Origin: a virus
Taxonomy: Duplodnaviria; Heunggongvirae; Uroviricota; Caudoviricetes
Length of the DNA: 64,000 nt
Direction: 5' to 3' (one strand)
Virus record (IMG/VR): IMGVR_UViG_2529293038_000017
Location: 23,342-87,341 of that record
Shown here: one piece after another, positions 1-64,000 of the stretch
Layout: every line of letters starts with the position of its first letter
Position numbering within the stretch: position 1 is the first letter of the stretch
Position numbers and translations under genes: made by a program
The notes under the pieces: model-generated
Told to the model about the DNA's origin: nothing
Databases searched by the model: none
Seen by the model: the letters and a program-made list of their open reading frames with translations, nothing else

Positions 1-1668
1 CGGGGCCGGTTCTGGCTGAGTAATCTCACCGACTTCGGCCTGCAATGCATTGATCATGCTCTGCACCATTTTCTCGGTGCCAGCGCCCCCAGGAAACGCA
101 ATATTGGGGAAAGTTTTTTGAAACTGAGTTTTCAGCATTACGCGGAACTCGTCTGGTGAGCTGGTGGCCAGCTCCAGAGCTTTTTGTGCATATTTGCCAA
201 ACGGACCATTAGTAAGTGTCTTCGCCAGGAAGTCGAAAGAATCCTCGCGAGGCAATAACTTCAGGTCGTACTCACTCATTTGCTGATCAGAAAGCGGGGT
301 ATCGTAAGTAGCAATGCCGTAGCGTGCATATTCATAATACGGGTCACCTTCATCAGGGCGCGGCAGAATTGCTTTGTTACCTTCAGGTATTGCGCCAGGG
401 GCCGCCGGACGCATTTGCAGGGCATATCGATATGCACCTACAGAGACTTCTGGTTCAGGCGAAGAGCTACCGGTATCCTCCGCTGGTTCAGGTTCGACGT
501 TTTCCGGTTTATGTTCTTCTGGTTGGACCAGGTATTCCGATACATTACCCGCTTTATAGGCTTTAAACAGCTTGCCGATCGCATCTGCCATGTCCACACC
601 CTGTATGGATTTAGCCTTGATCATGTATACGCTGCCATCCGGATCGGTTAACTGGATATACCCTTCGCCGCCCCCAATGAATTGCTTCATTGATGCACCA
701 TTACTGAGCGTCACTTCCCCGTCCATATGCATACGATTTTTGATACTGGCAAGGCGATCCGTCAGCGCGCGAGAGTGCCCACCAGTCATCCCCGCTGGAG
801 CAATGGTATCGCGCCCACCAGTGCGATTGAGCTGATTAATCTCCGTCTGCAAACGCTCATTCTCTTCATAAAGAGAATCCGCTTCCGATGCAACAGCGTT
901 AATTTTCTGCTCCAGATCTGCCTTCTGCCCTTCTACCGCTGCCACCTGATCCGCGAGGTCGCTCATGGCATCCTCTTTCTGGTCACTGTCAGCCTGTAGT
1001 TGGGTTATTTCATCAACAAGGGCTTTTTTCTTCTTCTGCGCACGCTGGAATTTTGCCGAGTTTTTCTCTGCAAGGTTGGCAAGTTTCATGGTGACCTGCG
1101 CCAGCGTCATATCACGTCCACTCATCGGAGCAACGGTGTGAGTAACGTCTTTTTTATTCAGTAAGAACTGGAAAGCAACCAGCGTATCGCTATTGGTGAT
1201 CCGGTTTTCCGCTGTCGGGCTATGAAACAGAATGCTGATAGTCTGACCATCACTGAGCGGAATAATGGCTGGCAAGACCGGCAGCCCGTTAACGTTACGT
1301 GCCCGGCCAATTTCAGCGCCGCCGATCGCGCGCGCGCCGCTCTGGGCCACATCCCCCGTTTTATCACTCCCCGCAGAGATTCCGGTACCATTCAGCTTCT
1401 GGTTCAATGCCCGGACAAATGCCTGCATGGTCCGGTGTAACTGCAAACGAGTAGAACTAATCGCCTCCAGTAAATCCGTAGCACACCAGTGGATCGGCGT
1501 GTCATAGAAGAACGTAGCCTCGATTTCCTCCAGGGTGTTGGATTCCGTCATCAGATAGCGGTCCTCACCGGCCATTAATGCGCGATATTCATCATCAGTC
1601 ACTGGCGGGGGAAGCACGTCAAGCCCAGGCTTGATCGTCACCCCTTTATTGATATTGAACTGTTCCAT
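1..1668 (-). CDS. large coiled-coil protein, 5' part only (ATG at 1668, runs off window edge); DarA-like antirestriction/head protein suggested by position only
   Basis: Manual translation gives 556 open codons on minus strand to position 1; RBS AGGAAA 6 nt upstream of ATG. Absent from ORF track because edge-truncated. Product by synteny with P1 dar operon (recollection). Confidence 0.45.
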   Translation of the reverse strand, partial: MEQFNINKGVTIKPGLDVLPPPVTDDEYRALMAGEDRYLMTESNTLEEIEATFFYDTPIHWCATDLLEAISSTRLQLHRTMQAFVRALNQKLNGTGISAGSDKTGDVAQSGARAIGGAEIGRARNVNGLPVLPAIIPLSDGQTISILFHSPTAENRITNSDTLVAFQFLLNKKDVTHTVAPMSGRDMTLAQVTMKLANLAEKNSAKFQRAQKKKKALVDEITQLQADSDQKEDAMSDLADQVAAVEGQKADLEQKINAVASEADSLYEENERLQTEINQLNRTGGRDTIAPAGMTGGHSRALTDRLASIKNRMHMDGEVTLSNGASMKQFIGGGEGYIQLTDPDGSVYMIKAKSIQGVDMADAIGKLFKAYKAGNVSEYLVQPEEHKPENVEPEPAEDTGSSSPEPEVSVGAYRYALQMRPAAPGAIPEGNKAILPRPDEGDPYYEYARYGIATYDTPLSDQQMSEYDLKLLPREDSFDFLAKTLTNGPFGKYAQKALELATSSPDEFRVMLKTQFQKTFPNIAFPGGAGTEKMVQSMINALQAEVGEITQPEPAP

Positions 1669-1669
1669 G

Positions 1670-2272
1670 TTAATTTCCTGCTTTCAGTTGCTTAAGACGG
1701 CGTTTGAGTTCGCCATTTCGGGCCTTTTCGTTATTGAGTCGGCCTGTCTCCTTATCCAGCTTCGCTCGCAAATCAGTGATCTGCTGTTGATTGAAAGACA
1801 CCGAGTTCTGCGCTGATTTATAAGCGGCAACCACCTGAGCATTCCGCTGTTTTGCCTCTTGCAGGCGCTGAAAGTTGGATTTTACTGCCGGTTTCTTGTC
1901 TACCGGATTGGCAACACGTTTCGCTTTGGCGATCAGTGATTTCTGGAATTTTGCGGAGTTTTTGCGGGCCGCTTGCCCCATGACGGTACCAAGCGTCTTG
2001 ATATCCGGCGATTGAGCGTTAGGAATAGCTTTTCCATTCAGCCTCACAGACGATATATCGCCAGTATCGTTTACCTGTATGGCAAGAATTTGTCCGTCGT
2101 TAAGAACCAGCTTTGCGGTTTTAACTTTAACGCCATCTTTCGTTGTTGCGCGGTTGCTGGAGTCAACCTCAATTACCGTAACACCGGTTTTATTGATCGC
2201 CGCGATAAGGGATTTCAGCCCCTTTTCATTAACCTGGTCAAAATCGACCGTTGCATACTTATTTTTCGTCAT
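1670..2272 (-). CDS. coiled-coil protein, Hdf-like by position (about 200 aa)
   Basis: ORF 1670..2281; start moved to second ATG (MTKNKYA) with AGGA 8 nt upstream; Lys/Gln-rich coiled-coil C-terminus; coupled to upstream gene. Confidence 0.5.
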   Translation of the reverse strand: MTKNKYATVDFDQVNEKGLKSLIAAINKTGVTVIEVDSSNRATTKDGVKVKTAKLVLNDGQILAIQVNDTGDISSVRLNGKAIPNAQSPDIKTLGTVMGQAARKNSAKFQKSLIAKAKRVANPVDKKPAVKSNFQRLQEAKQRNAQVVAAYKSAQNSVSFNQQQITDLRAKLDKETGRLNNEKARNGELKRRLKQLKAGN

Positions 2273-2702
2273 CTGACACATCCTGTGCGAGATTTATTAC
2301 GTAACTTCTGCGGATTTGCTGAGTAACAGGGAAAATCCGATACAACGGGTTAATGAACGAGTCGCCATGCGTAACCATGACGTTGAAATGCCACAGTCGC
2401 TCTCCTTTACCCATATATTCAGTGGGTATGTACAACCATTCACTGTTTTCGCCCTGTTCAGCCGACGTCAAACAACGTTGTTCGCCTTCAATCACTGTCG
2501 TCGGCTTCTGAACATCGCGGATCCAATATCTGACCGTTGCGCCGCGCAAAAACGGGAATTTAGACCGGTATTTGAACGGCACCCGGATGAAACCCGGTTT
2601 AATTTCCACATCACCAAGTTCTAAATGCGTGATGTCCTTGCGTTTTAGCAAATAGCGATCGGCTAAGGCTAACGCAAGAACGCATACACCCCAGCCAATC
2701 AT
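2259..2702 (-). CDS. soluble 147-aa protein in lysis-gene cluster (LydB-like antiholin candidate)
   Basis: ORF in track; ATGA start/stop overlap with upstream holin-like gene; function from context only. Confidence 0.4.
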   Translation of the reverse strand: MIGWGVCVLALALADRYLLKRKDITHLELGDVEIKPGFIRVPFKYRSKFPFLRGATVRYWIRDVQKPTTVIEGEQRCLTSAEQGENSEWLYIPTEYMGKGERLWHFNVMVTHGDSFINPLYRIFPVTQQIRRSYVINLAQDVSDDEK

Positions 2703-3028
2703 TTCCCGCCTCCCTTTTTCACCAAACTTGTAAGAACATTCAGAATGCTATCGATATTCACTCGTTTCATCCCTGAAATCACCTCATGACCGTTATTGCT
2801 GGCTATCGTTACCATTAAGTACGTAATTGATAACTCCCAGCCCTCGTGTTGCCCCAATAGGTACGCCACCGCGCCAGCTGTCACTGCAACAAAGATCTCC
2901 GTAACCAATCCCAACAAATTGCCAGACTGGCGACCGTCTCGGACATCCATCAGGAACGTGCCTATCCCACCAATTACTGAAAGCAGGAGCGCAATAGCAA
3001 CTGGAGCTAATTCCTGTGTGTCAAGCAC
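2699..3028 (-). CDS. holin-like membrane protein (LydA-like)
   Basis: 109 aa with hydrophobic helices (AIALLLSVIGGIGTFL, IFVAVTAGAVAYLLG) and charged C-terminus KKGGGK. Confidence 0.5.
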   Translation of the reverse strand: MLDTQELAPVAIALLLSVIGGIGTFLMDVRDGRQSGNLLGLVTEIFVAVTAGAVAYLLGQHEGWELSITYLMVTIASNNGHEVISGMKRVNIDSILNVLTSLVKKGGGK

Positions 3029-3102
3029 AAGTTCCCTCCTACGTTGTCAGGAGGTAATGGTATGCAAAGTAACTTCTCAACCGGTTATGTTGCATAAGAG
3101 AC

Positions 3103-3366
3103 TTACCTATTCAACCGACTTTTGGAACCTTCAATAATAAGCCTGCTATTGGCGCTGAAAATAAGAACCATGCAGCTCTGAAGGCTTTCATTCATATCCT
3201 TATATTCCGCGAGATACATGCCAATAAAGCCAGCAAGTACGGCGGAAATACATTCGGCCAGCAATTTCTTGCATGAAGACTCGTAACGGTTTTCACATAG
3301 CCCACTCAAATACGAATACACCCCACCAAGAAGGGATAACATCACGATATGTACATAAAATGTCAT
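3103..3366 (-). CDS. small membrane protein (87 aa)
   Basis: ORF in track; two hydrophobic segments; first gene of the minus-strand lysis/dar operon. Confidence 0.4.
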   Translation of the reverse strand: MTFYVHIVMLSLLGGVYSYLSGLCENRYESSCKKLLAECISAVLAGFIGMYLAEYKDMNESLQSCMVLIFSANSRLIIEGSKSRLNR

Positions 3367-3493
3367 TTTTTACCTATACAACAGTAAGTTGAACAACATC
3401 TGAGAACGGTATGCACTTTGTGATTTCCACACACACTGGTTTTGTTAATTAAAACCTGTAGCTTGCAATAAATAACGATAGTGGGCAGAAAAT

Positions 3494-3670
3494 ATGCTAA
3501 TAGGCTATGTACGCATATAGACAAATGAACAAAACACAGCTATGCAGTGAAAAGCACTTGAAAGCGCAGGATGTGAGCTAATTTTTGCGAATAAGGCGAG
3601 CAGCAAAAAGGCTGGGCACCCTGGGTTAAAAAAGGTTCTGCGTATGCTTTCCAGAGGTGATACCCTAGTC
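3494..3670 (+). pseudogene. remnant of a second serine DNA invertase (Cin/Gin/Hin family) N-terminus with in-frame stops
   Basis: Reads MLIGYVRI*TNEQNTAMQ*KALESAGCELIFANKASSKKAGHPGLKKVLRMLSRGDTLV, aligning to the Cin N-terminus in this window (MQIGYIRVSTNDQNT...GDTLVVWKLDRLGRS); the catalytic Ser codon is TAG; homology ends at 3670. Confidence 0.65.
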
Positions 3671-3801
3671 TCGGGCTAGGGACAACATTTCGAGGACAGT
3701 TTTCATTAGCGGTCAGCAGGCGCTAGATACATCGAATTGATGTGCCGCGCGATAAATGTACCTATTCTATCAAGATAAATTACACCGACGCGGCATTAGA
3801 A

Positions 3802-4374
3802 TTACAGCTCAGATTGAGTTTGGCGCTTCTCTACAGGATGATAACGATAAATCGTCGATACACCGATATCGTAAATAATTGCCAACTGTTTCCTGCTGTA
3901 GCCATTTTCGATCAACCTCGCTATTTGCTCATGTTGTTCTTTTGTCAACTTCGGGCGACGTCCGCCAATGCGTCCCTGTTCGCGTGCAGCTGCCAGTCCG
4001 GCCAGTGTTCTCTCAACAATTAATTCACGTTCCATTTCTGCTAAAGCCCCCATGACGTGAAAAAAGAAACGCCCCATGGGTGTTGATGTGTCAATACTGT
4101 CTGTCAGACTACGGAAATTAACACCTTTTTCCCGCAACTCCTCTATAAGCGTGATAAGGTGTTTCATACTTCTGCCAAGCCTATCCAGCTTCCAGACAAC
4201 CAGCGTATCTCCTTCTGATAACGTTCTGAGCAGCTTTTTCAAGCCTGGTCTGGCTGACTTTGTTCCGCTTATTTTATCTTCAAAAATCAGTTCACATCCT
4301 GCGCAGTTCAGTGCATTTCTTTGTAAATCTGTGTTTTGGTCATTTGTTGACACACGAATGTAGCCAATTTGCAT
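3802..4374 (-). CDS. cin: Cin-type serine DNA invertase
   Basis: IGYIRVSTNDQ catalytic motif, LDRLGRS, C-terminal HTH; start set to ATG 4374 (AAGAGG 9 nt upstream) rather than track TTG at 4383; adjacent to invertible fibre segment. Confidence 0.9.
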   Translation of the reverse strand: MQIGYIRVSTNDQNTDLQRNALNCAGCELIFEDKISGTKSARPGLKKLLRTLSEGDTLVVWKLDRLGRSMKHLITLIEELREKGVNFRSLTDSIDTSTPMGRFFFHVMGALAEMERELIVERTLAGLAAAREQGRIGGRRPKLTKEQHEQIARLIENGYSRKQLAIIYDIGVSTIYRYHPVEKRQTQSEL

Positions 4375-4427
4375 GAAAAACAACCTCTTTGTTTAGTTAA
4401 AAATACATCGTTGGTATAGGTAGGGAT

Positions 4428-4453
4428 TAAGACTAAAACGTTGGTTTGGGAGA
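4428..4453. other. cix-like crossover site (left boundary of invertible segment)
   Basis: TAAGACTAAAACGTTGGTTTGGGAGAA; right half is reverse complement of left half of the site at 6010..6035; hix/gix-like AAACC-NN-GGTTT core. Confidence 0.5.
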
Positions 4454-4943
4454 AGGCTCTGCATTACCTGTTGGTGTCCCTGTTCCGTGGCCTTCAGCCA
4501 CTCCGCCAACAGGCTGGCTGAAATGCAACGGTGCGGCTTTTTCTGCTGAAGAATACCCGGAACTGGCAAAGGCTTACCCGACAAATAAATTGCCTGATTT
4601 ACGTGGTGAGTTCATTCGTGGCTGGGATGACGGGCGCGGGATTGATCCAGGTCGCTCTATTTTAAGCGAGCAAGGATATGCAACGGAGGATCATGCTCAC
4701 GGATTACCGTCAAAATCAACCGTAGCAACTGACAGCTCAATTAATTTCTACTTTGACGAGGCATGGGCTACTAGTGGTAATACGGGAGTTATCAGATGGG
4801 GGAACACAAGCGATGCAGGATTGCCAGCCCCTAATTATGGAACTTTTAAAACATATAAACAGTCCGTAGCTAATTTAGGTACTGCTGGCTTAGAAACCCG
4901 CCCTCGTAATATTGCATTTAATTATATTGTGAGGGCGGATTAA
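4446..4943 (+). CDS. silent alternative tail-fibre C-terminal cassette (Sv'-like); expressed only after inversion fuses it to the S constant part
   Basis: N-terminal ~65 aa (GEGSALPVGVPVPWPSATPPTGWLKCNGAAFS...DLRGEFIRGWDDGRG) and C-terminal ETRPRNIAFNYIVRA are shared with the S C-terminus on the opposite strand; middle differs. Confidence 0.6.
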   Translation: MGEGSALPVGVPVPWPSATPPTGWLKCNGAAFSAEEYPELAKAYPTNKLPDLRGEFIRGWDDGRGIDPGRSILSEQGYATEDHAHGLPSKSTVATDSSINFYFDEAWATSGNTGVIRWGNTSDAGLPAPNYGTFKTYKQSVANLGTAGLETRPRNIAFNYIVRAD

Positions 4944-4948
4944 TTATA

Positions 4949-5560
4949 TCAACTGGCTGTAGAAAGTTGTTTTTCAGGCCAGTTGAGATCTGGTGCCGTG
5001 GTTAAATCCATCGCGTTCAGCTCGTCTATATAATCTAGCACGGAGTTAAGCTGCGTGGTTTCTGCCTGCGTCAACTTCCGTCCAGCCCGTAATTTCAACT
5101 GAATCAGACTAATGGAATCCATCGCAGTATCAATCAATGACTGACGTTTTGTTTCTGCTGCCTCTACAGCTGCACTATGTTGAGCCTCAGTATCAACCAC
5201 CCATTTCTCTCCATCCCATTTGTCGTATGGTGTTAGCGGGGCGATAGTGGTTGTATTTTCCGGATAGTCACCCAACACCGTGATTTCTTCGGGATTCCCT
5301 GTGTCAATGCTATAGACAGTTTCGCCACGATGATCTGGCACATACTCCCATGAACTTAAATCCTCTGAACGGAGAATCGCATAACCTGCTTTATGTGAGC
5401 CTGGAGCATCCAAACAAGAATGTGCCGGAATACCAACGCCAACAGCAAGATATTCAGTTGATGCAGAAATATATTCCCGATTACCACCATCATAGTTATA
5501 AACGATAATGTTTCCTGCCTGTATGGCTATAAGTTCGCTATTTAATATCGCATTATCCAT
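4949..5560 (-). CDS. tail fibre assembly chaperone (U/Tfa-like)
   Basis: 203 aa; start overlaps S stop (TAATG); Tfa-type C-terminus (VLDYIDELNAMD); lies inside the invertible segment. Confidence 0.75.
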   Translation of the reverse strand: MDNAILNSELIAIQAGNIIVYNYDGGNREYISASTEYLAVGVGIPAHSCLDAPGSHKAGYAILRSEDLSSWEYVPDHRGETVYSIDTGNPEEITVLGDYPENTTTIAPLTPYDKWDGEKWVVDTEAQHSAAVEAAETKRQSLIDTAMDSISLIQLKLRAGRKLTQAETTQLNSVLDYIDELNAMDLTTAPDLNWPEKQLSTAS

Positions 5561-7239
5561 TATGCTGCTCTCACAATATAATTGAAGGCAATGTTACGTG
5601 GGCGGGTTTCATTCCCCCCAGATAACTCCGTTCTGTATTGACTGGTAAATTTACCATTAATCGCTCCTTCTTGGACGGCGTTATCTGTCGACAACAGGCT
5701 ATCCCCCCCTCTGTCATTTGGCACCAATACCGTGTTATCCCACGCGTCCCATGACCGAATATTATGATAATGACTTCCTGTTAACCACCCCTGTATGCTT
5801 AAGATGACCCTTCCCGCATCCACACCTCGCCCATCATCCCAACCACGGATAAACTCACCGCGTAAATCAGGTAATTTTAACGTTGGGTAAACCTTTGCCA
5901 GATTTGGGTACTTTTCAGAAGAAAATGCTGCTCCGTTACATTTCAGCCACCCCGTTGGTGGTGTGGCTGAGGGCCATGGAACAGGTACACCAACGGGCAG
6001 CGCCGAGCCTTCCCCTAAACCAAGGTAATTAAGAACGCTCTGAATACTGGGCTTACTAAGAATTGCACGTCCAACACTTGTCAGTGCAGTTAACGCGGCA
6101 CGATCAACCCCTGTGAAATAAGGGAGTTTATCTGCTGCGGTAGCTAGTGCCGCTAGAGCAGTGAGCGTAGCGTCTGCCGCTTGCTTTCCATTAGCCAAAT
6201 CATATGCAGCCTTGACAGCTTTCGGTGTAGCGGCCAGCACTTCAGACGTGCTGTTAGTGGCACTACTGAGCTGAGTGATGCCTTTCGCTGTCAATGAAGC
6301 TGTTGGCACACCAGTAATCTGATTCCAGGGATGTGTATGACTGGATGGTGCCTTTCCGGCTGCTAGATCGTATGCAGCTTTAACCGCTTTTGGCGTTGCA
6401 GCTAATGTTTCAGAAGTGCTGTTGGTGTCGCTACTGAGCTGAACTATCCCTTTTTGTGTCGTGGTTGCATCCTGGGCTGTATACTTCCCGTTAGCCAGGT
6501 CATATGCAGCCTTGACAGCTTTCGGTGTGGCGGCCAGCACTTCAGACGTGCTGTTAGTGGCACTACTGAGCTGAACTAATCCCTTTTGCGTTGTGCTTGC
6601 ATCCTGCGCCGTATACTTGCTTTTCGCCAGATCGTAGGCTTTTTTAACTGCCAGCGAACTCGCAGCAACATCACTTCTGGTACTGGTTACAGAGTCTGAA
6701 ATATCAATGCCGATCGTGCGGTTGATACGCTCGGATGTATCAATCATCTCTTGAGTAATGGTAGATACGCCAGCAGGGATATTCACCGTACAAACCAGCA
6801 GTTCCCCATCACCTAACTGATATGAATCGGTATAGGTTCTGGCAACAAATTCAGCTGCATGAATATGTGACGCGGTATTCACCTGATAGGTATCTTCTCC
6901 AAGAAGGTATCTTCCCTTCAGCACAATTGCATATTTCTTGCCTGCGTTAAGTGCAAGAGAGATATCCTTACGATGCTGAATAGTTACCTGGTAGAATTCA
7001 CCAATATCCACTGACGCCGCGCCAGCGGTTTTATCTCCATCCACTGAGGTGATTAACAGGTTCATCCCACCGCCAGGCTTAGGCAAGAAACCAGCATAAA
7101 ATCCCGGGTCAACAATTCCCCTGAATTTTCGGTTTAGAGCGGCTGACAGATATGGTTCGTGGTATTGCACATCAGCCACCAGAGCCAACGACTCGGGTGA
7201 TGGGTAAGTAACCGATGTAACAACTGTAACGTCATTCAT
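5560..7239 (-). CDS. tail fibre protein S (constant part plus currently expressed variable part)
   Basis: Repeated fibre motifs (KAVKAAYDLA..KYTAQDA.TTQKG.VQLSS.TNSTSE, 3-4 copies), C-terminal NETRPRNIAFNYIVRA; start set to ATG 7239 (AAGGA upstream, just after R stop) rather than 7326. Confidence 0.8.
   Translation of the reverse strand: MNDVTVVTSVTYPSPESLALVADVQYHEPYLSAALNRKFRGIVDPGFYAGFLPKPGGGMNLLITSVDGDKTAGAASVDIGEFYQVTIQHRKDISLALNAGKKYAIVLKGRYLLGEDTYQVNTASHIHAAEFVARTYTDSYQLGDGELLVCTVNIPAGVSTITQEMIDTSERINRTIGIDISDSVTSTRSDVAASSLAVKKAYDLAKSKYTAQDASTTQKGLVQLSSATNSTSEVLAATPKAVKAAYDLANGKYTAQDATTTQKGIVQLSSDTNSTSETLAATPKAVKAAYDLAAGKAPSSHTHPWNQITGVPTASLTAKGITQLSSATNSTSEVLAATPKAVKAAYDLANGKQAADATLTALAALATAADKLPYFTGVDRAALTALTSVGRAILSKPSIQSVLNYLGLGEGSALPVGVPVPWPSATPPTGWLKCNGAAFSSEKYPNLAKVYPTLKLPDLRGEFIRGWDDGRGVDAGRVILSIQGWLTGSHYHNIRSWDAWDNTVLVPNDRGGDSLLSTDNAVQEGAINGKFTSQYRTELSGGNETRPRNIAFNYIVRAA
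6010..6035. other. cix-like crossover site (right boundary, inside S)
   Basis: TTCCCCTAAACCAAGGTAATTAAGAA; inverted relative to 4428..4453; ~200 bp of ~80% identical inverted sequence flank both sites inward. Confidence 0.5.
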
Positions 7240-7250
7240 CAAGCATATCC

Positions 7251-7685
7251 TTATGCTGTAGTCGAGTTTATGGCCATAACTGCGGTATATGTTTTGCCCA
7301 CATACAGCGAGTCTTCCTGGACACAAATAATGGCGATTGGCTTATTCTCGTTATCCAGAACAACCAGAGTGTTGAATGGGTAGTTTTTCCCTTCCTGCAA
7401 CTGACTTTGATCAAGGTCCATTCGGACAGTAATTATCCCGCCTGAGTAGGTTGGGACGAGGTTGATGGTGCAAAATTGACTGGTCAGTTCTGCCAGATCG
7501 AAAGCCTTTGGCAGTTCTCCAATCTCATAAGTGCCATCTCCTTTCTTAGTAACCAGTGAACTGGTACCGAAAACGGCCTTGCTGATTAAAAATCGAGAGC
7601 CTTTGTTAATGGACGATTCAGCGCGCCGCTGATAGTAATAGTCCAACAACTGACTCTTATAGAGGTTTGTTGAGACGTCAGACAT
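7251..7685 (-). CDS. tail fibre/baseplate-associated protein (R-like, 144 aa)
   Basis: ORF immediately upstream of S in the same operon. Confidence 0.5.
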   Translation of the reverse strand: MSDVSTNLYKSQLLDYYYQRRAESSINKGSRFLISKAVFGTSSLVTKKGDGTYEIGELPKAFDLAELTSQFCTINLVPTYSGGIITVRMDLDQSQLQEGKNYPFNTLVVLDNENKPIAIICVQEDSLYVGKTYTAVMAINSTTA

Positions 7686-7763
7686 GATTTTCCCTAATCA
7701 ATGTTGTGAAGCCTCATTGTAAGATAAGTAACTTGTCACCCCGCCCTGCGGACGGGGTGATTG

Positions 7764-8603
7764 TCACGCATCGCTATCCAACAGCAAATCATCTGCGCGG
7801 GTGCGATCAAACGTAGGCGTTGCTTTCACAATAGTGCCGCCCGGCGTTGCAGTGATCGGGGCGTTAATCGACGTAACTTCAGTAAGCGAAGTTGTATCCG
7901 AAGTTTCAAACCAGCAGAATGCTTTTTCGGTATCAGAAATCTCATTCAAAGTGATCATGTCGGCCTGTTCATTTACAACAACCGACAAATAGAGCGTAAG
8001 CCCATCAAACACTATATGCAGTGGCAGTAGAGGCTTTACGAACTGATTAAACTTTCTGAGAATTTCTTCTGTAATTGCGGACTGATCTATCGTTCCAGTA
8101 ATACCCATTGTCCGGGCCAGGTCGTTTATGGGAATACTGATCATTCCTCTGGAAGTCAGAAACATCTCGCCGAATGTGCCGCCGGTGGTTTCCAGTGTGC
8201 TTTCTGGAATCAGGACCGTGCCATAGGGATGACGTTCAAAGTCCACCGGAGCATATATTGGATCCCATAAAACCGATATACCGTTAAATTCGCGATAAAT
8301 TGTCTGGTTTATAGGGCGTTCAGTACCCTTAAAATGGATCTCATCAAACCGCTGTTGTAACAACATCGGAACGGAAGATGAATTCGACGTTCTGATAGTA
8401 AAAAACTGGCCAAGTTCATTTGTCCTAGTCTCCAGATCCTCCTTGCTCATGGAGAAAATAGACTTCCGGTTGGTAATTCGCTCCAACCATGGGTCAACAA
8501 AGGTGTCCATCATTGACTGAACCAAATCAGCCAATGATTTATAAAGTAATGACTTTTGCTTAGCTGATGTAAGCCGGTTATTAAACCAGGAACGCTGCAT
8601 CAC
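7764..8603 (-). CDS. baseplate/tail structural protein (279 aa)
   Basis: ORF in tail operon; ATGA overlap with upstream gene. Confidence 0.45.
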   Translation of the reverse strand: MMQRSWFNNRLTSAKQKSLLYKSLADLVQSMMDTFVDPWLERITNRKSIFSMSKEDLETRTNELGQFFTIRTSNSSSVPMLLQQRFDEIHFKGTERPINQTIYREFNGISVLWDPIYAPVDFERHPYGTVLIPESTLETTGGTFGEMFLTSRGMISIPINDLARTMGITGTIDQSAITEEILRKFNQFVKPLLPLHIVFDGLTLYLSVVVNEQADMITLNEISDTEKAFCWFETSDTTSLTEVTSINAPITATPGGTIVKATPTFDRTRADDLLLDSDA

Positions 8604-10033
8604 TCCTCCTCATACGAAATATTAAAGGTGGAGTTTTCTGTATCCAGATAAACGAAATCGTAAAAGCCGTTGGACTCATTCCACTCGACAAATTCCAGAT
8701 AAAAGTCGCGGAAATAACCCAGCGTTTCGATAAATGCCCAAACGTCTTTTTTCTTGATTAGGATGTACTTGCCGACACGGTTCGGATCAAAGAAAGTTGA
8801 GTCACGCCCAAATTTTGTTTCCAGTGCCGACTTCAGCTCATCAGTCACGTTCTCAATGGTCAGGCTTGCCGATATCCGCCCAGTGATAGTGATCTTAAAG
8901 GGGAGTTTTCTGACCTCTTTATACGAGAATTTCTTGTTCAACTCATTCGGCACCTTCTTAAAGGCAGCCAGGATCACTTCTTCAAGCTCTGACTGGCTTT
9001 TGTTTGGATGCCATCCTGAAATAAATATCTTATTGATATTCCGAACATTATAAGCACCATCTAATTTCTCTTGCTGGCCTTCGCCCCATGCCTTTACCCA
9101 GGACAGTCCCGGGATGTTACGCACCAAAAAATACGTATAGTCCCCGCCCCATACGACCTGATCATCATAGGCAAGGTAATATTGTGCACGATTACGTGTG
9201 ATCTCCGTTGTTTCGGCATCGGTACCTGCGGTTATGGGTGTCGTTGTCTTAACTGAAATCAAATTAGCTAAATTAGCCGCAGAATCGACAGGCGTCAGGT
9301 TTTGGCCAGCAACCAGGGTTATATCTCCGTTGGTGCACCATACCTTAAGTGTAATGGTCGAGCCTTCTGGCGGTATTTGCCCAATTAGCCCATCACCGAA
9401 TCGAACCCCCAACTGCTCGGATGGCTTATAAAACTCAACGTAGACCTGGCTTTTACTACCGGCTAACCGGAACATAGTGCTGGAAGACCACTGCGTGGTC
9501 TTACCATCGGTCGTCACGAATACTTCCAGCTTATAGCAGACAGCAGTGAGAGCCTTTGATAACACGACTTCCAGAAATTCTTTGGCTGCCGTAACGGTAT
9601 ATGTCACCTCCTGGATTTCCAACTGTGCCACTTCTACCGTACCGGTGCCGTCAACCAACCTGCATACATCCATAGTCATGTAAGGGTACTGGTCGTCAGA
9701 TATTAAAGGCATATTTTTGGGGATTACCGCTGGGGCATCTTCACTTGTGGCGGTGATCTCAATCATCCCCGATGACGGTGTTGGCTTGGTACCAACGTAA
9801 CTATTCGTTTCTGCCGCTGCCAGGATAGAGGAACGCCGCGTCGCGGTCGATATAAAGCCTTCAGCCAGCGCCGCATCGGCATACTGAAAGCACCTGTAGA
9901 CAATCTGGGTAATAAACAATGTCAGCATCGAGACAAATTGAGAGCCGACAAACTTCGACCAGAATGAATCTTTCTCGACAAGCTCTTCAAACTCTGCACG
10001 AATACTGTCTTTAGTCGGTGTTGTTTTACTCAT
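8600..10033 (-). CDS. baseplate wedge protein (J/gp6-like, 477 aa)
   Basis: Size and position between gp25-like gene and fibre genes; overlapping start/stop. Confidence 0.45.
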   Translation of the reverse strand: MSKTTPTKDSIRAEFEELVEKDSFWSKFVGSQFVSMLTLFITQIVYRCFQYADAALAEGFISTATRRSSILAAAETNSYVGTKPTPSSGMIEITATSEDAPAVIPKNMPLISDDQYPYMTMDVCRLVDGTGTVEVAQLEIQEVTYTVTAAKEFLEVVLSKALTAVCYKLEVFVTTDGKTTQWSSSTMFRLAGSKSQVYVEFYKPSEQLGVRFGDGLIGQIPPEGSTITLKVWCTNGDITLVAGQNLTPVDSAANLANLISVKTTTPITAGTDAETTEITRNRAQYYLAYDDQVVWGGDYTYFLVRNIPGLSWVKAWGEGQQEKLDGAYNVRNINKIFISGWHPNKSQSELEEVILAAFKKVPNELNKKFSYKEVRKLPFKITITGRISASLTIENVTDELKSALETKFGRDSTFFDPNRVGKYILIKKKDVWAFIETLGYFRDFYLEFVEWNESNGFYDFVYLDTENSTFNISYEEE

Positions 10034-10389
10034 AGCACCACGTCCTGTGTGATAGTTATATCCCTGATACGAATGGATATTTTCAACTTATCAAAAGCAT
10101 CTCCCTCGGCTACTGACAAGCCAGAAATCGGTATGTCAGGTAAATCTACCGTCAGTTTTTGCAACAGCATTGCCTCAACCGCAATTTGAACATGCGACAA
10201 GTTGGTCGGTTCGTGTTTAAACTGCGGTAAAACATTGCCCCATGACGGATCTCCGTATACCTCACCCTGATAAGTGTTTAGCCACTCATATAAACGAGCG
10301 CCCCAGGCCTCCTCCTGGGACTCATACGTTTTTACGCCGGATAACTCCAGCGTCAGCAAAGGATCAATTTCGTTATTGTTGGCCATCAA
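10030..10389 (-). CDS. small baseplate protein (GPW/gp25-like, 119 aa)
   Basis: Size and position directly downstream of sit; overlapping stop/start. Confidence 0.4.
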   Translation of the reverse strand: MMANNNEIDPLLTLELSGVKTYESQEEAWGARLYEWLNTYQGEVYGDPSWGNVLPQFKHEPTNLSHVQIAVEAMLLQKLTVDLPDIPISGLSVAEGDAFDKLKISIRIRDITITQDVVL

Positions 10390-13376
10390 TCAACTCTCGC
10401 GTAGTCATTCATCAACGGATCATCAATTGACAGTGGTACCGTGCGCATAACGCCCGGCTGAGGCGTGCTGACCTTTACGACAGTTCCCTGGCCTTTCGCC
10501 GAGTCTTTGGTGTGCTCTTCAATCCTGGCAAGCAATGAGGTCATCTGCGCAAACAGCCGCTTCGTTTCACCATCAAGTGAAACGGTATTATCAGCCAACT
10601 GCATTGTCGGCTTGGCACCGGAACCGCCAAGGTCACTAATAACCTGCCCGTCTATCTGCATACGACCGGTTGGTTGCTGCAAATCGTTGGCGGCAGTCGT
10701 CACCTGGGACGTGGAGGCTGGTTCAGGCGCATTATTTTTCCGCATCCCCGGCGAGTTGCGGAGTTTATCGAATAGTCCATCAATCCCCATTTGTGCGCCG
10801 AGATGGTCAAAGTAACTTGAGTTGTTGGCCACCGGACGCGCCTCTTCAACTGGCATCGGAGTATCAACATACACATTGCCAGCTGCTGTTGCGGTCCCCT
10901 TCTCTCGTGCACGTTCTTCTAGCGTTCCCTGAACGACTTCCCGACGCATCCCCCGGCCATTCATGAATTTGTTGACCAGATCGTTAACGCCAACAGCATT
11001 GCCGATTTTGTCGACCAGACCGCCTTTCTCAAACGGGCTATCACCAGGGGTAAACGCCAGGCCAGTATACTGATCGATAACAGCGTTATCAGGCAGTGGT
11101 CCCCTCACTCCATATTGCGCCCCACCCTGTGCTCCTGCTCCAGGTGTATAGATTTCACCACCTAAATAGCGAGCACGATGAGTATTGACCTTGATCGCGT
11201 ACTCACGGTTTTCTTTCGATAAGTCACCGGTGCCTTTTTTCCACTTATTAATAGTGCCAAACCCAGCATTATATGCAGTGATGGCCTCGTTTAAGTCTCC
11301 ATTGGCTTGCTTAAGATACTTGCTCATGAGAAGAGCCGCAGCTTCTGCCGATTTCACAGGATCAAACGATTCACCTTCAGCTAAGCCAGTCTCTTCACGA
11401 GCAATCCCCGTGAACTGAAACATCCCCAGAGCACCGGTTTGGGATTTTGCATACGGATTACCACCAGATTCAGTTGCAGCAATCGCGTAAAGAGTGCCTT
11501 CTGGAAGACCGTATTTATTCTCTAGTTCGGCAAAATACGGAGCCAACTTATCGAGATTTGCCTTACCTTCAGCGCCAAGACTTCCGACTTTTACATCTAA
11601 GTTGCCATTGTTGTAAGTATCCGCAGCTTTCTGAATGTCATTCCTGGTGCCAGTGGTATTAAGCGACGATGATGACGAGCTATTTTGACCAATAGCTTTA
11701 TCAATTTTCTGCAACGCGCTATTGCCCGTTTCTACGGCATTTGCATTGATAATCTGATTGGCAGTTTGTTTAACTGTTTTATTGCTATCTTTCGCTGTGT
11801 CCAGTGCCGCATTTATCACGCGGGTAGCAATATTACTCTGTTTGGCATCGGATTCAGTTTTAGAATCAGACGTCTCCTGGTGGCTATTAACCGGAGCTTT
11901 TAACTCCGGAGTGATTTCTTTCGCATTAGCCTCGCCGATCGGATTGGGTATTTTTGATACAATCATTGCCGCAGGGGTATTTTTAACGGCATCAACCGCT
12001 GCATCTAATGCTTTACCAGGTAAATTTTTAACCCCATCCCAAATATTACCAGCCGCCTCTTTAATGTGTTTCCCTGGGTTCTTAATGAAATCAATTGCAC
12101 TATCAATTGCATCACTGAAAACCTGTTTCAGGTTATCAACAGTAAAGAAGTCTTTGATGGCATCCAGCTTTTCAAGCAGCTTATTAGATGTATCGCTAAA
12201 CCATGCTGAAACAGCATCACCAATCTTTGCTGTGTAATCTTCGAACTTGGTAGAAATGGTGTCGCCAAGGTTAGAAATATATGTTTCTAAGTTGGTAATC
12301 CCACTATCAATGGCCTGGGCAATACTTTCCGTCGAAAATGATTGCAACATATTGCCGATATCCTCAAATCCAAGTGATTTGAGAACCTCACCAATGGCGC
12401 TGCTAATACCAGATACCAGTCCCCCCATATCAAGAACATTGGCTAACGTATAAGCGGCTTTTTGCTGGAATGATGGCTCTTGTCCTGATTTAAGCCCAAA
12501 CGCTCGACGTTGCGCTTCTGTATCATTCCAACCGGTTACCGCATCATAAATACCTCCAGCCACTGTGCCGACTAAGGGAATTGCGCGTAACGCCCCTTTA
12601 CCAACTGCCTTTAATCCAAATTTACCTGCTGCCCGGGCAGCCAAATCTCCACCTTCATGGGCGATAGTCTTCTTGCCACCACCGCGTAGCATTCCTACAA
12701 GTTTCTTTGCCCCCAGAGCGCCAAAAGCGAGTGCTCCAGCTTTTTTCAGCATGCCACGCCCCATTAACAACGACGCGACGCCACCGGCCCCCTTCCCTAA
12801 CAGGCTAAATAGTTTGGACAGCAAGCCGCCCTTCTTTTTCCCGGTGTTTTTGGCTATCTGATCAAGGGCGCTGAGAATCTTGTCATTGCCCTCTTTAATT
12901 TCGCTGGTCTGCTCCTGAAGTTCCTGAACCGTCCGTTTTTGGGTGTTAACCTGAACGACATCGGCACTATTTTGCGATTTACGCCTAAAAAAACCTTTTC
13001 TACGGCTGTTATCGTCATTGCCACGAATCACATCGGCAATAGACTTTCTGGCGCCATTAAGCGATCCACCAACTTCTTTTGATATCCCGCCAAGCTCCTT
13101 CCCTGCTGCCCACAATGGACCAGCAACGGCATAACCTAACGCATCGACGGCACGAGTCTCTGAAGGGTTACCTATGCCTTCAGCTACTTTTGACAGTTTT
13201 TTTAATAAACCTGATTCAGCATTTAGACGCTCATCATCCTCTTTGCGCCTGGCCTTTTCAGCACGTTCAGCACGGGCATCTTCCGCTGCGGCCTTACTCC
13301 CTGACTTTCCAATAAAACGACCACGCGCATCGCGTTGGTTTTGGCTTTTTTGCGCACCGCCTTTTTGATCGAACAT
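10386..13376 (-). CDS. sit: Sit-like tape-measure/injection protein with lytic transglycosylase domain
   Basis: 996-aa ORF; SLT motifs (ATESGGNPYAKSQTGALGMFQF, AYNAGFG); Gly/Lys-rich N-region; no RBS before ATG 13376 and frame open upstream to the A6 run at 13445..13450. Confidence 0.8.
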   Translation of the reverse strand: MFDQKGGAQKSQNQRDARGRFIGKSGSKAAAEDARAERAEKARRKEDDERLNAESGLLKKLSKVAEGIGNPSETRAVDALGYAVAGPLWAAGKELGGISKEVGGSLNGARKSIADVIRGNDDNSRRKGFFRRKSQNSADVVQVNTQKRTVQELQEQTSEIKEGNDKILSALDQIAKNTGKKKGGLLSKLFSLLGKGAGGVASLLMGRGMLKKAGALAFGALGAKKLVGMLRGGGKKTIAHEGGDLAARAAGKFGLKAVGKGALRAIPLVGTVAGGIYDAVTGWNDTEAQRRAFGLKSGQEPSFQQKAAYTLANVLDMGGLVSGISSAIGEVLKSLGFEDIGNMLQSFSTESIAQAIDSGITNLETYISNLGDTISTKFEDYTAKIGDAVSAWFSDTSNKLLEKLDAIKDFFTVDNLKQVFSDAIDSAIDFIKNPGKHIKEAAGNIWDGVKNLPGKALDAAVDAVKNTPAAMIVSKIPNPIGEANAKEITPELKAPVNSHQETSDSKTESDAKQSNIATRVINAALDTAKDSNKTVKQTANQIINANAVETGNSALQKIDKAIGQNSSSSSSLNTTGTRNDIQKAADTYNNGNLDVKVGSLGAEGKANLDKLAPYFAELENKYGLPEGTLYAIAATESGGNPYAKSQTGALGMFQFTGIAREETGLAEGESFDPVKSAEAAALLMSKYLKQANGDLNEAITAYNAGFGTINKWKKGTGDLSKENREYAIKVNTHRARYLGGEIYTPGAGAQGGAQYGVRGPLPDNAVIDQYTGLAFTPGDSPFEKGGLVDKIGNAVGVNDLVNKFMNGRGMRREVVQGTLEERAREKGTATAAGNVYVDTPMPVEEARPVANNSSYFDHLGAQMGIDGLFDKLRNSPGMRKNNAPEPASTSQVTTAANDLQQPTGRMQIDGQVISDLGGSGAKPTMQLADNTVSLDGETKRLFAQMTSLLARIEEHTKDSAKGQGTVVKVSTPQPGVMRTVPLSIDDPLMNDYARVD

Positions 13377-13414
13377 TTCGCGAGCGTGTTCGGCTGCTTC
13401 GGTCCGTTGTGCCT

Positions 13415-14074
13415 TTATATCCTCTGATATAGCCTTCCTGCGTCTTTTTTACCCTTTGGTGTAGTTGATTTGGCCTGCTGTTCCTGTTGAGCAATGCCCT
13501 CCTGAACTACACGAGAAACGTCCCCTAAATTAAGCCGTTTCATTGCGTCAACAATAGGGTCTACTGATGGCGCATTGGCCACAAAGTCTGGCCGGGAATT
13601 TTCGATTGTTCGATTTAATGCCGACACACTGCGAGATACTGGGTCAACCGTTGCAACGCGTTCCCCTTTCAAATCACGAGCGAGTTTGACCGTTTCTAAC
13701 CGCTGTGCTTTAACATCCTCTGTTATTGCCTCTCTTCGTCTATTTGGGGGATTGTGCGCTGTTGGTGCAGCCTGCTGTTCACGGTTAGTGACTTTGTCCT
13801 CCCGTATACGAGAAACGTCCCCTAAATTAAGCCGTTTCATTGCGTCAACAATAGAGTCCACTGATGGCACATTGGTCACAAAGTCAGGACGTGAATTTTC
13901 GATTGTGCGATTTAATGCCGACACACTGCGAGAGACAGGATCAACAGTTGCAACTCGTTCCCCTTTCAAATCTTCAACAGCTTCCCGAATACCTGCAAGC
14001 TCTTCCAGCTCTTTCGCGCTGGCGGTTTCAACTGTCCTTATAACATCGTCAATATTGGCGTTTTTTCTTTCCAT
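13415..14074 (-). CDS. 219-codon frame in -1 register with sit; likely N-terminal segment of the Sit protein (frameshifted) or separate gene
   Basis: Ends 38 nt before sit ATG; contains two near-identical ~185-bp repeats (period ~297 bp); A6 run at the exact point where the sit frame opens. Confidence 0.55.
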   Translation of the reverse strand: MERKNANIDDVIRTVETASAKELEELAGIREAVEDLKGERVATVDPVSRSVSALNRTIENSRPDFVTNVPSVDSIVDAMKRLNLGDVSRIREDKVTNREQQAAPTAHNPPNRRREAITEDVKAQRLETVKLARDLKGERVATVDPVSRSVSALNRTIENSRPDFVANAPSVDPIVDAMKRLNLGDVSRVVQEGIAQQEQQAKSTTPKGKKDAGRLYQRI

Positions 14075-14155
14075 GATCTTATCGCCTACCGTTTCGGTTT
14101 AAGTTTTTCTTCCAGTTTCTCCAACAGGAAAAACGCATAGGATTCAGTAAGCCTT

Positions 14156-15037
14156 TCAGCGTCCTGAATCGGTATACCCCCATACAAAACCAGGTTGGAC
14201 ACTAAGGTCTGATAGCTTTTCAATCCCCACCTGTGGAATGAAGTCGGTAGCCCGAAAGGGCACCCACAGACGGGTATACGCACCCTCTGTGGACTCCTTT
14301 GTATCCTGGTTTGGGCATTTGTGCGGCGGGAGACGAAGACGCATTTCGCCTTTATCGATGTAGCACGGTAAACCATGTTCGAGCTTTTCATTAGCCAGCC
14401 GGATGTGTGCCGCCAGCTTCATAAATTCAGTATCAATGGCCATCCGTTTGATCGTTTCATAACGACGCTCAGCCTGCTCTTCACGAGTACCGCTAACATC
14501 GTTATAAAGTTCACACTGATAAGCGAATTCCCAAAAACGCAAATCAACGATCGCTTCTTTGAATTCCGCGTCGTCTTCAGGTGGCAATGCTGCTCGGCGC
14601 ATCTCCAGCATTTCCATTGCCCAACCATCAAGCGGCACGATACGCCATTGATAAGGCACGCCCTCTACAGACACCTCAATATCGTCAATGAACGGTTCCA
14701 CTTCCAGGACCTGGATATCTTCAGCCAGAGCATTCATATCGCAATCGTAATAATGCTCTTTACCGCAATGTTTACAGGTGTAGGTAAATGTCTCGATCGG
14801 TGTTTCGCGGGAGCCAGTAAATATCCACCATAACGCGGTAATCCGGTCCTGTGCCGTCCATTTCAGTGGATCATGTTTCGCAGCTTCAGCCAGCAAGGCT
14901 TTTAAATACGCTGTTGTCTGCTGTTCTTGTTCCTCCGGTGTTATCGAGTTGAAACGCATCGCATCAGCAATATTTGGCTGACGGAACTGGATTAATTCAG
15001 TTGGCCGCGATGGTAGCGGGAAAAGGGGTAAAAGCAT
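14156..15037 (-). CDS. Cys-rich protein of tail-gene operon (293 aa)
   Basis: Strong RBS AAGGAG; CKHCGKEH and other Cys/His clusters. Confidence 0.6.
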   Translation of the reverse strand: MLLPLFPLPSRPTELIQFRQPNIADAMRFNSITPEEQEQQTTAYLKALLAEAAKHDPLKWTAQDRITALWWIFTGSRETPIETFTYTCKHCGKEHYYDCDMNALAEDIQVLEVEPFIDDIEVSVEGVPYQWRIVPLDGWAMEMLEMRRAALPPEDDAEFKEAIVDLRFWEFAYQCELYNDVSGTREEQAERRYETIKRMAIDTEFMKLAAHIRLANEKLEHGLPCYIDKGEMRLRLPPHKCPNQDTKESTEGAYTRLWVPFRATDFIPQVGIEKLSDLSVQPGFVWGYTDSGR

Positions 15038-15051
15038 CCTTGCTCCTTAAT

Positions 15052-15663
15052 TTAAAGAGAAAAACTAAAGCCCAGAAGGGAAGCCAAAGAACTTGAGGAT
15101 TGGTTAAACGTGCTGTGCAATGCGAAGGTCATTGGGAATGACTTAAATTCCGTGACCTGATCCCGCGCATAGGTGACATCGCCGGTAGTAACCGGGAATA
15201 CCGTCATCTCATTTTCCAGTTTGGTTAAACCGGAAGACAGCAACCGATAAATACGCACATTGAGCAAATATTTAGACGGTATATTCCCAGTACCGTCCGG
15301 ATTGATCACCCGACTTTTTGCCGTCTTAAACCAGTCCAAAACGAGGCCATCAACGGTATCCCTGACCATCATTGTTATCTGCCCAGGCGAACGCTCCGTT
15401 GGTTGAAGGATATTCCCTCCGCCGATTTTAATCGTTTCATATTCGATGCTGTAATCGTGGTAGGTAATATCTTTGGCAAAGAAGTCTGCCCCCTCCAGTC
15501 CATCAACTTCGACAGAGAACTGCCATCCTTGCGCGAACAACATTTTGTTCATGATGATTGACGTCAGCTTACCAACTTCCCGCTCACCAACGCCGGAGCC
15601 AAATAATGTCGTCGTTAATGCCGAAGATACATAAGACTTTACTGAAGCAACATTAAGCCCCAT
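15052..15663 (-). CDS. tail tube-like structural protein (203 aa)
   Basis: RBS GAGGGAG 8 nt upstream; beta-rich composition, size typical of myovirus tube proteins. Confidence 0.4.
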   Translation of the reverse strand: MGLNVASVKSYVSSALTTTLFGSGVGEREVGKLTSIIMNKMLFAQGWQFSVEVDGLEGADFFAKDITYHDYSIEYETIKIGGGNILQPTERSPGQITMMVRDTVDGLVLDWFKTAKSRVINPDGTGNIPSKYLLNVRIYRLLSSGLTKLENEMTVFPVTTGDVTYARDQVTEFKSFPMTFALHSTFNQSSSSLASLLGFSFSL

Positions 15664-15673
15664 ATCAGCTCCC

Positions 15674-16264
<591 letters not shown>

Positions 16265-16298
16265 TTAACCGATTCTACGAGTAGTCATTTGTGACAGG

Positions 16299-16775
16299 TT
16301 ATTTTGCGCGCTTCAGGCAGCCATCTTCAGGTGCCGCGTTGAAAAGCTCTGCGGCCTTACGTAGCGTAAATGTTGCGATTTTTTTTCCGTCTACGTATGC
16401 ATCGAATGTTTTAACTTCCATATCAGGGGTATCTGACCAAAAACCATACCAGTAACTATCACCCACAGAGGAACCGATAGAACTGATAGGATATTCATCA
16501 TCACCAACTTTCAGCGTTATTTGTTCTTTTTTAGCATCAAATGACTCACCGCCAGGTTCTGTTTTCATGAGAGTGAGTAGTCGTGTTCCTACTTGATTGG
16601 GATCCGTATTATTAAATCCAACATCGCACTCAAATGTAAGCGTATAATTATCTTTGCTGGAAACAGCATAAGAGCGAACGCCATGAGTCTCGCTGGTGGA
16701 CCATTTGCTTACATTTGCCATTGATGAAAACGGAGTAAGCAAAGCAAGAATTAGAAAATATCGTTTGATGCGCAT
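16299..16775 (-). CDS. secreted protein with signal peptide (158 aa)
   Basis: N-terminus MRIKRYFLILALLTPFSSMA. Confidence 0.55.
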   Translation of the reverse strand: MRIKRYFLILALLTPFSSMANVSKWSTSETHGVRSYAVSSKDNYTLTFECDVGFNNTDPNQVGTRLLTLMKTEPGGESFDAKKEQITLKVGDDEYPISSIGSSVGDSYWYGFWSDTPDMEVKTFDAYVDGKKIATFTLRKAAELFNAAPEDGCLKRAK

Positions 16776-16826
16776 TAATTTATCTCCTTTGGATATTAAT
16801 ATTTTAATTAGTTAACCACCATATAT

Positions 16827-17474
16827 TCACCATTCATAGGGTAAATTAAGCGCTTTTAAACCTTGCTGGAAAGTATTAAGAGAGCCGTTTTTTTGTTGTT
16901 CCATTTTTTCGCGTGCAGCTTTCTCATACTGCTCCATCCGTTGGTTATACTCTTGCAATTCCTCCGGGGAGAGGTTTCCCATTGGGGAGTTTGTACCCGG
17001 CCCCCTGGCCCGTTCTTCAAGCGTACCCTGAACGTTTTGATGGCGCATTCCCGGGGCGTTTCTGATTGAATCAATGCCATTTCTTCCAACGTCTTCTTTA
17101 TTAACGGCATTGCTCGCCACCAGTACGCCCCAGCTAGGGATAGCAAAATCAGGAGCGGTTTCGCATGCCTTTACCATATAATCGAAAGAGCTTCGATTGA
17201 TCTCGTTTGCGTCGGGATTTAATAGGCGAGAATATTGATATTTAGCATTTTCGTTGGTTGCGACTTTATACAGTTCTTGCTGCACCATCGCTTCAGAAAG
17301 TTTAAGGCGTTTCATATCTGATAGTAACTTCTTGCGCATGGATTCGTCTTGACTGACAGCAAAACCGTAAACGTGCCCAAGGTATTTCGTATAATCGGTA
17401 CAAATCTCCTTTACGCTTGATGCTGCATTAACAGTCCCAGCCATAAATAATAACGGTAGTAATAGTTTTCTCAT
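16827..17474 (-). CDS. Sim-like secreted superinfection-exclusion candidate; carries a Sit-derived motif
   Basis: Start set to ATG 17474 (AGGTGAGG upstream) giving signal peptide MRKLLLPLLFMAGTVNA; segment NAPGMRHQNVQGTLEERAR matches Sit (GMRREVVQGTLEERAR, NSPGMRKNN) at protein and DNA level. Confidence 0.55.
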   Translation of the reverse strand: MRKLLLPLLFMAGTVNAASSVKEICTDYTKYLGHVYGFAVSQDESMRKKLLSDMKRLKLSEAMVQQELYKVATNENAKYQYSRLLNPDANEINRSSFDYMVKACETAPDFAIPSWGVLVASNAVNKEDVGRNGIDSIRNAPGMRHQNVQGTLEERARGPGTNSPMGNLSPEELQEYNQRMEQYEKAAREKMEQQKNGSLNTFQQGLKALNLPYEW

Positions 17475-17569
17475 TATAACCTCACCTGCCTTATAACTCA
17501 TTTAGGGTACATATTTTCGCCTTTAAAAAAAGAGGTTATTAGATCCAATTGTGTATTTATTAAGCATAT

Positions 17570-17586
17570 AATGCTCTAATAAATTT
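17570..17586 (+). promoter_or_regulatory. C1-repressor-type operator upstream of immI-like operon
   Basis: AATGCTCTAATAAATTT, 1 mismatch to recalled P1 operator consensus ATTGCTCTAATAAATTT. Confidence 0.65.
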
Positions 17587-17624
17587 GTATTTTTAAGTCG
17601 CGAATGCTATCTTTTCGCATCATA

Positions 17625-17653
17625 TTGACCTTTTAATCGTTCAGGCTTATAGT
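17625..17653 (+). promoter_or_regulatory. sigma70-like promoter (TTGACC-17-TATAGT)
   Basis: Hexamers with 17-bp spacer, upstream of c4-like/icd/ant region. Confidence 0.4.
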
Positions 17654-17749
17654 TCCGCCGTCGTAGCAAATTCTGCGACCGGGTTTAGCAGCCTGAATGA
17701 TTGTGCGGACAGCCGCAGATATCCGATATTGCGGTATTTTTGTGTCCGT

Positions 17750-17830
17750 AAAACCGCGTTACGCCCAAATTATGGTGGGGCGTGATGGGGAGGCTTCGGC
17801 CTGCTGGTTTCACAATCGCCAGTCTGCTAA
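17750..17830 (+). ncRNA. c4-like antisense RNA repressor region (approximate)
   Basis: Noncoding leader upstream of icd; CCTGCT and TCACAATC (17808..17825) complementary to AGCAGG and GATTGTGA (17875..17892) overlapping the icd RBS; GC hairpin AGGC-TTCG-GCCT. Confidence 0.4.
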
Positions 17831-17900
17831 CCCCGTCACGTCCTGCCACCTGTTTAGCAGCGGGTAGCAGGTTGTTAAACCTGATTGTGAGGCCGTAACT

Positions 17901-18122
17901 ATGGTTAATGCCAATCCTTGCGCACGCCAAGAATTCATCTGGCGTTTCTATTCCTGTAAAAAACACCACTATCACTTCGTTATCGCAGCAACTGAAGACG
18001 AAGCACGCTCTCAATTGCCTGATGGCCCCTGCATTTTTACTGCCCGTTTTTCAACTAACTCGCGCAATTCACTTAGTTACTGGAACCTCCCCTTCTCTGC
18101 CGACGTTCAGGGGGTTTTATGA
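17901..18122 (+). CDS. icd: Icd-like small protein (73 aa)
   Basis: ORF ends with ATGA overlap onto ant start; position downstream of c4-like leader. Confidence 0.55.
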   Translation: MVNANPCARQEFIWRFYSCKKHHYHFVIAATEDEARSQLPDGPCIFTARFSTNSRNSLSYWNLPFSADVQGVL

Positions 18123-19156
18123 AAAAACCTCTCGTCACCCGTAATGACATAGCCGAAGCGATCGCCCTGCATACTGCCTGTATGCCGACACGGGAGATCC
18201 CCGGCGCAATTGCCAACTATTTCATGATAACCAGACGTTTTTATACCCGAACAGATAAGGCTGTGATCAACAGGCTACTGATAGCCGAGATCAGGGATTA
18301 TTTGATTGAACAAGGACGTCTACGTTACGCAACAGTGGCAGCAGAAATGAGAAAGGAGGCACATATAATGACCGGTAATAATTTGAATGTTGAAAAACCA
18401 GCACCTGTTACGTCAGCTACGCCAGCACCAGCCGTGAATATTATCCCCAACACCGGAGACACAATCGACAGCCTGACACTGTTAAAGATGGTCAATGAAG
18501 CGCGTAAGTTATGTGGGGAACCAGAGGTTCGGAACAACAAATTCATCGAAAAAATACTCGATGAGCTTGATGGTGAGCACTACACAAAAAGTGTAGTGGA
18601 AAAAATGAACAAAACATCAATGCTTGTCATAACCATGACTTTCAAACAAGCCCTGCGAGTCGCCGCGCGCGAGTCAAAAGCGGTCCGCCGTTCGCTGATC
18701 GACAAACTGGAAGAATTACAGCAGGCAAACTCCCCTACCCCATCGATCCCCCAGACATTACCAGAAGCCCTACGCCTGGCTGCCGAGTTAGCAGAACAGA
18801 AAATGCAGTTGGAACAACAGCTGGTGGCCGCAGCCCCTAAAGTCGATTTTGCCGACCGGGTATCAGTGGCCAATGGAATCCTGATCGGGAACTTTGCAAA
18901 GGTCGTTGGACTTAAGCAAAACGCTCTTTTCTCATGGTTGCGCCAGAATGGCATTCTCATGGCTTTTGGAGCGCGCAAAAACGTACCGCGCCAACAGTAC
19001 ATCAACGCCGGGTATTTCACTGTGAAAGAAGTGGTGCTGGATGATGAAAATGGCTACCAGATACGGCTGACGCCCCAATTAACGGGTAAAGGCCAGCAGT
19101 GGTTAACTCGCAAGCTACTTGATGCTGGTTTGTTAAAACCAGTAGCAATAGGTTAA
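18119..19156 (+). CDS. ant: antirepressor Ant (long form)
   Basis: 345 aa; C-terminal domain shared with KilA ORF (LPEALRLAAELAEQK...GKGQQWL). Confidence 0.75.
   Translation: MKKPLVTRNDIAEAIALHTACMPTREIPGAIANYFMITRRFYTRTDKAVINRLLIAEIRDYLIEQGRLRYATVAAEMRKEAHIMTGNNLNVEKPAPVTSATPAPAVNIIPNTGDTIDSLTLLKMVNEARKLCGEPEVRNNKFIEKILDELDGEHYTKSVVEKMNKTSMLVITMTFKQALRVAARESKAVRRSLIDKLEELQQANSPTPSIPQTLPEALRLAAELAEQKMQLEQQLVAAAPKVDFADRVSVANGILIGNFAKVVGLKQNALFSWLRQNGILMAFGARKNVPRQQYINAGYFTVKEVVLDDENGYQIRLTPQLTGKGQQWLTRKLLDAGLLKPVAIG
18368..19156 (+). CDS. antirepressor short form from in-frame internal start (Ant2-like)
   Basis: Internal ATG at 18368 preceded by AGGAGG 8 nt upstream. Confidence 0.45.
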   Translation: MTGNNLNVEKPAPVTSATPAPAVNIIPNTGDTIDSLTLLKMVNEARKLCGEPEVRNNKFIEKILDELDGEHYTKSVVEKMNKTSMLVITMTFKQALRVAARESKAVRRSLIDKLEELQQANSPTPSIPQTLPEALRLAAELAEQKMQLEQQLVAAAPKVDFADRVSVANGILIGNFAKVVGLKQNALFSWLRQNGILMAFGARKNVPRQQYINAGYFTVKEVVLDDENGYQIRLTPQLTGKGQQWLTRKLLDAGLLKPVAIG

Positions 19157-19233
19157 CAAAAGAAAAAACCTGCCAGCAAACTGGCAGGTTTCTGAGCAGA
19201 TCGACCAACCCGATCTGGATCGAGTTAGAAAAA

Positions 19234-19250
19234 TTTGCTCTAATAAATTT
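19234..19250 (+). promoter_or_regulatory. C1-type operator upstream of kilA
   Basis: TTTGCTCTAATAAATTT, 1 mismatch to consensus. Confidence 0.65.
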
Positions 19251-19319
19251 CGTTTTCTAAGTGCAAAGAATCACCATTTCGAGCTGGTGATTGAAGGTTG
19301 ATGCAAATTTGGAGAAAAA

Positions 19320-20120
19320 ATGCAACAAACATTCAATGCGGATATGAATATATCAAACCTTCATCAAAATGTCGATCCTTCAACCACTCTGCCTGTTATT
19401 TGTGGTGTTGAAATTACGACCGACCGAGCTGGCCGTTACAACCTTAATGCTCTACACAGAGCGAGCGGACTCGGTGCCCATAAAGCGCCAGCTCAATGGC
19501 TAAGAACGCTGTCAGCTAAACAGCTCATCGAAGAGCTTGAAAAAGAAACTATGCAGAATTGCATAGTTTCGTTCGAAGGCCGTGGCGGCGGCACTTTTGC
19601 CCATGAATTGCTCGCAGTGGAGTACGCAGGCTGGATTTCTCCCGCGTTTCGGCTGAAGGTAAACCAGACATTTATCGACTATCGAGCCGGAAGATTACAA
19701 CCTGCTATTCCGAAGAGCCTCCCAGAAGCTCTCCGTTTGGCTGCTGACCTGGCAGAGCAAAAGCAACGGCTGGAGCAAAAAATGCTGATGGATGCACCTA
19801 AAGTCGAATTCGCCGAACGCGTTGCTACCGCCAGCGGGGTTCTAATCGGCAACTATGCCAAAGTGCTCGGCCTGGGCCAAAACTATCTCTTCACCTGGTT
19901 GCGTGATAACGGAATTCTGATCGCAACCGGTGAACGCAGGAACGTCCCCAAACAAGAATACATATCCCGTGGGTATTTCACCCTTAAAGAAACCGTGATC
20001 GATACAAGCAATGGAAGCAGGATTTCTTTCACGACTCGTATAACCGGCAAAGGTCAGCAGTGGCTGATGAAGCGATTGCTTGATGCTGGTGTGCTGGTAC
20101 CTGTCGCGGCAACGCGCTAA
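19320..20120 (+). CDS. kilA: KilA-N domain protein with Ant-type C-terminal domain
   Basis: 266 aa; N-terminal KilA-N-like region; C-terminal ~130 aa homologous to Ant C-terminus. Confidence 0.75.
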   Translation: MQQTFNADMNISNLHQNVDPSTTLPVICGVEITTDRAGRYNLNALHRASGLGAHKAPAQWLRTLSAKQLIEELEKETMQNCIVSFEGRGGGTFAHELLAVEYAGWISPAFRLKVNQTFIDYRAGRLQPAIPKSLPEALRLAADLAEQKQRLEQKMLMDAPKVEFAERVATASGVLIGNYAKVLGLGQNYLFTWLRDNGILIATGERRNVPKQEYISRGYFTLKETVIDTSNGSRISFTTRITGKGQQWLMKRLLDAGVLVPVAATR

Positions 20121-20149
20121 CAGACGTAGTAAGAACCACCAGCATTGTA

Positions 20150-20728
20150 ATGCTGGCTAAAGTCACTTTCCTGAGCTGTATAACGATGAGCGATTTTACT
20201 TTTTCTGGCTATGAATTGGCCTGCTTTGTAACACACTCCGGTCTATCCCGTAGCGCCGGGCATATCCTGTCGCAATGTGCAAATCTCGCGGCAACAACCA
20301 GTGAATACTTCATTCACAAGCCTCACCGCCTGATCGCGGCAGAAACTGGTTATAGCCAATCAACCGTCGTTCGTGCATTCCGTGAAGCTGTAAACAAAGG
20401 AATTCTGTCTGTAGAGATTGTTATCGGCGATCACCGTGAACGTCGCGCTAACCTGTACCGGTTTACACCATCCTTTTTGGCCTTCGCACAACAAGCCAAA
20501 AATGCGCTGATTGAAAGCAAATTAAAGATCTCTTCAGCGGCAACCAAGGTTAAAGCTGTTCTCGCTAAGACATTGGCTTTATTTAATTTTTTATCCACAC
20601 CCCCATGTCAAAATGATACCCCCTCCCCCTGTCAGGATGACGTGGCAATAAAGAATAAGAAGTCACAAGTTAAAAAACAAAAAGATCAGTTTCCGGCGGT
20701 GCCGGAACGACCAGACTCAAAAAATTGA
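20150..20728 (+). CDS. RepL-like lytic replication protein candidate (by position after kilA)
   Basis: 192-aa ORF; start uncertain; no motif confirmation. Confidence 0.35.
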   Translation: MLAKVTFLSCITMSDFTFSGYELACFVTHSGLSRSAGHILSQCANLAATTSEYFIHKPHRLIAAETGYSQSTVVRAFREAVNKGILSVEIVIGDHRERRANLYRFTPSFLAFAQQAKNALIESKLKISSAATKVKAVLAKTLALFNFLSTPPCQNDTPSPCQDDVAIKNKKSQVKKQKDQFPAVPERPDSKN

Positions 20729-20994
20729 CTTCATGGATCGCTGAGGCAAAAGCAAAGGCTGACAATCTGCGGTTATCCAAAAAACGCGCTCAAAAACATG
20801 AGTTCAAGCAGAAAGTAGAGGCGGCAGCGCGGAAATATGCTTACCTGAAGAACAAGCGTTCTCCTGATATTGGCGGGGTATCAAACTTCGATAATCTGCC
20901 GCATTGCATGACGGTAAACGAAGCTCTTAATGCGGTTTTAGCCAAAAATAAAGATAACGAACAATGGGGTATACCGGCAGGATTCAGAGGGTGA
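20725..20994 (+). CDS. hypothetical basic protein (89 aa)
   Basis: ORF with start overlapping upstream stop. Confidence 0.45.
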   Translation: MTSWIAEAKAKADNLRLSKKRAQKHEFKQKVEAAARKYAYLKNKRSPDIGGVSNFDNLPHCMTVNEALNAVLAKNKDNEQWGIPAGFRG

Positions 20995-21290
20995 TAGATT
21001 GCTCTAATCTGGAGTCACCTGGCGTTTTCAGTTTGAGGTCGGAGATGCAATCTGATTTTTTACAGTTAGCAATCGCTTTTGCAGGATATGTTTGTATTGG
21101 CTTCTGTGTATACATGATCAGCCGAAAAATGCTTGTCGATATCGACCGCAAAGAACAAGCAGAGAAGATCTTAGTATGGATTTTCTTTGGCGCGGTCTGG
21201 CCATTAGGGATCATGTTTGCTGCAACATTTCTTCTGATGTGGATATTCACCCTTCCAGGTGATTTCTATAGAAAAAAAGCCAGACATTGA
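20964..21290 (+). CDS. small membrane protein (108 aa)
   Basis: Two hydrophobic helices (LAIAFAGYVCIGFCVYMI, ILVWIFFGAVWPLGIMFAATFLLMWIF). Confidence 0.45.
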   Translation: MGYTGRIQRVIDCSNLESPGVFSLRSEMQSDFLQLAIAFAGYVCIGFCVYMISRKMLVDIDRKEQAEKILVWIFFGAVWPLGIMFAATFLLMWIFTLPGDFYRKKARH

Positions 21291-21413
21291 TACAATCGTT
21301 GCGGGTGCTTGAGGCTATCTGCTTCAGGCATTACCCGAAAAGCAGATAGAAGAAAGCCCCAGATAACATTACGCGTCCTGCAAGACGCTTAACATTAATC
21401 TGAGGCCATATCT

Positions 21414-21620
21414 ATGCTTAGCATACGTAGATTAGCCTCTTACCGACCAAAAGGTCAAGGAGAAGCAGGCTATGAAGCAGCAAAAAGCGATGTTAATCGC
21501 TCTGATCGTCATCTGTTTAACCGTCATTGTGACGGCACTGGTAACGAGGAAAGACCTCTGCGAGGTACGAATCCGAACCAGCCAGACGGAGGTCACTGTC
21601 TTCACAGCCTACGAATCTGA
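21414..21620 (+). CDS. mok: Mok-like overlapping reading frame of hok locus
   Basis: 68-codon frame starting 58 nt upstream of hok and overlapping it out of frame, as in hok/mok/sok loci. Confidence 0.5.
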   Translation: MLSIRRLASYRPKGQGEAGYEAAKSDVNRSDRHLFNRHCDGTGNEERPLRGTNPNQPDGGHCLHSLRI

Positions 21621-21627
21621 AAGGTAA
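21472..21627 (+). CDS. hok: Hok/Gef-family type I toxin (51 aa)
   Basis: MKQQKAMLIALIVICLTVIVTALVTRKDLCEVRIRTSQTEVTVFTAYESER matches the Hok pattern (C..LT...LTRK.LCE.R.R...EV..F.AYES); RBS AAGGAGAAG; below track cutoff. Confidence 0.8.
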   Translation: MKQQKAMLIALIVICLTVIVTALVTRKDLCEVRIRTSQTEVTVFTAYESER

Positions 21628-21702
21628 GAGACCTGGCGGGGAGAGATCTCCGCCACTCTTCGTGTGTCAGGTATCCTCAATGCACCCTTTCCTCTCCAAA
21701 TA

Positions 21703-21728
21703 AAAAAGCTCCCGAAGGAGCTTTAAAA
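21703..21728. terminator. bidirectional rho-independent terminator
   Basis: AAAAAAGCTCC-CGAA-GGAGCTTT between convergent operons, A-run and T-run flanks. Confidence 0.6.
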
Positions 21729-21743
21729 TACAAGGGATTACTA

Positions 21744-22253
21744 TTAATCCCACTCAATCCAGTTGTAGACGATACGAAGTGACGGGCGCACAGCGGCAGT
21801 CACATCTTCGGTACTAAAGTCGATTGCATCACTGTAGATTTTGCAGTCCAACATTTCAATTGTTGTAGCAGCTTTTGTCACAGCGTTAACCCCGGAAGAT
21901 TTGGATTCAGGGGTAGCAGCCATCGTGATATCAACATAGTCCTTCGCCGCAATGCGATCCTTGATGAACTGAAGAATATCGCCTTCGATAGTCTCCACGC
22001 ACTGGACCTGGATTTCCCCAGAGTTTCGAATTGGTCCGTGCTGGTTGAACTTCACACCATTCGGACCATAGTCCTCCACATCCTCGCGGGTCATTTCAGG
22101 AATTTGCGACGTGCGAACCAGTACGCTGATATCTTCATGGCCTGCAAAAGTGAGCTGGAATTCAGAAGATACCAGTCGTTCGCCTTTGGCCGCGTTGGCA
22201 GTATAGCGGCCCTTAATAAATTTACGGTTTCCCTTAGTGTTATTGTGCCCCAT
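21744..22253 (-). CDS. virion structural protein candidate (169 aa)
   Basis: ORF in late structural operon downstream of sheath-like gene. Confidence 0.45.
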   Translation of the reverse strand: MGHNNTKGNRKFIKGRYTANAAKGERLVSSEFQLTFAGHEDISVLVRTSQIPEMTREDVEDYGPNGVKFNQHGPIRNSGEIQVQCVETIEGDILQFIKDRIAAKDYVDITMAATPESKSSGVNAVTKAATTIEMLDCKIYSDAIDFSTEDVTAAVRPSLRIVYNWIEWD

Positions 22254-22264
22254 ATAAAATCCTT

Positions 22265-22846
22265 TTACTGGAACGCCCGAACAATATCGGAGCTGTTATA
22301 TATCGAAGAACCGGTCAACTGGAGGTTGACGGTGTTTTTCAGGAAATGCCCATTGCTGTCCCTGGGCGCATCGAGATCGAAACTTATGTCCTGGATAGCG
22401 ACATCAATGATGTTGATCCGGCGACCAATGTTTAGCGTCACACGCTCCGGGATTCGACCACCAATACTGGCATCTTTAAGTTCCGGGCTAATCATCGCTG
22501 ACAATGCGGCGATAGCGCCTGAAACCTCCATGAATGGGTCAAACAAAGCGATGAAAGTTACTGGCAGCGTGAAAGTCGGCGGTGTTCCCCCCTCCCAAAC
22601 CATTAAGCTGTTCCAACGGGCCACCGACGTTGTTTCAGTACCAACCTGCGCAAAACCACTGAAAGCACCAGCAACAGACCCCATGGACATACCGGTAAAC
22701 GGCGCTTCCCAATTCTGGGCCATGTTCATTGCCGCCCCCTGGCTGATATATCCGGTAACCTGGTACTGAGAGTTCGTTAAAGTAACTTTCAGAAATGGTG
22801 ATACACCGTCAGCCTGGCTGTAAACCCCATAAGGTATAGGTGCCAT
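22265..22846 (-). CDS. virion structural protein candidate (193 aa)
   Basis: ORF in same operon. Confidence 0.45.
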   Translation of the reverse strand: MAPIPYGVYSQADGVSPFLKVTLTNSQYQVTGYISQGAAMNMAQNWEAPFTGMSMGSVAGAFSGFAQVGTETTSVARWNSLMVWEGGTPPTFTLPVTFIALFDPFMEVSGAIAALSAMISPELKDASIGGRIPERVTLNIGRRINIIDVAIQDISFDLDAPRDSNGHFLKNTVNLQLTGSSIYNSSDIVRAFQ

Positions 22847-22881
22847 TCAAGTTAAAGGCCGGAGTTCTCCGGCCTCCTCCT

Positions 22882-23697
22882 TTAGCCAAGGCGCTTACGG
22901 CGCAGTTTCATTGACTTTTTGCGGGCAAGTTTTGCCGCGCCGGTCTGGGCTTTTCGACGCGCTTTTTTCAGCGCCGATTTTTGAGCCGCAGTCAGACGTT
23001 TTTTACGCAGGCGTTTACGGATGAGTTTGATCTCACCGTTACGAACAACCTTCTTAAATGCTTCAGTCAGCATTTCATCAGAAGTGCCAGCAACAACAAA
23101 CGCCGCTTCCAGTTCGTCGCGGTCGTCGCTATCTAAACCAGCGATAGAGGCACCAACATCAGCAGCAGCGTCGTCGTCTTCATCGTCAGCCAGTGCTTCG
23201 ATCAGGTCATCATCTACACCGCATGCTGCGAGGAAGTCAGCAACATTTGCCCATGCTTCGTTATAGGCATCGTCCTGTTCTTCTGTAACTTCGGAGTCGT
23301 CGTCATCAGAGATACCAGCGATAGCCTGAACGAAACCATCAAGGGAGTCGAAAGTCAGATCACCGCTATCAGCCCAGGAGAAAACGGCGTCGGCCGCATC
23401 ACTCAACGCATTCTGCATAGCACTTCGATTTGCAGCTTCCAGAATCATCTGGTGCGCCTGTTCGACGGTCCATTCTTTACCGTCTTTCCCTTCCAGGATT
23501 TGCTCTGGAGCCGGGGCAGATGGAACGTTATCGTTAGTCTGTGCCGCCGGTTCCGGATTATTATTAATAACCGGATCTGTTGGCGGTTCGGCGCTTGCTC
23601 GGGCAGACTCCATCAGCTGCACAGGATCAGAGTTCAAAGCGAAACGGGACAGTCCATTCCCCAAAAATGCCCCGGATTGAAAAAAGTTTTTGCTCAT
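22882..23697 (-). CDS. acidic protein with basic C-terminal tail (271 aa)
   Basis: Asp/Glu-rich core, KKRLTAAQKSALKKARRKAQ tail; between sheath-like and downstream structural genes. Confidence 0.45.
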   Translation of the reverse strand: MSKNFFQSGAFLGNGLSRFALNSDPVQLMESARASAEPPTDPVINNNPEPAAQTNDNVPSAPAPEQILEGKDGKEWTVEQAHQMILEAANRSAMQNALSDAADAVFSWADSGDLTFDSLDGFVQAIAGISDDDDSEVTEEQDDAYNEAWANVADFLAACGVDDDLIEALADDEDDDAAADVGASIAGLDSDDRDELEAAFVVAGTSDEMLTEAFKKVVRNGEIKLIRKRLRKKRLTAAQKSALKKARRKAQTGAAKLARKKSMKLRRKRLG

Positions 23698-23706
23698 TGT
23701 ATTCCC

Positions 23707-25296
23707 TTACTTAATAAGCAGCGGTACGCCCTGGATACGACGGGCTACGCCAGTCGGGCAGCAGGCCCAGACTACTTCCCATTTATCGAATTCCGCCTGC
23801 GTAACTTTCAGCACATACGGTTCTGTACCGTCAGCATCGGGATCACGAGGAGCCACCAGAGCGCCGGAGGCGACAAAGCGATCTAAAAGTTTGGTCATCC
23901 CTTTAGTCAGGCCAGCCGCAGTAATACCGTCCGGGCTATGCTTCATCTGTCGGGCTAACTGGACAAAGAAACGACTGATTGCATTCATCAGGGATGGGAC
24001 GTGCTGGAAGTGCAGATAGTTATCCTGCGTGCAGCAAGTTAAAGCATCGTCGATGATCATCTGGCCAGAGGTGCCAACAGATACTTTATTGAGACGGCCC
24101 TTGACCATTGCTTCTTCGTCCGGGGTATCTTCCGGATACAGCGGTTGAATTGACGCACGAGCAATGACGGCACGTTCTTCACCAGCCGGTGAGTAATGCC
24201 AACCGCCGACATCAGAGTTTTTCTTGACGCCACGAGCTTTCGCCGCATACGCCGCGCCAGACAGACCGAAGACCACACGGGATTGGGTCCATTTGTCTTT
24301 GCAGGAGAACGGGTAGTGATAGACAGAACAGCTTACATAATCGGTACCAAGTAAACCGGTACCCTCAACAGCTGTTAGTGCTTCTGCGTACCTTAATGTC
24401 GGTTTGACATCAAAGAAGCCATCAATCAGGCGATCTGCACAGATTTTACCTAATGCGGTGATAGCCGCATTGTCATAGCAGCCCAGGCCAAGAACAGCGG
24501 TGTACATGTACGGCGCATTATTCAGCACTTTAACCGCACGCAGGTAAGCAGCGGTTGAGATTTTCGACTGATCGCCATTGGTACCGCCAGTGAATGCCAC
24601 CGATTTTTTATTTGTTACTTTCGCTGTAGAAATCAGCTCTTCATTAACAACCGCACGCAGATATTTAGAACGGGCTTCCAGAGCCGTAGGCAGATAACAC
24701 AAGCGGCCCATGTCATCTTTCGCTTCTTCCGCCAAAGACACAGTGTGTGTCTCCAGGGTCGTTACCACACCGAGCGAAGTCGTCTGGGTCAGTTTTAAGA
24801 GGAAGCGTTCATTACCCGCGCTGTCCGCTGTTGCCGTTTCGATGGTTAACTCACGGGTAGGTGAAATACACGGATCACCATCATCAACGTAGATAGCAAA
24901 GGCTTCGCCGCTATCAAGTTCAATTTCAGAACCGTATGGCAACGCACTGTTAGCCGGTTCGCCTGATTCATCGAACATAATAATCGGGAACTTCGCATCA
25001 TCCGGAACAGCACGGACAACATAACCAGACGTTTGCTGAATAGCTTCGTACACATGGCGAATTGGTTCAAACTGTGAGCCGGAAGACGGCTTCAGCGGTT
25101 CGCCAAGAACATCTTCGTAATTGGACTCAGTAACCGCAAGAACAGTAAACGGCTTGCCACGCGCAAATACGCCAATACCAGCCCACAAGCTGCTATTTAA
25201 TGCAACACCGGTAGATAACGTCGCATCGGCATTGATCGGGCTAACCGCGACGCCGGATGCATTACCTAATGACTGTTGAATTGAATATTGAGACAT
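23707..25296 (-). CDS. tail sheath-like protein (529 aa)
   Basis: Size and position; assignment from P1 gene order recollection, not motif-verified. Confidence 0.45.
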   Translation of the reverse strand: MSQYSIQQSLGNASGVAVSPINADATLSTGVALNSSLWAGIGVFARGKPFTVLAVTESNYEDVLGEPLKPSSGSQFEPIRHVYEAIQQTSGYVVRAVPDDAKFPIIMFDESGEPANSALPYGSEIELDSGEAFAIYVDDGDPCISPTRELTIETATADSAGNERFLLKLTQTTSLGVVTTLETHTVSLAEEAKDDMGRLCYLPTALEARSKYLRAVVNEELISTAKVTNKKSVAFTGGTNGDQSKISTAAYLRAVKVLNNAPYMYTAVLGLGCYDNAAITALGKICADRLIDGFFDVKPTLRYAEALTAVEGTGLLGTDYVSCSVYHYPFSCKDKWTQSRVVFGLSGAAYAAKARGVKKNSDVGGWHYSPAGEERAVIARASIQPLYPEDTPDEEAMVKGRLNKVSVGTSGQMIIDDALTCCTQDNYLHFQHVPSLMNAISRFFVQLARQMKHSPDGITAAGLTKGMTKLLDRFVASGALVAPRDPDADGTEPYVLKVTQAEFDKWEVVWACCPTGVARRIQGVPLLIK

Positions 25297-25356
25297 AACT
25301 TTCCCTGTTATGCGCCCCGCGCGGGGGCGCTATGTTAAACGGAGAGCTTCCCCTGA

Positions 25357-27084
25357 TTACTCAGAGTCACCAGCATCAATCGTGTTACCGGTCAGGAAGT
25401 TAATTCCGCCATTTTTTGCCATAGTCAGAGTTACACGGGTGAAGTAGTCAGCACCGTTGCGTGGATGCATATCGTTGATAGCCGAACCCCACAGAGTGGT
25501 TCGGTTGACTAGTGCCGGGGTGGTCGGATGCTGGAATGGGACAGCCGGGACTGCATCACCAGTTACGAAGCCCGCTTTGCCCGGATTTTCATCACGGACG
25601 TAGCACAGCACATCCATTGGGCTGAACTGGATACCGTCGGCGGTCAGGTTCGTACAAATACCTTCTGGTACTTCGAACACTTTGACGTTGCCGAACAGAG
25701 TGCCAATGTAGTGGACGTATGGGGTCTGGATGTAATCTTCTGCTGGCAGGAAGAAATCCTTCGGCAATTGTTTGAAGAAAGATGCCGCATCAGCACCGGC
25801 ATACATCCCCATCGCACCAGAAGATTTAACACGCTCAATAATACCGCGATATACCGTCTGGAATTTGCCTCGAATGATGGTTGCCCACACATCAAAGGTC
25901 TGGTTAGCTGGTAGTGCAATATCAAAGGAGTCGGTCGCAAGAGTTCGCCAAATCATGATACGAAGACGAAGCATATCTTGCTCATGGGACAGGTATTCCT
26001 TCAGGGTGCGGAACTGTAGGGAGCCAAGATCCAGACCAAATTCACGCTGTGCTTCATACGCCGCCTGTACCGTGTGCTCAGCCGCGATGACGAACTGGTT
26101 TGGGAACAGGGTGTAACTCTTCATTTCGTGGTTGATAAGTGGGATCAGCTCAGGAGCTGCTTCTATATTGATCTCCGCCTCAATGGCGATCTCAGTGCCT
26201 TTATCCGGCGCTTTGGAGAACGACAGGGCAATCTGACCAACGTTGTAATTCAAAGAGCAAGTAACAGTGATTTGTTCGCCTGCTTTGTTATTGAATGTGT
26301 GAAGCAGAGTACCGGAGCCGTTATCAACAACAGACTTAATACGGTTAACGTAGATGTTTGTGCGACCTTTGCGAATCGGGACATTCTGACCTTCGACATC
26401 TTCCATCTTGAAGGTTGCAGTTTTGCTGGTGCCGTCGGAGCTTGCAACCAGCACATAGCGGCGGCGCAACTGGCTGTACACGCCAACGGATTGCATGTCC
26501 AGAACATCACCAATAGCATAGGAGCCAAAAGAAGAACCCGCTACGTTAAAGATTTCATAGATTTCGGACTTGTCACGCGTAACCGGAATGAATGTACACG
26601 CATCAGCGGTAGCTGCCCCCAACTGAACAGGCAGGATCATCGCCAAGAATAAAGGCAGACGCATAACCCCGTCAGAAACACTCATCATCTCTGCCGCGAC
26701 TGATTCCAGCATCGCTTTATTGGTGGCGTCCATGCTATTGCGGGTGGACTCAATCAGGCAGTTTTCCAGCGTCTGATGGCAGGAGGCCAGAATTTCCGGA
26801 CGTGGCATAGATTTATGTGTTGCGGCGTAGTCAGCCAGTGCACTTGCCCACGCTGTAGCGATTTGAGCGGTGGCATTATCAGAGATACCCGCAAAAATTG
26901 GGTCTTTACGTGCAGCTTCAAGGATAGATGCGGCACGCGCGGCATCATCTTTAATGAATTGGTTATCAGTACCGAACTGCGCAGTGCTTGCCCAGCCAAG
27001 CACAGCTTTAGAGCGTTTTGCGATATCTGCAATACGATTCTGGTATTCGCGTAAGTTACTCAATTTACTCTTCCTTAAACACAA
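25357..27084 (-). CDS. major capsid protein candidate with N-terminal helical (delta-like) region
   Basis: 575-codon frame next to parB; helical N-terminal ~130 aa then beta-rich body; track start is TTG; alternative TTG at 27063 after AAGGAAG. Confidence 0.45.
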   Translation of the reverse strand: MCLRKSKLSNLREYQNRIADIAKRSKAVLGWASTAQFGTDNQFIKDDAARAASILEAARKDPIFAGISDNATAQIATAWASALADYAATHKSMPRPEILASCHQTLENCLIESTRNSMDATNKAMLESVAAEMMSVSDGVMRLPLFLAMILPVQLGAATADACTFIPVTRDKSEIYEIFNVAGSSFGSYAIGDVLDMQSVGVYSQLRRRYVLVASSDGTSKTATFKMEDVEGQNVPIRKGRTNIYVNRIKSVVDNGSGTLLHTFNNKAGEQITVTCSLNYNVGQIALSFSKAPDKGTEIAIEAEINIEAAPELIPLINHEMKSYTLFPNQFVIAAEHTVQAAYEAQREFGLDLGSLQFRTLKEYLSHEQDMLRLRIMIWRTLATDSFDIALPANQTFDVWATIIRGKFQTVYRGIIERVKSSGAMGMYAGADAASFFKQLPKDFFLPAEDYIQTPYVHYIGTLFGNVKVFEVPEGICTNLTADGIQFSPMDVLCYVRDENPGKAGFVTGDAVPAVPFQHPTTPALVNRTTLWGSAINDMHPRNGADYFTRVTLTMAKNGGINFLTGNTIDAGDSE

Positions 27085-27199
27085 GGCACTTGTGTGAATC
27101 CCTTTTCGGAAGAGATTTTATTGAAAGTCACTTGTTGACTTTCTCGTGACAAGCAATTTTTTTATTTTTTTCGGGAGTAGGGGAGGAAGGTAAAATCCA

Positions 27200-27285
27200 A
27201 GGTGAAATCGTGGCGATTTCACCTTGAAATTTTAGAGTGATTTACTTTAAAAACAGTAGGTTAATAGTGAAATTTGAATGGCGAA
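27200..27285. promoter_or_regulatory. parS partition site
   Basis: Heptamer boxes ATTTCAC/GTGAAAT and hexamer TCGCCA/TGGCGA flanking an AT-rich centre (GTGAAATCGTGGCGATTTCAC ... AGTGAAATTTGAATGGCGA), just downstream of parB. Confidence 0.8.
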
Positions 27286-27288
27286 AGT

Positions 27289-28290
27289 TTAAGGCTTCGG
27301 CTTTTTATCGAGGCTCTTTCTAAGGATATGCCCAATCATCCTGTCGAGTTCTTCCTGTAGCTCTTTTGAAAGTCGATTAAACTCATAAGAAAATGCACGG
27401 CCTTTCACGCGCTTCCTTGCAAAGCGATCCTTGTCCTCAAATTTCCATAATTCAGTAACTACGGACTTATCTTTAGAACCTTTATCCGTGAGTAGTGAGG
27501 CTTCCTTTGTTATCAAGCGCAGGATTTTATTTTTAACTTCATCTTCGGCCATTTCTTCAATGGATAAGATGTCGTTTATTTCCGGGGATATGTTTTGAAT
27601 AAGCTGATCAAACTCTAAATTCTTGTTCCCCATTTCGTCGCCAACAGCACAAAGCGTTTTGTAGTCCGAAAAGGTTAATTCCGACTGCACAGGGAAAAGG
27701 GCGACTAATTCTTCCGGAGCACTCGCTGCCTGGAGAGCACGCGTGACTTTCGCCTGAGACAGCCCTTCCTTGGCTGCAATATCCTTCTGACTCATCCCAT
27801 CATTTTTCATTCGCATCAAACGCAGACCTATTTCTCGAATGCTGTGCTGCAATGCTGTCTGAACGTCTTTCGCTAAATTTTGCGCTTCCTGAACGCTGAT
27901 CTCCTGGTCCGTGACTAAAACCCGCAACCCTACGTTCTCTAAGATGGCAGAAGCTCGACGCCGGGAACCATCCAAAATTTCAATTTTCCCTGTAGCCCGT
28001 CTAACACCTATTGCAGGGTAAAATTGCTGATGCTTAATAGTGCTTCGGATACTTTTTAATGATTTTGGCGTAAGAGATGCCTGGTCACGCCCGTTGTTAT
28101 GCTGATCAACAAAGGTATCGCTTTCTACCTGGTTCGGAGGTATTACCTCTTCAATAAATGTGGCCTGGCGACCAGTTGATAACTTGAATACCTGCTCGAC
28201 TCGATCGCCAGAGGCTGAAGAACTATCAAATCCGCTTAATATTGAAGGATTAAGGGTTCGCCCAATTGTTGGTCTGTTTTTCTTTGACAT
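27289..28290 (-). CDS. parB: partition protein ParB
   Basis: 333 aa; recognised as P1-type ParB by sequence recall and position between parA and parS. Confidence 0.9.
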   Translation of the reverse strand: MSKKNRPTIGRTLNPSILSGFDSSSASGDRVEQVFKLSTGRQATFIEEVIPPNQVESDTFVDQHNNGRDQASLTPKSLKSIRSTIKHQQFYPAIGVRRATGKIEILDGSRRRASAILENVGLRVLVTDQEISVQEAQNLAKDVQTALQHSIREIGLRLMRMKNDGMSQKDIAAKEGLSQAKVTRALQAASAPEELVALFPVQSELTFSDYKTLCAVGDEMGNKNLEFDQLIQNISPEINDILSIEEMAEDEVKNKILRLITKEASLLTDKGSKDKSVVTELWKFEDKDRFARKRVKGRAFSYEFNRLSKELQEELDRMIGHILRKSLDKKPKP

Positions 28291-28306
28291 GGGGGTTTCT
28301 TACTCC

Positions 28307-29503
28307 TCAGTTAGATCTGATAAATTCAATACGGTCAAAAACTGCTTTAGCAAAATCTTCCGCGGCAATTCGCGCGTTCTTCAATGCATCAGCACTACCA
28401 ACATACGTTGCCGGGTTAGCTGAAATAACAGTGTCAAAAGACTCGCCGCAACGTTCAAAACCGTCAAGGCGAGGGAGGACGACATCGAGCATATCCCCAC
28501 CGAACACTTCTTTAGCCAAGCTATGGCAATACTTATGATCTGCCTTGTTACTCAACTTGGACATAAAACCAATGTTAGTCGCAAGCTGGCACTCGCAGCC
28601 TTCATCCGAAATGAGTTTCACCAACTCAGGAAGGCGGGCAACGTATTTAAGCGATGAGTGGAAATCGACAGTTGCTGGCGGCAGAGGTGTAAACAGTATA
28701 TTGGCCGAGGCCAAAGCATTTTTCAGGAAGGCGTCAAGGTGAGGACCACTATCAACGAGGATAAAGTCATAATCGCTCTTCAGCTTATCAATCACATTTT
28801 CTTTCAGGACAGCATGGATGTTCTGACCCGGTAGATGCTCATTGCACAGCTCTCTCCAATCGGATGCAATAAAGGCATCGTCAATCGACGCAGGCATAAC
28901 GTCAACCCCAGGTACAACAGAAGGAACAATAAACTCCTCTAACAGCTCTTCACGGCTTACATTCTGCAACATAGCCTGTGCAGATGTTGCGTTTACGATA
29001 CCAATAGAGTGTTTATGGCTTAAAAACATCGTTGCTGAAGATTGCGGATCAAGGTCAATAACCAGAATCCTTAAATCTTCCATCAGAAGATGAGGGTGGG
29101 CACGCATTGCATGCGCCAGAGAAACCGTCGATACAGTTTTTGACACACCGCCTTTAAGATTGGAGATGAAAATCACATACGCTTCGCTGTAGCGATCCCG
29201 GTATTTTGGCACTCCGCGATGTTCATATATGTCAATGATGTTCTGAATTGACATCGCATATTTCATTGAAGAGCCAGCAGGGCGTTTATCGAAAACATAG
29301 CCCTTTTCTTCCATTTCACTTACGGCATAGTCAACGTTCGCTCGAGTCAGTAGAGGCAATTTTGCCAGTGCCGCTTTCGCATAGACCTGGTAAAACTCGT
29401 TCGCGTGTAGCTCATCCTTTTGCAACTGTACTTGTTCAGTCAGAACATTGAGCATTCTGTTTGCTCTTTGAGCAACCTTGTGAAGCTGGCTGGAATCACT
29501 CAT
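28307..29503 (-). CDS. parA: partition ATPase ParA (type Ia, with N-terminal HTH extension)
   Basis: 398 aa; deviant Walker A NLKGGVSKT; recognised as P1-type ParA. Confidence 0.92.
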   Translation of the reverse strand: MSDSSQLHKVAQRANRMLNVLTEQVQLQKDELHANEFYQVYAKAALAKLPLLTRANVDYAVSEMEEKGYVFDKRPAGSSMKYAMSIQNIIDIYEHRGVPKYRDRYSEAYVIFISNLKGGVSKTVSTVSLAHAMRAHPHLLMEDLRILVIDLDPQSSATMFLSHKHSIGIVNATSAQAMLQNVSREELLEEFIVPSVVPGVDVMPASIDDAFIASDWRELCNEHLPGQNIHAVLKENVIDKLKSDYDFILVDSGPHLDAFLKNALASANILFTPLPPATVDFHSSLKYVARLPELVKLISDEGCECQLATNIGFMSKLSNKADHKYCHSLAKEVFGGDMLDVVLPRLDGFERCGESFDTVISANPATYVGSADALKNARIAAEDFAKAVFDRIEFIRSN

Positions 29504-29776
29504 CGAAAGTCATCCTTTATGCTGTATTTTTGAATTTAATTAAAAATGCTGCATAAAATAATAATGTATGCGTAGATGCTTGTACATAGCATTCTCTGCA
29601 TGTTTACTCCTTTGCCAAGTGTGTCACAACATGCTTTGGCATCCTCCACGTATAAAGGACGCGGATTTCTTCTATGTTCAGGTTGTAGCCTGAATCATTT
29701 TGGTGATTTCCTGCTTCAACGGGCAGCCAGGCTTCACTCTCTATCAACTGGTGAGAACGGCTTGCCCGGCAGCTTC

Positions 29777-30060
29777 GATGTGTGCTGGAGGGAGAATAAA
29801 AGTCTAAGATGTGCGATAGAGGGAAGTCGCATTGAATTATGTGCTGTGGAGGGATCGCTGGTATCAAATATGTGTGCTGGAGGGAAAGACAGAGAATTAC
29901 ATGTGCGCTGGAGGGAAAAACTGATGGACAGATGTGTGCTGGAGGGAAAGTCTGGGCAAACTGCGGGGCGTCCCCCTCCAGCGCACATCAAAAACAGGAA
30001 ATTGGACAAGCCTTCCCGGCAGCACACATTTTTTGAATGCAGCTGCCCTCCAGCACACAC
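29777..30060. repeat. incA copy-control iterons (nine 19-bp RepA sites; six direct, three inverted)
   Basis: GATGTGTGCTGGAGGGAAA-like repeats at ~29777, 29809, 29839, 29869, 29900, 29931 and inverted at ~29972, 30008, 30044. Confidence 0.9.
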
Positions 30061-30921
30061 TTATTCGGGGAGTTTCAGCTTTGGATTGCGAGAATGGACG
30101 ATTACAAAACTTTCCCGGCCTTTCTTCTCTATTGAACAGTCGAGATAGCCGATTGTTTTAAGCTGTTCTATCGCTTTCTTAATGATACGGTTTTGCTCGC
30201 CAACAGCTGACTGCAAAGCCAGGCGCTCACGGATTCGCGCGAACGATAGCGGCAACGGGTTCTGCGGAAGGCTTTCGATGAAAGTGTAAATGGCTTGTGC
30301 AGCTTCTTTCTTCGGAAGGGCACGCAAGGCGTGGTGTTGCAACAGAACGCGATAATCAAGCTGGAACAGCTCCCACAACTTCGAATCAGCCTCCAGCTCT
30401 ATCAGATCAAGGTCAGCATCAAAACGCCCGACCTTCAGCAGACCAGTCTGATAGCCGCCTTTAGCATCTTTTCCGCGCTTAAAAGCGATACCCTTGTTAC
30501 GCAAGCGTCCAAGTGATTCATGAATGGTTAAACGCAGTTTCGCATCCAGACGTTTTGAGGGGAAACCACAGGCTTTAGCGAATTCCTGAAACGATAACTG
30601 GATGGTGTTTGAGGACAAGCCGTATTTGCTGAACGCGTAGATGACACCGATCCACGTTTTGAAATCAGTATCCATATCGAGTCGAGGACCGGTGATTTTA
30701 ATATCATCGTAACCCTCGGCTTTAGCTATCTCCAGCTGGGAAAACGCTTTGGTGGCATCAATCTCTTTACTTTCTCCTTTGCTCTTTGATGGCTTCGGCA
30801 CGAATACCCCCAAGCGCATCAACGCTACAGGCTGCACAGTGTTGTTTGAATTAACTGTTAGTTCTTTTGCCTTACTTTCAATGTCTGCGTAAAGAATATC
30901 GGAGATAAATGATTGATTCAT
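30061..30921 (-). CDS. repA: plasmid replication initiator RepA (P1-type)
   Basis: 286 aa flanked by cognate iterons on both sides. Confidence 0.92.
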   Translation of the reverse strand: MNQSFISDILYADIESKAKELTVNSNNTVQPVALMRLGVFVPKPSKSKGESKEIDATKAFSQLEIAKAEGYDDIKITGPRLDMDTDFKTWIGVIYAFSKYGLSSNTIQLSFQEFAKACGFPSKRLDAKLRLTIHESLGRLRNKGIAFKRGKDAKGGYQTGLLKVGRFDADLDLIELEADSKLWELFQLDYRVLLQHHALRALPKKEAAQAIYTFIESLPQNPLPLSFARIRERLALQSAVGEQNRIIKKAIEQLKTIGYLDCSIEKKGRESFVIVHSRNPKLKLPE

Positions 30922-30977
30922 ATTACTTTTTCCGAATTGTGTGGATAGTTTTTATAAGTGGTGATAACTACCCAGGC

Positions 30978-31082
30978 TTTCCCGTCAGCACACATCCTAT
31001 ATCCCGCCAGCACACATTAGCAACCCGTCAGCACACATTTTTATCCCTCCAGCACACATCGTTTTCCCTCCAGCACACATCG
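30978..31082. repeat. oriR incC iterons (five 19-bp repeats at ~21-bp spacing)
   Basis: Five CCAGCACACAT(C/T)-containing repeats in the same orientation upstream of repA. Confidence 0.9.
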
Positions 31083-31129
31083 CGATACACTTCTAAGCCA
31101 GACGTGGCGCGGCCTGCAACGATCAGGGA

Positions 31130-31198
31130 TCTATATGGATCTAATTGGGATCTGTATGGACCTGATTATTGGATCTACCCAGTGGATAATGTGGATAA
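31130..31198. promoter_or_regulatory. oriR GATC cluster and tandem DnaA boxes
   Basis: Five GATC within ~60 bp; AGTGGATAA + TGTGGATAA (31181..31198). Confidence 0.8.
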
Positions 31199-31247
31199 GT
31201 GAAAAACCGGCCACTGAGGACCGATTTCTGTGAAGAGTTGAAGCGAA

Positions 31248-31649
31248 TTAGTTGTCGTTTTCCGTACCTACTTCTTCGATCAACAAACTACTTGTATAGA
31301 TGCGTAACGTATCACCTTTGTAGAGGAATTGATAACCAACACCTCCTATGGCAGGGAGGTCGGGGAACATTTCAGAAGCAACCCCAGAGCAAATCACGGC
31401 GATACAGTCATCCCGCTGTACATCCTTACGCTCTGTACTCAAAGTTTGCTCTTCCCCGATTGCCTTTGTCATCTCCTCATCTTCGTACGCAACAGGGATA
31501 TATTCAATCGCATCAGGCGTTTTGATACCCAGTTCTTCAGCAATCTCGAACGCCTGTTTAAATTGATCTGACCCAGGATATCCAACGGTAATACTCTCAA
31601 TTTCGAACAAAGAAGTAGCGTTGTTTATTTCTTGTTTAACCGCAAACAT
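31248..31649 (-). CDS. acidic hypothetical protein (133 aa)
   Basis: ORF in track adjacent to oriR. Confidence 0.5.
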   Translation of the reverse strand: MFAVKQEINNATSLFEIESITVGYPGSDQFKQAFEIAEELGIKTPDAIEYIPVAYEDEEMTKAIGEEQTLSTERKDVQRDDCIAVICSGVASEMFPDLPAIGGVGYQFLYKGDTLRIYTSSLLIEEVGTENDN

Positions 31650-31719
31650 GTTGTTTGTCCTTAGTGGCTTCCTGCCAAAGTAAAGTCATGAGTGTTGATA
31701 TTACGATTTCTACAGTTGA

Positions 31720-32079
31720 TTAAATCTGCTCGCTGAGCTTTTGCTTCAGCAGATAACCTTCCAGCGGCCAGATTTTCTCAATGGCGTTCTTACGGGCCAC
31801 CTTACGGCCAATCTCCGCGTCGAAATTTTCAGGGCTGGCACAGGCGCTTTCCCCGGTAACAATGAATCCATTGCACAGCACCAAGACACAGATGGTCAGG
31901 CTACGCGTAGAGGGATGAACAGACAGCACCTCACGAACGCCTTCGTGCGCAGCGCGAATGCCGTCAAAAGCTGTGAAATAATGCTCTTCGGCAATCACAC
32001 TCTCGATGTGATCAGGAGTCAGGCGTGGTGCTGTTTTGCCTTTGGCCAGAATCTCTTTTTCAATTTCCATATCGGACAT
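31720..32079 (-). CDS. hypothetical protein (119 aa)
   Basis: ORF in track. Confidence 0.5.
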   Translation of the reverse strand: MSDMEIEKEILAKGKTAPRLTPDHIESVIAEEHYFTAFDGIRAAHEGVREVLSVHPSTRSLTICVLVLCNGFIVTGESACASPENFDAEIGRKVARKNAIEKIWPLEGYLLKQKLSEQI

Positions 32080-32090
32080 AGTTTTTCCTT

Positions 32091-32423
32091 TTAGTTACCG
32101 CTGATAGCACGGTTGTAATCATTAACGTTGCGATTCTTCCTGTTAATCCCCTTCAGCATCGTTTCTGTATCGAGGATATACGCTGGCAGATCATCAAAAT
32201 ATTCACTGCTAAACTCTGGCATTCTGCACATAAATGCACTTTTGGGGGCAGGGTGGTTAACCTTTGTCGGCGTCGGCGTTAAATTCGCTGATCGACTCCC
32301 GGAGCAACCGCTGAGTGTCAGCAGGAATGCGCTGGCGAACATTACCCGCCGCAACCAGTTGTTTCTGAACTTCAGCTTTTCGTTCCATTTGCCTGTCAGC
32401 ATATTTGGCTTGTTCTGATTCAT
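32091..32423 (-). CDS. o-spanin-like outer-membrane lipoprotein (Rz1-like), overlapping i-spanin out of frame
   Basis: Lipobox LLTLSGCSG after basic/hydrophobic leader; Pro-rich; likely start at internal ATG 32342; 3' half lies within i-spanin gene. Confidence 0.55.
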   Translation of the reverse strand: MNQNKPNMLTGKWNEKLKFRNNWLRRVMFASAFLLTLSGCSGSRSANLTPTPTKVNHPAPKSAFMCRMPEFSSEYFDDLPAYILDTETMLKGINRKNRNVNDYNRAISGN

Positions 32424-32679
32424 TTTTCACTTCCTGGCTGTGAAAATGTTGCTCTGCTTTGTTCATCGTCTCAATGGTCTGGTTAAGATCCATTATTGAC
32501 TTATCACGTTCCTTAACAGCCTGATCAAGACTGCCAATTTTCTCCATGGCTTGCTTTAGCTGATGACGTTCCCATGCAAACCCAGCACCAACAAGTGCGC
32601 AAATCAGAACAAGAACACCAGTAGCAGCAAGTTTCTCCTTCAAAGACAAAGCTGTTTTTAACGTAGAAAAGAATGACAT
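32257..32679 (-). CDS. i-spanin-like protein (Rz-like; N-terminal TM helix plus coiled coil)
   Basis: Start set to ATG 32679 (AGGAGG upstream); TM LAATGVLVLICALVGAGFAW then coiled-coil. Confidence 0.55.
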   Translation of the reverse strand: MSFFSTLKTALSLKEKLAATGVLVLICALVGAGFAWERHQLKQAMEKIGSLDQAVKERDKSIMDLNQTIETMNKAEQHFHSQEVKNESEQAKYADRQMERKAEVQKQLVAAGNVRQRIPADTQRLLRESISEFNADADKG

Positions 32680-32718
32680 GTCTTCCTCCTGAAGAAAAAT
32701 TATCAATGAAGTCCTTTG

Positions 32719-33507
32719 TTACTGTGCCGCTTTGTTTAATTCATCAAGAACAGAATCAGGAACCAAAGCGGCAACTGCGCTGGCTGTGCTGACCTTATTT
32801 GCTGATGCTTCCGCAAGCGCGGTACCGATAGCATGGTTATAAGCAGTTATGGCTACGTTGGCGCTTTCATTCGCTCGTTCATACTGCTGTTGTAACGCAG
32901 TTGTGGGCGCTGTTGTCTGGTTGAAAACAACCCCAAACTGTTCAGTTGCTACTTTCAGAGATTCAATTTGCTCTTCTGTTAGTGCTGGTGGGGGAGTGGC
33001 AGTGCCGCCGCCTGAACCAGAGCCTGACGAGCTTCCTGAGCCAGTGTTAAGGGTCTGGTTAATCTCCCCCATAGCAGCGACTAAACTTGATGTATTAAGC
33101 GCGTTTACAGCGTCCTCAAGCGATTTAGTAATAGTCACATCACCAATGGCAATAGAGATCGGCAGTTCTGATACTTCTCGCTCATTAGCACGACAGTAAA
33201 CATCCCAACCAATATCGAGTTGAAGGAGCATTGACAGATCAGCATAACCAGCCAACAGGTCCGCGTGCTTAGTTGCCAGTTCTCCAATGTTCGTTAAGCC
33301 GGTTGTGGTTGTTCTGATCGTTGAAACATAGCTGGTAATAGTGTCGGGATAGACAATTGTATCCAGAATTAATCCGGTCAATTCTTCTGCAAGCAGTTTT
33401 GCTGTGTTAGCACTGTTTCGTGCCGATGTTATGGCACCAGGTGTTTTCATCCCACCGGCGGCGGCCAATTTTTTATATGCGGATAACTGGTAGTCTTTTT
33501 CCAGCAT
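32719..33507 (-). CDS. hypothetical protein with Gly/Ser-rich linker (263 aa)
   Basis: Start set to ATG 33507 (AGGAG 5 nt upstream) to avoid overlap with PAAR gene; GSGSSSGSGSGGG linker. Confidence 0.5.
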   Translation of the reverse strand: MLEKDYQLSAYKKLAAAGGMKTPGAITSARNSANTAKLLAEELTGLILDTIVYPDTITSYVSTIRTTTTGLTNIGELATKHADLLAGYADLSMLLQLDIGWDVYCRANEREVSELPISIAIGDVTITKSLEDAVNALNTSSLVAAMGEINQTLNTGSGSSSGSGSGGGTATPPPALTEEQIESLKVATEQFGVVFNQTTAPTTALQQQYERANESANVAITAYNHAIGTALAEASANKVSTASAVAALVPDSVLDELNKAAQ

Positions 33508-33515
33508 GATATCTC

Positions 33516-33800
33516 CTAACTTACCTGAACCAGGCCGTCTCCGGACGCTACGGTAGATCCGCATGAAACAGGGTCACCAACGCATACGATCCCTTTACCA
33601 TTGACGGTAAACCATGCCCTGGTTGATATAGCTTGCCCACCGTGCGTACTGTTTCCATCGGTATGCTGTGCATATTGCTTACCATCAACTAACACTTCGA
33701 CTCCGTTGACTTTAAGTAGTGGTTCACTCTCTACAGGAGGCCTGGATGGGAATCCTCCGTGCCCCGAACAAATGCTGTCTTTTGTTGCAATACTTGCCAC
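33516..33800 (-). CDS. PAAR-like spike-tip protein (94 aa)
   Basis: PAAR-type pattern: HGG, VNGK, VGDPVSCG, GDGLVQV. Confidence 0.6.
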   Translation of the reverse strand: MASIATKDSICSGHGGFPSRPPVESEPLLKVNGVEVLVDGKQYAQHTDGNSTHGGQAISTRAWFTVNGKGIVCVGDPVSCGSTVASGDGLVQVS

Positions 33801-33880
33801 GTCATCACCAATTATTTGCTCTGGTTTTCGTTATTTTAACTTAGGTTACTTGTGGTCTATATGGTGTTAACTATTGCATG

Positions 33881-33897
33881 ATTGCTCTAATAAATAT
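33881..33897 (+). promoter_or_regulatory. C1-type operator upstream of uhr-hrdC-dmt operon
   Basis: ATTGCTCTAATAAATAT, 1 mismatch. Confidence 0.65.
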
Positions 33898-33968
33898 TGT
33901 TTTTTATGTCGTGTTTTCGGTACCATTCAGCCATCGCCCTTCAATGGGTATTTGTTTGGAGTCGTCAG

Positions 33969-34253
33969 ATGCAGATGGAGCTAATAAGCCGCAAAGAGTT
34001 CGATAGCCGTGTAACCAGCGGTGAACTCGACAACTTGCAGGCTATCAAGGTGAAAGAAGGCTTTTGCCTCATTGGGAATCAGAGCGGAACAAATCGCGTT
34101 TTTATGCTTCGCCGTACGGATTTGAAGCCATTTGTCTGGAAGAACGAAATTGGTCCCAGCTCATACGCTCAAACTAGGGGGTGCCTCAACCTGGCCTTTT
34201 TCTACAAAAACGAGCTTTCTGTGGTTGATATTCAAGGGTTACAACATGTTTAA
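33969..34253 (+). CDS. hypothetical protein (94 aa), first gene of hrdC-dmt operon
   Basis: Start at ATG 33969 with GGAG upstream; stop overlaps hrdC start. Confidence 0.5.
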
Positions 34254-35151
34254 GCACTGGAAAAACATTACTATTTATAAACTTTCTCGTGAAGCGGATC
34301 TGACCGACTTAGAAGATAAAAAGAAAATGATCCTTTTCACGCCATGCGGTAGTCAGGATATGGCCAAGTTCGGTTTTGTATCTCCATTTGGTGATAATTC
34401 CGAAGTTATCGCTATGCATGGAAATGGTTTTATCCTTGTTGAAGCAAAGCGCGAAACAAAAATCCTTCCCCCGCCGGTTATCCAGCGAGCTATTCAAGAA
34501 AAAATTGAAAAACTCGAGCAAGAACAAGCGCGTAAACTGAAGAAAACAGAGAAGGACTCCCTGAAAGACGAAGTTCTGCATTCTCTTCTGCCACGGGCTT
34601 TTTCAAAGTTTTCTGTTATCCAGGCGATCTACGACGGTTCAACTAAACGTATCTATATCAATGCCAGCGCGCGGCAGGCAGAGGATATGCTCGCGCTTAT
34701 GCGTAAATCTCTGGGTTCTCTTCCTGTTGTTCCCCTAAGTGTTGAAAATCCCATTGAATTAACGCTGACCGACTGGGTACGTGATGGTAGTGCTCCACAG
34801 GGATTTCAAATGGGGGATGCGGCAGAACTTAAGGCAGTGCTTGAGGATGGCGGTATTGCCCGAGTGAAAAAGCAGGATTTGGGAAGCGATGAAATTTCCA
34901 CACACCTGGAAGCTGGCAAGCTCGTTACTAAGTTGGCACTCGACTGGCAGAACCGCATTAAATTTACACTGGACCATAACTTCAGCCTTACCAGCGTCAA
35001 ATTTGCGGATGAATTGCTTGAGCAGAACTCTGATATTGATAGTGAAGATGTTGCGCAGCGACTGGACGCAGATTTCTTCCTGTTGACCAGTGAAATTTCG
35101 TGCCTGGTTGATGCTCTGGTAAATGCCCTTGGTGGAGAGGCTAAGCAGTGA
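34246..35151 (+). CDS. hrdC: RdgC-like recombination-associated protein
   Basis: Start at ATG 34246; collinear similarity to E. coli RdgC ([88 protein letters not shown]). Confidence 0.9.
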
Positions 35152-37166
35152 AAGAGCTGTGCTATGGATCTGTTTGCAGTGGAATTGAAGCCGCGAGTAT
35201 TGCCTGGGAACCGTTGGGTATGCGTCCGGCGTGGTTTGCTGAAATCGAGCCTTTTCCATCTGCCGTTCTTGCGCACCGCTGGCCCCATGTCGCCAACCTT
35301 GGCGACATGACAAAACTTGCCAAAAAAGTCCTGGCTGGGGAAATCGAATCCCCTGATGTGCTCGTCGGGGGTACGCCTTGTCAGGCATTCAGTATCGCGG
35401 GCTTACGTGGTGGGCTTGATGATGAACGCGGCGCGCTAACTTTGAAGTATGTGGAGCTTGCAAATGCAATTGACGACAAACGGTCTGAGTCCTTCCTCAA
35501 ACCGACAGTTATCGTCTGGGAAAATGTCCCAGGAGTCCTGTCATCGGCAGATAACGCCTTCGGATGTTTCCTTGCCGGATTGGCTGGAGAAGATGCGCCA
35601 TTTGAACCAGGTGATCGACCTGAATCAGGAAAAAGTAACGCGTTCTGGCGGTGGGATGGCAAAACCGGTTGCCATGCTCCAAAGTGGCCGCAGTGTGGTT
35701 GTATTTATGGACCGCAGCGAAAGGTGGCCTGGAGAATCCTTGATGCCCAATACTTCGGAGTGGCACAACGACGCCGACGCGTGTTTGTTGTCGCAAGTGC
35801 TCGAACAGACCTCGATCCCGCAACGGTACTTTTTGAGTTCGAAGGCGTGCGCCGGAATATTGCGCCGAGCAGAGGCGAGGGGAAGGAAACTACCAGATAT
35901 ACTTCAAACATCGCTATCAGATCTTGCGATGATACAAACATAGTTGCCATGGCACATGGGCAAGGAGGGGCTGAGATAAAAACCGATAATTCGGCACCAA
36001 CTTTGACATGTAACCATGAAGCACCAATTGTATTGCTCGTCGACGGTAGAATGCGCCGTCTTATCCCTGTCGAATGTGAAAGGCTGCAAGGTTTTCCTGA
36101 TGGACATACATTGATCCCTACGGAAAAGCGTAAAAAAGTTTCTTCAGATGAACTGGCATACCTTCGCAAAAACTATCCTGATTTGAGCGAAGAAGAGGCC
36201 GCGATGCTTGCAGCTGACGGACCGCGTTACAAAGCGATCGGCAATAGTATGGCGATACCAGTAATGCGCTGGATTGGCGATCGGATTGCCAAGGCTGCAT
36301 GTCGGCAGAAGGAAGGGAGTGAAACAAAAGAGCGAAAAGTTAAACCAGCGGCAGAATTCGAACGGTCCATATTCAAATGGGCTGGTGGAAAATTTGGTGT
36401 TCTGGAACAAATCTTTCGCTATTTGCCAGAAGGGAAGCGCCTGATTGAGCCTTTCGTTGGTGGCGGAGCTGTCTTCATGAATGCCGGATACCAGGAAAAT
36501 CTGCTAAATGATGTGAATGCTGACCTGATTAACTTTTACAAGACTCTGCAACGCGAGGCGCATTCACTTATCACTCTGGCACATCGTTTCTTCCAGGACT
36601 ACAACACGCAGGAAGGATACCTGGCAGTACGGAATGCGTTTAACAAACAAGTCTATGATGATTTACATCGCGCAGCGGCGTTTTTGTTCCTGAACCGACA
36701 TTGTTTTAACGGATTGACGCGTTACAACCAAGCCGGTGAGTTCAATGTCGGTTATGGGAAGTATAAAACTCCGTATTTCCCATTGCAGGAGATGGAAGCC
36801 TTCCTTGGTGCGGAAGGGCGTTCTGAGTTTGTATGTGGTGATTTTGCTGCGGTGATTGAAGCTGCCGGAGAAGGAGATGTCATCTTTTGCGATCCGCCGT
36901 ATGAACCGCTCCCAAATACAGAGGGATTCACGAACTATTCCGGTCATGACTTTAAGTTTGAAGAGCAAAAACGCCTGGCGTCTCTGTTGACGGATGCTCA
37001 TCGCCGAGGTGCAAAGGTTCTCATTACTAACAGTGGCGCGCCAAACATCAGAGAACTTTATCAGGACAGTGGCTTCAGAGTGGAACCTCTTTTTGCCAGA
37101 CGTTCTGTGTCTTGTAAGGGGGACACTCGAGGTGTTGCTCATGACGTTATAGCAATATTGCTCTAA
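35148..37166 (+). CDS. dmt: bifunctional DNA methyltransferase: N-terminal C5-cytosine MTase fused to C-terminal Dam-like N6-adenine MTase
   Basis: [12 protein letters not shown] and ENVPG motifs in N-half; Dam motifs FKWAGGK...[10 protein letters not shown] and FCDPPYEP in C-half. Confidence 0.88.
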
Positions 37167-37184
37167 TAAATTTATTAGTGTAAT
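37157..37184. promoter_or_regulatory. bipartite C1-type operator (perfect consensus plus overlapping inverted copy)
   Basis: ATTGCTCTAATAAATTT (37157..37173) overlapping AAATTTATTAGTGTAAT (rc has 2 mismatches). Confidence 0.75.
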
Positions 37185-37345
37185 ATCGCCTCAATGAATC
37201 GTGATTTATAGAGCGATTTAGCTGTTAGCCGCGACAGGCGCGGCGGCAAGTATGGCGGGGTAGTGACTCCTTCCCCCTCATGACGCCGAGTTGCCAGGTT
37301 GACCATACGCCTAAGTGGCAACACCGAAGTGCGTTACGAGCTTCC

Positions 37346-37376
37346 AGTTTGCCCATCTTCGGGTGGGCGTTTTTTT
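37346..37376 (+). terminator. rho-independent terminator-like hairpin after dmt
   Basis: GCCCATC-TTCG-GGTGGGC followed by GTTTTTTT. Confidence 0.55.
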
Positions 37377-52474: not shown

Positions 52475-53172
52475 AGATTGCTTTAGTTCTTCGCTCTGGT
52501 GGTGACTATAACGCTTCCGATGTGCAGTGGCTGGTTAATCAACTGCCAAAAGACTATGAAATTATTTGCCTGACAGACCTGAAGTGTTTACATGTACCTG
52601 GCGTCAAAGTTATCCCATTGATCAACCAGTGGCAAAAGTGCCGTGGCTGGTGGGCGAAAATCGAGTTGTTCCGACCGGATATAACCGATGATCTGTTCTA
52701 TCTGGATTTGGACACGGTTATTGCCGGTGATATACGCCCAATCCTAGAGCATCCACCAACCAGCTTCACCATGCTTAGGGATTTTTACCATCCACAATAT
52801 CGTGGCAGCGGTGCCCTGTGGATACCAAATAGTGTTAAAGCGCATATCTGGAGTTCATTCTGGCAAGATCCGGAAGGTTGGATTTCTCGTTGTGTCACTA
52901 CTGAGTGCTGGGGTGACCAGGGGTTCTTACGAAAGGTTATGGGCGATGATACACCAGCATTTCAGGATCTGTATCCAGGATGGTTTGTAAGTTACAAGGC
53001 CGATGTTGTGGAACCTGGTTCAAAATATGCGAGCGCGCGTTACTCCAGGGGGAATGGGGCATTACCAAAAGACTGCCGAATAATCTTTTTCCACGGCAAA
53101 CCGCGACCTCGCGAAGTGTCAGAGGATTGGCTTCCCCTTATCAGCTCATTTTTTGAGCGAGAATCAGAATAA
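52471..53172 (+). CDS. putative nucleotide-sugar glycosyltransferase-like protein
   Basis: DxD-like YLDLDTVI after beta-alpha N-terminus; weak. Confidence 0.35.
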
Positions 53173-53173
53173 T

Positions 53174-53240
53174 ATTGCTCTAATAATTCCATATTTTTAA
53201 AACGTGATGTACACTCATCACGTTTTTTATTAGAGCAATC
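53174..53240. promoter_or_regulatory. two inverted C1-type operators flanking a perfect hairpin (terminator-like)
   Basis: ATTGCTCTAATAATTCC (53174..53190), hairpin AAAACGTGATG-TACACT-CATCACGTTTT (53199..53226), TTTTTTATTAGAGCAAT (53224..53240). Confidence 0.6.
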
Positions 53241-53473
53241 TACAAGGTGCACTATGTGGCCATTCCGACGGAAATATCACTACTGGCTGATCGCCTTTGT
53301 TACGCCGACCGGCGGTATCAGGCATGTCATCACCAGGTATCGCAACAAGAGACTCACCTTAGCCAGAATTTTACAGGCTGCCATAGGTGAGGGGCTGGAT
53401 ACAAATTGCGTAGTCCTTCCTCCTTCATACTTAGGAAAAATGACCGAAGCACAAGCTAATACGGAACTTTGAA

Positions 53474-54736
53474 ATGAGCACTTCAGCACAAAACCAATCA
53501 ATCGAAAATGTATCTATCCCTGACGTCCTGAATGCCGGTATCCCGGCCATTATCCAGAACATCCGGGCCGCGCAACGCCGCGTTAGTTGTGATGACCTCA
53601 CAGCGCGTTTTTTTGATAATGCGGTTCAGTCAGCGGAGATGCTTCACGCACAGCTTATTGATGTTTATAACGCAGAAGCTGATAGCCATAACTCCCTGGT
53701 AGATGCAGCTGAAAATATGCAGTTGGATCTCGGTCTGAAGGGTAAAGAAATTGAAGAGCTTCAGCTGGAAATTGAACATTTGAAACGCCAGCAACAGGAC
53801 GCGATCGACGATGCGACGCATGACGCCAACCAGCGTGCTGATAATGCCGAACGTATAAGCATTGAGCTGGAAACAAAACTCAATGAAATGACCGCGATGG
53901 TTGAACTGCGGAACTCACAGATTTCAACGCTAAAATCTCAATATAAAGAGATCATGAAACTTGATCCTTTTAACCTTGAGAAACGCTATAACAAAGCTAA
54001 AAGCGAGCGACAGGAACTGCGTAAGCAGGTCGCCGACCTTAACCAACAGCTCAAAAAAACTATTAAAGATGCAAGCGAGGCGCGCGTGGCATTTGCTAAT
54101 AAAAAAGCAGAGGTTACCGCGCTGGTTAATGAGAATGCCAAATTTGCGACGCTCAAGAAGGAAATGTATGGCATTACTGAGCGCCGTTTCCCTGCAAGCA
54201 AACTTCATCCGACGTTAGGGCAAATCTCCTTCTTCCCGCGCCTCCTGGCTTATGGGATCTCATCGCCTAAAGAGTTCAATAACGAGCGTCCTTATATCGT
54301 TTCTAAGCTGGACTTTGCTTATCAGTTCTGCTGCGACATGGGCTATGCCATTGATATCCGGATCAACGAATGGTTGATGCCAAACTTCCAGCCGTTGGCC
54401 ATTTTCCGCGAGTTCCAGCCGGAAGGTTGGGTAGAGTTCTTCCATGAATTGATCTGTAAAGAGATGGAAAGCCGCCGCCCGGAACTGGTCCGTCGAGTTG
54501 AGTGGGCGCAAGAGGTTATGTTGGCAGAGGCAGAGCTGCCGTTCGAACCGGAATTTATTGATGATCTGGCAGCTAAAGGGCTGCATACCCTGTTTGATGT
54601 GGTTACCCGCCGTCATGAGCAGTTGGTTGTCGAATTGGGTTTAGAGGAAACAGCGGCAAGAAGACTTCTCGATGTTTGCTATGCACGTAGCGATGCATGG
54701 GAAAAAGAGAACGGCGGCACTATTTACGTTCGCTGA
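53474..54736 (+). CDS. coiled-coil protein with conserved C-terminal globular domain (420 aa)
   Basis: Central heptad-rich region; gene directly downstream of operator pair. Confidence 0.55.
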   Translation: MSTSAQNQSIENVSIPDVLNAGIPAIIQNIRAAQRRVSCDDLTARFFDNAVQSAEMLHAQLIDVYNAEADSHNSLVDAAENMQLDLGLKGKEIEELQLEIEHLKRQQQDAIDDATHDANQRADNAERISIELETKLNEMTAMVELRNSQISTLKSQYKEIMKLDPFNLEKRYNKAKSERQELRKQVADLNQQLKKTIKDASEARVAFANKKAEVTALVNENAKFATLKKEMYGITERRFPASKLHPTLGQISFFPRLLAYGISSPKEFNNERPYIVSKLDFAYQFCCDMGYAIDIRINEWLMPNFQPLAIFREFQPEGWVEFFHELICKEMESRRPELVRRVEWAQEVMLAEAELPFEPEFIDDLAAKGLHTLFDVVTRRHEQLVVELGLEETAARRLLDVCYARSDAWEKENGGTIYVR

Positions 54737-54808
54737 CAGTTACAGTGTCACTTTTAATGCTGGTGGAGTGCGCCCACCAGCATTTTTTTCGTCCAATGAG
54801 GAGGGCAT

Positions 54809-55315
54809 TTGAGTATTTTCAATAAACACGCACACCAGGAACGTCCGTATATCGTCATAGTCGATATTGATGGAACAATATCAGAGGCAACTGAAGACAG
54901 ACTGCATTTGCTTCCGCCACCAGGTAAAGGTGCATTAACAAAGGACTGGAACGAGTTTAATCTCGCCTGTGACACCGATACTCCCATCACTCCAGTTATT
55001 GATATGGTGCGCCAGTTATTTAACGTTTACACGGTCTGGTTTGTAACCGGGCGCTGTGAGATCGCAAGGGATAAAACACGAGCTTGGCTGCGGAAGTACG
55101 TAACAAACGGGGCTGAGCCTTTGCTATCTATGCGTCCTGCCACCGATGACAGAAATGACGGCCCAGCAAAGATTGATCTCCTTAAGAAAATTGGTCTAAG
55201 TAAAATCGCGTTCGCGCTGGAAGATAAGATTGAAGTGGCGCGTGTTTTCAGGAGTCACGGCGTACTTACGTTAATGGTCAGGGAGTATGAAAACGCGCTT
55301 CTTCATCAGCAATAA
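54809..55315 (+). CDS. HAD-superfamily phosphatase-like protein
   Basis: Motif I IVIVDIDGTISE; TTG start in track after GAGGAGGG. Confidence 0.45.
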   Translation: MSIFNKHAHQERPYIVIVDIDGTISEATEDRLHLLPPPGKGALTKDWNEFNLACDTDTPITPVIDMVRQLFNVYTVWFVTGRCEIARDKTRAWLRKYVTNGAEPLLSMRPATDDRNDGPAKIDLLKKIGLSKIAFALEDKIEVARVFRSHGVLTLMVREYENALLHQQ

Positions 55316-55331
55316 TTGCTCTAATAAATCT
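55315..55331 (+). promoter_or_regulatory. C1-type operator
   Basis: ATTGCTCTAATAAATCT, 1 mismatch. Confidence 0.6.
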
Positions 55332-55413
55332 TGATTTTTAAAACAGAGAAAGTGAAAATAAAAACATGCCGCAAGGCGCGGCATGTATCCAATCAATCAC
55401 AGGAGCTGAAAAT

Positions 55414-55500
55414 ATGAACACGGCATTCAAAATCATTATGGCCGCGATCTATTTCTGGCTGTTCTCTATCACTTTTGGCGGCATCGTCGCGCATGGGTAA
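55414..55500 (+). CDS. 28-aa hydrophobic peptide (candidate small membrane protein/toxin-like)
   Basis: MNTAFKIIMAAIYFWLFSITFGGIVAHG; AGGAG 9 nt upstream; below track cutoff. Confidence 0.3.
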   Translation: MNTAFKIIMAAIYFWLFSITFGGIVAHG

Positions 55501-55509
55501 GGGGGATGC

Positions 55510-56235
55510 ATGAAAGGCGAAGTGAAAGAGCGCGGCATGATTTTCAACGATGAGATGGTCCGGTCCATCCTCGAAGGAAGGAAGACGCAGACGCGGCGGA
55601 TAATGAAAAATCAGCCTGCGGAAGTTGGTCCAGAAGCACCAGTGATGGTTAGAAAAATTGGTGCAGGTTTTCAGTGGTACGCGGCTGATGGTGAAAGCAG
55701 TGTTTTCAATTGCCCCTTTGGTATCGTCGGTGATCGAATTTGGGTTCGTGAAACATGGGCGATATTAGGCAATGAGGATGGTTGCAGTGTGGACTGGAAC
55801 GACAACCTTTGTCGTGGCGATGAGCAGAATGCAGCAAGGATTTATCGGGCCAGTTGTGAGCAAAAGCCTGGTGATTACGGTTTATGGTCGATACCCGATG
55901 ATGCCGACTGGAAACCTCACACTGTGAATGAAAAGTTTGATGGTGGGTGGCGTCCATCAATTCACATGCCGCGATGGGCATCACGCATCCTGTTGGAAAT
56001 TACCAACGTGCGCGTTGAGCGGTTGAACGATATCAGCGAATGCGATGCAAGGGATGAGGGCGTTCCGCCTGCTGGAAGTTTGCTTCCTGATCACCCGGGA
56101 ACATTCCTTACTCCCAAGGGGGATTTCGCAATGGCCAAGGTTGCGTTCCAGCGCCTGTGGGAATCCATCTACGGCGAAGAAAGCTGGAGTGCTAATCCCT
56201 GGGTTTGGGTAATCGAGTTTGAGCGTATTCAGTAG
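55510..56235 (+). CDS. protein with RKTQTRR / GDRIWVRETW motifs (ASCH-like?)
   Basis: 241 aa; family call is low-confidence recollection. Confidence 0.5.
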   Translation: MKGEVKERGMIFNDEMVRSILEGRKTQTRRIMKNQPAEVGPEAPVMVRKIGAGFQWYAADGESSVFNCPFGIVGDRIWVRETWAILGNEDGCSVDWNDNLCRGDEQNAARIYRASCEQKPGDYGLWSIPDDADWKPHTVNEKFDGGWRPSIHMPRWASRILLEITNVRVERLNDISECDARDEGVPPAGSLLPDHPGTFLTPKGDFAMAKVAFQRLWESIYGEESWSANPWVWVIEFERIQ

Positions 56236-56244
56236 GGCGAGCGT

Positions 56245-56466
56245 ATGCAATCAGTTATTTGTGAGGAAGTCGGCCTGAATAAAGCATCCCCAGCAGAGTT
56301 AAGAGCAAGTCTCGAAATGGCGCATAGCCTTGCTCAAATTGGTGTCAGGTTTGTACCAATTCCAGTTGAAACAGATGAAGAGTTTCACAGGTTAGCGGCA
56401 TCGGCAGCACAAAAGCTGGAAATCATGGCAGCGAAAGTAGAGAAAGCTGAAGGAGCGACAAAATGA
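56245..56466 (+). CDS. hypothetical protein (73 aa)
   Basis: ORF in operon. Confidence 0.4.
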   Translation: MQSVICEEVGLNKASPAELRASLEMAHSLAQIGVRFVPIPVETDEEFHRLAASAAQKLEIMAAKVEKAEGATK

Positions 56467-56678
56467 GCAAGCCAACCGACGAAGAAATAGTTCGGGTGTT
56501 GGAAGAACACGGGCGCTGTATGACTTACGTCGTGACCAACTGGCTTAGGGATAAATATCGCACACTCAAAACGGCATACGTTTTGCGTCGTCTAAAAAAA
56601 CTGGAGTTCGACGGGAAAGTAAAGCGCGTTAACAGTTCTTATATAAGACAAATTTGCTGGGAGGCATCCAGTGAGTAA
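56463..56678 (+). CDS. small basic protein, possible winged-helix regulator (71 aa)
   Basis: ORF overlapping stop/start. Confidence 0.4.
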   Translation: MSKPTDEEIVRVLEEHGRCMTYVVTNWLRDKYRTLKTAYVLRRLKKLEFDGKVKRVNSSYIRQICWEASSE

Positions 56679-57315
56679 CCGTTTTTACATGATGTGCTTG
56701 CGTGAAACTGTGGGTAATAACGCCTCATTCCATTGCCATAACGGCAATGGTTACAGTTCTGATATCGATCGCGCTCATGTTTACACGCTGGAAGAAGCCC
56801 AAAAAGCCTGGAATTGTGGGCGAGATATCGATCAGCCTGTTTGTGCCGATAGTGTGGATGCAATGGCTGTGTGGCACGTTGATTGCCAGTACATCCCTAC
56901 AGAAAGCCTGATTGAGTCAGATTGCACTGCGTATGTGGCCTACAAAAAAGGTAGCTGGAACGGCAACGATGTTTACTGGCTTCAACACGGTGGATTGCCA
57001 ACAGATGACTTCAGTAAAGCGACCATCTTTAGCGTCGCCAACAAAAACGAACCAGGAATAGTTTGGTTGCCATTTTCCATTGCTGATGCAGCAAAGCGCC
57101 GGACGTTCAATATCAATAACTTTAACCGCAGAACAATGGTTCAGGGCGCAGGTTTGGTCATGCCTGACTGGTTGAAAAAGCAGAACAGAAGAAAGAAGTC
57201 GCGAAGCGGGAAGGTGCGTTGGAATTGTCCGCATTGCGGAAAAATCACCTGGCAGTACAACCCATATGATTTTGAAGGCTGTAGTGATTACAACTGTGAA
57301 GGATGGCGAGAATGA
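56671..57315 (+). CDS. Cys-rich protein (214 aa)
   Basis: CPHCGK...C..YNCEGW and other Cys pairs. Confidence 0.45.
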   Translation: MSNRFYMMCLRETVGNNASFHCHNGNGYSSDIDRAHVYTLEEAQKAWNCGRDIDQPVCADSVDAMAVWHVDCQYIPTESLIESDCTAYVAYKKGSWNGNDVYWLQHGGLPTDDFSKATIFSVANKNEPGIVWLPFSIADAAKRRTFNINNFNRRTMVQGAGLVMPDWLKKQNRRKKSRSGKVRWNCPHCGKITWQYNPYDFEGCSDYNCEGWRE

Positions 57316-57995
57316 CAATTGACTATCAGGTACTGCGCGAGGCGGCGGAACAGGCAACGCAAGATGAATGGGTAGCATATATTTTGCCGGGCCAAAACGG
57401 CACTTATCCTGCGCATACGTCTGAGGGTAGGCATTGCGGATACTTTATTGACTGGCCTGGCATTGATGGACAGAGAAACGCTGGTGCCAATGCCCGTTAT
57501 ATCGCGGCTATCCCACCCAAAGTTGTGCTGGCTCTACTGGATGAAATTAAGCGCCTGGAGGACACAAATATTGATGCTATGTGTCGAATTGCAGAGCTTG
57601 AGACTAATCTCGCGGCGCTGGTGGCGGAGAATGTGGGGCTAAAGGCGATATGTGATGACCGTCGCAGGTTCATCATGAATGGGGTGCAGATGGGTTATAT
57701 CAAGGTGCCAGCAGCGGAAACAGATCCAGACCTTGAGACAATTCGCATTGCTATATCACCACAAAAGCCCATTCCAGCCACTGATGCTTTCCTGTCTGAA
57801 GTGCGGGCGCAGGGGGTGGATGCTGCTATAGAAGCTGCAAAAAATCTGGTGGTCCAAGAATATGAGTATAAGGATTTCAAAGCGGCGCAGAGTGATTGCT
57901 GTATGCACCCTGGTTCAGACCTGGTAGGGAAGGTTGAAATGACTGAGTGGTTAGTTGACTTTGCTGCCCAGCTTCGCAAAGGAGGCAGCCAGTGA
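57303..57995 (+). CDS. Ead/Ea22-like protein, paralogue A
   Basis: N-terminus DYQVLREAAEQATQDEW shared with next ORF. Confidence 0.5.
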   Translation: MARMTIDYQVLREAAEQATQDEWVAYILPGQNGTYPAHTSEGRHCGYFIDWPGIDGQRNAGANARYIAAIPPKVVLALLDEIKRLEDTNIDAMCRIAELETNLAALVAENVGLKAICDDRRRFIMNGVQMGYIKVPAAETDPDLETIRIAISPQKPIPATDAFLSEVRAQGVDAAIEAAKNLVVQEYEYKDFKAAQSDCCMHPGSDLVGKVEMTEWLVDFAAQLRKGGSQ

Positions 57996-58408
57996 GCAAA
58001 ATTGACCATCAGGCACTGCGTGAGGCGGCAGAGCAGGCAATGCATGACGACTGGGGATTTGACGCGGACCTTTTCCATGAGCTGGTAACACCATCGATTG
58101 TGCTGGAACTGCTGGATGAACGGGAAAGAAACCTGCAATACATCAAAAGCCGCGATCAGGAGAACGAGGATATTGCGCTAACGGTAGGGAAGCTGCGCGT
58201 TGAGCTTGAAGCAGAAAAACAGCGGGCAAAAGTTCTATTTATGGAAAATGCTCGGCTTAAGTCAGGCATAGCCGGTCTGATACACCTCGGTATTCGATAT
58301 GCAGATGTTGAGGTCATGAAAATTGCTGGAGATGCCCAGCTTTCTACCCCATGCACTGACAGCATCATAAACAGCATTGCAACAGGCATTCGCATCAAAG
58401 GAGAGTGA
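57992..58408 (+). CDS. Ead/Ea22-like protein, paralogue B
   Basis: N-terminus DHQALREAAEQAMHDDW. Confidence 0.5.
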   Translation: MSKIDHQALREAAEQAMHDDWGFDADLFHELVTPSIVLELLDERERNLQYIKSRDQENEDIALTVGKLRVELEAEKQRAKVLFMENARLKSGIAGLIHLGIRYADVEVMKIAGDAQLSTPCTDSIINSIATGIRIKGE

Positions 58409-58409
58409 T

Positions 58410-58925
58410 ATGGCGTTAACACACCACGAACTCTGTCAGATTGCGTACAAGTTCCTTAAGCGCAACGGGTTCAAGGTTTGCTTTCATGACCGCTTTGTTG
58501 CTGTAACCAGTACCGGAGAACAGCCAGATGCTATGGGATTCAGAAATTCAGCATCATGCCTGATAGAGGCGAAGTGTTCTCGTGCTGACTTGTTGGCAGA
58601 TAGAAAAAAGCGTTTCCGTAAAAATCCCTCACTTGGCATGGGCGACTGGCGATTCTTTATTAGTGAGCCGGAAATTATTTCAGTTGAGGATTTACCTCCC
58701 GGCTGGGGATTACTTCACGTTGTTAACGGAAGAGTACGGAAAGTACATGGGTGGCCCAAGGGTAATTGCTGTTGGGGTAATCCTGACGATAAGCCATTTA
58801 CTGGAAATAAGCAGGTTGAATGCGATTACATGTTATCTGCATTAAGGCGCATGGAGTTGAGAGGGCACCTTAATGAAATATATGACGGTGTAATTGTTAA
58901 TAAGAAAGAAGGAAACGCAGCATGA
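58410..58925 (+). CDS. PD-(D/E)xK nuclease-fold protein candidate
   Basis: Start at ATG 58410 (AAAGGAGAG upstream); GEQPDAMGF...CLIEAKCS. Confidence 0.4.
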   Translation: MALTHHELCQIAYKFLKRNGFKVCFHDRFVAVTSTGEQPDAMGFRNSASCLIEAKCSRADLLADRKKRFRKNPSLGMGDWRFFISEPEIISVEDLPPGWGLLHVVNGRVRKVHGWPKGNCCWGNPDDKPFTGNKQVECDYMLSALRRMELRGHLNEIYDGVIVNKKEGNAA

Positions 58926-59308
58926 TCACTATTACCAAAGAACGCCTGCTGACAATCCAGCAGTGGCGCGAAACATACGGACCTGGTAGCAACGTTGTAC
59001 TGCCAGCAGAAGAAGCGGAAGAACTGGCACGAATTGCTCTGGCATCGCTGGAAGCAAAACCAATAGGTGCATTCCACATTGCAGAACAGCAAGTTGACGG
59101 CACAAGTGACTACATCAAGGATGGGGAGTGGCCTATTGATAATGGAATTATTGAGGTCTACGCCGCTCCCCCCGTTCCAGTAGTACCGGAAGAAAAACCA
59201 ATGCCTAATCCTCTTAGCATGTACGCGGTTGATGCTGTTGCCGCTATTGCAGAGGTAAGAGGCTGGAATGCCTGCCGCGCGGCTATGCTTCATGGGAAAG
59301 GAAAGTGA
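58922..59308 (+). CDS. hypothetical protein, paralogous to N-region of 59741..61012
   Basis: Shares ALASLEA(K/E)P and VYAA(P/A)P..VVP with the DUF551-like protein. Confidence 0.45.
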   Translation: MITITKERLLTIQQWRETYGPGSNVVLPAEEAEELARIALASLEAKPIGAFHIAEQQVDGTSDYIKDGEWPIDNGIIEVYAAPPVPVVPEEKPMPNPLSMYAVDAVAAIAEVRGWNACRAAMLHGKGK

Positions 59309-59531
59309 TATGGCTAACTCATTACTTGAAACCTGCAACAACTGGCAGATTCAGAGGGCGGAGATTTTATCTCACAATCCAGATATGGCAATGACAATTG
59401 ATAATCTGGACACGCTAATTGAACGGACCGTGCGTTCTGCAATTGATATAGCACATCGAGTGGATTGGGATTTCAGAGAAGCGGAGCGGCTTGCTAAAGA
59501 GCAGGAGAAAGCAGCGGGTAAAGGAGACTGA
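59268..59531 (+). CDS. hypothetical protein (likely start at 59313, MANSLLE)
   Basis: ORF in operon. Confidence 0.4.
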   Translation: MPAARLCFMGKESDMANSLLETCNNWQIQRAEILSHNPDMAMTIDNLDTLIERTVRSAIDIAHRVDWDFREAERLAKEQEKAAGKGD

Positions 59532-59730
59532 TATGGATAAAAACACCACTGCTTACTGGAATCTGTCACTTGATACCGAATGCCCAAAATGCGGTCACAA
59601 TTTCGATCTGCTTTGTGATCCAGATTTCTGGGAATTTTCTGGAGCAAAACAGGCATGTGAAGAAATAAAAGGTTACGAAACATGCTGTCCAGAATGTAAC
59701 CATGAATTTAAAACAGATTTTGTGTATTGA
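59491..59730 (+). CDS. zinc-ribbon protein (likely start at 59533, MDKNTT)
   Basis: CPKCGH...CCPECNH. Confidence 0.45.
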   Translation: MLKSRRKQRVKETDMDKNTTAYWNLSLDTECPKCGHNFDLLCDPDFWEFSGAKQACEEIKGYETCCPECNHEFKTDFVY

Positions 59731-59740
59731 GGCATAACGA

Positions 59741-61012
59741 ATGACCACTTTTACTAAAGAACAATTAATAGAGATGATTAAGCGCAATATAACGGTTATG
59801 GATCGTTATCCTGATTTAGTAACTGCACAAATGGATCTGGAAGTATACAAAATTGCGCTGGCATCACTGGAAGCAGAACCAGTTGCTTATATTTTCAAAC
59901 ATCCGGCCGGGAAATTATTCTGGGCTTTAACGGATGAAAGCAATAAAGAGCAAGCGGACGTTATTCCTGTTTATGCTGCCGCGCCTGCGTCGGTTGTGCC
60001 GGATAATGCATCAGAGCCTCTTGCTTATGCTTACAAAGAGCTTACGCCTGAGATTATGCGCAACCATTTAGCTGTATTCGAGCGATATGGAATAGCCCCA
60101 AACGATAGCTCTACCACAATTCAGGCACTGCGAATCGCGCTGGATGGTATAGAGCGGAGCGACGCCATGCTTCAGTCCGGAAACTTTCGGGAAAACAAGA
60201 ATTCGTCAACCAATAATTTTCGGGAAATCGCGGAAACGTCAACCAACTATCCGGTAATTCCTAGTGAGGTGTTGTCCGCAATCCTGAAGGTTGCCAAGAT
60301 TCGTGCCGATTTCGATGATTTTGACGGTGACAGGCGAGGTATCGATGATTGTCTGGATGAGGCTGAGCAAGAGCTTATCGTTACCATTAACAAATATGCC
60401 AGTCAGTTGGCAGCAGAACCGATAGCGACTAATGACGTTCGAGAGCAAACAGCCGTTCCGCCAGTTCCGGTAATGCAGGCTGATGTCGCGCAGGCAATTG
60501 AAAAACTCAAACGGAAATTAGTGGAATGCAATCGCTATAACTACTGTGCAGATGCAGTTAAAGGCGTAGAGGATGCCTGCCGTGCTGTTAGCTATAGCCA
60601 AGCCGACAATCAGCCAGCATCTGGCAACCAGGCTGCCGAATCCAATCGCGATAATGAGTGGACTGGCAATCCTGATATTGATAACGCCATCATCATGCTC
60701 GACCGCATAGATACGCTGGAAAATTGCGATGATGACCGTATTGAGGCTGTTAAGGCTGTTTTGCGTAGACTGGCTGGCAACTATCCGGTAATTCCGGATG
60801 GTTGGATAAGCTGTAGTGAGCGAATGCCTGAGAACATTCCCGGAAGTTGTAAAGAGTATCTGGTGTTTGATGGGCTTAATAATAAAGTTCATCACGATTA
60901 CTGGGTTGTCCCTGATGGAGACAGTGCGCCAGTTGCGTCGTTCTGGAATCATTACGGGGCACATGTAACTCACTGGATGCCTCTACCAGAACCGCCGCAG
61001 GAGGCGAAATGA
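59741..61012 (+). CDS. protein with C-terminal DUF551-like domain (423 aa)
   Basis: C-terminus W..CSERMPE...HVTHWMPLPEPP. Confidence 0.5.
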   Translation: MTTFTKEQLIEMIKRNITVMDRYPDLVTAQMDLEVYKIALASLEAEPVAYIFKHPAGKLFWALTDESNKEQADVIPVYAAAPASVVPDNASEPLAYAYKELTPEIMRNHLAVFERYGIAPNDSSTTIQALRIALDGIERSDAMLQSGNFRENKNSSTNNFREIAETSTNYPVIPSEVLSAILKVAKIRADFDDFDGDRRGIDDCLDEAEQELIVTINKYASQLAAEPIATNDVREQTAVPPVPVMQADVAQAIEKLKRKLVECNRYNYCADAVKGVEDACRAVSYSQADNQPASGNQAAESNRDNEWTGNPDIDNAIIMLDRIDTLENCDDDRIEAVKAVLRRLAGNYPVIPDGWISCSERMPENIPGSCKEYLVFDGLNNKVHHDYWVVPDGDSAPVASFWNHYGAHVTHWMPLPEPPQEAK

Positions 61013-61269
61013 TGGATGTAAAAGAGAAGGTTTTGCAGGTGATGCGTTCCCGGGCTGCCCTGCAAGATAAAGCTCTCGTCGGGAAATATCCATTCAGGAT
61101 GGCAACCTGGAATCTGCGGTTGGCAATGGAGAAGGAATTTCCTGATGAAGAATGGCGTTCGGCAGATTTGCGCAAAATTCTTATGGAGATGGCTAAAGAT
61201 GGAACAGTATCCAAAGATACCCATGCCAGCCGGATTGGTCAGGCGGTATGGAGACTGGAGGTGAGGTAA
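61009..61269 (+). CDS. hypothetical protein (86 aa)
   Basis: ORF in operon. Confidence 0.45.
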   Translation: MMDVKEKVLQVMRSRAALQDKALVGKYPFRMATWNLRLAMEKEFPDEEWRSADLRKILMEMAKDGTVSKDTHASRIGQAVWRLEVR

Positions 61270-61345
61270 TAAGCTGGCCTGAAGCATTTGCGATTGTAGG
61301 CGTAGCTATGGCGATTGCCGCTATTTTTATCTTCTGGGGGTAACG

Positions 61346-61579
61346 ATGGGAAAATTAACTTTTGTAGTCGAATTTGAGGATGGCAAAGAGCCACCTGTTA
61401 GCGCCAATCTTGATGTTGCTGGTGGCAGGCTGGTTTCGGTTCTATTTGGTGATTACCGCGACGACTTCTTTCAGCCTGAAGAAGTTGATGTAGTGCGAGA
61501 AGCATTAAACGAGCTAAGTGTTGATAACGATGATGCTCATGCGGAAATCATCAAAAAAATGGAACTGCTAACTCACTAA
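61346..61579 (+). CDS. acidic hypothetical protein (77 aa)
   Basis: ORF in operon. Confidence 0.45.
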   Translation: MGKLTFVVEFEDGKEPPVSANLDVAGGRLVSVLFGDYRDDFFQPEEVDVVREALNELSVDNDDAHAEIIKKMELLTH

Positions 61580-61661
61580 ATTATCAATTATGGTGCTATC
61601 ACCTACGACACCGAGAGAAAATTTATAATGTCAAAAGTAAATGTTTTGATTTTTTCAGCAA

Positions 61662-62051
61662 TTGTTGGCTTTGGTTTTACTGCCGGAGTGCAGATTTATA
61701 TTACGTGGGAAAAAATCATCAACTACGCATGGAGTTGTTTTATTAAGTGAGGTAAGTATGTGGAGAGGTAATAATCATGGCAAAAGCCAGATGATACTTA
61801 CCGAATATAAGCTAGACCACAAAACCAATAAATCACGCTCAGTATATTTGCTCCGGCACAATAGCCGCGTAAGAAATACCGTGCTGGAACAAAATCTGAC
61901 AGTTGAAATGGATAATTGCGGGGGATTCAAGCCAACAATTTCGCTTGATGATTTTCCTCGTGGTTTAAGCGAAAGAGAAGCAATGCTGAAATTAGCAGAA
62001 TGGCTACAAAGATTAAGCATTGCTATTGAAGATAACTGGTCTGAACCTTAA
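61662..62051 (+). CDS. hypothetical protein (start possibly 61758)
   Basis: ORF in track. Confidence 0.4.
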   Translation: MLALVLLPECRFILRGKKSSTTHGVVLLSEVSMWRGNNHGKSQMILTEYKLDHKTNKSRSVYLLRHNSRVRNTVLEQNLTVEMDNCGGFKPTISLDDFPRGLSEREAMLKLAEWLQRLSIAIEDNWSEP

Positions 62052-62057
62052 ATTTAT

Positions 62058-62432
62058 ATGATGACACTAAAACATTTTCTTGACCGCCCATTATGGGCGG
62101 CAGCCGCAGGCTATGACTTTAATTATATGGATTGCATGTCTTATACTGCCAATGCATACGACCATTCGTTCATCCTGCTGTTTAATTCTTTAAGAATATT
62201 GCCGGAAACAGAAGTTGGAGAGCTTCATTTATGGCTATTGGGCTTTATCGCGGCTGTCGTTGGTATTGCTGTATGGCCTTTTATTTTCTGGCTGGTGGCT
62301 GTTGTAGTGTGGTTTAAGTGCAAGACATACCGGAAAAAGTATTTCTTAGGTGATGGAATGACTGATATTGCCAAAATGAACATTGAAGAATGGACTAAGG
62401 AATGTGAAAAGAAATGGCGCAAAAAGAAATGA
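62058..62432 (+). CDS. membrane protein (124 aa)
   Basis: Hydrophobic LLGFIAAVVGIAVWPFIFWLVAVVVWF. Confidence 0.45.
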   Translation: MMTLKHFLDRPLWAAAAGYDFNYMDCMSYTANAYDHSFILLFNSLRILPETEVGELHLWLLGFIAAVVGIAVWPFIFWLVAVVVWFKCKTYRKKYFLGDGMTDIAKMNIEEWTKECEKKWRKKK

Positions 62433-63064
62433 CCAGAATCACTGAAGAGCGCATATCAGAGATTATTTCCCGTATCGAAATGTATGGTCACGGTGCTGGA
62501 TATACGGCAGATGAAGTATTGGAAATAGCCCAGCAGATGCTGGCCTTGAGACAAAAAGAGCAACATGAAAGTAATACGTGTAGATTGAATTTTGAGCATT
62601 GGCTGGAACAGCAACGCGGAAAAATCGATGTGGACTGTGGTTGTGTGTCCACTGAAACATTCATGCACTGGCTGTGGGTAGCTTACGAGGCTGGCAACTA
62701 TCCGGATATTCCGGATAGTTCGGTGCCAGCGCCAGGAAAGGGCGTCACCGGTGAACGTATCCGCATTAAGCCGCATGTTTATCGCGAACTGGTTAACCGT
62801 CTCCACGATACAGCGATCAAGTGTGCTGGCACCCAGCAATTACGAGAAAGAATTAGCCGTGTTTTGGGCGACGTTATTACACCAGATCATCATAAACAAG
62901 CCGAGAAAAGTGACCTGGAAAGGTGTCACCTTGAGGCGGCATTAAACATTAAGCCGGGGCATACGCTTGGCATTATTGATGCACTATTGGTTCATAAGAT
63001 GGCCAGGGCTTTATTGCCGCTGGTGGCTGAAAAGCATGAGGTGGACCATGCCAACGAAAGCTGA
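62414..63064 (+). CDS. hypothetical protein (216 aa)
   Basis: ORF in operon. Confidence 0.45.
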   Translation: MAQKEMTRITEERISEIISRIEMYGHGAGYTADEVLEIAQQMLALRQKEQHESNTCRLNFEHWLEQQRGKIDVDCGCVSTETFMHWLWVAYEAGNYPDIPDSSVPAPGKGVTGERIRIKPHVYRELVNRLHDTAIKCAGTQQLRERISRVLGDVITPDHHKQAEKSDLERCHLEAALNIKPGHTLGIIDALLVHKMARALLPLVAEKHEVDHANES

Positions 63065-63332
63065 ATTACAGGTGCGCGTAGATGAGCTGAAAAAGAGAAC
63101 GCGAGCCTCAAAAAAAATGCTGTCGCGGGCGGAAAGGGAATTATCAGGCAAATTATTGCCAGAAGAACTGCCGCCAGCAGATATACCAGATCGAGTGTCC
63201 CAGTGGATGAAGTCTTTTGGTTTACCGTGGGAGGCTTTTTGGTGCTACGACCATCGCAGATGGTGTGATGAACTTGATAGCAATTTTCCCTACTTTGCGG
63301 AAGGGAACACCTGCCCTCAATGCAGGGGATAG
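63048..63332 (+). CDS. hypothetical protein with C-terminal CPQC (start set to 63048)
   Basis: Internal ATG with GAGGTGG upstream; track start 62967. Confidence 0.35.
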   Translation: MPTKAELQVRVDELKKRTRASKKMLSRAERELSGKLLPEELPPADIPDRVSQWMKSFGLPWEAFWCYDHRRWCDELDSNFPYFAEGNTCPQCRG

Positions 63333-63667
63333 CATTTGACGAAATCGATCACCCTATCCTGAACTTCAGATAGAAGGTCTTTTTCACGCGCCAGGACGTC
63401 AGGATATTGACGTTCTGGCCTTACCAGATGCCGGAGCTTCCCATTAAGCAGAATGGCCTCAGAAAACACTTTTACGCTGTGCTTTATCCCCTCTGTTTCA
63501 CTTTTCAGCGTCAAAATAAAGCGCAATTGCTTATTAGCCTGATTCGGATTCAATACACGAATTTGCAGTTCGTCTATGCTGTTTCGCAATGGGATTGATG
63601 CCACCACACTGGTGCAGTCTCTGATTGTCTGAATTGAACGGCTAACATTGAGAACGTTATTGTGCAT
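63317..63667 (-). CDS. hypothetical protein, lone reverse-strand gene (116 aa)
   Basis: Convergent with upstream operon, divergent from hot with only 32-bp spacer. Confidence 0.45.
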   Translation of the reverse strand: MHNNVLNVSRSIQTIRDCTSVVASIPLRNSIDELQIRVLNPNQANKQLRFILTLKSETEGIKHSVKVFSEAILLNGKLRHLVRPERQYPDVLAREKDLLSEVQDRVIDFVKCYPLH

Positions 63668-63699
63668 GTGCCTGATCCACTAACTCCTGGAGGTTTCTT

Positions 63700-63978
63700 G
63701 TGTCAGATCGAAATATAGCAGCTAAAAGCCAGGAAGAGCGAGACAAGGTGAACGTAGACCTTGCCGCCAGCGGCGTTGCTTACAGAGAACGGCTGAATAT
63801 ACCTGTGATTGCAGAGCAGGTGGCCCGTGAGCAACCGGAAAACCTGCGCGCCTATTTCATGGAACGGCTACGGCACTACCGGCAGTTAAGCCTCCAGTTG
63901 CCAAAAGGGGGCGATCCGGTGTATCAGAACGAGGATGCACCAAAAAATAACGGCAAGATGGGGGAGAAATGTGATTAG
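63700..63978 (+). CDS. hot: homologue of DNA polymerase III theta subunit (HolE-like)
   Basis: DKVNVDLAASGVAYRERLNIPVIAEQVAREQPENLRAYFMERL matches recalled E. coli theta; GTG start after GGAGG. Confidence 0.8.
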   Translation: MSDRNIAAKSQEERDKVNVDLAASGVAYRERLNIPVIAEQVAREQPENLRAYFMERLRHYRQLSLQLPKGGDPVYQNEDAPKNNGKMGEKCD

Positions 63979-64000
63979 CCCCAGCGTGGCGCGCCTACAA

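What the first reader, a model, noticed from the sequence alone, without database searches (positions are those of the whole stretch)
3494..3670. Stop-riddled remnant of a second DNA invertase gene next to cin, on the opposite strand
The plus strand reads MLIGYVRI*TNEQNTAMQ*KALESAGCELIFANKASSKKAGHPGLKKVLRMLSRGDTLV, collinear with the N-terminal ~60 aa of the intact Cin in this window. The catalytic serine codon is TAG and homology stops abruptly at 3670. This marks a past module exchange or nested insertion at the invertase/fibre locus and may explain the unusual one-chaperone segment.
Basis: seen in the sequence. Interest (0 to 1): 0.5.

Follow-up and report, generated by a model that had tools for sequence, protein, structure and literature searches.

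The report
Dead cin relic beside Min invertase
This is a real but dead fragment of phage P1's own tail-fibre switch gene (cin), left behind when the whole switch was swapped for a different one that came from the end of a Mu-like jumping phage; the same relic sits at the same place in plasmid p15B, so it is ordinary.

Summary
Window 3494-3670 (+) reads as the first 59 codons of a serine DNA invertase, with TAG at the catalytic serine and TGA at codon 19.

The labels need swapping. The relic is the resident P1-type cin:
- It is 90% identical in DNA to P1 cin, including 89 nt of cin upstream sequence.
- It has the same position after lydC and the same orientation as in P1.

The intact neighbour (3802-4374, -) is a Min-type invertase, not Cin.

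P1 homology stops at 3670 and resumes at 6493 inside tail-fibre gene S, so 2.8 kb replaced P1's 5.3 kb cin/C-segment module. Coordinates in the P1 GenBank notes map base for base onto plasmid p15B (X62121). I recall the p15B relic being published as psi-cin in 1991-92, but could not read those papers.

The relic is in 160 of 5,426 complete E. coli genomes, always with both stops, and was unannotated in every listed record. Its lineage-specific changes are spread evenly over codon positions, as in neutral decay.

One further detail: 3738-3801, just beyond the min stop, is the terminal 64 nt of a Mu-like transposable phage end. The incoming module therefore came from the invertase end of such a phage. 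The one-chaperone layout is native to those phages.

The parts
3103..3366 (-). lydC (holin homologue). Last conserved P1-backbone gene to the left of the relic.
   Evidence: ORF list. Annotated LydC in the identical phage record vB_EcoM-813R1. Collinear with P1 lydC.
3405..3493 (+). Relic of the cin promoter, 5' UTR and ribosome-binding region (P1 31570-31659). The predicted P1cin -10 hexamer TAAAAT reads TAAAAC here, and one T of the spacer is lost.
   Evidence: blastn alignment with P1. P1 annotation of the predicted promoters P1cin and P2cin. No sigma-70-like site found by the scan.
3424..3449 (.). Weak quasi-crossover site, homologous to the P1 sequence that overlaps the predicted P1cin -35 hexamer. 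Not significant on its own.
   Evidence: Scores 12 of 20 against the Din crossover consensus, versus 15-16 for the two real sites in the window. 65 window positions score 12 or more.
3494..3670 (+). psi-cin: codons 1-59 of a P1-type cin. Stops are TAG at 3518-3520 (catalytic Ser9) and TGA at 3548-3550 (Arg19), and there are 8 further amino-acid changes.
3515..3529 (.). Position of the proximal Fis-site core of the cin enhancer (cin nt 22-36). It carries 3 changes, all in columns invariant in 7 functional invertase genes.
   Evidence: Enhancer coordinates come from the P1 annotation. Placement of the Fis cores is from my own knowledge of the Hin/Gin/Cin enhancers.
3564..3578 (.). Position of the distal Fis-site core (GCGCAGGATGTGAGC). 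Unchanged from P1.
3671..3682 (.). 12-nt filler at the joint (TCGGGCTAGGGA). Together with 3663-3668 it forms a 6-bp inverted repeat, CCCTAG...CTAGGG, across the junction.
   Evidence: Sequence. Only loosely alignable to the equivalent nucleotides of L006.
3683..3737 (.). 55-nt spacer of unknown origin. It is shared at 77% with the D6-like plasmid lineage and found nowhere else.
3738..3801 (-). Terminal 64 nt of a Mu-like transposable-phage end, with the terminus at 3738. Read inward it is TGATGTGCCGCGCGATAAATG.... It carries a GATAAAT motif at 3751-3757 and again at 3775-3781, and a terminator-like hairpin for min at 3796-3782.
   Evidence: Three chromosomal prophages in different host genes are alike up to this TG and unrelated beyond it. 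15 of 19 terminal bases match the phage Mu right end. Gene content, TG..CA ends and an ATTAAA target duplication are seen in L019. Terminator scan.
3802..4374 (-). Intact Min-type serine DNA invertase (190 aa plus stop).
   Evidence: Pfam Resolvase 2-144/145 plus HTH_7. Exact match to UniRef Q05517 'DNA-invertase'. Differs by 1 residue from the pJIE250-3 invertase, which PMC6906374 gives as 98.5% identical to p15B Min.
4429..4454 (.). Left crossover (mix/cix-type) site.
   Evidence: Scores 15 of 20, second best in the 64 kb window. Lies at the start of the 230-nt inverted repeat.
4446..4943 (+). Alternative tail-fibre C-terminal segment (Sv'), currently silent.
   Evidence: ORF. Inverted repeat with the in-frame Sv part of S.
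4949..5560 (-). The single tail-fibre assembly chaperone (U/Tfa).
   Evidence: ORF. Annotated as TfaE-like in the related phage record.
5560..7326 (-). Tail-fibre gene S. The variable part runs up to the right crossover site. P1-type sequence resumes from 6493 leftward in gene sense.
   Evidence: ORF. blastn against P1: 6493-10398 matches P1 37095-41000 at 97%.
6010..6035 (.). Right crossover site.
   Evidence: Scores 16 of 20, the best in the window.

Best explanation
Window 3405-3670 is the decayed 5' stump of the element's original P1-type cin gene: promoter region plus codons 1-59. I recall it being named psi-cin in plasmid p15B.

An ancestral P1-like phage-plasmid had the P1 order: lydC, cin (rightward), C-segment, then S (leftward). 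Its cin 3' two-thirds, the whole C-segment and the C-terminal part of S (5.3 kb in P1) were replaced by a 2.8-kb foreign cassette. That cassette carries a Min-type invertase reading the opposite way and its own invertible tail-fibre segment.

The cassette came from the invertase-proximal end of a Mu-like transposable phage. Its last 64 nt, including the terminal TG and a repeated GATAAAT motif that could be a transposase-binding site, still sit just beyond the min stop codon. A further 55-67 nt of unidentified DNA follows.

The right joint lies in a repeated motif of S and is probably a homologous crossover. The left joint, inside cin, shows no homology and is probably illegitimate.

The stump has since drifted neutrally and does nothing. 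It cannot make a recombinase: the catalytic serine and Arg19 are stops, more than half of the catalytic domain and the whole DNA-binding domain are missing, the predicted -10 hexamer is damaged, and one of the two Fis cores of the enhancer is mutated.

Shown: the homology, the boundaries, the decay pattern, the p15B collinearity and the Mu-type terminus. Inferred: the order of events, the type of recombination at each joint, and the lack of function.
For: 1. Identity of the relic. 3405-3670 matches P1 31570-31836 at 240/267 with 1 gap, and matches the neighbouring min at only about 76% over 94 nt. In protein it is 83% identical to P1 Cin and 63% to Min.

2. Synteny and boundaries. 2145-3670 is collinear with P1 30300-31836. 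P1 homology resumes at 6493, equal to P1 37095, at 97%. That point falls in repeat element a1 of Sc.

3. Collinearity with p15B. The P1 GenBank notes give p15B 7147..7408 for P1 31570..31832 (89%, 1 gap), p15B 6463..6533 for the cin enhancer, and p15B 7728..8294 for lydA. The single mapping p15B = 10813 minus window coordinate reproduces all three with no indel.

4. Neutral decay.
- Functional cin alleles differ mostly at third codon positions: P1 vs P7 4/0/10, P1 vs D6 1/0/16.
- Differences between the relic and P1 fall 5/4/10, with 10 non-synonymous and 6 synonymous codons. The 15 changes unique to the relic fall 5/4/6.
- 6 of its 13 changes in nt 1-100 hit columns invariant in 7 functional invertase genes.

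5. Spread. Full-length copies at 98.4% identity or better occur in 147 PLSDB plasmids, 2 phages and 160 of 5,426 complete E. coli genomes. The copies examined share both stops and the junction.

6. The relic is not tied to an inversion system. Other P1-like plasmids keep shorter or longer cin stumps next to fixed tail-fibre genes with no invertase at all (L003-L005).

7. Mu-type end.
- Three chromosomal prophages carry an invertase gene about 90% identical in DNA as their last gene. They lie in or next to different host genes: a SWIM-domain gene, gsk and fepE.
- They are alike up to TGATGCGCCGCGCG and unrelated beyond it. The window and L006 carry the same terminus.
- L019 is a 37.5-kb element that splits its host gene. 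It has DDE transposase, ATPase, Gam and Mor genes, TG..CA ends, GATAAATG at the same offset at both ends, and an ATTAAA duplication.
- 15 of 19 terminal bases match phage Mu.
- Collinearity between window and prophage runs from 3735/3738 to about 4667 at 86-90%.
Against: - 55-67 nt (3671-3737) between the cin stump and the Mu-type terminus match nothing, so a simple 'phage transposed into cin' model is incomplete.
- No P1-like plasmid carrying a whole Mu-like prophage was found as an intermediate.
- The same cassette end abuts cin nt 177 in this lineage and nt about 307 in the D6-like lineage. Each stump is of its own lineage's cin type, yet both share the G22A change. One event or two cannot be decided.
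- Lack of function is inferred from sequence only. The distal Fis core is perfectly kept, and the stump is retained in every copy seen.
- The name psi-cin and its original description rest on my memory. The 1991-92 papers are not in the library.
Confidence: 0.85

Rival explanations
1. The stump is kept because it still works in cis. It could act as a promoter that sends transcripts convergently into the 3' end of min, as a Fis-binding half-enhancer that modulates Min inversion, or as part of the regulatory region of the divergent lydC gene.
For: - Every P1-like plasmid examined that lost cin still keeps the lydC-cin intergenic region plus at least 57 nt of cin.
- P7 annotates a C1 operator for lydC just upstream of cin.
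- The distal Fis-like core at 3564-3578 is unchanged from P1.
Against: - Stump lengths differ widely: 57, about 150, 177, about 230 and about 307 nt. The shortest cuts through the enhancer.
- Stumps persist next to fibre genes that have no invertase.
- The proximal Fis core has 3 changes in invariant columns, and the predicted -10 hexamer lost its final T.
- No sigma-70-like site and no Rfam family was found.
- Differences among copies are scattered across all sub-regions.
- Codon-position spectrum looks neutral.
Confidence: 0.1
2. The fragment is a partial inverted duplication of the 5' end of the neighbouring intact invertase, that is, a paralogue made locally rather than the older resident gene.
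For: It lies within 135 nt of the neighbour's 3' end and shares 63% of its residues with it.
Against: - DNA identity to the neighbour is only about 76% over 94 nt, against 90% over 267 nt to P1 cin.
- The match to P1 continues into 89 nt of non-coding cin upstream sequence that min lacks.
- Position and orientation are those of cin in P1.
Confidence: 0.01
3. The stops are sequencing or assembly errors in a short but otherwise translatable ORF, or the similarity is chance or low-complexity.
For: None beyond the short length.
Against: - Copies at 98.4-100% identity occur in 147 plasmids and 160 complete genomes from independent projects, and the five read in full carry the same two stops.
- E-values range from 5e-26 to 2e-102.
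- The Pfam match is above the gathering score.
- The reading frame ends for good at 3670.
Confidence: 0.01

Closest known systems
psi-cin of plasmid p15B (E. coli 15T-), next to the Min multiple-inversion system. Sandmeier, Iida, Arber and co-workers, Nucleic Acids Res 1991 and J Bacteriol 1992, GenBank X62121. Papers recalled from memory; coordinates taken from the P1 GenBank notes.
   Same: - Same place (between lydC and min), same orientation and same start of P1 homology (P1 31570).
- Same 1 gap, same 89-90% identity, same end (P1 31832-31836).
- Exact base-for-base spacing to lydA and to the min enhancer.
   Different: As I recall, p15B has a 3.5-kb region with six crossover sites. This window has a 1.6-kb segment with two sites and one chaperone.
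cin of phage P1 (Din family: Cin, Gin, Hin, Pin, Min)
   Same: 90% DNA identity over the promoter region and codons 1-59. Same genomic position and orientation. The position of the recombinational enhancer lies inside the stump.
   Different: Truncated after codon 59, with two stops and 8 further amino-acid changes. It has no catalytic serine, no C-terminal HTH domain and no adjacent cix site.
Right end of phage Mu and Mu-like (BcepMu-like layout) transposable prophages, with Gin-type invertase and G-segment at the end
   Same: - Order is tail fibre, invertible segment, invertase, then phage terminus, with the invertase reading outward.
- Terminal TG, and 15 of 19 terminal bases match Mu.
- An invertase gene about 90% identical in DNA is the last gene of E. 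coli chromosomal prophages.
   Different: Only the last 64 nt of the end survive here. There is no transposase, no second end and no target duplication. Mu itself has com and mom between gin and the end.
Other cin stumps in P1-like plasmids (pVPS18EC0801-3, pEC258-2, A1_181 p_unnamed2, pEc-050-T0_3). pSvP1 and pTZ20_1P have a 'partial invertase orf' or 'delta-cin' according to PMC6906374.
   Same: A 5' piece of cin is left after replacement or deletion of the tail-fibre switch.
   Different: Breakpoints differ (codons 19, 49, about 74, about 102). The partner DNA differs too: fixed fibre genes, IS26, or the same Min cassette in a D6-type backbone.

Membership tests
Functional Din-family serine DNA invertase (Cin/Gin/Hin/Pin/Min) | Complete resolvase-type catalytic domain | tested here: not met
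   The stump covers Pfam Resolvase positions 2-68 of 145 only. The neighbour Min covers 2-144.
Functional Din-family serine DNA invertase (Cin/Gin/Hin/Pin/Min) | Catalytic serine (Ser9 of Cin) within an uninterrupted reading frame | tested here: not met
   TCA has become TAG at 3518-3520. A second stop, TGA, lies at 3548-3550.
Functional Din-family serine DNA invertase (Cin/Gin/Hin/Pin/Min) | C-terminal helix-turn-helix DNA-binding domain | tested here: not met
   Homology ends at codon 59. No HTH_7 match in the stump, whereas Min has one.
Functional Din-family serine DNA invertase (Cin/Gin/Hin/Pin/Min) | Fis-dependent enhancer inside the 5' coding region, with two intact Fis cores | tested here: inconclusive
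   The distal core is identical to P1. The proximal core has 3 changes in columns invariant among 7 functional genes. Fis binding cannot be tested here.
Functional Din-family serine DNA invertase (Cin/Gin/Hin/Pin/Min) | Crossover (cix-type) site adjacent to the gene | tested here: not met
   The best site in 3367-3801 scores 12 of 20, which is background. The real sites at 4429 and 6010 score 15 and 16.
psi-cin of p15B | 5' cin fragment between the lyd genes and min, on the strand opposite min, about 89% identical to P1 31570-31832 | tested here: met
   The window matches P1 31570-31836 at 89.9% with 1 gap. The p15B coordinates in the P1 record map onto the window with the single formula 10813 minus w for psi-cin, the min enhancer and lydA.
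psi-cin of p15B | Direct sequence identity with GenBank X62121, and the published description | not testable with these tools
   X62121 is in none of the collections. The 1991-92 papers are not held.
Mu-like transposable-phage end | Independent insertions are alike up to a terminal 5'-TG and unrelated beyond it | tested here: met
   L015, L016 and L017 lie in three different host contexts. The window and L006 carry the same terminus.
Mu-like transposable-phage end | Element has transposase/ATPase/Gam/Mor genes, TG..CA ends and a short target duplication | tested here: met
   Met for the chromosomal relative L019: 37.5 kb, splits a SWIM-domain gene, ATTAAA on both sides. In the window itself only one end fragment exists, so this holds by homology only.
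Mu-like transposable-phage end | Terminal sequence similar to phage Mu attR | tested here: met
   TGATGCGCCGCGCGATAAA against TGAAGCGGCGCACGAAAAA, 15 of 19.

The most novel reading that the evidence does not exclude
The Min tail-fibre switch of p15B-type P1-like phage-plasmids was captured from the invertase end of a Mu-like transposable phage. The cassette still carries the phage's terminal 64 nt, plus 55-67 nt of foreign flank. That flank may be host DNA of the kind Mu-type virions carry on their ends.

Under this reading psi-cin is the illegitimate left joint of that capture. The same cassette end abuts two different cin breakpoints in the P1-type and D6-type lineages. So the cassette either entered twice or moved between lineages using the cin stump and S as homology arms. 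I found no paper in the library that says this, but the older literature could not be read.
Probability: 0.6. Interest if true: 0.4.

Novelty: already known. Interest (0 to 1): 0.27.

Why it matters
The relic is a small, datable scar showing how tail-fibre host-range modules are swapped between unrelated temperate phages, here a P1-like plasmid prophage and a Mu-like transposable phage. It occurs in about 3% of complete E. coli genomes. It was unannotated in every window-type record listed, and the neighbouring invertase is easily mislabelled Cin. The stump and the S gene give P1-type and p15B-type elements two homology arms for further exchange of the whole switch. It has no functional consequence of its own that I can see.

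Tried and rejected
- Rfam scan of 3300-3900 at E of 1 or less: nothing.
- Sigma-70 promoter scan of 3300-4500: no site on either strand.
- Search for a relic crossover site in the stump region: only a background-level quasi-site.
- Origin of the 3671-3737 spacer: no match in phages. In E. coli genomes it matches only inside P1-like plasmids. No match in the rest of this window, P1, D6, P7, Mu or the Mu-like prophage. A conserved-pattern scan of 185,579 species genomes found one further P1-like contig only.
- Intermediate with a whole Mu-like prophage in a P1-like plasmid: the transposase region is on 11 plasmids, none of P1-like size.
- Literature: searches for p15B, psi-cin and truncated cin found only Venturini et al. 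2019 (PMC6906374). It notes the reversed Min-like invertase in pJIE250-3 but not the stump. The P1 genome paper and the Sandmeier papers are not held.
- Local duplication of min's 5' end: rejected on identity.
- One acquisition event versus two: left undecided.

Full report

Yes.

| Comparison | Result |
|---|---|
| BLASTP vs the intact invertase at 3805-4374 (-) | 37/59 identical, E = 5e-26 |
| Pfam Resolvase N-terminal domain | positions 2-68 of 145, 37.1 bits, cut-off 23.3 |
| tblastn vs P1 Cin residues 1-59 | 83% identical |
| DNA vs P1 | 240/267 identical, E = 2e-102 |

The catalytic serine codon is TAG (3518-3520) and Arg19 is TGA (3548-3550). The five other copies read in full have the same stops and the same end, so it is not an error.

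**2. What the fragment is**

The DNA match to phage P1 is not confined to the coding part.
- Window 3405-3670 equals P1 31570-31836 at 90% with one gap. This takes in 89 nt of the cin upstream region, with the predicted P1cin promoter and the ribosome-binding site, plus cin nt 1-177.
- Identity to the neighbouring intact invertase is only about 76% over 94 nt.
- The whole stretch 2145-3670 is collinear with P1 30300-31836: hdf, lydB, lydA, lydC, then cin pointing right.

So the stump is the element's own, original cin, in P1's place and orientation.

The intact gene on the other strand is not Cin.
- It is 74% identical to P1 Cin.
- It is an exact match to UniRef Q05517 'DNA-invertase'.
- It differs by 1 residue from the invertase of pJIE250-3. 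That plasmid is 100% identical to the window over 3367-3801. Venturini et al. report its invertase as 98.5% identical to Min of p15B and 'in reverse orientation' (PMC6906374).

**3. Extent of the replacement**

P1 homology stops at 3670 and resumes at 6493, which equals P1 37095, at 97%. That point lies inside the repeated element a1 of the constant part of tail-fibre gene S. P1's 5.3 kb (the cin 3' part, the C-segment with Sv', U', U and Sv, and the end of Sc) is replaced by 2.8 kb. The replacement contains:
- min
- two crossover sites (4429-4454 and 6010-6035, the two best matches to the Din crossover consensus in 64 kb)
- a silent Sv'
- one chaperone gene
- the expressed Sv

**4. Already on record**

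The P1 GenBank record carries three relevant notes:
- P1 31570..31832 is '89 pct identical (1 gap)' to p15B X62121 7147..7408.
- The cin enhancer region matches p15B 6463..6533.
- The lydA region matches p15B 7728..8294.

With the single mapping p15B = 10813 minus window coordinate, these give window 3405-3666, 4280-4350 (nt 25-95 of min) and 3085. All fit exactly, with no indel over about 1.3 kb. The window therefore has the p15B arrangement.

From memory, Sandmeier, Iida, Arber and colleagues (1991-92) described this truncated 5' invertase fragment next to min as psi-cin. They also concluded that the Min and Cin regions sit at equivalent positions. I could not read those papers here.

The window-type stump was unannotated in every listed record. 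The D6-type stump is marked as a pseudogene by PGAP.

**5. Is it decaying neutrally?**

Differences by codon position (1st/2nd/3rd) over cin nt 1-177:

| Comparison | 1st/2nd/3rd | Non-synonymous codons |
|---|---|---|
| P1 vs P7 (both functional) | 4/0/10 | 2 of 13 changed |
| P1 vs D6 (both functional) | 1/0/16 | 3 of 16 changed |
| Stump vs P1 | 5/4/10 | 10 of 16 changed |
| Changes unique to the stump (15) | 5/4/6 | not counted |

- Six of its 13 changes in nt 1-100 hit columns invariant among seven functional invertase genes, including Mu gin.
- In the relic promoter, the predicted -10 hexamer TAAAAT has become TAAAAC and a spacer T is lost.
- The promoter scan finds nothing, and Rfam finds nothing.
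- By my placement of the two Fis cores of the enhancer, the distal one (3564-3578) is intact. The proximal one (3515-3529) has three changes, including the outer G.

**6. Prevalence and relatives**

Full-length copies at 98.4% identity or better are found in 147 PLSDB plasmids, two Punavirus genomes and 160 of 5,426 complete E. coli genomes.

Other P1-like plasmids keep cin stumps of other lengths:

| Locus | Stump extent | What follows |
|---|---|---|
| L005 | codon 19 | fixed fibre genes, no invertase annotated |
| L004 | codon 49 | a glycine-rich-domain protein gene; no invertase annotated |
| L003 | about codon 74 | fixed fibre genes, no invertase annotated |
| L006, L014 (D6-like) | about codon 102 | the same Min cassette |

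A 5' cin stump is thus a recurrent scar of tail-fibre module replacement. It does not depend on a working inversion system.

**7. Where the incoming cassette came from**

The 131 nt between the stump and the min stop are not P1-like. Chromosomal E. coli prophages carry an invertase gene about 90% identical in DNA. In them that gene is the very last gene, 77 nt from the prophage end.

The prophages lie in different host contexts: inside a SWIM-domain gene, next to gsk, and inside fepE. The three are alike up to TGATGCGCCGCGCGATAAATG and unrelated beyond it. The window (from 3738) and L006 carry the same terminus.

One of these prophages, L019, shows the full set of transposable-phage features:
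- It is a 37.5-kb element that splits its host gene.
- It has DDE transposase, AAA ATPase, Gam and Mor genes.
- It has TG..CA ends with GATAAATG at the same offset at both ends.
- It has ATTAAA on both sides.

Its terminus matches phage Mu's right end at 15 of 19 bases.

Window and prophage are collinear from 3735/3738 through min and the first crossover repeat at 86-90%. The prophages have the same Sv'(+)/tfa(-)/Sv(-) order, some with several crossover repeats. So the Min cassette derives from the invertase end of a Mu-like transposable phage, and the 'one-chaperone' layout arrived with it.

**8. What remains unexplained**

- 3671-3737 (a 12-nt filler plus a 55-nt spacer) matches nothing outside P1-like plasmids.
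- The spacer is shared with the D6-like lineage at only 77%, the phage end at 82-85% and the stump at 80%. The min ORF is about 99% identical between the two lineages. The joint is therefore old, and min has been exchanged or homogenised more recently.
- The two stumps are of their own lineage's cin type, yet both share the G22A change. One capture followed by deletion and arm-mediated transfer, or two separate captures, both fit.
- No P1-like plasmid with a whole Mu-like prophage was found.

**9. Verdict**

This is a genuine, dead, truncated cin, already present in the p15B sequence and (by my recollection) published as psi-cin. The Mu-type phage end beside it is a modest extra that explains the orientation of min, the sharp left joint and the segment layout.

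Noticed in passing
window 4893-4944 and 5559-5610, flanking 4949-5560: The single chaperone gene is bracketed by 52-nt inverted repeats (85% complementary). These are the conserved 3' ends of Sv' and Sv. After inversion of the whole segment, the chaperone would face away from the S'-type fibre gene, so how Sv' gets a chaperone is unclear.
   Followed up: partly
L003 2590-2800, L004 2591-2737, L005 2591-2647: Three other P1-like plasmids carry cin stumps with different breakpoints. Fixed tail-fibre genes follow in L003 and L005, and a glycine-rich-domain protein gene follows in L004. No invertase is annotated in any of them. L003 and L004 share derived changes and a deletion, so they stem from one event.
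   Followed up: partly
L006 2503-2871 and L014 1188-1365: D6-like plasmids have a longer, more decayed D6-type cin stump (nt 1 to about 307, with 2-nt and 9-nt deletions). It abuts the same spacer, Mu-type end and Min cassette. PGAP annotates it as a frameshifted partial recombinase pseudogene.
   Followed up: yes
L002 4936-5507 (phage vB_EcoM-813R1): In this otherwise near-identical phage the Min-type invertase is split by a frameshift and annotated as Hin1 and Hin2. Its first residues read MLIGYVRV (Cin-like) instead of MQIGYIRV, which hints at gene conversion from a cin-type sequence.
   Followed up: no
window 6184-6615; L002 7473-9416: The constant part of S holds three 132-nt repeat units here. 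The related phage 813R1 has many more copies, and its S gene is annotated in fragments. The right boundary of the replaced module coincides with the start of the P1-type unit at 6484-6493.
   Followed up: partly
window 3663-3681: A 6-bp inverted repeat, CCCTAG(7 nt)CTAGGG, straddles the exact point where cin homology ends (3670/3671). It could be chance or a trace of the joining event.
   Followed up: no
L019 81 and about 37626 (E. coli FEA3 chromosome): A complete 37.5-kb Mu-like prophage whose early genes read toward one end and whose late genes read toward the other, from a central divergence point. It has P2-type tail genes, a multi-site invertible fibre region and an apparent 6-bp target duplication. 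About 33 chromosomal places in complete E. coli genomes carry this end.
   Followed up: partly
window 3515 and L006 equivalent (cin nt 22): The stumps of the P1-type and D6-type lineages share the G22A change (Val8 to Ile). It is absent from all seven functional invertase genes compared.
   Followed up: no

Follow-up and report, generated by a model that had tools for sequence, protein, structure and literature searches.

A two-cassette tail-fibre inversion segment of the p15B Min family with a single tail-fibre assembly gene

Work on invertible tail-fibre switches and on the Min system of plasmid p15B goes back to the 1980s and 1990s. The Min system, the subject of work by Sandmeier, Iida and Arber in 1991/1992, reportedly comprises six crossover sites and cassettes, as the 1991 abstract has it, and adopts many isomers. 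Phage P1 carries a 4.2-kb C-segment with Sv-U at one end and U'-Sv' at the other, each variable end thus having a chaperone gene of its own. P1 U, as the last gene of its transcript, was essential in a CRISPRi screen (PMC10695390). The plasmid pMCR_SCKP-LL83 (MF510496) contains an inversion region reported to have 99% identity to p15B min (PMC5786510), and the link to p15B drawn in this study is made by way of this proxy.

The window analysed here is a stretch of 64,000 nucleotides (64 kb) from a Caudoviricetes virus record (IMGVR_UViG_2529293038_000017), in which a segment of about 1.6 kb carries the expressed fibre end and the tail-fibre assembly gene tfa on its minus strand and a silent fibre end on its plus strand, and adjoins an intact serine invertase gene. 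Both the anatomy and the search for further tfa genes agree with an earlier note on this DNA, which had described a switch for the tail fibre that works by inversion and combines two variable ends with a single tfa; as a DNA-inversion switch for the tail-fibre tip, the locus is real but ordinary. The attribution of the switch to the Cin type had to be abandoned, the recombinase being Min/Pin-like and 74% identical to P1 Cin. On sequence grounds, the locus belongs to a reduced, two-site form of the p15B Min multiple-inversion family and not to that of the Cin/P1 C-segment, because the pseudogene psi-win lies beside the invertase gene, the cassettes are of the "tail-collar" type, and the module formed by expressed cassette A, tfa and silent cassette B (A-tfa|B) is near-identical to that of p15B-like plasmids. 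Taken together, the locus is probably a functional minimal switch of this family, with two sites and two cassettes, dependent on a Fis enhancer and carried by a P1-like phage-plasmid. As an individual locus it adds little to what has been described, and its only unusual trait is the reduction to two cassettes.

The expressed fibre gene S (5560-7239, minus strand) encodes 559 residues with a Collar domain at residues 417-464. Its constant 5' part, Sc (6022..7239, minus strand), is 94-96% identical to Sc of P1 and P7, has four Phage_fiber_2 repeats and 132-nt tandem repeats, with direct repeats at 6184-6615, and continues as one open reading frame into the expressed 3' cassette Sv, or A (5560..6021, minus strand), which is of collar type and has 153 codons. 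The silent 3' cassette Sv', or B (4443/4446..4943, plus strand), is intact, has 166 codons and is likewise of collar type (Collar E=1e-15), its only matches in a search of solved structures being to the T4 gp37/gp12-like collar. Both cassettes end in the motif ETRPRNIAFNYIVRA, preceded by N in Sv and by L in Sv'; the two variable ends had rightly been said to share their C-terminal sequence, although the shared stretch is limited to this motif. Inversion in silico yields an in-frame S' of 572 aa.

Two 26-bp crossover sites with an identical TT core and inverted orientation bound the segment. The left site (mixL/cixL, 4429..4454), AAGACTAAAACG TT GGTTTGGGAGAA with its core at 4441-4442, forms the invertase-proximal boundary, and the right site (mixR/cixR, 6010..6035), whose reverse complement reads TTCTTAATTACC TT GGTTTAGGGGAA and whose AA at 6022-6023 is the TT of the minus strand, forms the boundary on the side of Sc. 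The earlier note had placed the right site correctly and the left one a single nucleotide away, at 4428..4453. The outer half-site AAGACTAAAACG also borders the arrays of six surveyed loci (L002, L003, L005, L008, L010 and L086), and at their Sc junction all related arrays have the outer half-site TTCTTrATTACC. No crossover sites beyond these two were found in 3000-8000, making the switch binary. Within 3500-8000, the sole long inverted repeat has arms of 230 nt (4438-4667 and 5797-6026) that are 78% complementary, in keeping with the approximately 200 bp of about 80% identical inverted sequence noted before.

The gene for the Min-type serine DNA invertase (3802..4374, minus strand, 190 aa; Resolvase PF00239, E=2e-51; HTH_7 PF02796, E=3e-15) has its 5' end toward the invertible segment and reads away from it, co-directionally with the S operon, and its product is 100% identical to the invertases of p15B-like pMCR_SCKP-LL83 and of L002-L005. 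A putative homologue of the recombinational (Fis) enhancer lies within the 5' part of the gene (4285..4356, minus strand), as suggested by the gap-free alignment of the first 110 nt of min with those of P1 cin, in which nt 19-90 are annotated as the enhancer. The neighbouring psi-win (3494..3670, plus strand) is the 5' part left over from a truncated cin-like invertase gene and contains in-frame stops; its mean identity over the alignment with the promoter and 5' region of P1 cin is 86%, and tblastn with Min gives 63% identity over 59 aa. The pseudogene, also annotated in L004, typifies the flank of the p15B arrangement but has no part in the switch mechanism. In the proposed mechanism, the Min-type invertase would recombine the inverted pair of 26-bp sites, located where S encodes LGLGEG, and inversion of this copy would thereby swap Sv for Sv' behind Sc, with transcription coming from the fixed promoter LPs in either orientation.

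This P1-type late promoter (7716..7734, minus strand; AAGTTACTT-N4-TACAAT) agrees exactly with the annotated P1 LPs in both its -22 box and its -10. It sits beyond the invertible DNA and drives R-S-tfa. The first gene of the tail-fibre operon, R (7251..7685, minus strand), matches P1 R and phrog_2032 (E=1e-84). The last, tfa (4949..5560, minus strand), encodes a predicted chaperone of 203 aa (Caudo_TAP PF02413, E=3e-30, residues 78-197; phrog_105 'tail fiber assembly', E=1e-92) with no detectable sequence relative in the PDB. The ATG of tfa overlaps the stop codon of S (TAATG), and the gene is translationally coupled to Sv, while at its other end the convergent stops of tfa and of the silent cassette leave five nucleotides between them (4944-4948), confirming the proximity of the stops at 4943 and 4949 that had been pointed out. 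That there is no second chaperone gene was borne out as well, since tblastn of the whole 64-kb window with six Tfa queries gave a sole match at 4952-5560.

After inversion to the B state, late transcription would cross tfa antisense, as the earlier note had argued, and natural relatives are found in exactly such a state. An orientation-independent tfa promoter, one of the two findings named beforehand as speaking against the account in the earlier note, was not found. The P1 late-promoter box with two or fewer mismatches is absent from 4380-6100 (search for AAGTTACTT-N3-5-TAnnnT), the two matches with three mismatches in the module are at chance level (about 1.2 expected), and a scan with the sigma-70 consensus returned 2 weak matches against 7.6 expected in shuffles. 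An internal CTGGCA-N16/17-TAAAAT/TAAATT was rejected as a tfa-specific promoter, being conserved coding sequence that occurs in all cassettes with or without tfa. The psi-win counterpart of the P1 cin promoter was judged an unlikely source of rightward transcription from outside, its -10 being TAAAAC (T6 lost) and its spacer 1 nt shorter, and a terminator-like hairpin at 4300-4315 in the path further disfavours this route. Late read-through into the invertase gene is possible, since on the relevant strand the stretch between it and the S operon has no predicted intrinsic terminator in either state.

A single chaperone gene is the norm of the family, because all 26 of the 26 Min-type arrays surveyed, which have 2-9 cassettes, carry one A-tfa|B module each, duplicated in one of them (L020); the A and tfa unit occurs in 21 surveyed loci. 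The departure from the canonical two-chaperone layout that had been proposed thus stands against Mu and P1 but not as a peculiarity of this locus. With the in silico inverted junctions as query, real plasmids were recovered, and the inverted state occurs in nature, since related plasmids (L003, L005, L012 and L086) carry an in-frame fusion of B to Sc, with tfa antisense. Among loci with Sc visible, tfa is co-oriented with S in about 8 and antisense in about 7. Both known copies of the compact form, that of the window and that of pToe51-2, are in the A state, pToe51-2 being the only one of 17 complete-genome E. coli matches covering the whole query to have the two-cassette form, and no compact isomer was found in the second state, in which the matches all have additional cassettes, or an IS66 insertion in the case of L004. 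Most simply, the two-cassette form would be a deletion derivative of a longer array, which could have arisen through recombination between sites in direct orientation or between conserved collar 5' regions.

Outside arrays, tfa lies directly after 45 of 46 collar cassettes. In L056, L062 and L072, a co-oriented tfa comes after a head that is B-like (79% identical), and at least 12 further unrelated collar heads, where the cassette is fixed, have Tfa directly after them. Tfa identity averages 84%, with a minimum of 73%, where adjacent cassette heads are less than 30% identical, and the N-terminal 80 residues of Tfa are about 83% identical across unrelated heads. Tfa therefore appears, as far as comparison of sequences goes, to be class-generic for 'tail-collar' tips rather than cassette-specific, which would explain the one tfa copy in Min arrays of 2-9 cassettes. 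On this reading B would need Tfa, and the B state may receive it in trans, by a route independent of co-transcription from LPs. A weak internal promoter could provide such a route, or orientations could be mixed among the replicating genomes, aided by late read-through into the co-directional invertase gene. A further-reaching proposition, distinctly improbable, is that one generic Tfa serves all Min-type cassettes even though its gene runs antisense to the sole late promoter in roughly half of the isomers, and in every case for B; if true, it would imply an undescribed supply route. In one version of this proposition, read-through into the invertase gene, which lies downstream of the fibre operon, could raise invertase levels in lytic growth and scramble orientations among replicating copies, giving both tfa-sense templates and mixed-fibre particles in each burst. 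No discussion of the single tfa in Min arrays was found in the literature searched.

Several other readings have to be weighed. It is unlikely that B and the remaining tfa-less cassettes reach their fold without help from Tfa, which would then be an A-only factor or an accessory one, such as a tip-bound adhesin; the accompanying idea that co-transcribed gpR or host chaperones would handle general assembly is unlikely too. Measured by head pN/pS, the cassettes never co-transcribable with tfa are under the same purifying selection as the tfa-linked one, the values being 0.19 for cassettes convergent to tfa (B), 0.20 for A with tfa and 0.16-0.30 for solitary cassettes, all as sums over non-independent pairs. 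A B cassette that can never be co-transcribed with tfa, yet stays intact and under such selection, is in line with Tfa-independent folding, and the failure to find an independent tfa promoter, the translational coupling of tfa to A specifically and the filing of gpR in PHROGs as 'tail fiber assembly protein' point the same way. This reading sits poorly, however, with the position of Tfa directly after the 79% B-like head and the unrelated collar heads, and the lack of co-variation between Tfa and head would be odd for an A-specific partner. B moreover resembles the collar-type tips of T4, gp37 and gp12, and these need chaperones. The essentiality of P1 U likewise argues for dependence on Tfa.

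A second reading, to which little probability is given, takes the inverted state for a dead end in which phage induced from B-state lysogens would lack functional fibres, the lineage surviving through repeated back-inversion of the plasmid prophage and B being retained mainly as the carrier of the second crossover site. It would account for tfa lying antisense to the only identified late promoter in the B state, with no terminator as a shield, and for the finding that roughly one natural isomer in two has tfa antisense, which is what a lack of selection on orientation in the lysogen would give. However, the crossover site does not extend into the variable head of B, which yet has the pN/pS of the tfa-linked cassette, 92 of 100 surveyed cassettes are intact, and arrays have grown to 9 cassettes, which would make little sense if half of the isomers were sterile. 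Very improbable, finally, is that the compact copy is a frozen remnant in which deletion of the other cassettes left a segment without a useful inversion rate. In its favour, the compact form is seen only in the A state, and the expressed cassette of pToe51-2 reads as frameshifted. Against it, the gene for the invertase is undamaged and its product matches those of active-looking arrays exactly, the putative homologue of the enhancer has been retained, the two crossover sites preserve the consensus with TT cores that match, and the B cassette is intact.

Considered as a functional two-cassette Min switch, the locus is the simplest natural substrate for the question of how Tfa is supplied. The survey sharpens this small question by placing one highly conserved Tfa beside unrelated receptor-binding heads, and it exposes a puzzle of Min-type systems, in which tfa is antisense in about half of the isomers, yet cassettes never co-transcribed with tfa stay under purifying selection. 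Choosing between Tfa acting in trans, Tfa being dispensable and orientation mixing would help fibre engineering, such as P1-based delivery particles whose tips are swapped and share a universal chaperone, and the same answer would inform host-range prediction for the many P1-like phage-plasmids with resistance genes.

As in Mu, a gene for a predicted chaperone of the Caudo_TAP family lies directly downstream of the fibre gene. For the Mu Tfa/fibre complex (North et al., Nat Microbiol, 2019; cited in PMC9881135), the N-domain is described as non-conserved and fibre-specific, whereas here the N-terminal region is shared across unrelated heads. With the P1 C-segment (and the Gin/G-segment of Mu), the locus has in common a constant Sc with an invertible 3' end, the order R-S-Tfa from LPs, 26-bp crossover sites with a 2-bp core, a related invertase and, in its gene, a candidate homologue of the enhancer, and R and the flanking genes are, like Sc, 94-96% identical to those of P1. 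In contrast to P1, there is a single tfa, and the invertase gene is oppositely oriented, P1 cin reading into the segment and having its 3' end overlapped by cixL. Mu and P1 had been the comparators of the earlier note; when the comparison with P1 was run, the match ended within Sc, P1 U and U' had no tblastn match in the window, and the cassettes and Tfa proved unrelated to P1 Sv and U, for which reason derivation from a P1 C-segment that lost U' was rejected.

The invertible tail-fibre segments of P2-like and other chromosomal E. coli prophages of the e14 Pin type (for example L036, L060 and L074) share a Pin/Min-like invertase and a collar cassette; the stop codon of this cassette likewise overlaps the start of a tfa, whose product has 77-81% identity to the present Tfa. 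They have, however, the canonical two chaperones, the second cassette being non-collar with a distinct tfa' of 146-150 aa, whereas here both cassettes are of collar type with one Tfa between them. The nearest relative is the p15B Min system as represented by pMCR_SCKP-LL83, whose invertase is 100%, Tfa 99.5% and A and B heads 98% identical, and which likewise has psi-win beside the invertase gene, an invertase gene that diverges from the segment, a P1-like backbone with LPs, collar-type cassettes of 143-170 aa that meet Sc at LGLGEG, and one tfa in A-tfa|B. The present locus differs from it in its shorter Sc (408 aa) and in having two sites and two cassettes where the proxy has nine cassettes, and is thus a binary switch rather than a shufflon-like one.

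The two-cassette invertible region described in the earlier note is real, with small corrections. Repeat searches found a single long inverted repeat (4438-4667 against 5797-6026, 230-nt arms, 78% complementary) and a second one of 52 nt that spans the 3' ends of both cassettes. The 26-bp crossover sites lie at 4429-4454 on the left (AAGACTAAAACG-TT-GGTTTGGGAGAA) and at 6010-6035 on the right (reverse complement TTCTTAATTACC-TT-GGTTTAGGGGAA), their cores agreeing when read as an inverted pair. The minus strand carries gene R (7251-7685), gene S (5560-7239, 559 aa) and tfa (4949-5560), which encodes a Caudo_TAP protein of 203 aa and whose ATG overlaps the S stop codon. The silent cassette Sv' (B) is intact on the plus strand (4443-4943, 166 codons, Phage Tail Collar domain), and a serine recombinase gene (3802-4374, minus strand, 190 aa, Resolvase and HTH_7) lies left of the segment. 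In silico inversion of 4443-6021 yields an in-frame S' of 572 aa. The claim that both variable ends share their C-terminus holds for the motif ETRPRNIAFNYIVRA but not for the residue before it, which is N in Sv (cassette A) and L in Sv'. The silent cassette also has an in-frame TTG at its beginning, inside the crossover site (4446-4943, plus strand). In relatives RefSeq treats the cassette as a gene in its own right, 'phage tail protein', whose separate translation would be putative at most. The constant part Sc contains three 132-nt tandem repeats encoding Phage_fiber_2 repeats (6184-6615, minus strand). It is 408 aa long in the window and much longer in pToe51-2, since the repeat number varies among otherwise near-identical plasmids, which breaks megablast colinearity. 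The product of R (7251-7685, minus strand) matches phrog_2032, 'tail fiber assembly protein' (E=1e-84), and no Pfam or NCBIfam family; contrary to this label, gene R is said to attach fibres to the baseplate (2026 paper, PMC13172314).

Both orientations were looked for by building the two post-inversion junctions and searching them against complete E. coli genomes, the window copy itself representing one state. The Sc::B junction is present as a single colinear match in natural plasmids such as NZ_CP195222 (98.5% identity), where tfa converges on the expressed fibre gene, with A and further cassettes coming after it; the loci L005, L012 and L086 are similar. Among loci with a visible Sc, tfa is co-oriented with S in about 8 and antisense in about 7. 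This gene order bears out the proposal that no Tfa is co-transcribed with the alternative fibre, B never sharing a transcript with tfa because no crossover site lies between them. Very probably the region works as a binary tail-fibre switch, inversion of this particular copy being putative.

The presence of a single chaperone gene was likewise confirmed, no second tfa being found in the 64-kb window by tblastn with six different Tfa proteins. It is the norm of the p15B-type Min family and not a peculiarity of this locus. Invertase, collar starts, variable heads, Tfa genes and Sc were mapped in 79 IMG/VR loci encoding Tfa relatives and in six plasmid loci. All 26 Min-type arrays (L001-L005, L007-L027) hold 2-9 collar-type cassettes and one tfa module each, the module of L020 being duplicated, and tfa always stands in one arrangement: cassette A, tfa, and a convergent cassette that lies right against the tfa stop. 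In the plasmid pMCR_SCKP-LL83 one tfa accompanies nine cassettes. In L020 (IMGVR_UViG_2541047915_000010, about 4600-8100), the only surveyed array with two tfa copies, the whole A-tfa unit is duplicated and inverted, placing the two genes head to head. In L004 (NZ_CP195333.1, 7579-10414), after the invertase-A-tfa unit come part of a second, convergent tfa and ISEc23, an insertion of the IS66 family; this P1-like plasmid seems to carry a canonical two-chaperone segment that has been disrupted.

Cassettes never co-transcribed with tfa appear, from their sequences, to be maintained like cassette A. Intact ORFs of 143-178 codons with conserved-motif ends make up 92 of the 100 cassettes detected at crossover sites, which carry 49 distinct heads. 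Head pN/pS, calculated from pairwise sums that are not phylogenetically independent, is 0.19 in both cassette families convergent to tfa, 0.20 in cassette A, with tfa downstream, and 0.16-0.30 in solitary cassettes. The cassette 5' regions are mosaic in L001-L027 over the first roughly 190 nt, which encode the collar (in the window 4443-4634 and 5830-6021); identical 5' variants are common to cassettes with unrelated heads, and pS there far exceeds that of the same alleles' heads, a pattern that points to frequent gene conversion or recombination between cassette 5' ends. Tfa is on average 84% identical (minimum 73%) where the adjoining heads are <30% identical, and its N-terminal 80 residues are equally conserved beside unrelated heads. 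In a second survey, seeded with cassette B, tfa directly follows 45 collar cassettes and the next array cassette follows 34; a further 11 converge on tfa and only 1 has some other placement. A fixed collar fibre lacking tfa did not turn up in this survey. L056, L062 and L072 each have a co-oriented tfa after a head that shares 79% identity with B. Cassette B is similar to the tip of T4 gp37 and to short fibres of the gp12 type, which depend on chaperones. In P1, the Tfa-family gene U, the last of its transcript, was essential in a CRISPRi screen, unlike the silent U' and Sv' (PMC10695390). Taken together, the conserved Tfa, the tfa-linked cassettes, the likeness to T4 and the essentiality of U favour a class-generic chaperone for all collar cassettes, a chaperone-free B being less likely.

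The locus belongs to the p15B Min family by sequence, the link running through pMCR_SCKP-LL83 (MF510496), to which the invertase is 100%, Tfa 99.5% and both cassette heads 98% identical, and whose inversion region is reported by its authors to be 99% identical to the p15B min region at 92% coverage (PMC5786510). Adjoining the recombinase gene is a cin-like remnant with in-frame stop codons (3494-3670, plus strand), a 5' fragment placed and oriented like P1 cin. The p15B papers (abstract of 1991) called such a remnant psi-win. In its promoter, position 6 of the -10 element is no longer T (TAAAAC against TAAAAT), and the spacer in this P1cin-homologous region, at about 3420-3455, is 1 nt shorter. 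The one unusual thing about the window is that its array is reduced to two cassettes. Among 17 complete E. coli genome records covering a whole query of invertase, module and Sc, only pToe51-2 is without an extra cassette. The outer half-sites of the window are of both boundary types, AAGACTAAAACG on the invertase side and TTCTTAATTACC on the Sc side, as expected if internal cassettes were deleted from a three-cassette array like that of L008, and from this we infer a change from a longer array to two cassettes. In pToe51-2 (L002, 6861-9741), the sole other compact example, a frameshift interrupts the expressed A cassette some 35 codons in, S being annotated by RefSeq as two overlapping CDS; the fibre gene is either truly inactivated or wrongly sequenced there.

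How Tfa is supplied while tfa is antisense to the late operon is a puzzle of the whole Min family. It appears undiscussed in the literature searched and is directly testable, most simply in the two-cassette version. A promoter expressing tfa independently in the inverted state was sought in the module and none was found: the P1 late-promoter box has no match at up to two mismatches and three-mismatch matches only at chance rate, and sigma-70-like sites are fewer than in shuffles. The sole internal -35/-10-like motif was rejected, as it is common to all cassettes and lies within constrained coding sequence. The psi-win promoter, also considered as a source of tfa transcripts, has the altered -10 element described above. 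Late read-through into the invertase gene is possible because this gene, pointing away from the segment, is co-directional with the S operon, unlike P1 cin, and no intrinsic terminator is predicted between them on the relevant strand in either state. Such read-through might mix orientations among replicating genomes, an idea under which every induced cell would contain tfa-sense templates.

By sequence, the window is a P1-like phage-plasmid. Its R and Sc share 94-96% identity with P1/P7, and E. coli plasmids that are non-mobilizable and about 95 kb long match in their hundreds. Two late promoters known from P1, LPs (7716-7734) and LPdar (about 3075), are present without any change. A divergent pair matching the late-promoter pattern with 1 mismatch each in the -22 box, at 27053 (plus, AAGTTACTC...TACTCT) and 27133 (minus, AAGTGACTT...TAAAAT), presumably represents further late promoters of this backbone. 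The reading as a P1 C-segment or a modified Cin/P1 segment was rejected: the P1 match ends within Sc, P1 U and U' have no homologue in the window, and the recombinase, which points away from the segment, shares just 74% identity with Cin. P2-like chromosomal prophages, with Tfa 77-81% identical, differ in having the canonical two-chaperone layout, in which a collar cassette with tfa faces a non-collar cassette with its own, different tfa' of 146-150 aa. One tfa thus accompanies arrays whose cassettes all belong to one structural class, and the single gene is best explained by a Tfa generic for collar-type tips.

Follow-up and report, generated by a model that had tools for sequence, protein, structure and literature searches.

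The 64,000-nt stretch of DNA analysed here (the window; positions 23,342 to 87,341 of IMG/VR record IMGVR_UViG_2529293038_000017) is a P1-like phage-plasmid and is identical, letter for letter, to draft contig AIFB01000032.1 of assembly GCA_000249195.2. Its tail locus is syntenic with tub–pmgB–sit–pmgA–bplA of P1: sit lies downstream of tub, between pmgB and pmgA/bplA, as it does in P1, phi456 and p1303_95. At the sit position the minus strand carries two open reading frames (ORFs), one of 219 and one of 996 codons (Table 1), separated by a gap of 38 nt (13414..13377). On this strand the codon starts fall at 1 mod 3 in the upstream ORF and at 2 mod 3 in the sit ORF, which places sit in the −1 frame. 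The junction reads ...CCA AAG GGT AAA AAA GAC GCA GGA..., and the sit frame is closed there by a TAA (13451..13449) that adjoins the A6 run: its T comes from GGT and its two As open the run. The frame is open from 13448 downstream. The earlier note had described this stop codon against the A6 run, the gap and the −1 offset, and the sequence agrees with it throughout, all of its coordinates included. The start codon of the upstream ORF is the annotated sit start of P1 and phi456. Behind the authentic Sit N terminus, codons 211–219 of this ORF (DAGRLYQRI) form an out-of-frame tail that ends at a TAA.

Table 1. Features of the split sit locus (window coordinates unless another record is named).
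Feature	Position	Strand	Details
Upstream ORF	14074..13415	-	219 codons; ATG start; TAA stop 13417..13415
sit 5' fragment	13415..14074	-	Codons 1-210 are the authentic Sit N terminus (ending ..TPKGKK)
In-frame 297-nt tandem duplication, sit 5' region	13464..13972	-	Copies 13464-13675 and 13761-13972, 84% identical
A6 tract (T6 on the plus strand)	13445..13450	-	One base short relative to all relatives (alignments and panel tally)
sit 3' part, -1 frame	10386..13448	-	Stop 10388..10386; residues 210-1229 of intact Sit
sit ORF	13376..10386	-	996 codons
ATG of the annotated 996-aa product	13374..13376	-	Internal Met-234 of intact Sit
SLT lytic transglycosylase domain	11208..11537	-	PF01464; residues 614-723 of the 996-aa piece
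996-aa annotation in other records	17656-20646 of NZ_CP009168.1 (L004/L006); 17558-20548 (L037)		Also in L041-L050

The two ORFs are halves of one gene. The 219-aa piece matches positions 1–134 of PHROG 2533, a profile of 1130 positions (E = 2.5e-96), and positions 135–1130 are covered by the 996-aa piece (E = 0); the two matches are contiguous and do not overlap, and the arrangement of the ORFs is therefore not a matter of chance. The SLT domain in the larger piece (E = 7.5e-27; 93.7 bits against a gathering score of 21.3) falls in the C-terminal third of Sit. When one A is inserted at the tract, a protein of 1229 aa results that is identical at all 1229 residues to the Sit of p1303_95 (NZ_CP009168.1), in which the frame is open for 1229 codons. 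The segment of intact Sit that spans the junction reads ..STTPKGKKRRRKAISE.., and the sit DNA is 99.946% identical to that of p1303_95 and MMC-J-0066, which corresponds to about one substitution plus the gap. The Sit family is characterized by a single ORF; the window as it stands has two, in −1 register, and has the single one once the A is inserted. Sit is the tape-measure protein of P1, a 120.6-kDa virion component with an SLT domain at about residues 750–900 (PMC9024508), and P1 sit is essential for plaque formation (PMC10695390). The window thus holds a single tail tape-measure gene, sit, whose product has a C-terminal SLT domain; this copy is either disrupted or mis-called.

Comparison with known Sit proteins bears out the structural reading of the earlier note. 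P1 Sit is a single ORF of 1140 aa (YP_006507.1, NC_005856), the approximate length given in that note, and the Sit of phi456 (OR339795.1) has 1231 aa. The note had held that a single slip or a 1-nt indel would fuse the two ORFs into a protein of about 1200 aa; the product of the insertion has the 1229 aa given above, and the proposal can now be sharpened, because the lesion is a contraction from A7 to A6 with respect to the nearest relatives. The alignment to P1 sit that the note had suggested shows AAAAAAC in P1 and A7 in the nearest relatives, and presents the two ORFs as parts of one gene. Separate genes in relatives, the downstream one with its own ribosome-binding site, would have spoken for two proteins; relatives have one gene. 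The repaired product shares with P1 Sit its locus, its start codon, its SLT domain and 96.5% amino acid identity over 1130 aligned residues. It differs from P1 Sit, which is encoded by one ORF with AAA AAA CGA at the site where the window is one base short, by a 99-aa tandem duplication near the N terminus and by two small indels.

The duplication accounts for a 99-residue gap of P1 Sit in the protein alignment. It is absent from P1 and present in phage phi456, and a 1001-nt query spanning it matched 100 PLSDB plasmids and 113 E. coli records at an identity of at least 99%. If Sit sets the length of the tail at about 1.5 Å per residue (PMC9024508), the duplication predicts a tail that is about 15 nm longer. 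Upstream of sit, a 101-codon ORF on the minus strand (14086..14391), in the +1 frame, overlaps the 3' end of pmgB, which encodes a putative tape-measure chaperone; it extends 70 nt beyond the pmgB stop codon and stops 11 nt short of the start of sit. In phi456 and in the source contig a 38-aa part of this ORF is annotated; the ORF itself is probably due to chance. As the partner in a frameshift of the G/GT type it was rejected for its register, which is +1 and not −1.

Other parts of the window also differ from p1303_95. Positions 4438–6574 align to it both ways (4438–6023 forward and 5825–6574 reverse), which would fit either the opposite orientation of the invertible tail-fibre C-segment known from P1-like phages or a difference in its cassettes. 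Two further stretches, 39100–41051 and 56232–61334, have no counterpart or a poor one in p1303_95 and are accessory or variable plasmid regions.

The annotated form of sit in the window is not peculiar to it. At least 24 contigs, and also p1303_95 and MMC-J-0066, are annotated with exactly this 996-aa product (GenBank and RefSeq), a distribution that could be taken to mean two genuinely separate genes, with a 996-aa protein starting at the ATG at 13376. Among the ten contigs listed with this product, however, only the window's own has A6; the nine others all have A7 and, counted from the start of P1 sit, an open frame of 1229 codons. The internal ATG also lacks an upstream Shine–Dalgarno sequence: as the earlier note had stated for the sit ORF 10386..13376, no ribosome-binding site precedes it, and the 20 nt before it (..GCAGCCGAACACGCTCGCGAA ATG) contain none of GGAG, GAGG or AGGA. 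The full-length protein is annotated in other records of identical sequence type, and P1 virions contain Sit at 120.6 kDa (PMC9024508). We regard two separate genes as the least credible of the explanations considered here. That the 996-aa ‘Sit’ is so widespread reflects truncation in annotation and is no sign of a separate gene. RefSeq and GenBank carry 996-aa Sit entries from Met-234 (for example, WP_001410776.1) for many plasmids despite their open 1229-codon ORF, and other records of identical sequence type carry a full-length CDS, so that annotation is inconsistent. One speculation is that the 996-aa model was seeded by frameshifted drafts such as that of the window.

The sequence of events at the junction can be read from the relatives. 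P1 and phi456 have GGT AAA AAA CGA CGC, and the nearest relatives (p1303_95, p1493-4, 673R5 and MMC-J-0066) have GGT AAA AAA AGA CGC; the change from CGA to AGA is synonymous for arginine and creates an A7 tract. The window is identical to p1303_95 across the 761-nt junction region except for the length of the tract, whereas p1303_95, p1493-4 (NZ_CP019075.1) and phi456 have A7 (A6C in phi456) and a continuous ORF of 1229–1231 codons. Because its flanks are those of the A7 lineage across these 761 nt, the parsimonious event is a contraction from A7 to A6. In a panel of relatives with matching flanks, all 27 have seven As where the window has six. The A7 tract arose in the window's sublineage by the synonymous change, and in the window's sequence sit is interrupted by the non-programmed loss of one A from it. 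This loss most likely reflects under-calling of the homopolymer in the assembly; the real plasmid would then encode an intact Sit of 1229 aa.

Among the sequences searched, A6 was seen in a single draft contig only, AIFB01000032.1. None of the 214 complete E. coli records and 173 PLSDB plasmids that align to a 66-mer from the window contains it exactly, and the best matches in both sets all differ from it by exactly one gap. A 30-mer carrying A6 had no matches in IMG/VR or in metagenome contigs; the corresponding A7 30-mer had seven and six matches, respectively, and the A6C form had 22 in IMG/VR. Neither A6 nor A7 was matched in a genome collection with one genome per species, whose make-up renders that result uninformative. 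No A8 allele was found in the sequences searched, and among the loci that were fetched A6 occurs only in the window's own contig. The 219-aa product corresponds to no gene on record by exact look-up, and a homology search with it returned only partial Sit proteins at contig ends, none of them with the frameshifted tail.

A −1 offset at a run of As invites the explanation that the A6 tract is a site of −1 ribosomal frameshifting or of transcriptional slippage, programmed or leaky, which would yield the 219-aa product together with a low level of full-length Sit. Runs of the lysine codon AAA are known to be prone to frameshifting in E. coli, and the wild-type ..GKKRRRKA.. would be regenerated exactly at the junction if tRNA-Lys slipped by −1 on AAA AAA or if the mRNA gained an A. 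The two-frame layout on which such a mechanism would depend is not conserved, however: every relative examined has one continuous ORF. The zero frame GGT AAA AAA GAC gives T AAA AAA and not a canonical X XXY YYZ heptamer, which was not found. The 95 nt downstream fold with a minimum free energy of −17.3, compared with a mean of −19.6 for shuffled sequences (z = +0.76), and 161 of the 200 shuffles fold at least as well. An SD-like AAGGG upstream of the run was considered as a frameshift stimulator and dismissed, since a distance of 1 nt to the run does not suit −1 stimulation. Slippage by RNA polymerase typically needs an A/T run of at least 8–9 nt to reach an appreciable level; the run here has 6 nt, and the out-of-frame arrangement is not conserved in relatives.

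Known frameshift sites lead to the same assessment. The chaperones of the lambda G/GT type and E. coli dnaX resemble the window in having a Lys-codon A-run at the junction and, in lambda, adjacent tail-module ORFs in −1 register. Their frameshifts, however, have a conserved two-frame architecture, an X XXY YYZ heptamer and, in most cases, stimulators, whereas at the window junction nothing is conserved and the heptamer is non-canonical. Moreover, the G/GT-type shift affects the chaperone gene, which lies upstream of that for the tape measure, and the break in the window lies inside the tape-measure gene itself. Recoding, whether programmed or leaky, is therefore highly improbable, and any rescue of Sit by slippage would be incidental, at the per-cent level or below.

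The position of the lesion in a homopolymer, and the fact that A7 is common to a sizeable sublineage, would also suit a phase-variable contingency locus at which the length of the A-tract toggles virion production. Such a locus should vary among relatives, yet the 27 panel sequences with identical flanks show no polymorphism in tract length (all are A7, with no A8 and no other A6), and beyond the window's contig neither A6 nor A8 was seen in any collection or fetched locus. P1-type relatives do not have the tract at all (A6C), and seven bases are short for a contingency locus. A phase switch here is very unlikely, and programmed recoding and phase variation taken together retain little probability. 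The earlier note had offered four causes without choosing among them. Two of these, an inactivating mutation and a sequencing error, survive the comparison; programmed slippage falls to the single-ORF relatives, the T AAA AAA heptamer, the 6-nt run and the absence of a stable downstream structure, and the phase switch to the lack of any A8 or of any second A6 in the sequences searched, in which A7 is common.

The sit tract is one of several homopolymers at which the window departs from its relatives. The gene for the lytic replication initiator, repL (window 20150–20994, plus strand), which encodes 281 aa in relatives, is split into pieces of 192 and 89 aa by a contraction from A7 to A6 at 20672–20677. 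Eight further draft contigs, and 2 of 389 complete E. coli records, share this A6 and the identical 192-aa product; at least three different repL haplotypes are involved, and later assemblies are among those with this allele (GCA_016990935.1, GCA_046589635.1 and GCA_025262045.1). Inheritance of the repL A6 together with its flanking haplotype was considered and rejected, as the otherwise identical repL haplotype of a close relative (L014) has A7; the tract may be either a recurrent hot spot of real inactivation or a recurrent hot spot of error. An intergenic tract at 17525–17531 (plus strand) is A7 in the window and A8 in 17 of 18 panel sequences and in 181 of 182 complete-genome records, with the one remaining record carrying the window's allele. 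Not far from it, at 16800, the window has a 10-bp deletion with respect to most relatives. At 63942–63947 (plus strand) the window has A6 where all 209 matching complete-genome records are one A longer (A7); this contraction deletes the stop codon of a theta-like hot gene and changes the C terminus from ..APKK to ..APKNNGKMGEKCD before the next stop.

A different pattern is seen in a 94-aa ORF, in which a 1-nt deletion (TT to T) at 63089 is followed 28 nt on by a private expansion from A7 to A8 at 63110–63117 (plus strand). The two changes together keep the frame and rewrite nine residues (EKENASLKK to KKRTRASKK). In a 76-nt stretch here the best-matching relatives have one base fewer; judged by length alone, they would have the deletion at 63089 without the expansion at 63110.

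Weighed against one another, these observations suggest a technical origin of the sit lesion: judging from the pattern of differences among the sequences, we put the probability that it is a homopolymer under-call in the assembly at roughly 60%. Among about 95 long ORFs shared with relatives only sit and repL are frameshifted, both by a contraction from A7 to A6. Over window positions 12868–22900, the window differs from its nearest relative, L014, by two substitutions and four single-base contractions. In a 13.1-kb alignment with the same relative, 4 of 9 A/T tracts of at least 7 nt are contracted, compared with none of 20 comparable tracts of 6. There are 6 private substitutions in the 41 kb covered by at least 10 relatives, and the ratio of private contractions to substitutions is about 1:2 overall and 2:1 with respect to the nearest relative. 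From E. coli mutation spectra a ratio of about 1:10 is expected. The high ratio of indels to substitutions, the confinement to long tracts and the bias towards contraction favour homopolymer under-calling. In addition, the A6 allele occurs in one assembly only, on a common flanking haplotype, and other long tracts in the contig are discrepant as well, which is what we would look for in an artefact. Further genes that seemed to be truncated in the contig's own gene calls (a 215/224-aa gene, a YfjT-like gene and pmgG) have intact ORFs in the window and reflect differences in gene calling only.

Some features of the contig fit this reading less well. The contractions are clustered, affecting 4 of 7 long tracts at 13–21 kb and none of 10 at 21–55 kb, a pattern that is predicted neither by artefact nor by real mutation. 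The private expansion from A7 to A8 at 63110 brings a small ORF back into frame with respect to the closest haplotype; this resembles biology more than noise and counts against an artefact. Real contractions of such tracts probably circulate, since the repL A6 is found on at least three other haplotypes, later assemblies included.

These last points bear on the possibility that the loss of one A is real, the outcome of a very recent replication slippage. It would have knocked out the tape measure, leaving a prophage that persists without infectious tailed particles, and it might belong to the early decay of an element that is also without RepL. A7 tracts are genuine hot spots for −1 slippage. 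The frameshift of repL in the same contig, together with the occurrence of the repL A6 in several assemblies and on different haplotypes, makes defective P1-like plasmids plausible, and the expansion at 63110 restores a frame. As sit is essential only for lytic growth (PMC10695390, PMC9024508), its loss would be tolerated in the plasmid state. Against a real mutation, the allele is confined to one draft contig among the sequences searched. Apart from the lesion, Sit matches that of intact relatives at 100% identity, and the other ~95 long ORFs are intact, so that there is no sign of relaxed selection. The observed ratio of contractions to substitutions (~1:2, and 2:1 with respect to the nearest relative) is also far above the expected ~1:10. 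A recent loss is accordingly a tentative second reading, possible but not the one that we favour.

A precedent among public assemblies of P1-like plasmids for such homopolymer-length errors or pseudogenes is ECO12 (NZ_CP090325.1), in which single-base contractions of A7 tracts likewise split lytic-cycle genes, with a repL contraction identical to that of the window and PGAP ‘frameshifted’ flags on repL, pmgB and bplA. It differs in that its sit is intact, the sit lesion of the window being unique to its own contig. The 1-nt deletion of ECO12 within the 1-kb pmgB–sit query is absent from its sister isolates ECO11 and ECO13.

A further possibility combines a real A6 with residual expression. Low-level Sit would then arise by incidental −1 slippage of tRNA-Lys or by stuttering of RNA polymerase, and the A7/A6 tract, together with that in repL, would serve P1-like plasmid prophages as a mutational throttle that turns virion production on or off. 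We consider this far-fetched.

With the under-call as the preferred reading and a recent loss behind it, there is nothing new in mechanism at this locus, which is an ordinary one-off base-calling error or a very recent knockout of the known P1 Sit. The biological weight of the finding is small and its use lies mainly in annotation: the locus is best entered as a single sit gene, frameshifted or mis-called, rather than as two genes or a recoding site. If the deletion is real, the P1-like plasmid of this strain would be a tail-less, non-infectious prophage, a common fate rather than a new mechanism.

Follow-up and report, generated by a model that had tools for sequence, protein, structure and literature searches.

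In the classic transducing phage P1, the Sit protein (1140 aa) is taken as the tape measure of the tail because of its length, its helical-predicted N-terminal two-thirds, its SLT domain and the fact that mass spectrometry detects it in virions (PMC9024508). Sit is also listed as the tape measure protein (TMP) in the cryo-EM study of P1, which counts 52 rings in the tail tube and 53 in the sheath and whose maps do not resolve Sit (PMC12810830). Our literature search found no description of a repeat polymorphism in sit, and papers on P1 diversity mention the gene only as interrupted or deleted. A change of tape-measure length mediated by repeats is in itself an already known, ordinary kind of variation. 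For lambda gpH and T4 gp29, in-frame deletions and duplications lead to a proportional change in tail length, and a paper on the Staphylococcus aureus phage SA3821 reportedly concerns tape-measure length variation by repeats.

Here, we describe a pair of tandem 99-codon units in the 5' part of sit in a P1-like element. Our overall reading, to which we give a probability of about 0.85, is that these are in-frame units of sit, that their number varies among relatives by recombination, and that sit in this element is split by the loss of one A. On this reading the gene model is corrected, with the repeats being a part of sit and the split being a one-base homopolymer problem. The tape-measure gene of P1 also has a recombination-driven length polymorphism of 99 residues that is common in clinical and veterinary E. 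coli phage-plasmids.

The Gene Neighborhood of the Repeats

The window, by which we mean the whole stretch of 64,000 nucleotides that was analysed, is on sequence grounds a P1-like phage-plasmid (Punavirus). Around the repeats, a stretch of 901 nt is 99.3% identical to Escherichia phage phi456 and about 94% identical to P1, P7, RCS47, and SJ46, and sit and pmgB are annotated beneath the phage matches of this region. All genes of the repeat region lie on the minus strand and follow each other, in the direction of transcription from high to low coordinates, as tub, pmgB, an ORF of 219 codons, an ORF of 996 codons, pmgA, and bplA. These features are as follows.

15052-15663, minus strand: tub (ORF list, Pfam/PHROG, and P1 annotation)
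14156-15037, minus strand: pmgB (ORF list, Pfam/PHROG, and P1 annotation)
13415-14074, minus strand: 219-codon ORF, the 5' fragment of sit with both repeat units inside (phrog_2533 positions 1-134, in two stretches)
10386-13376, minus strand: 996-codon ORF, the 3' fragment of sit, with an internal ATG as its start (phrog_2533 positions 135-1130; Pfam PF01464)
10386-14074, minus strand: the whole sit gene (1229 aa with one A restored, the length in p1303_95)
10030-10389, minus strand: pmgA (ORF list, Pfam/PHROG, and P1 annotation)
8600-10033, minus strand: bplA (ORF list, Pfam/PHROG, and P1 annotation)

The order of the ORFs, their Pfam and PHROG neighbours, and the annotation of P1 all place sit between pmgB/tub on one side and pmgA/bplA on the other, which is the neighbourhood of the Sit family. 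A scan of positions 13200-14300 for promoters and terminators stayed at chance level, with no promoter-like site and no terminator-like excess. The antisense ORF at 13575-14102 on the plus strand was dismissed, as it is without a family match in PHROG. On the minus strand, an ORF of 101 codons (14086-14391) lies in the +1 frame relative to pmgB, overlapping the pmgB 3' end, and stops shortly before sit begins. Neither Pfam nor PHROG gave a match for it. A frameshift of the G/GT type between pmgB and this ORF was dropped from consideration because the ORF is in the +1 frame and there is no convincing slippery heptamer at the overlap.

Two further differences from p1303_95, a plasmid of E. coli 1303 that is the nearest relative of the window, were seen away from the repeats. 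The tail-fibre region (about 4441-6574) aligns to p1303_95 partly inverted and with several short repeated matches, as expected for a cin-invertible C segment in another orientation or arrangement. At window position 16797, 10 nt of p1303_95 (AACGATTATC) are missing inside an AT-rich palindromic intergenic region (16780-16815).

Structure and Coding Constraint of the Repeat Units

A repeat search of the window returned one family with two copies (13464-13675 and 13761-13972), which are 212 nt long, 84% identical, and spaced by 297 nt. A match of such length and identity cannot be chance within a 64-kb window. The full repeat unit has 297 nt, or 99 codons, and the units stand in tandem and in frame near the 5' end of sit. 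Each unit has a core of 165 nt (55 codons) that is followed by a tail of 132 nt (44 codons).

13673-13969, minus strand: repeat unit A, 297 nt (99 codons), LKGERVATVDPVSRSVSALNRTIENSRPDFVTNVPSVDSIVDAMKRLNLGDVSR followed by the tail IREDKVTNREQQAAPTAHNPPNRRREAITEDVKAQRLETVKLARD; absent from P1 and P7
13377-13672, minus strand: repeat unit B, 296 nt here and 297 nt in relatives, with the tail VVQEGIAQQEQQAKSTTPKGKKRRRKAISEDIKAQRTEAAEHARE after frame repair
13805-13969, minus strand: core of unit A, the putative recombination substrate, 151 of 165 nt identical to the core of unit B
13508-13672, minus strand: core of unit B, 165 nt, conserved

Unit B has only 296 nt in the window because one base is missing. 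The cores of the two units are 91.5% identical in nucleotides (151/165) and share 51 of 55 amino acids; 14 core codons differ, 10 of them synonymously and four with an amino-acid change. The tails are far more diverged, with 82 of 132 nt (62%) and 19 of 44 amino acids in common, and the tail of unit A (13673-13802) is confined to alleles with at least two units. Tandem Repeats Finder reported nothing for positions 10000-15000 at its default score because two copies with 78% overall identity score too low. Two units are found in about 200 independent complete plasmid sequences and are therefore not an assembly artefact.

The original prediction described two near-identical direct repeats at 13505-13690 and 13802-13985 with a period of about 297 nt. 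Repeat search and self-comparison both bear out that the repeats are real and that their coordinates and period are correct. The wording "near-identical" was somewhat generous: the self-alignment that had been proposed as a check gives 86% (158/184, ungapped) over those spans and 91.5% in the 165-nt core. The duplicated module that it described is likewise there, as the translation of 13415-14074 (minus strand) contains LKGERVATVDPVSRSVSALNRTIENSRPDFV...MKRLNLGDVSR twice.

The repeat region varies in the manner of a coding sequence. Variable sites at the first, second, and third codon positions number 2/0/8 in the leader (35 codons), 7/5/20 in the core, and 7/9/12 in the tail, and all length changes in the repeat region are multiples of three. 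This pattern indicates that the 55-codon core is under purifying selection and that the repeat region is coding, with every sign of being translated and constrained.

The Repeats Belong to sit

The profile of the Sit family, phrog_2533 (1130 positions), is matched over its full length by the two ORFs in succession, with positions 1-134 covered by the 219-aa ORF (E=2.5e-96) and positions 135-1130 by the 996-aa ORF (E=0). Alignment with the Sit proteins of P1, phi456, and p1303_95 agrees with this match. As in the family, an SLT lytic transglycosylase domain is present in the C-terminal third (Pfam PF01464, E=7.5e-27, residues 614-723 of the 996-aa ORF, about 11208-11537). The sit gene of P1 (40988-44410, 1140 aa, YP_006507.1) begins with MERKNANIDD like the 219-codon ORF and ends with the 996-codon ORF. 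Sit is a single ORF in P1 (1140 aa), in phi456 and ECO12 (1231 aa each), and in p1303_95 (1229 aa). For the 219-aa ORF, Pfam gave a sub-threshold PP_M1 match alone, and a PDB sequence search gave no match.

We read these matches to mean that the repeats are in sit itself, not in a separate gene. They had first been placed in a frame upstream of sit, which is wrong: phrog_2533 spans both ORFs, and the two are one ORF in P1 and phi456. The wrong assignment came from the one-base frameshift described below. That the 219-codon ORF is a gene of its own upstream of sit, for example for a chaperone or an accessory tail protein, is extremely improbable. It does have its own ATG and stop in the window, and RefSeq starts sit of p1303_95 at an internal ATG (996 aa), with the 5' region being unannotated in many records. 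Against this, the frame of p1303_95 is open across the junction for 1229 codons, one continuous ORF is found in P1, phi456, ECO12, and most IMG/VR loci, the PHROG profile is continuous over both ORFs, and the stop exists solely through a 1-nt loss that is unique to the window.

The annotation of this region deserves mention in its own right. RefSeq annotates sit of p1303_95 from the internal ATG (L007 10087-13077; NZ_CP009168 17656-20646) despite its 1229 open codons, and many two-unit records leave the repeat region without an annotated feature. Protein databases therefore often lack the 5'-terminal 700 nt of sit together with the repeats.

Other changes in Sit were seen outside the repeats. 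The Sit alignment has small in-frame indels at columns 485-492, 701-722, and 887-896, which correspond to about 11400-12600 in the window. In phi456 and ECO12, Sit has an 8-aa insertion, KLATKGLG, in a Gly/Lys-rich segment, and also two 3-aa gaps, while P1 Sit alone has a 10-aa insertion, TLTRSPNGKL, at the start of the SLT domain. In a rearranged P1-like element, the position of sit is occupied by a gene for a protein of 1009 aa (P0013; L008 6001-9030, GCA_042763985.1, DAXLKW010000024.1) that joins a Sit N-terminus to an unrelated C-terminal region. Its Sit part runs from the end of unit A through unit B and about 100 more residues to ...AAGKELGGI, and its C-terminal region has an HELGHH motif and no Pfam match. 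This protein is either the product of a deletion or fusion or an assembly chimera.

A One-Base Frameshift Splits sit in the Window

The two fragments of sit part at a homopolymer run within the tail of unit B.

13445-13450, minus strand: run of six A on the coding strand (T6 on the plus strand); A7 in p1303_95 and A6C in P1 and phi456

The frameshift at this run gives a stop at 13415-13417, and a single uninterrupted reading frame is thereby lost from sit in the window. An alignment of the window with phi456, 673R5, and P1 has one base missing in the window, at GGGTAAAAAA-GACGC. Over 901 nt, A6 in place of A7 is the sole difference between the window and p1303_95. The frame of p1303_95 is open for 1229 codons across the junction, and the Sit of the window has the same 1229 aa with one A restored. 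The apparent separate ORF of 219 codons thus results from the loss of 1 nt from a homopolymer. Among the 86 sequences examined, at least 69 have A6C and 10 have A7, both of which are in frame, one has A5C, and the window alone has A6G. Every record that matched the region in the phage, plasmid, and E. coli collections did so with that gap.

A comparison of the window with p1303_95, to which it is 98% identical along about 50 kb, turned up 11 clean single-base indels. Of these, eight fall in A/T runs of 7-8, and in six of the eight the run is contracted in the window. One such contraction affects a kilA-like gene (annotated as a MarR family regulator), which is one CDS of 846 nt in p1303_95 and is split in the window into ORFs at 20150-20728 and 20725-20994 by a contraction of A7 to A6 at about 20671. 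Further single-base length differences in A/T runs of 7-8 are at 17524, 19162, 27165, 37376, 63117, and 63947, and the run is mostly shorter in the window. These differences suggest systematic homopolymer miscalls in the assembly. The two sequences also differ by about 2% substitutions, and therefore some of the homopolymer differences may be real polymorphism.

We consider a homopolymer sequencing error to be the most likely source of the sit frameshift, and we hold this view with moderate confidence. A rather unlikely but plausible alternative is that the frameshift is genuine and that the element is a tail-defective P1-like plasmid, in which slippage at A7 inactivated sit and left the repeats in what is now a pseudogene fragment. 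Degradation is frequent in P1-like plasmids, some of which have lost sit or have an IS2 inserted in it (PMC6906374). An independent contraction of the same run, from A6C to A5C, is found in a one-unit locus (L071, IMGVR_UViG_2909272501_000006), where it gives a stop at codon 120. Moreover, a synonymous change of CGA to AGA created the A7 and makes the site prone to slippage. On the other side stand the kilA-like gene, which is broken in the same way at 20671, the mostly one-directional nature of the homopolymer differences (shorter in the window), which is a pattern of base-calling error, and the state A6G, which is unique to the window among the sequences examined.

It is also conceivable that the split gene is recoded, either by a -1 ribosomal slip on U-AAA-AAA-G or by transcriptional slippage in the A run, so that some full-length Sit is made with GKKRRRK restored. 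A -1 shift on the second AAA codon reads AGA CGC AGG, which is exactly the sequence of the relatives, and shifting in E. coli is efficient on A-rich heptamers such as A-AAA-AAG. We give this very little credence. The heptamer is imperfect, with a U at its first position; a shift site at this run is not preserved in the relatives, given the in-frame A6C of at least 69 sequences and the in-frame A7 of 10; and the A6G state occurs in one sequence only. The conserved slippery heptamer at the frame junction that marks a programmed frameshift of the dnaX or G/GT type is not found among the relatives.

Unit Number Varies Among P1-Like Elements

Close and otherwise collinear relatives differ in the number of in-frame tandem units. 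P1, P7, RCS47, and SJ46 have one unit, and their matches span 605 bp in place of 901. The region is present in 472 records of complete E. coli genomes, of which 198 have a unit-A tail and nine have two. As the unit-A tail (13673-13802) is present only when there are at least two units, it was used to read the unit number in these records, and one, two, and three units make up about 58, 40, and 2% of the P1-like plasmids in complete E. coli genomes. Both pEC2_5 and pXH989-OQX were confirmed to have three units with a spacing of 297+297; in pEC2_5, the annotation gives sit as an intact CDS of 4023 nt. Versions of 605 bp and of 902 bp are both present in PLSDB, in Escherichia, Salmonella, and Klebsiella, and IMG/VR has 54 one-unit and 18 two-unit loci. 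Full-length Sit has 1100-1142 aa with one unit and 1225-1249 aa with two.

Phage phi456 has an intact Sit with two units, and it produces plaques as well as myovirus particles (PMC10967188). The two-unit allele therefore works.

The original prediction held that recombination between the copies would change protein length by 99 aa and proposed a comparison of copy number in relatives. That comparison yields one, two, or three units, and the chimeric junction units described next agree with the predicted route.

Recombination Between the Units

Units were scored at the 19 sites at which units A and B of the window differ within the first 175 nt. Single-unit alleles have an A-type 5' end and a B-type 3' end. 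The switch from one type to the other falls into at least four intervals, namely 37-64 (L020), 64-79 (the P1 type, which is the commonest), 79-82 (L032), and 116-164 (pCombat11I9-3 and L043). In three-unit alleles the middle unit has the reverse make-up, with a B-type head and an A-type tail, and its switch lies at 102-112 (pEC2_5) or 116-164 (pXH989-OQX). Internal patches with the SNPs of the other unit are found in unit 1 of 673R5, in unit 1 of XH989, and in L031, L046, and L080. Chimeric junction units of this kind are a sign of unequal crossover, and here the switch points number four or more among single units and two among middle units, with conversion tracts besides.

These SNP mosaics are the mark of unequal homologous crossover and gene conversion that have occurred repeatedly between the cores. 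Mosaics with several crossover points and conversion tracts imply that recombination between units changes the length of Sit by 99 residues. In the mechanism that we propose, an unequal crossover between the 165-nt cores would add or remove exactly 99 residues with the frame kept, and gene conversion would keep the cores of two-unit alleles similar.

The tails have a different history. Between P1 and the window, the orthologous B tails are only a few per cent apart, whereas A and B tails are 38% diverged. Because of this 38% divergence of the unit tails, and because the single units are A/B chimeras, the two-unit state appears to be the older one and the P1-type single units appear to have arisen by deletion. 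A phmmer search with unit A against 1.84 billion representative proteins gave three Sit-like matches and no relatives outside the Sit family, and with only these three there is no outgroup to polarise duplication against deletion. A search for homologous proteins gave just 12, most of which are labelled partial.

Possible Consequences for Tail Length

The AlphaFold model of the 219-aa fragment, which was made from a single sequence, is mostly helical with low confidence (pLDDT 53.6). In contractile tails, the rise per ring is about 4 nm. A value of 1.5 Å per helical residue is the tape-measure figure used in the analysis of P1 Sit (PMC9024508). On the strength of these two figures, we infer that 99 residues would add about 15 nm of tail, or roughly four tube and sheath rings per unit, to the 52 tube rings of P1.

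There is a real if somewhat doubtful possibility that the number of units is without effect on tail length. The N-terminal repeats would then lie outside the ruler part of Sit, as a segment that is flexible, processed, or situated at the head-tail junction, and copy number would drift neutrally. Genes with one, with two, and with three units are found otherwise intact, the tail of the unit is poorly conserved (19 of 44 aa; variable sites 7/9/12), the structural model has a low pLDDT, and Sit is not resolved by cryo-EM, all of which would fit such drift. The core, however, is under purifying selection, and in lambda gpH and T4 gp29 the tail follows in-frame deletions and duplications in proportion.

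A bolder and considerably less probable proposal is that P1-like phages fall into natural, discrete tail-length classes, with about four extra rings per 99-residue unit, which are set by a recombination-prone cassette. The alleles would be kept at appreciable frequency since tails of different length suit host envelopes, O-antigens, or capsules of different thickness.

The natural series of one, two, and three units could be used to test whether Sit is the tail ruler of P1, a point that has been debated. Beyond this test series and the corrected gene model, the variation is of the sort expected for tape-measure genes.

Comparison With Known Systems

The Sit of P1 is like that of the window in its gene position (pmgB-sit-pmgA-bplA), in being more than 90% identical outside the repeats, in its SLT domain, and in its leader, MERKNANIDD. 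It differs in having one 99-aa unit, a chimera with an A head and a B tail, where the window has two. It also differs in that the window copy is frameshifted at the A run and in indels of 8 and 10 aa elsewhere. Closer still are phi456 (OR339795) and p1303_95 (NZ_CP009168), which have two-unit alleles and, along the 901 nt, match the window at 99.3% and 99.9% identity. In these two the frame is intact, with A6C or A7 at the run, whereas the window has A6 followed by G.

Among tape measures elsewhere, lambda gpH and T4 gp29 resemble Sit in that the in-frame gain or loss of a unit changes the length of the protein, for which about 1.5 Å of tail per residue is expected. They differ from sit in that its variation is a natural and frequent polymorphism with mapped crossover points and a predicted effect on the tail.

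Follow-up and report, generated by a model that had tools for sequence, protein, structure and literature searches.

How the DNA of contractile-tailed phages passes across the periplasm and the inner membrane is poorly understood. Some exclusion proteins, among them Ltp of the Streptococcus phage TP-J34 and gp15 of HK97, target the tape-measure protein. Phage T4 Imm also belongs here, since it excludes by binding the T4 tape-measure protein (bioRxiv 10.64898/2026.03.06.709160). Imm, Ltp and gp15 are phage-encoded and located in the envelope, and act after adsorption, at the tape-measure step. Exclusion proteins acting at this step are already a known kind, and we did not find one described that carries a copy of a tape-measure peptide.

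In Enterobacterales, resistance genes are commonly found on P1-like phage-plasmids. The P1 Sit protein has been assigned as the tape-measure protein, carries an SLT domain and is essential (PMC12810830, PMC10695390), and in the cryo-EM structures of P1 it is unresolved (PMC12810830). Sim stops the superinfecting phage at the injection step (PMC8546580); the P1 sim genes are dispensable and sit is essential (PMC10695390). The sim region of P1-like plasmids is a recognised variable region and a recombination hot spot (PMC9603915).

We analyzed a 64,000-nucleotide stretch of viral DNA (hereafter, the window) in which a secreted protein encoded at the sim locus, termed here SimAL, shares a conserved peptide of ~25 residues with Sit. 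We are highly confident that this motif is real, that it is common to both proteins and that it is under selection in both. Much more tentatively, we propose that a periplasmic SimAL may block related phages by means of its copy of the tape-measure motif. Such a block would point to an unrecognised part of the C-terminal linker of P1 Sit as essential for an interaction, by which the ejected tape measure engages a phage or host partner while the DNA enters. SimAL can be likened to Imm, Ltp and gp15 in being phage-encoded; its envelope location is a predicted one, and an action at the tape-measure step is suggested by the shared motif. Those proteins are membrane proteins or lipoproteins, whereas SimAL is predicted to be soluble; and they have not been reported to carry a copy of tape-measure sequence, whereas SimAL has a conserved peptide in common with the pathway that it presumably targets. 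No homology of SimAL to proteins of the Imm/Ltp/gp15 type was found in the PADLOC, NCBIfam and PDB searches.

Escherichia phage vB_EcoM-Ro157c2YLVW matches the window region 16200-17700 at 98% identity, and P1 itself matches just the last ~365 bp of this region. Judged from its sequence, the source element is a P1-like phage-plasmid. The late block lies on the minus strand in the P1 order pmgC-tub-pmgB-sit-pmgA-bplA, so that along the window the genes follow as bplA (8600..10033), pmgA (10030..10389), sit, pmgB, tub and pmgC (15674..16240), the last of which borders the sim locus. On the opposite side of the sim locus is the c4/icd/ant immunity region. The interval between pmgC and the immunity region is occupied in P1 by simC-simB-simA and in the window by two minus-strand ORFs with signal peptides, at 16827..17474 (or 17501) and at 16299..16775. 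The first of these is the SimAL gene, whose placement between pmgC and c4/icd/ant is the same in P1, Ro157c2YLVW, Cronobacter phage JK004 and the Salmonella plasmids.

The SimAL gene (16827..17474, minus strand) encodes a full-length secreted protein of the SimA family, of 215 amino acids. An upstream in-frame ATG at 17501 gives a longer ORF of 224 amino acids (16827..17501, minus strand), but the probable start is M10 of this ORF, the ATG at 17474, which follows a GGTGAGG Shine-Dalgarno sequence; the Ro157c2YLVW annotation has the same 648-bp CDS. Among the PHROG profiles, SimAL matched phrog_3933 over its whole length (E=4.8e-137, profile positions 1-213 of 213), and its homologues carry the NCBI/UniRef name 'simA domain protein'. 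When 1.84 billion representative proteins were searched with a SimA-family profile, just 12 clusters at 50% identity were recovered, all of the same family, and no connection to a known fold or function emerged. NCBIfam gave no match to SimAL, the PDB sequence searches with the motif profile and the SimA-family profile gave none either, and the PADLOC-DB models matched none of SimAL, the YfjT-like protein or SimC. An assignment of SimAL as a PTP-like phytase (PF14566) was rejected: the match was partial, its 26.4 bits lay below the cut-off of 27, and there is no C-x5-R catalytic loop, the sole candidate cysteine context being KACETAPDF, without an arginine at +6.

The original prediction had placed the motif in a protein with a signal peptide, which reading of the sequence supported. 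Residues MRKLLLPLLFMAGTVNA (17424..17474, minus strand), as read from the sequence, form a predicted Sec-type signal peptide with a basic n-region, a hydrophobic core and V-N-A at -3 to -1, with cleavage expected before ASS and no lipobox cysteine. N16 and A17 are invariant across the family, as is a cysteine pair, C25/C104 in the 215-residue numbering. The signal peptide without a lipobox and the invariant cysteine pair fit a soluble periplasmic protein. The mature N-terminal domain (residues ~18-135; 17070..17423, minus strand) is conserved and predicted to be all-helical, and an AF2 model of SimAL, built on a 13-sequence alignment, showed helical secondary structure with a pLDDT of 43, too low for a fold to be assigned. 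After this domain comes the motif, and then a variable C-terminal tail (16830..16991, minus strand) predicted to form a long charged helix. The same layout of signal peptide, conserved helical N-domain, motif and variable tail holds for the SimA family; in relatives of SimAL the tail is swapped for a Cys-x~30-Cys module or shortened.

P1 SimA (P1_gp043; 'putative superimmunity accessory function') has only 52 amino acids. Its residues 1-45 are identical to SimAL, signal peptide included, and the two genes occupy the same locus, with upstream DNA that is 97% identical. After residue 45, before the conserved domain, P1 SimA diverges to a stop and lacks the motif, whereas SimAL is intact at 215 residues; in P1 a simB-simC cassette stands in place of the rest of the SimAL gene and its YfjT-like partner. 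From the identity of residues 1-45, we conclude that P1 'SimA' is a truncated remnant of a gene that is intact in the window as SimAL. SimAL had originally been called Sim-like. This term is apt only with respect to SimA, the first 45 residues of SimAL being those of P1 SimA; BLASTP detected no similarity of SimAL to SimB or SimC (with SimC, no alignment at E<=10). P1 SimC, a periplasmic superinfection-exclusion protein that is non-essential (PMC10695390), has in common with SimAL the sim locus and a signal peptide, but not the GMR motif. The exclusion activity of SimC is experimentally established (Kliem & Dreiseikelmann 1989, cited in PMC8546580), whereas SimAL is only a candidate. That exclusion in P1 maps to SimC, a protein unrelated to SimAL, was counted against exclusion by motif mimicry.

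Two arrangements alternate at the sim locus. In those IMG/VR and genome loci whose flanking DNA was long enough, an intact SimAL gene together with a homologue of its 158-amino acid YfjT-like partner was present at 40 loci, and a SimA stump with SimB and SimC at 19. One lineage (L048) has a diverged SimC homologue directly after SimAL. This adjacency and the alternation with simB-simC were counted in favour of mimicry. In PLSDB, 267 plasmids of ~68-128 kb matched, of which 263 are predicted to be non-mobilizable and 84 have the full-length form. A frequent SimAL variant of 163 amino acids terminates as ...ERARGPGVAP-stop, three residues past the motif, and another variant terminates inside the motif. 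At the locus of the 163-residue variant, homology to the window breaks at 16995 and returns at 16299, and the replacement DNA encodes a diverged YfjT-like protein and a 394-amino acid protein with an SH3_3 domain.

In the window, the downstream partner gene (16299..16775, minus strand) codes for a secreted YfjT-like protein of 158 amino acids (phrog_3429), which adjoins SimAL in most lineages; a precomputed Pfam match to PF27224:YfjT was available for its orthologues in three of them (L004, L006 and L082). Outside the motif, neither SimAL nor the YfjT-like protein showed similarity to other window ORFs. The upstream control region of SimAL (17502..17700, minus strand), which includes AATGCTCTAATAAATTT at 17570..17586, is 97% identical to P1 DNA annotated with a predicted sigma-70 promoter, PsimA, and the C1 operator Oc4. 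Because a consensus promoter scan of this region gave no strong minus-strand promoter, we infer expression of SimAL in the lysogen from the predicted PsimA of P1; the outcome of the scan was counted against mimicry.

The other carrier of the motif, Sit, is encoded in the window by two ORFs. The C-terminal one (10386..13376, minus strand; 996 amino acids) codes for the tape-measure/injection transglycosylase and matched phrog_2533 among the PHROG profiles with E=0 over positions 135-1130. It contains the SLT lytic transglycosylase domain (11208..11537, minus strand; residues 614-723 of the 996-residue ORF; Pfam PF01464, E=7.5e-27). The N-terminal ORF (13415..14074, minus strand; 219 amino acids, with an internal repeat of ~99 residues) is split from the remainder by a 1-nt deletion in an A-run near 13450; a related locus (L014), identical to the window sit at 3900 of 3901 positions, encodes an intact Sit of 1237 amino acids. 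Tandem Repeats Finder detected no tandem repeats in sit. In an AF2 model of Sit residues 560-996, the SLT domain was the sole confidently folded part. The Sit motif is placed ~80 residues past it, in the linker to the conserved C-terminal module, where the pLDDT was below 50 and short helices were predicted on both sides of G-M-R. The model is compatible with a peptide that may fold on binding. That the motif lies in a region unfolded in the AF2 monomer, as expected of a binding peptide, was counted in favour of mimicry.

In SimAL the core peptide is NAPGMRHQNVQGTLEERAR (17004..17060, minus strand), within a wider Sit-like linear motif, GIDSIRNAPGMRHQNVQGTLEERARGPGT (16992..17075, minus strand). 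In Sit, motif copy 1 is KFMNGRGMRREVVQGTLEERAREKGT (10893..10970, minus strand), which includes GMRREVVQGTLEERAR. The peptide common to both window proteins is F-x-N-x-x-G-M-R-x-Q-x-V-Q-G-T-L-E-E-R-A-R-G-x-G-T, and the consensus of the motif reads F-x-N-[AGS]-[PR]-G-M-R-[HRQ]-[QE]-x-V-[QE]-G-[TS]-L-x-[ED]-R-A-[RY]-G-x-G. The segment that the original prediction had reported as shared between SimAL and Sit is real: pairwise alignment with BLASTP gave 22/48 identities with E=1e-7, far beyond chance. The second Sit copy that it had recognised by NSPGMRKNN is also present, as the partial and weaker GIDGLFDKLRNSPGMRKNN (10731..10787, minus strand; BLASTP E=0.014, HMM domain i-Evalue 0.0014-0.0024).

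Profile and database searches pointed in the same direction. SimAL matched the Sit family, phrog_2533, with E=9e-8 at positions 929-972 of 1130 only, and Sit matched phrog_3933 with E=2.8e-5. With an HMM made solely from five Sit orthologues, SimAL scored 55.3 bits (E=1.5e-16 among 1,155 six-frame window ORFs) and the best unrelated window ORF 9 bits; in the reverse search, a SimA-family-only HMM scored Sit at 27 bits (E=1.7e-7). In hhalign, the alignments of the two families matched with E=2.5e-5 over 23 columns only. When 50,697 phage genomes were searched by tblastn with the C-terminal half of SimAL (95 residues), only the SimAL gene itself and P1-like Sit genes were recovered, with E values at this database scale of 6e-4 for Sit and 3e-5 for the Sit orthologue of JK004. 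Beyond the ~25-residue motif, the likeness between SimAL and Sit, the P1-family tape-measure protein (phrog_2533), ends: SimAL has no Pfam SLT match, no tape-measure repeats, and no counterpart of Sit's conserved C-terminal module.

To learn how widely the motif occurs, we scanned 2.9 million viral contigs of IMG/VR with the back-translated pattern GMRx[QE][VNK][VT][QE]G. There were 137 matches, 121 of them confirmed, and each of the 80 retained loci encodes either Sit (43) or SimAL (37). A motif search of a 5.8-billion-protein set, in which a thin 63 candidates were collected, returned only Sit and SimAL fragments and so counts as weak negative evidence. No third motif-bearing ORF was present in the window. 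In these collections, therefore, the motif is private to two families of P1-like elements.

The motif is conserved across P1-like relatives in both protein families, contrary to the lack of conservation that the original prediction had named as part of its refutation. In SimAL, it is the stretch best kept in the distant relative P0030 (NAPGMRHQAVKGSMAERARGDGT), with 17/23 identical residues against 33% overall, ranking first of 176 23-residue windows of the mature protein. Another relative (P0027) has NAPGMRHQKVEGSLMERARGPG, and the most distant member of the family (P0035) retains the F.N..GMR.Q core as DFSNVEGMRAQ. The SimAL types of JK004, L006 and L047 have only the NAPGMR[HQ]Q core; the QGTLEERA extension is gone, and a Cys-x~30-Cys module follows. 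One protein (P0017, from lineage L048) holds both the long motif and the Cys module, which suggests that the short forms arose by deletion. The lack of the extension in several lineages means that the long motif is dispensable for the role of the family. Loss of the extension in these three types, together with the lack of co-variation between Sit and SimAL, was counted against mimicry.

In five Sit orthologues of 58-70% identity, G-M-R, V-V-Q-G-T-L, R-A and G are invariant in copy 1, and a Sit fragment that is only 49% identical (P0074) retains KLRNAPGMRHQVATGSIADRAYGTGT, that is, RNAPGMRHQV..GS.ADRAYG.GT. Comparison of the window Sit with three distant orthologues gave 61-71% identity in the motif block, versus 43-60% in the upstream linker and 16-20% in the insert directly downstream. 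The Sit motif is kept in Cronobacter phage JK004 and in the Salmonella plasmids, and in one Salmonella-type plasmid (L082) its own Sit and SimAL have the identical octapeptide NAPGMRHQ. Copy 2 lies inside an insertion of ~60 amino acids that is found in the E. coli P1-type Sit and is absent from Salmonella and Cronobacter Sit, and its sequence differs among otherwise near-identical E. coli Sit proteins.

Since Sit is an essential tape measure, Sim blocks injection and T4 Imm binds a tape-measure protein, the simplest interpretation is that SimAL uses the shared peptide to interfere with Sit. The prophage would put SimAL into the periplasm of its host. A related phage would then contract its tail and eject Sit into the same periplasm, where the motif of SimAL might compete with that of Sit for a binding target needed to open the DNA route. 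Such a target could belong to the host envelope or be a further component of the injection apparatus. Delivery of the DNA would fail, and motif mimicry would thereby exclude the superinfecting phage. SimAL probably acts together with the secreted partner encoded downstream, which is the YfjT-like protein or, in one lineage, a SimC homologue. That SimAL is a decoy of this kind is suggested by its predicted location, its locus and the precedent of other exclusion proteins; we hold it to be plausible, if somewhat short of an even chance. Also counted in its favour were the conservation of the motif in both families and its restriction to them, the retention of the peptide over randomised silent sites, and the contrast between dispensable sim genes and an essential sit.

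If the decoy proposal is true, copying the interaction peptide of the target would be a new exclusion logic, and it would explain the swapping of secreted-protein cassettes at the sim locus of P1-like phage-plasmids. The shared peptide offers a handle on DNA entry, with ~25 Sit residues to mutate and a natural candidate inhibitor. Even if the decoy proposal is false, the re-annotation of P1 'SimA' as the remnant of a gene stands, and so does the definition of a two-gene secreted module, hitherto unstudied, in roughly one in three P1-like plasmids. Literature searches found no description of the motif, of a full-length SimA, or of an exclusion protein bearing a copy of a tape-measure peptide. 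The shared linear motif is thus apparently undescribed, and so, it appears, are the SimAL/YfjT-like module and the reading of P1 SimA as what is left of a larger gene.

Competition for a partner of Sit is favoured over a direct action of SimAL on Sit itself, which we consider unlikely. In a direct action, the motif would serve within Sit itself, either in self-association or in intramolecular docking, for example by packing on the SLT domain or taking part in the tape-measure oligomer; the copy in SimAL would then insert itself as a dominant-negative subunit into Sit after ejection, or else inhibit the SLT transglycosylase. T4 Sp, which blocks the gp5 lysozyme, is a model for the latter. The direct binding of the tape-measure protein by T4 Imm sets a precedent, and the motif is positioned ~80 residues past the SLT domain, where the monomer model shows an unstructured linker. 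The two motif copies of P1-type Sit are compatible with a repeated self-interaction element, but Sit of Salmonella and Cronobacter is single-copy, and no coiled-coil or amphipathic repeat is evident.

Somewhat less likely still is that the motif has no decoy role and is a recognition or processing site, shared by the two proteins, for a periplasmic host protease or chaperone. Once ejected, Sit would be cleaved or otherwise handled at this site, and SimAL would be cleaved at it to free its tail or to mature. The SimAL motif does lie exactly at the border of the conserved domain and the variable tail, the two Sit copies flank a hypervariable insert, and natural SimAL variants end three residues after the motif (GPGVAP-stop) or inside it. 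However, these truncated variants are explained by cassette replacement, given that homology breaks at 16995 and resumes at 16299, and ~25 conserved residues are long for a cleavage site; we know of no protease site of this form. Moreover, a shared site, even if true, would still make SimAL a competitor.

The preferred reading, competition for a Sit partner, has also to be weighed against the improbable case of an evolutionary relic, in which a fragment moved long ago between sit and the sim-locus gene, in either direction, and was kept in each protein for local structural reasons, with no functional connection between the two. The two genes share a replicon and a strand and are separated by 3.5 kb, the sim locus is a recombination hot spot (PMC9603915), and some SimAL lineages have lost the extension. 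Yet no stretch of SimAL is better conserved than the motif when overall identity is 33%, the motif is also a conservation island in Sit, and it is unlikely that two unrelated structural contexts would independently keep the same 25 residues. The synonymous sites, furthermore, are saturated. This was learned from a codon test, in which the identical amino acids at degenerate positions were scored for use of the same codon and the count was compared with the expectation from codon usage. The same codon was used at 5/15 identical degenerate residues in the window (4.8 expected), at 4/16 in L082 (5.4 expected) and at 4/15 in L004 (4.5 expected).

The original prediction had taken the similarity to be visible at the nucleotide level and hence to reflect homology. 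The shared string CGTTCTTC.AGCGT.CCCTGAACG is indeed there, with 36/48 nt identical, but this likeness equals what amino-acid identity and codon usage produce; since codon sharing is at the codon-usage expectation, the DNA adds nothing beyond the protein identity. Synonymous sites are randomised while the peptide is constant in both proteins, which argues for purifying selection on the peptide and not on the DNA. That sit and SimAL recently exchanged sequence, by gene conversion or transfer, was rejected on the codon test and a non-significant difference in GC3 (p=0.11). The further claim that the SimAL segment derives from Sit was not upheld: the codon test and GC3 (p=0.11) spoke against recent exchange, there was no cognate co-variation, and distant members of both families bear the motif. 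No co-variation was found between the motifs of a phage's own Sit and SimAL, and the motif of the window SimAL is nearer to that of Salmonella Sit (20/33) than to that of its own Sit (16/33). The motif would have originated either by an ancient capture of a fragment, in either direction, or by convergence.

A chance likeness of two low-complexity Gly/Arg-rich stretches, for which the local richness in GC (0.61 vs ~0.40) and in G, R, A and E might speak, is refuted by the profile and database statistics, as the Sit-only profile gave SimAL 55 bits (E=1.5e-16) versus 9 bits for the next ORF, the matches were significant against the whole phage database and the profiles matched reciprocally. The rise of the local GC content to 0.61 at the motif, from ~0.40, is due to the amino-acid composition of the stretch, which is rich in G, R, A and E.

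The annotated simA of P1 (52 aa), as comparison of P1 (L001) 3009-3167 with window 17343..17501 shows, is the 5′ stump of a full-length SimAL gene, the SimA-family gene carrying the Sit-like motif. In P1 the rest of this gene, together with the YfjT-like gene, has been replaced by the simB-simC cassette. Among the loci examined, 40 carry the intact SimAL and YfjT-like pair, and 19 the SimA stump with SimB and SimC. Locus L048 (9974-11451) has a hybrid cassette: its 212-aa SimAL combines the long motif with the Cys module, the very next gene encodes a diverged SimC homologue of 260 aa, and the YfjT-like gene is absent. In locus L041 a 163-aa SimAL is followed by a variant cassette (10480-12354) in place of window 16995..16299, which encodes a diverged 168-aa YfjT-like protein and a 394-aa protein that ends in a bacterial SH3 domain (PF08239, E=1.1e-5, narrowly under the cut-off).

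In the window, the gene downstream of SimAL (16299..16775, minus strand) codes for a 158-aa predicted secreted protein of phrog_3429, whose orthologues bear PF27224 YfjT. This YfjT-like protein, also encoded at L004 10646-11140, L041 10581-11087 and L003 3543-4019, is a conserved partner of SimAL across diverged cassettes (27-33% identity), and two of its cysteines are conserved. Between SimAL and the c4/icd/ant operon lies the site AATGCTCTAATAAATTT (17570..17586), which coincides in position with Oc4, a C1 operator of P1; SimAL and the immunity-I region therefore have a common control region.

Immediately 3′ of the SimAL motif there is a G/C run (∼16990..17010). Straight after the motif, several 205-aa SimAL versions in the databases (P0002, P0004, P0007, P0008 and P0016) enter an alternative frame, that of ORF 16856..17146. 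Genuine indel variation at the G/C run could account for this switch, as could a misassembly.

A frame interruption was also observed in sit, which codes for the tape-measure and injection transglycosylase. The gene is split into two ORFs, 13415..14074 and 10386..13376 (both minus strand), by a 1-nt deletion in an A-run at ∼13450, which is A6 in the window versus A7 in locus L014. Apart from this difference the two are identical at 3900/3901 positions, and the L014 Sit is intact (1237 aa). Since sit is essential in P1 (PMC10695390), either the window element is a defective prophage or the A-run carries a homopolymer sequencing error.

The Sit N-terminus (13415..14074, minus strand) contains a ∼99-aa in-frame duplication (165-bp self-match, 92%), and Sit ORFs range from 1108 to 1271 aa across P1-like loci (L011-L078). 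Because Sit is the tape-measure protein, this duplication and varying length predict tail-length polymorphism among P1-like phages. The partial second motif copy with its surroundings (10731..10787, minus strand) reads FDKLRNSPGMRKNN, YDKLINARGMRSNN or FDKLRNAPGMRKSN among E. coli Sit proteins. The proteins that differ here are nearly identical elsewhere, and the region may be under diversifying selection.

Follow-up and report, generated by a model that had tools for sequence, protein, structure and literature searches.

The noncoding leader upstream of icd in this stretch of viral DNA (64,000 nucleotides from the IMG/VR record IMGVR_UViG_2529293038_000017, hereafter the window) almost certainly carries c4, the well-known antisense RNA of the P1/P7 immI locus, in its P7 form, a feature that is already known. 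A c4 antisense RNA of the P1 immI type upstream of icd-ant had been proposed in a preliminary description of this DNA, and this proposal is borne out, since the predicted RNA is identical to P7 c4 at 77 of 77 positions and matches the Rfam C4 family above its gathering score. The features that define the C4 family and the immI operon, as far as they can be read from a sequence, are all present, and we observed no sequence evidence that speaks against this assignment.

An immI operon on a P1-like plasmid prophage

Similarity to known elements identifies the window as a P1-like E. coli plasmid prophage. Positions 8000..30000 align over their full length, with 99.2% identity, to the 95-kb E. coli plasmid NZ_MK410117.1. 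The region around the leader (17500..18130) shows an identity of 99.3% with phage P7 over query bases 73-631 and of 95.7% with P1 over the entire query. A 271-bp segment recurs, with an identity of at least 99%, in 185 PLSDB plasmid records as well as in P7, RCS47, phi456 and others.

The annotated features of P1 (AF234172) and P7 (AF503408) were placed on the window by pairwise alignment. The predicted immI operon is complete, comprising Op51, P51a and P51b, the a1/b1 leader, c4, the a2/b2 sites, icd and ant1/ant2. Its regulatory and coding features are as follows.

17570..17586, + strand: C1 repressor operator Op51 (Oc4), AATGCTCTAATAAATTT, 17/17 identical to the P1 annotation in AF234172
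17584..17613, + strand: promoter P51a (P2c4), with -35 TTTGTAT at 17584..17590 and -10 TATCTT at 17608..17613, both elements identical to the P1 annotation
17625..17653, + strand: promoter P51b (P1c4), with -35 TTGACC at 17625..17630, a 17-nt spacer and -10 TATAGT at 17648..17653, identical to the P1 annotation
17774..17850, + strand: c4 antisense RNA, 77 nt, of P7 immunity specificity, 77/77 identical to the P7 c4 misc_RNA
17901..18122, + strand: icd, an ORF of 73 aa, cell-division inhibitor, mapping to the icd CDS of P1 and P7
18119..19156, + strand: ant1, an ORF of 345 aa, mapping to ant1 of P1 and P7
18368..19156, + strand: ant2, an in-frame internal start in ant1, mapping to ant2 of P1 and P7

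The operator overlaps promoter P51a. P51b, which matches the consensus at 10 of 12 positions, is the sole sigma-70-like site found in a consensus scan of 17450..18150. The operator/promoter span of 17570..17653 in the preliminary description is exact, running from the first base of the operator to the last base of the P51b -10 element. The leader was overstated there at about 400 bp; counted back from the icd ATG at 17901, it is 247 nt long if taken from the P51b -10 and 331 nt long if taken from the operator. The RNA and its target sites lie on the same strand behind the C1-controlled Op51 and P51a/P51b, an arrangement that predicts their co-transcription.

Within the coding part of the operon, the icd stop and the ant1 start overlap as ATGA, as expected for translational coupling at immI. 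No Pfam family was matched by icd, while ant1 carries the Pfam ANT/KilAC domain (E 1.3e-30). The next gene after ant1 is kilA, with KilA-N and ANT domains. On the other side of the operon, a 224-aa ORF at 16827..17501 was considered as a SimC homologue and rejected, as it showed no similarity to SimC and its sole Pfam hit fell below the curated cut-off.

The c4 RNA and its predicted fold

The predicted RNA corresponds to the P7 c4 (AF503408, misc_RNA 51057..51133), from which it does not differ at any position, and it is 72/77 identical to the P1 c4 (AF234172, misc_RNA 48343..48419). A size of about 77 nt and an origin in the same transcript as its targets, both of which had been expected for this RNA, would agree with its identity to P7 c4. 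The Rfam C4 model (RF01695) matches 17768..17853 on the + strand with 69.6 bits (gathering score 45), over model positions 1-87 of 87. The companion model c4-a1b1 (RF03163) matches 17647..17699 on the + strand over its full length with 55.5 bits (gathering score 46.7). Compared with both families, the window is a typical member with no difference of its own.

The minimum free energy fold of c4 (-44.9 kcal/mol, z -5.7) is predicted to have a 17-bp closing stem around two internal hairpins. Only two segments are left unpaired in this fold, namely the UUCACAAUC loop (17809..17817) and the CUGCUAA joint (17824..17830), which hold the b' and a' recognition elements, respectively. Alignment with the c4 RNAs of P1 and P7 and RNA structure prediction had both been suggested as checks, and both come out in favor of c4.

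Recognition elements and target sites

The recognition elements of c4, their target sites and the conserved structures of the leader were located by alignment to the P1 annotation and by folding.

17647..17699, + strand: RF03163 region, comprising a leader hairpin and the a1/b1 target region
17660..17679, + strand: leader hairpin GUCGUAG...CUGCGAC, with 99.7% of cells paired
17685..17691, + strand: a1 target TTAGCAG, mapping to the P1-annotated a1
17699..17705 (GATTGTG) or, one base longer, 17699..17706 (GATTGTGC), + strand: b1 target, mapping to the P1-annotated b1
17705..17749, + strand: conserved two-tier leader hairpin with an internal U-run, GCGGAC..CCGCA...UGCGG UAUUUUU..GUCCGU
17810..17817, + strand: b' recognition element UCACAAUC, within the loop (9 nt) of hairpin 2 in c4
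17824..17830, + strand: a' recognition element CUGCUAA, in the single-stranded joint from hairpin 2 to the closing stem
17854..17860, + strand: a2 target TTAGCAG, mapping to the P1-annotated a2
17866..17871, + strand: AGCAGG, not a c4 target site, with alternative-hairpin and small-hairpin pairing
17883..17890, + strand: b2 target GATTGTGA, mapping to the P1-annotated b2

Watson-Crick pairs join a' to a2 (7/7) and b' to b2 (8/8); a' likewise pairs 7/7 with a1, and b' pairs 7/7 with b1. The b' element covaries with both of its targets. Each a site is presented in an 8-nt loop, a1 closed by CGGG/CCUG (17680..17695; closing stem 99.4% paired) and a2 closed by CCUG/CGGG (17849..17864; 93.3% paired). 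The b2 site overlaps the icd Shine-Dalgarno sequence, GAGG at 17889..17892, which is 8 nt before the ATG at 17901.

The preliminary description had named four motifs as two complementary pairs, CCTGCT with AGCAGG and TCACAATC with GATTGTGA. All four are present on the + strand in the flagged span, with coordinates that were off by up to 9 nt. CCTGCT is located at 17800..17805, outside the span of 17808..17825 assigned to it, and AGCAGG at 17866..17871, outside 17875..17892; TCACAATC and GATTGTGA do fall within those two spans, more precisely at 17810..17817 and 17883..17890. Since b' is an unpaired loop in the c4 fold, TCACAATC/GATTGTGA is a genuine b'/b2 pairing, and this 8-nt pair is perfectly complementary, covarying and far beyond chance. 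CCTGCT and AGCAGG are likewise perfectly complementary, but they are not a'/a2 and do not exceed chance. The specificity bases are thereby corrected to 17824..17830 for a' and 17810..17817 for b'. The upstream a1 and b1 sites, whose role is given as "putative" in the P1 record, had been overlooked.

P1 and P7 are heteroimmune, and base differences in the a and b elements are the known basis of this (PMC6906374). The a' element differs between the two phages at two bases (CUGUCAA in P1, CUGCUAA in P7 and the window), as does b' (CACUAAC in P1, CACAAUC in P7 and the window). Matching double changes are found at a1 and a2 (TTGACAG in P1, TTAGCAG in P7) and at b1 and b2 (GTTAGTG in P1, GATTGTG in P7). 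In the same three-way alignment of window, P7 and P1, CCTGCT and AGCAGG are the same in P1 and P7. The P1/P7 differences and the 45 relatives described below single out CUGCUAA as a' without ambiguity.

Covariation among related leaders

Pairing within c4 and between c4 and its targets was assessed across related loci. A scan of IMG/VR with the invariant part of c4, a pattern in which CCTGCT was held fixed, returned 78 loci, and a scan of GTDB genomes with the conserved 5' end of c4 returned 20 loci, 4 of which (L097, L100, L105 and L106) were false positives in coding sequence and were dropped. Divergent BLAST hits were added, D6 and Salmonella and Klebsiella plasmids among them. Neither the BLAST hits nor the genome scan had CCTGCT fixed. 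Removal of duplicates left 45 distinct leaders, which were aligned with MAFFT.

Across these 45 relatives the c4 helices are 98.5-100% paired, with compensatory changes. When the c4 fold is taken together with a'/a2 and b'/b2, 99.6% of cells are paired and 193 cells are changed on both sides, compared with 58 +/- 6 in shuffles, while slid controls are only 35-53% paired. For the downstream sites, pairing amounts to 100% for a'/a2 and 99.2% for b'/b2, and 6/8 b'/b2 pairs are changed on both sides, with 3-4 pair types each. The upstream sites behave similarly: a1/a' is 100% paired (2 pairs changed on both sides) and b1/b' is 100% paired (6/7 pairs changed on both sides, 3-4 pair types each), so that together 8 of 14 pairs are changed on both sides. 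The 45 relatives fall into two types at a and at least eight at b, with near-perfect covariation of a' with a1 and a2 and of b' with b1 and b2. In dinucleotide shuffles, the b pair arranged with the true a sites arose in 0-2 of 20000, and the complete canonical arrangement, which has an a and a b site on each side of c4, in none of 20000.

The leader structures are conserved in the same set. The hairpin at 17660..17679 shows both-sided changes in 6 of its 7 pairs, and the two helices of the hairpin at 17705..17749 are 99.3% and 93.8% paired. A 16-bp long-range helix joining 17680..17695 to 17868..17883, which appears in the minimum free energy fold of the window, was set aside: it is 88.8% paired, 116 of 500 column shuffles reach that value, and it shows no covariation.

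Proposed regulation of icd and ant

Following transcription, mainly from P51b, c4 would be excised from the transcript that it shares with its targets as a 77-nt RNA, with its 5' end produced by RNase P, as suggested by its identity to P7 c4 and by published work on P1 and P7. According to PMC2190699, which cites Hartmann et al. 1995, RNase P acts on the C4 of both P1 and P7 as a substrate. By the same analogy, c4 would bind a2 and b2 on immI transcripts and block translation of icd. Since translation of ant1 is coupled to that of icd through the ATGA overlap, a block of icd should also shut off the antirepressor; C1 would then be free of antirepressor, and C1-mediated lysogeny and immunity would be kept. 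Full repression of ant requires the C4 antisense RNA (PMC8198154). Because the a and b sequences set specificity, the element is predicted to have P7-like immunity and to be heteroimmune to P1.

Alternative readings of the leader

Other explanations of the leader were weighed against a c4 RNA that acts through a' and b'. Historically, c4 was viewed as a small protein, and the window does contain both candidate ORFs, one of 56 aa (17697..17867) and one of 38 aa (17782..17898); the old P1 GenBank record X15639 even annotates c4 as a CDS. We give this reading practically no chance. The frame of the 56-aa ORF is shifted by a 1-nt deletion in P1 relative to the window and P7, the variation among relatives falls mostly in the a and b elements and co-changes as base pairs and not as codons, and Rfam structure models are matched above their gathering scores. 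The description of the leader as noncoding therefore stands, its conservation tracking RNA pairing. Since the work of Citron and Schuster in 1990 (cited in PMC8198154), c4 has been accepted as an RNA.

Target recognition might instead proceed through CCUGCU (17800..17805) and AGCAGG (17866..17871), together with UCACAAUC/GAUUGUGA. In the window these hexamers show perfect complementarity, and the isolated duplex of the c4-internal site with the downstream element (-10.8 kcal/mol) is here slightly better than that formed by the c4 3' arm. Several observations nevertheless make this scheme very improbable. CCUGCU is taken up by two c4 helices, as the 3' strand in hairpin 1 and as the 5' strand in hairpin 2. 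Pairing in these helices reaches 100% and 98.5% of cells, respectively, with compensatory changes; buried in them, the site would be inaccessible in mature c4. The CCTGCT/AGCAGG pairing itself is retained in 83.7% of cells, with two positions unpaired in 13/45 and 19/45 relatives, and in Esp7003_30 the c4-internal site is unchanged while the downstream element is altered, leaving -5.3 kcal/mol. Moreover, AGCAGG is the same in the heteroimmune phages P1 and P7, whereas the true a sites differ. Finally, chance alone gives some complementary 6-mer shared by c4 and the 50-nt downstream stretch in 53% of shuffles.

AGCAGG does take part in other predicted structures. Its CAGG opens a small hairpin, CAGGUU-GUUA-AACCUG (17868..17883), which abuts b2 and is found in nearly every per-sequence fold; it is only 84.4% paired on the MAFFT alignment, in which the register is shifted by an indel. 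In addition, GCAGG (17867..17871) is complementary to CCUGC in the 3' arm of c4 (17842..17846), and this pairing, stacked on the 4-bp CCUG/CGGG stem with a2 in its 8-nt loop, would give a two-tier alternative hairpin. That AGCAGG serves as the partner strand of such a hairpin is less certain. If it does, the immI leader RNA might adopt two states on top of the canonical c4 mechanism. In one, c4 would be folded, processed and repressing. In the other, a' and b' would be paired in cis with a1 and b1, the c4 5' arm with ACGCCC of the leader (17761..17766) and the c4 3' arm with GCAGG (17867..17871), with a2 at the hairpin tip, and release of c4 would be delayed or blocked. This second state, if real, would account for both the "putative" a1/b1 sites and the conserved AGCAGG element.

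We regard such a switch as unlikely. In its favor, the hairpin of 3' arm, a2 and AGCAGG has the same architecture in 12/12 lineage variants (-14.5 to -25.2 kcal/mol, z -2.2 to -6.2), and its outer stems vary complementarily by lineage (CCUGC/GCAGG, CUCACCA/UGGUGAG, CCCACCAC/GUGGUGGG and GUCUCGCCA/UGGCGAGAC). When the sequences of the 3' arm and the c4-internal site no longer agree, the downstream element tracks the 3' arm: duplex energies for the 3' arm and the c4-internal site are -11.0 vs -5.3 kcal/mol in Esp7003_30, -11.3 vs -8.5 kcal/mol in Esp7003_118 and -17.0 vs -11.3 kcal/mol in pKP187. Constrained folds of the whole leader place the two states 0.1-7.3 kcal/mol apart, out of about -100, in 11 of 12 lineages. 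However, the c4 state is the lower in energy in 11 of the 12 lineages tested, the cis state being lower in Pcolocasium (-97.5 vs -95.0), and the alternative hairpin must compete with the 17-bp closing stem of c4, which is transcribed first. The pairing of the leader with the 5' arm is retained in 98% of cells, but its changes are one-sided only. The outer stem is 88% paired on the MAFFT alignment, with one pair changed on both sides, and this low value can again be traced to the indel register problem. For the same reason, RNAalifold recovered neither the small hairpin before b2 nor the alternative hairpin in the downstream segment; per-sequence folds and cognate versus non-cognate duplex energies were therefore used, and these discriminate only modestly (-10.25 vs -8.2 kcal/mol). 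Furthermore, the CCUG tetramer occurs five times and CRGG three times in the leader, so that alternative pairings, such as the long-range helix set aside above, are easily found. A leader with two states would be a speculative addition to the canonical c4 mechanism, and any novelty in it would belong to the whole family, with the window still an ordinary member of the P7 type.

Relation to known systems

A P1-like plasmid prophage with its immI operon is now the fixed annotation of the window. As a discovery this carries little weight, the feature being ordinary and already explained: c4 is present both in Rfam and in the GenBank records of P1 and P7. The mechanism of c4 at immI of P1 and P7 was reportedly worked out by Citron and Schuster in 1990 and by Hartmann et al. 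and Heinrich et al. in 1995. The c4 RNAs of P1 and P7 were among the first trans-acting antisense RNAs described. A comparable arrangement is known from immI of phage P22, where a small RNA, sar, likewise holds down the antirepressor gene ant. Transcription of P22 sar runs across the ant start on the opposite strand, which makes it a true cis-antisense RNA, whereas c4 comes from the same strand as its target, is cut from the transcript that carries this target and acts through a pair of short complementary elements.

The closest relative of the operon is that of P7, in which a1, b1, a2 and b2 are all identical to those of the window. The leader from behind the operator to the icd start is also the same, with 1 mismatch in about 400 nt (17572..17980 in pairwise alignment), and the order of icd, ant1/ant2 and kilA is shared. 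Upstream of 17572 the window is P1-like and not P7-like, the first bases of the operator being AATGCTC in the window and P1 compared with TCTGCTC in P7, and the middle of the window's ant1 diverges from P7 ant1. The flanking upstream genes differ from those of both P7 (upf50.5/upf50.0) and P1 (simABC). P1 shares the same architecture, fold, promoters and operator, and its annotated features map one-to-one; it departs from the window in the two bases each of a' and b' described above, with their matched changes at a1/a2 and b1/b2.

The two Rfam families, RF01695 and RF03163, were described by Weinberg et al. 2010 and are listed for Proteobacteria, gamma-Proteobacteria and phages (PMC2864571). 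Among our relatives, D6 and other plasmid and chromosomal prophages (of Salmonella, Klebsiella, Pectobacterium, Serratia, Kluyvera and others) show the same layout of a1/b1, c4, a2/b2 and icd and the same fold. In the comparative set, the a and b elements are modules that reassort from one plasmid prophage to another, which bears on predicting the coexistence or exclusion of P1-like phage-plasmids, many of which carry resistance genes. The a type of D6 and of the other prophage c4 loci is that of either P1 or P7, while their b specificities are diverse, with ACTTACG in D6 and GTACATG, ACGAATG, CTATAG, CACAAAG and more elsewhere. Some of these prophages have a Rha- or Roi-type antirepressor in place of Ant1/2.

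Specificity elements of c4 and its targets

Comparison of c4 loci from relatives indicates that the two specificity elements, a and b, reassort among P1-like elements as independent modules. The loci concerned are L004, L006, L007, L013, L017, L025, L028, L061, L081-L087 and L088-L107, and the corresponding sites in the window lie at 17685..17705, 17810..17830 and 17854..17890. Two a types were observed among these relatives, TTAGCAG (the P7 form) and TTGACAG (the P1 form), together with at least eight b types, including GATTGTG, GTTAGTG, ACTTGTG, ACTTACG, GTACATG, ACGAATG, CTATAG and CACAAAG. Hybrid pairs are present, for example the P7 form of a with the P1 form of b, and the reverse. In all cases the recognition element in c4 (a') and its target sites 5' and 3' of c4 (a1 and a2) change jointly, and the same holds for b', b1 and b2.

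Some relatives carry more than one c4 locus. In Symbiopectobacterium sp. RP, two tandem loci (L088 and L101) are found ~830 bp apart on a single contig; they share the same a type but differ in b type (ACCAAAG and CTCCAGG), so that this one element has two immunity specificities. Two to three copies are also seen in several PLSDB plasmids, and a second c4-icd region has been reported for a D6-like plasmid (PMC6799933). Decayed loci were observed as well. In Klebsiella variicola pKP187 (L084), the leader containing a1 and b1 is replaced by an ISL3 transposase, with c4, a2, b2 and icd kept, and in a further Symbiopectobacterium locus (L103) the a2 region is deleted.

Structures around the a sites and the c4 3' end

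The a1 and a2 sites are presented alike, within 17680..17695 and 17849..17864 respectively: each lies in an 8-nt loop (UUUAGCAG) on a 4-bp closing stem, which is CGGG/CCUG for a1 and CCUG/CGGG for a2. The a2 stem includes the two 3'-terminal bases of mature c4, so that 3' processing at 17850 would cut inside this stem. A conserved, alternative two-tier hairpin was also found at 17842..17871, in which GCAGG (17867..17871) pairs with the 3' arm of c4, CCUGC (17842..17846), and encloses the a2 hairpin. This alternative hairpin and the closing stem of c4 are mutually exclusive. When representatives of the c4-leader lineages were folded individually, the alternative hairpin formed in all 12 variants, with per-sequence z-scores of -2.2 to -6.2.

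Mosaicism and genes flanking immI

Within 17500..17600, a mosaic junction is located at the C1 operator. Upstream of ~17572 the sequence of the window agrees with P1 and with phage vB_EcoM-Ro157c2YLVW, not with P7, and the first bases of the operator follow P1; from 17572 on, the window is P7-like, with 99.3% identity. In the middle of ant1 (18499..18610), differences from P7 are dense (dozens of mismatches plus an indel), and both ends of the gene are nearly identical to P7; this suggests that the central part of the antirepressor is variable or has recombined.

The genes upstream of immI (16299..17501, - strand) are not P1 simABC and are not obviously P7 upf50.5/upf50.0:

16827..17501, - strand, 224-aa ORF
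16299..16775, - strand, 158-aa ORF

The N-termini of both ORFs are hydrophobic and resemble signal peptides. For the 224-aa protein, a search for similarity to SimC found none, and the sole Pfam match scores under the curated cut-off.

Other loci in the window

A hok/sok-type toxin-antitoxin locus (21303..21627) is found 3' of the lytic replicon:

21303..21477, Rfam sok (RF01794), 114.9 bits
21472..21627, Hok-like ORF after sok, 51 aa, starting MKQQKAMLIALIVICLTVIVTALVTRKDLCEVRIRT

Three tRNA genes, of a kind carried by P1-type phages, are present on the + strand (37842..37995 and 41955..42030): Asn(gtt), Thr(tgt) and a third whose anticodon is CAT, which makes it Met or, if modified, Ile.

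Follow-up and report, generated by a model that had tools for sequence, protein, structure and literature searches.

A P1-type ant-kilA region: in-frame starts in ant and the C-terminal module shared with KilA

The antirepressor of phage P1, the isolation of which PMC5944126 credits to Riedel et al. 1993, is an Ant1-Ant2 dimer that binds the C1 repressor (PMC8546580; PMC8198154). Its synthesis is repressed both by C1 and by C4 RNA (PMC8546580; PMC8198154): C1 blocks ant through repression of the c4-icd-ant1/2 operon, and C4 RNA is also needed for full repression (PMC8198154). Among the sequence records, X15639 lists ant1 and ant2 along with a ribosome-binding site and names the products 'antirepressor proteins 1 and 2', and NC_005856 annotates ant1 and ant2 with 'formation of Ant1/Ant2/C1 complex', gives Op51 and Op53 as C1 operators and describes icd as "apparently required for expression of ant". 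The P1 reference record additionally contains promoters P2c4/P1c4 (P51a/b), the a1/b1 and a2/b2 target sites, three Dam sites, a promoter PkilA (P53) overlapped by the operator OrepL/Op53, an antisense promoter PaskilA, and repL/oriL. In a CRISPRi screen, ant1, ant2, kilA and repL were found to be non-essential for lytic growth of P1 (PMC10695390). In P1, both isoforms of Ant, the way they are controlled and the domain shared by Ant and KilA have been known for decades, and they appear in database records and in the name of a Pfam family.

The sequence analysed here, hereafter the window, is a 64,000-nucleotide stretch of IMG/VR virus record IMGVR_UViG_2529293038_000017. A megablast search with window positions 17400-20800 matched phage P1 over the full length of 3.4 kb, at 96.6% DNA identity and in unchanged gene order; among phage records vB_EcoM-Ro157c2YLVW comes nearest, with 98.5% identity, and P7, RCS47, SJ46 and others are 96-97% identical. 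The P1 records X15639 and NC_005856 annotate Op51, c4 RNA, icd, ant1, the ribosome-binding site, ant2, Op53, kilA and repL at equivalent positions, and the c4-icd-ant-kilA-repL synteny is accompanied by orthology of Ant to P1 Ant1 (94% amino acid identity). Because of this DNA identity, the shared gene order, the annotation matches, the C4 RNA and the operators, the region is almost certainly the immI antirepressor operon and adjoining lytic replicon of a P1-like phage-plasmid, and none of the data speak against this. Past repL, the similarity to P1 stops within the next operator, Op55.

Operators and transcription units of the P1-type region

Operators for C1 were sought by scanning the window with the consensus ATTGCTCTAATAAATTT and counting one-mismatch matches, of which there are 9, against 0.25 expected. 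Predicted operators, each with one mismatch, lie at 17570-17586 and at 19234-19250, both on the + strand, as are the features that follow unless stated otherwise. The upstream operator matches a protein_bind feature of P1, 'monovalent C1-controlled operator Oc4; former Op51', and stands at the head of the immI operon. It is followed by a predicted sigma-70 promoter at 17625..17653 (TTGACC-17-TATAGT, 10/12 matches), annotated in P1 as P1c4 (former P51b), by the a1/b1 targets of the C4 antisense RNA at 17647..17699 (Rfam RF03163 c4-a1b1, 55.5 bits, gathering 46.7), and by the gene for the C4 antisense RNA itself at 17768..17853 (Rfam RF01695, 69.6 bits, gathering 45, E=1e-12), which matches the P1 c4 misc_RNA. 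The next open reading frame, icd (17901..18122), encodes a 73-aa cell-division inhibitor recognised by NCBIfam NF033153 phage_ICD_like (52.7 bits) and present in P1 as icd; its stop codon overlaps the start codon of ant1 (ATGA). As in the P1/P7 immI operon (c4 - icd - ant1/ant2), Op51, the P51 promoters, C4 RNA, the a/b sites and icd occur in the window in the same order and at the same positions, icd overlaps ant1, and ant has the same internal ribosome-binding site and ant2 start.

The initial annotation had placed ant and kilA each downstream of its own C1-type operator. The operators at 17570 and 19234 stand, but the antisense RNA c4 and icd intervene before ant, and Ant is not simply or directly under its operator; rather, the operon led by Op51 consists of c4 antisense RNA, icd and ant1/2. 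Transcripts from the Op51-controlled promoters would carry c4 RNA, icd and ant, and in the prophage state the synthesis of Ant1/Ant2 would be held off by C1 at Op51 together with C4 antisense RNA. The part assigned here to C4 and icd in the control of ant is by analogy, taken from the literature and records on P1.

A strong predicted hairpin at 19166..19191 (-18.1 kcal/mol, z=-4.5, with 0/200 shuffles folding as well) separates the ant and kilA transcription units; it resembles a terminator and was scored by a pattern scan as one on the - strand. Beyond it lies the second operator, Op53 (OrepL, 19234..19250), which overlaps the promoter P53/PkilA and is described in P1 as a site that 'controls expression of kilA and repL'. 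The kilA gene (19320..20120) encodes 266 aa, and within its 5' end, on the - strand at 19347..19375, is a predicted antisense promoter P53as (TCGACA-17-TATATT, extended TG) that corresponds to PaskilA of P1. Downstream, repL, the gene for the lytic replication initiator, extends over 20150..20994 in alignment to P1 repL. The arrangement of operator, antisense promoter, kilA and repL is the same as in the P1 lytic replicon (Op53/P53 - kilA - repL (oriL), with P53as), and kilA and repL would be expressed from P53 under separate control by C1. The window differs from P1, however, by a 1-nt deletion that shortens an A7 run of repL to A6 near 20672 and leaves two ORFs, one of 192 and the other of 89 aa, in place of the single frame. 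An intact P1 lytic replicon is therefore not what the sequence presents: with repL frameshifted, the replicon may be non-functional, or the frameshift may be a homopolymer error of the sequence.

The internal start and architecture of Ant

The ant1 frame (18119..19156) encodes the long antirepressor isoform, a protein of 345 aa as compared with 347 aa in P1, and the differences between the two cluster in a patch at residues 158-169 that includes a 2-aa deletion. The earlier observation of an internal ATG preceded by AGGAGG was borne out: the ATG at 18368-18370 is codon 84, in frame with Ant, and an 8-nt spacer separates it from the AGGAGG at 18354..18359. It opens a frame of 262 aa (ant2, 18368..19156) at the position equivalent to the annotated ant2 CDS of P1; in X15639 a ribosome_binding_site precedes the ant2 start by a few nt. 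The long and short isoforms that had been proposed from this arrangement fit the P1 records (X15639, and ant1/ant2 in NC_005856) as well as the papers on P1.

Conservation of the internal start was followed in close and in diverged relatives. The close set consists of 80 IMG/VR loci in which the N-terminal 205 aa of Ant are 83-100% identical, yielding 61 distinct ant sequences; kilA follows ant at about 160 nt in 74 of these 80 loci. The Shine-Dalgarno AGGAGG is invariant among the 61 alleles, as is AGAAAGGAGG (61/61). At codon 84, 55 alleles have ATG, the remaining 6 have GTG and none has a codon unable to initiate, and the codon of the nearby Met77 is ATA in P1. Since the 180 nt upstream (18179-18358) are also nearly invariant in the close alleles, invariance of the Shine-Dalgarno is itself weak evidence, and the alternation between ATG and GTG is the informative part. 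Two diverged relatives, found when 1.8 billion representatives were searched, retain AAGGAGG-N8-ATG: P0124 (locus L085), with 68% identity over the N-terminal 205 aa of Ant, and P0133 (locus L082, a D6-like element in which c1 comes after icd-ant), with 49% over the same segment. In both loci many synonymous sites just upstream have changed, and the Lys and Glu codons that form the Shine-Dalgarno keep their final G. In P0133 an ORF6N domain follows the internal Met in place of the middle domain of Ant, so that the internal start coincides with a module boundary.

The two starts differ in how the RNA around them is predicted to fold. Around the ant2 start, a segment of 81 nt folds more weakly than 189 of 200 shuffles, which indicates an open and unstructured site. 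The GGGGG Shine-Dalgarno of ant1 is predicted to be base-paired within a local hairpin whose loop contains the AUG. Ant1 would be initiated at the ATG overlapping the stop codon of icd, from a weak Shine-Dalgarno buried in a hairpin, and Ant2 at codon 84, where the AGGAGG site is strong and unstructured. The hairpin makes it probable that translation of ant1 depends on ribosomes arriving from icd; such coupling is compatible with, and not proven by, the occluded Shine-Dalgarno, the overlap of icd stop and ant1 ATG, and the note on icd in P1. Once made, Ant1 and Ant2 would jointly bind and inactivate the C1 repressor, an activity known for the P1 complex and carried over here to the window by analogy.

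Models of both isoforms were built with AlphaFold2 from alignments of representatives (mean pLDDT 89 for Ant2 and 82 for Ant1). In Ant1, four helices at residues 8-85 (pLDDT 57-75) are followed by a disordered Pro/Ala/Thr-rich linker at 86-110 (below 50), an alpha/beta winged domain at 115-204 (about 97), one long helix at 214-250 and an alpha/beta KilAC domain at 256-335 (both mostly above 90). M84 falls at the end of the four-helix N-terminal unit, directly before the disordered linker. No Pfam family reaches its gathering score in residues 1-231 of Ant, which take in the N-terminal and middle parts, and neither Ant nor KilA gave a meaningful hit when their sequences were searched against the PDB. 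In a Foldseek search of viral models, the model of Ant2 aligned along its whole length with phage antirepressor and KilA proteins (E 1e-12 to 1e-8). The best 120 matches listed in a protein homologue search with Ant are all near-identical E. coli Ant proteins.

The representative sequences reach further. Most of the best 150 of 307 representatives are proteins of 220-300 aa in which the first ~100 residues match Ant 108-203. The conserved middle domain starts 14-31 residues from the N-terminus in 60 such relatives, as compared with 37 in Ant2 and 120 in Ant1, and the Pfam ANT domain is found in 28 of the 61 aligned sequences (Ant2 and the 60 relatives). The segment specific to Ant1 (residues 1-83) occurs in about ten clusters only among the representatives listed. 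Because most relatives of the middle domain begin just before that domain, we infer that Ant2 has the common, putatively ancestral layout of a stand-alone antirepressor, and that the 83-aa extension of Ant1 would be a lineage-specific addition confined to few lineages.

The C-terminal module of Ant and KilA

The initial annotation also held the C-termini of Ant (345 aa) and KilA (266 aa) to be collinear homologues and called for a pairwise alignment. That alignment is highly significant, with a BLASTP E=2e-65 at 50% identity across 202 aligned positions and a Smith-Waterman score of 478, against 34 +/- 5 for 300 shuffles of KilA, and it establishes an ungapped module of 140 aa. Residues 206-345 of Ant align with 126-266 of KilA over 140 codons, with 63% amino acid and 62% nucleotide identity. 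In Pfam, PF03374 ANT/KilAC ("Phage antirepressor protein KilAC domain") covers Ant 232-334 at 106.3 bits and KilA 152-254 at 112.2 bits, with a gathering cut-off of 25.3. The module, predicted by AlphaFold2 in Ant to be a long helix followed by the KilAC globular domain, spans 18734..19153 in ant (BLASTP, Pfam and codon alignment) and 19695..20117 in kilA (BLASTP, Pfam, codon alignment and tblastn). A tblastn search with each part shows these to be the sole two copies within the window.

According to PMC5944126, which cites Iyer, Koonin and Aravind 2002, KilA-C was originally recognised at the C-terminus of KilA from P1. Members of the PF03374 family usually carry KilAC at the C-terminus, after an N-terminal domain that varies, and both proteins here conform to this. 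They differ in what precedes it: KilA carries KilA-N (PF04383, residues 27-123, 75.4 bits against a gathering score of 23.8), and the N-terminal and middle parts of Ant fall outside Pfam, with no match to PF04383 for the middle domain at 111-204. Natural variants of Ant have domains inserted or replaced exactly at the module boundary. The Gp07 protein of staphylococcal phage phi11 (Bro-N + KilAC) has the same two-domain layout with a C-terminal KilAC and, like P1 KilA, is toxic when over-expressed (PMC5944126); its N-terminal domain is a different one, and neither expression as two isoforms nor control by antisense RNA is reported for it in PMC5944126.

Homology of Ant and KilA beyond the C-terminal module was considered, and no support for it emerged. 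The BLASTP alignment does reach back to Ant 157 and KilA 67; however, the pairwise score of Ant 84-205 against KilA 1-125 is no better than that of 183/1000 shuffles, and a profile-sequence hhalign comparison of the Ant2-family profile with the KilA N-terminus gave a probability of 0.4%. The middle domain of Ant and the KilA-N region of KilA match one and the same part of the mixed profile phrog_63, and 3 of the 61 relatives match Phage_pRha, weakly. KilA would be an old paralogue of Ant in its C-terminal half only, with a KilA-N that differs from the N-terminal part of Ant.

Competing explanations and significance

Two rival accounts of these observations were weighed against the P1-type reading. 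The ATG at 18368 could be a plain internal Met of a single Ant protein, with AGGAGG a by-product of its Lys-Glu-Ala codons. In keeping with this, AGGAGG-N5-10-ATG is not over-represented in the window, where 5 instances are found against 2.6 expected (15 of 100 shuffles reach 5) and two of the five open ORFs of just 11 and 32 aa, and the stretch at 18179-18358 varies little among close ant alleles in any case. The motif is not rare, and sequence alone is therefore no proof of a start; conservation and the P1 records supply it. The records give ant2 and its ribosome-binding site as a separate product, the Ant1-Ant2 dimer is described in the papers (PMC8546580; PMC8198154), codon 84 switches solely between ATG and GTG, the G-ending codons of the Shine-Dalgarno are kept by lineages with changes at neighbouring synonymous sites, and position 84 is a domain boundary about 20 residues upstream of where the stand-alone relatives start. 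A single Ant protein is accordingly very improbable. The likeness of the Ant and KilA C-termini might reflect recent tandem duplication or ongoing gene conversion rather than an old shuffled domain, since the two KilAC copies lie about 1 kb apart on one strand and align gap-free at 63% amino acid identity. Their nucleotide identity is nevertheless only 62%, falling to 39% at third positions, and at four-fold degenerate sites in identical residues just 13 of 36 agree, so that synonymous sites look saturated; KilAC is moreover a widespread Pfam family paired with many different N-terminal domains, and the domain insertions and replacements in Ant variants fall precisely at the module boundary. 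Recent gene conversion between the two copies was rejected on the apparent saturation, and recent origin by either route is highly unlikely. With synonymous sites apparently saturated, the Ant/KilA paralogy would be old (or the copies acquired separately), and the two would not be undergoing homogenisation.

A further proposal would add to the P1-type reading without excluding it, namely that KilA acts as a second antirepressor through its helix and KilAC domain, by binding C1 or by mixing with Ant1/Ant2. The shared module is 63% identical in the two proteins, a predicted helix of 37 residues within it could serve in oligomerisation, and RefSeq labels KilA an 'anti-repressor'. That name is domain-based, however, and kilA lies behind a C1-repressed promoter, so that it could act only once derepression is under way. 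P1 KilA has a known killing phenotype. The KilAC domain of phi11 Gp07 inhibits growth by itself (PMC5944126), which fits killing by KilA without a role on C1. An antirepressor function of KilA is on balance unlikely. The combined scenario, in which Ant2 is ancestral, a later Ant1 extension in P1 and D6 ties part of antirepressor synthesis to translation of icd, and KilA is a second antirepressor that joins Ant1/Ant2 or binds C1, is distinctly unlikely as a whole. If true, an antirepressor encoded in the lytic replicon and expressed after derepression begins would constitute a positive-feedback step in P1 induction.

The shared C-terminal domain and the two Ant isoforms were recovered by the initial annotation from the sequence alone, and since they are known and experimentally established, their recovery is useful mainly as a check and carries little weight for discovery. 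The picture established for P1 is unchanged. What the comparison adds is context: conservation of the ant2 start, the stand-alone architecture of Ant2, module boundaries at codon 84 and at "IPQTLPEALRLAA", and a paralogy between Ant and KilA that appears to be old.

Variation in the middle domain of Ant

Comparison of 61 distinct, closely related ant alleles reveals a hypervariable patch at window positions 18509-18628, corresponding to Ant residues 131-170, in which 16-28 sites per 30 nt are polymorphic. The first 390 nt of the gene (18119-18508) contain 1-10 such sites per 30 nt across the same alleles, and the part of ant downstream of 18628 mostly 4-13. In an AlphaFold2 model, the patch maps to the second helix and the β-hairpin "wing" of the Ant middle domain. 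The segment in which this Ant differs from that of P1 falls in the same 131-170 patch, possibly a hot spot for recombination or for changes in specificity.

Some P1-like elements encode longer Ant proteins of 462-469 aa (IMG/VR loci L062, L067, L075, L076 and L077; protein P0121) with an extra domain of ~125 aa, inserted exactly before the IPQTLPEALRLAAELAEQK helix that begins the module shared by Ant and KilA. The sequence pattern of this extra domain, together with a Pfam ORF6N match on a related protein, P0133, makes it look ORF6N-like. P0133 (370 aa), encoded at loci L082-L084 in E. coli assemblies (D6-like phage-plasmids), retains the N-terminal 83 aa of the long isoform, Ant1, as well as the internal Shine-Dalgarno sequence and ATG, and an ORF6N domain replaces the Ant middle domain. 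These D6-like loci lack kilA, and immediately after ant come a c1 repressor gene in convergent orientation and a gene for a Cre-like integrase.

The region upstream of ant

The c4 a1/b1 target region, upstream of the C4 RNA, is overlapped by a sub-threshold Rfam match to isrK (RF01394) at 17660-17741, which scores 43.7 bits where the gathering score is 50. On the other side of Op51, the C1 operator that heads the c4-icd-ant operon, the minus strand carries upstream ORFs of 224 and 158 aa (16299-17501) with signal-peptide-like N-termini, at the location of simA, simB and simC in P1. Judged from these ORFs, organization of the sim region may differ from that in P1.

repL and the downstream limit of P1 similarity

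Alignment to P1 repL places a frameshift near 20672 in the plus-strand lytic replication initiator gene (20150-20994), where a 1-nt homopolymer deletion (A7 in P1, A6 here) breaks the reading frame into two ORFs, 192 and 89 aa long. Of 58 related IMG/VR loci, three (L031, L049 and L078) share the A6 form. Two readings are open to it: an error in sequencing the homopolymer, or a variant that arises repeatedly by slippage and inactivates the initiator.

In the stretch around ~21000-21300, similarity to P1 ends within the next C1 operator, Op55/Orlf, where ATTGCTCTAAT is retained and divergence follows. Here rlfA of P1 is replaced by a hydrophobic 108-aa ORF (20964-21290), and the operator appears, from this alignment, to be a recombination breakpoint.

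Dispersed C1-operator-like sites

Seven additional C1-operator-like sites are present elsewhere in the window (33881, 37157/37168, 49550, 53174/53223 and 55315); two of them overlap in inverted orientation at 37157-37184. These putative operators are consistent with the dispersed C1 regulon of P1.
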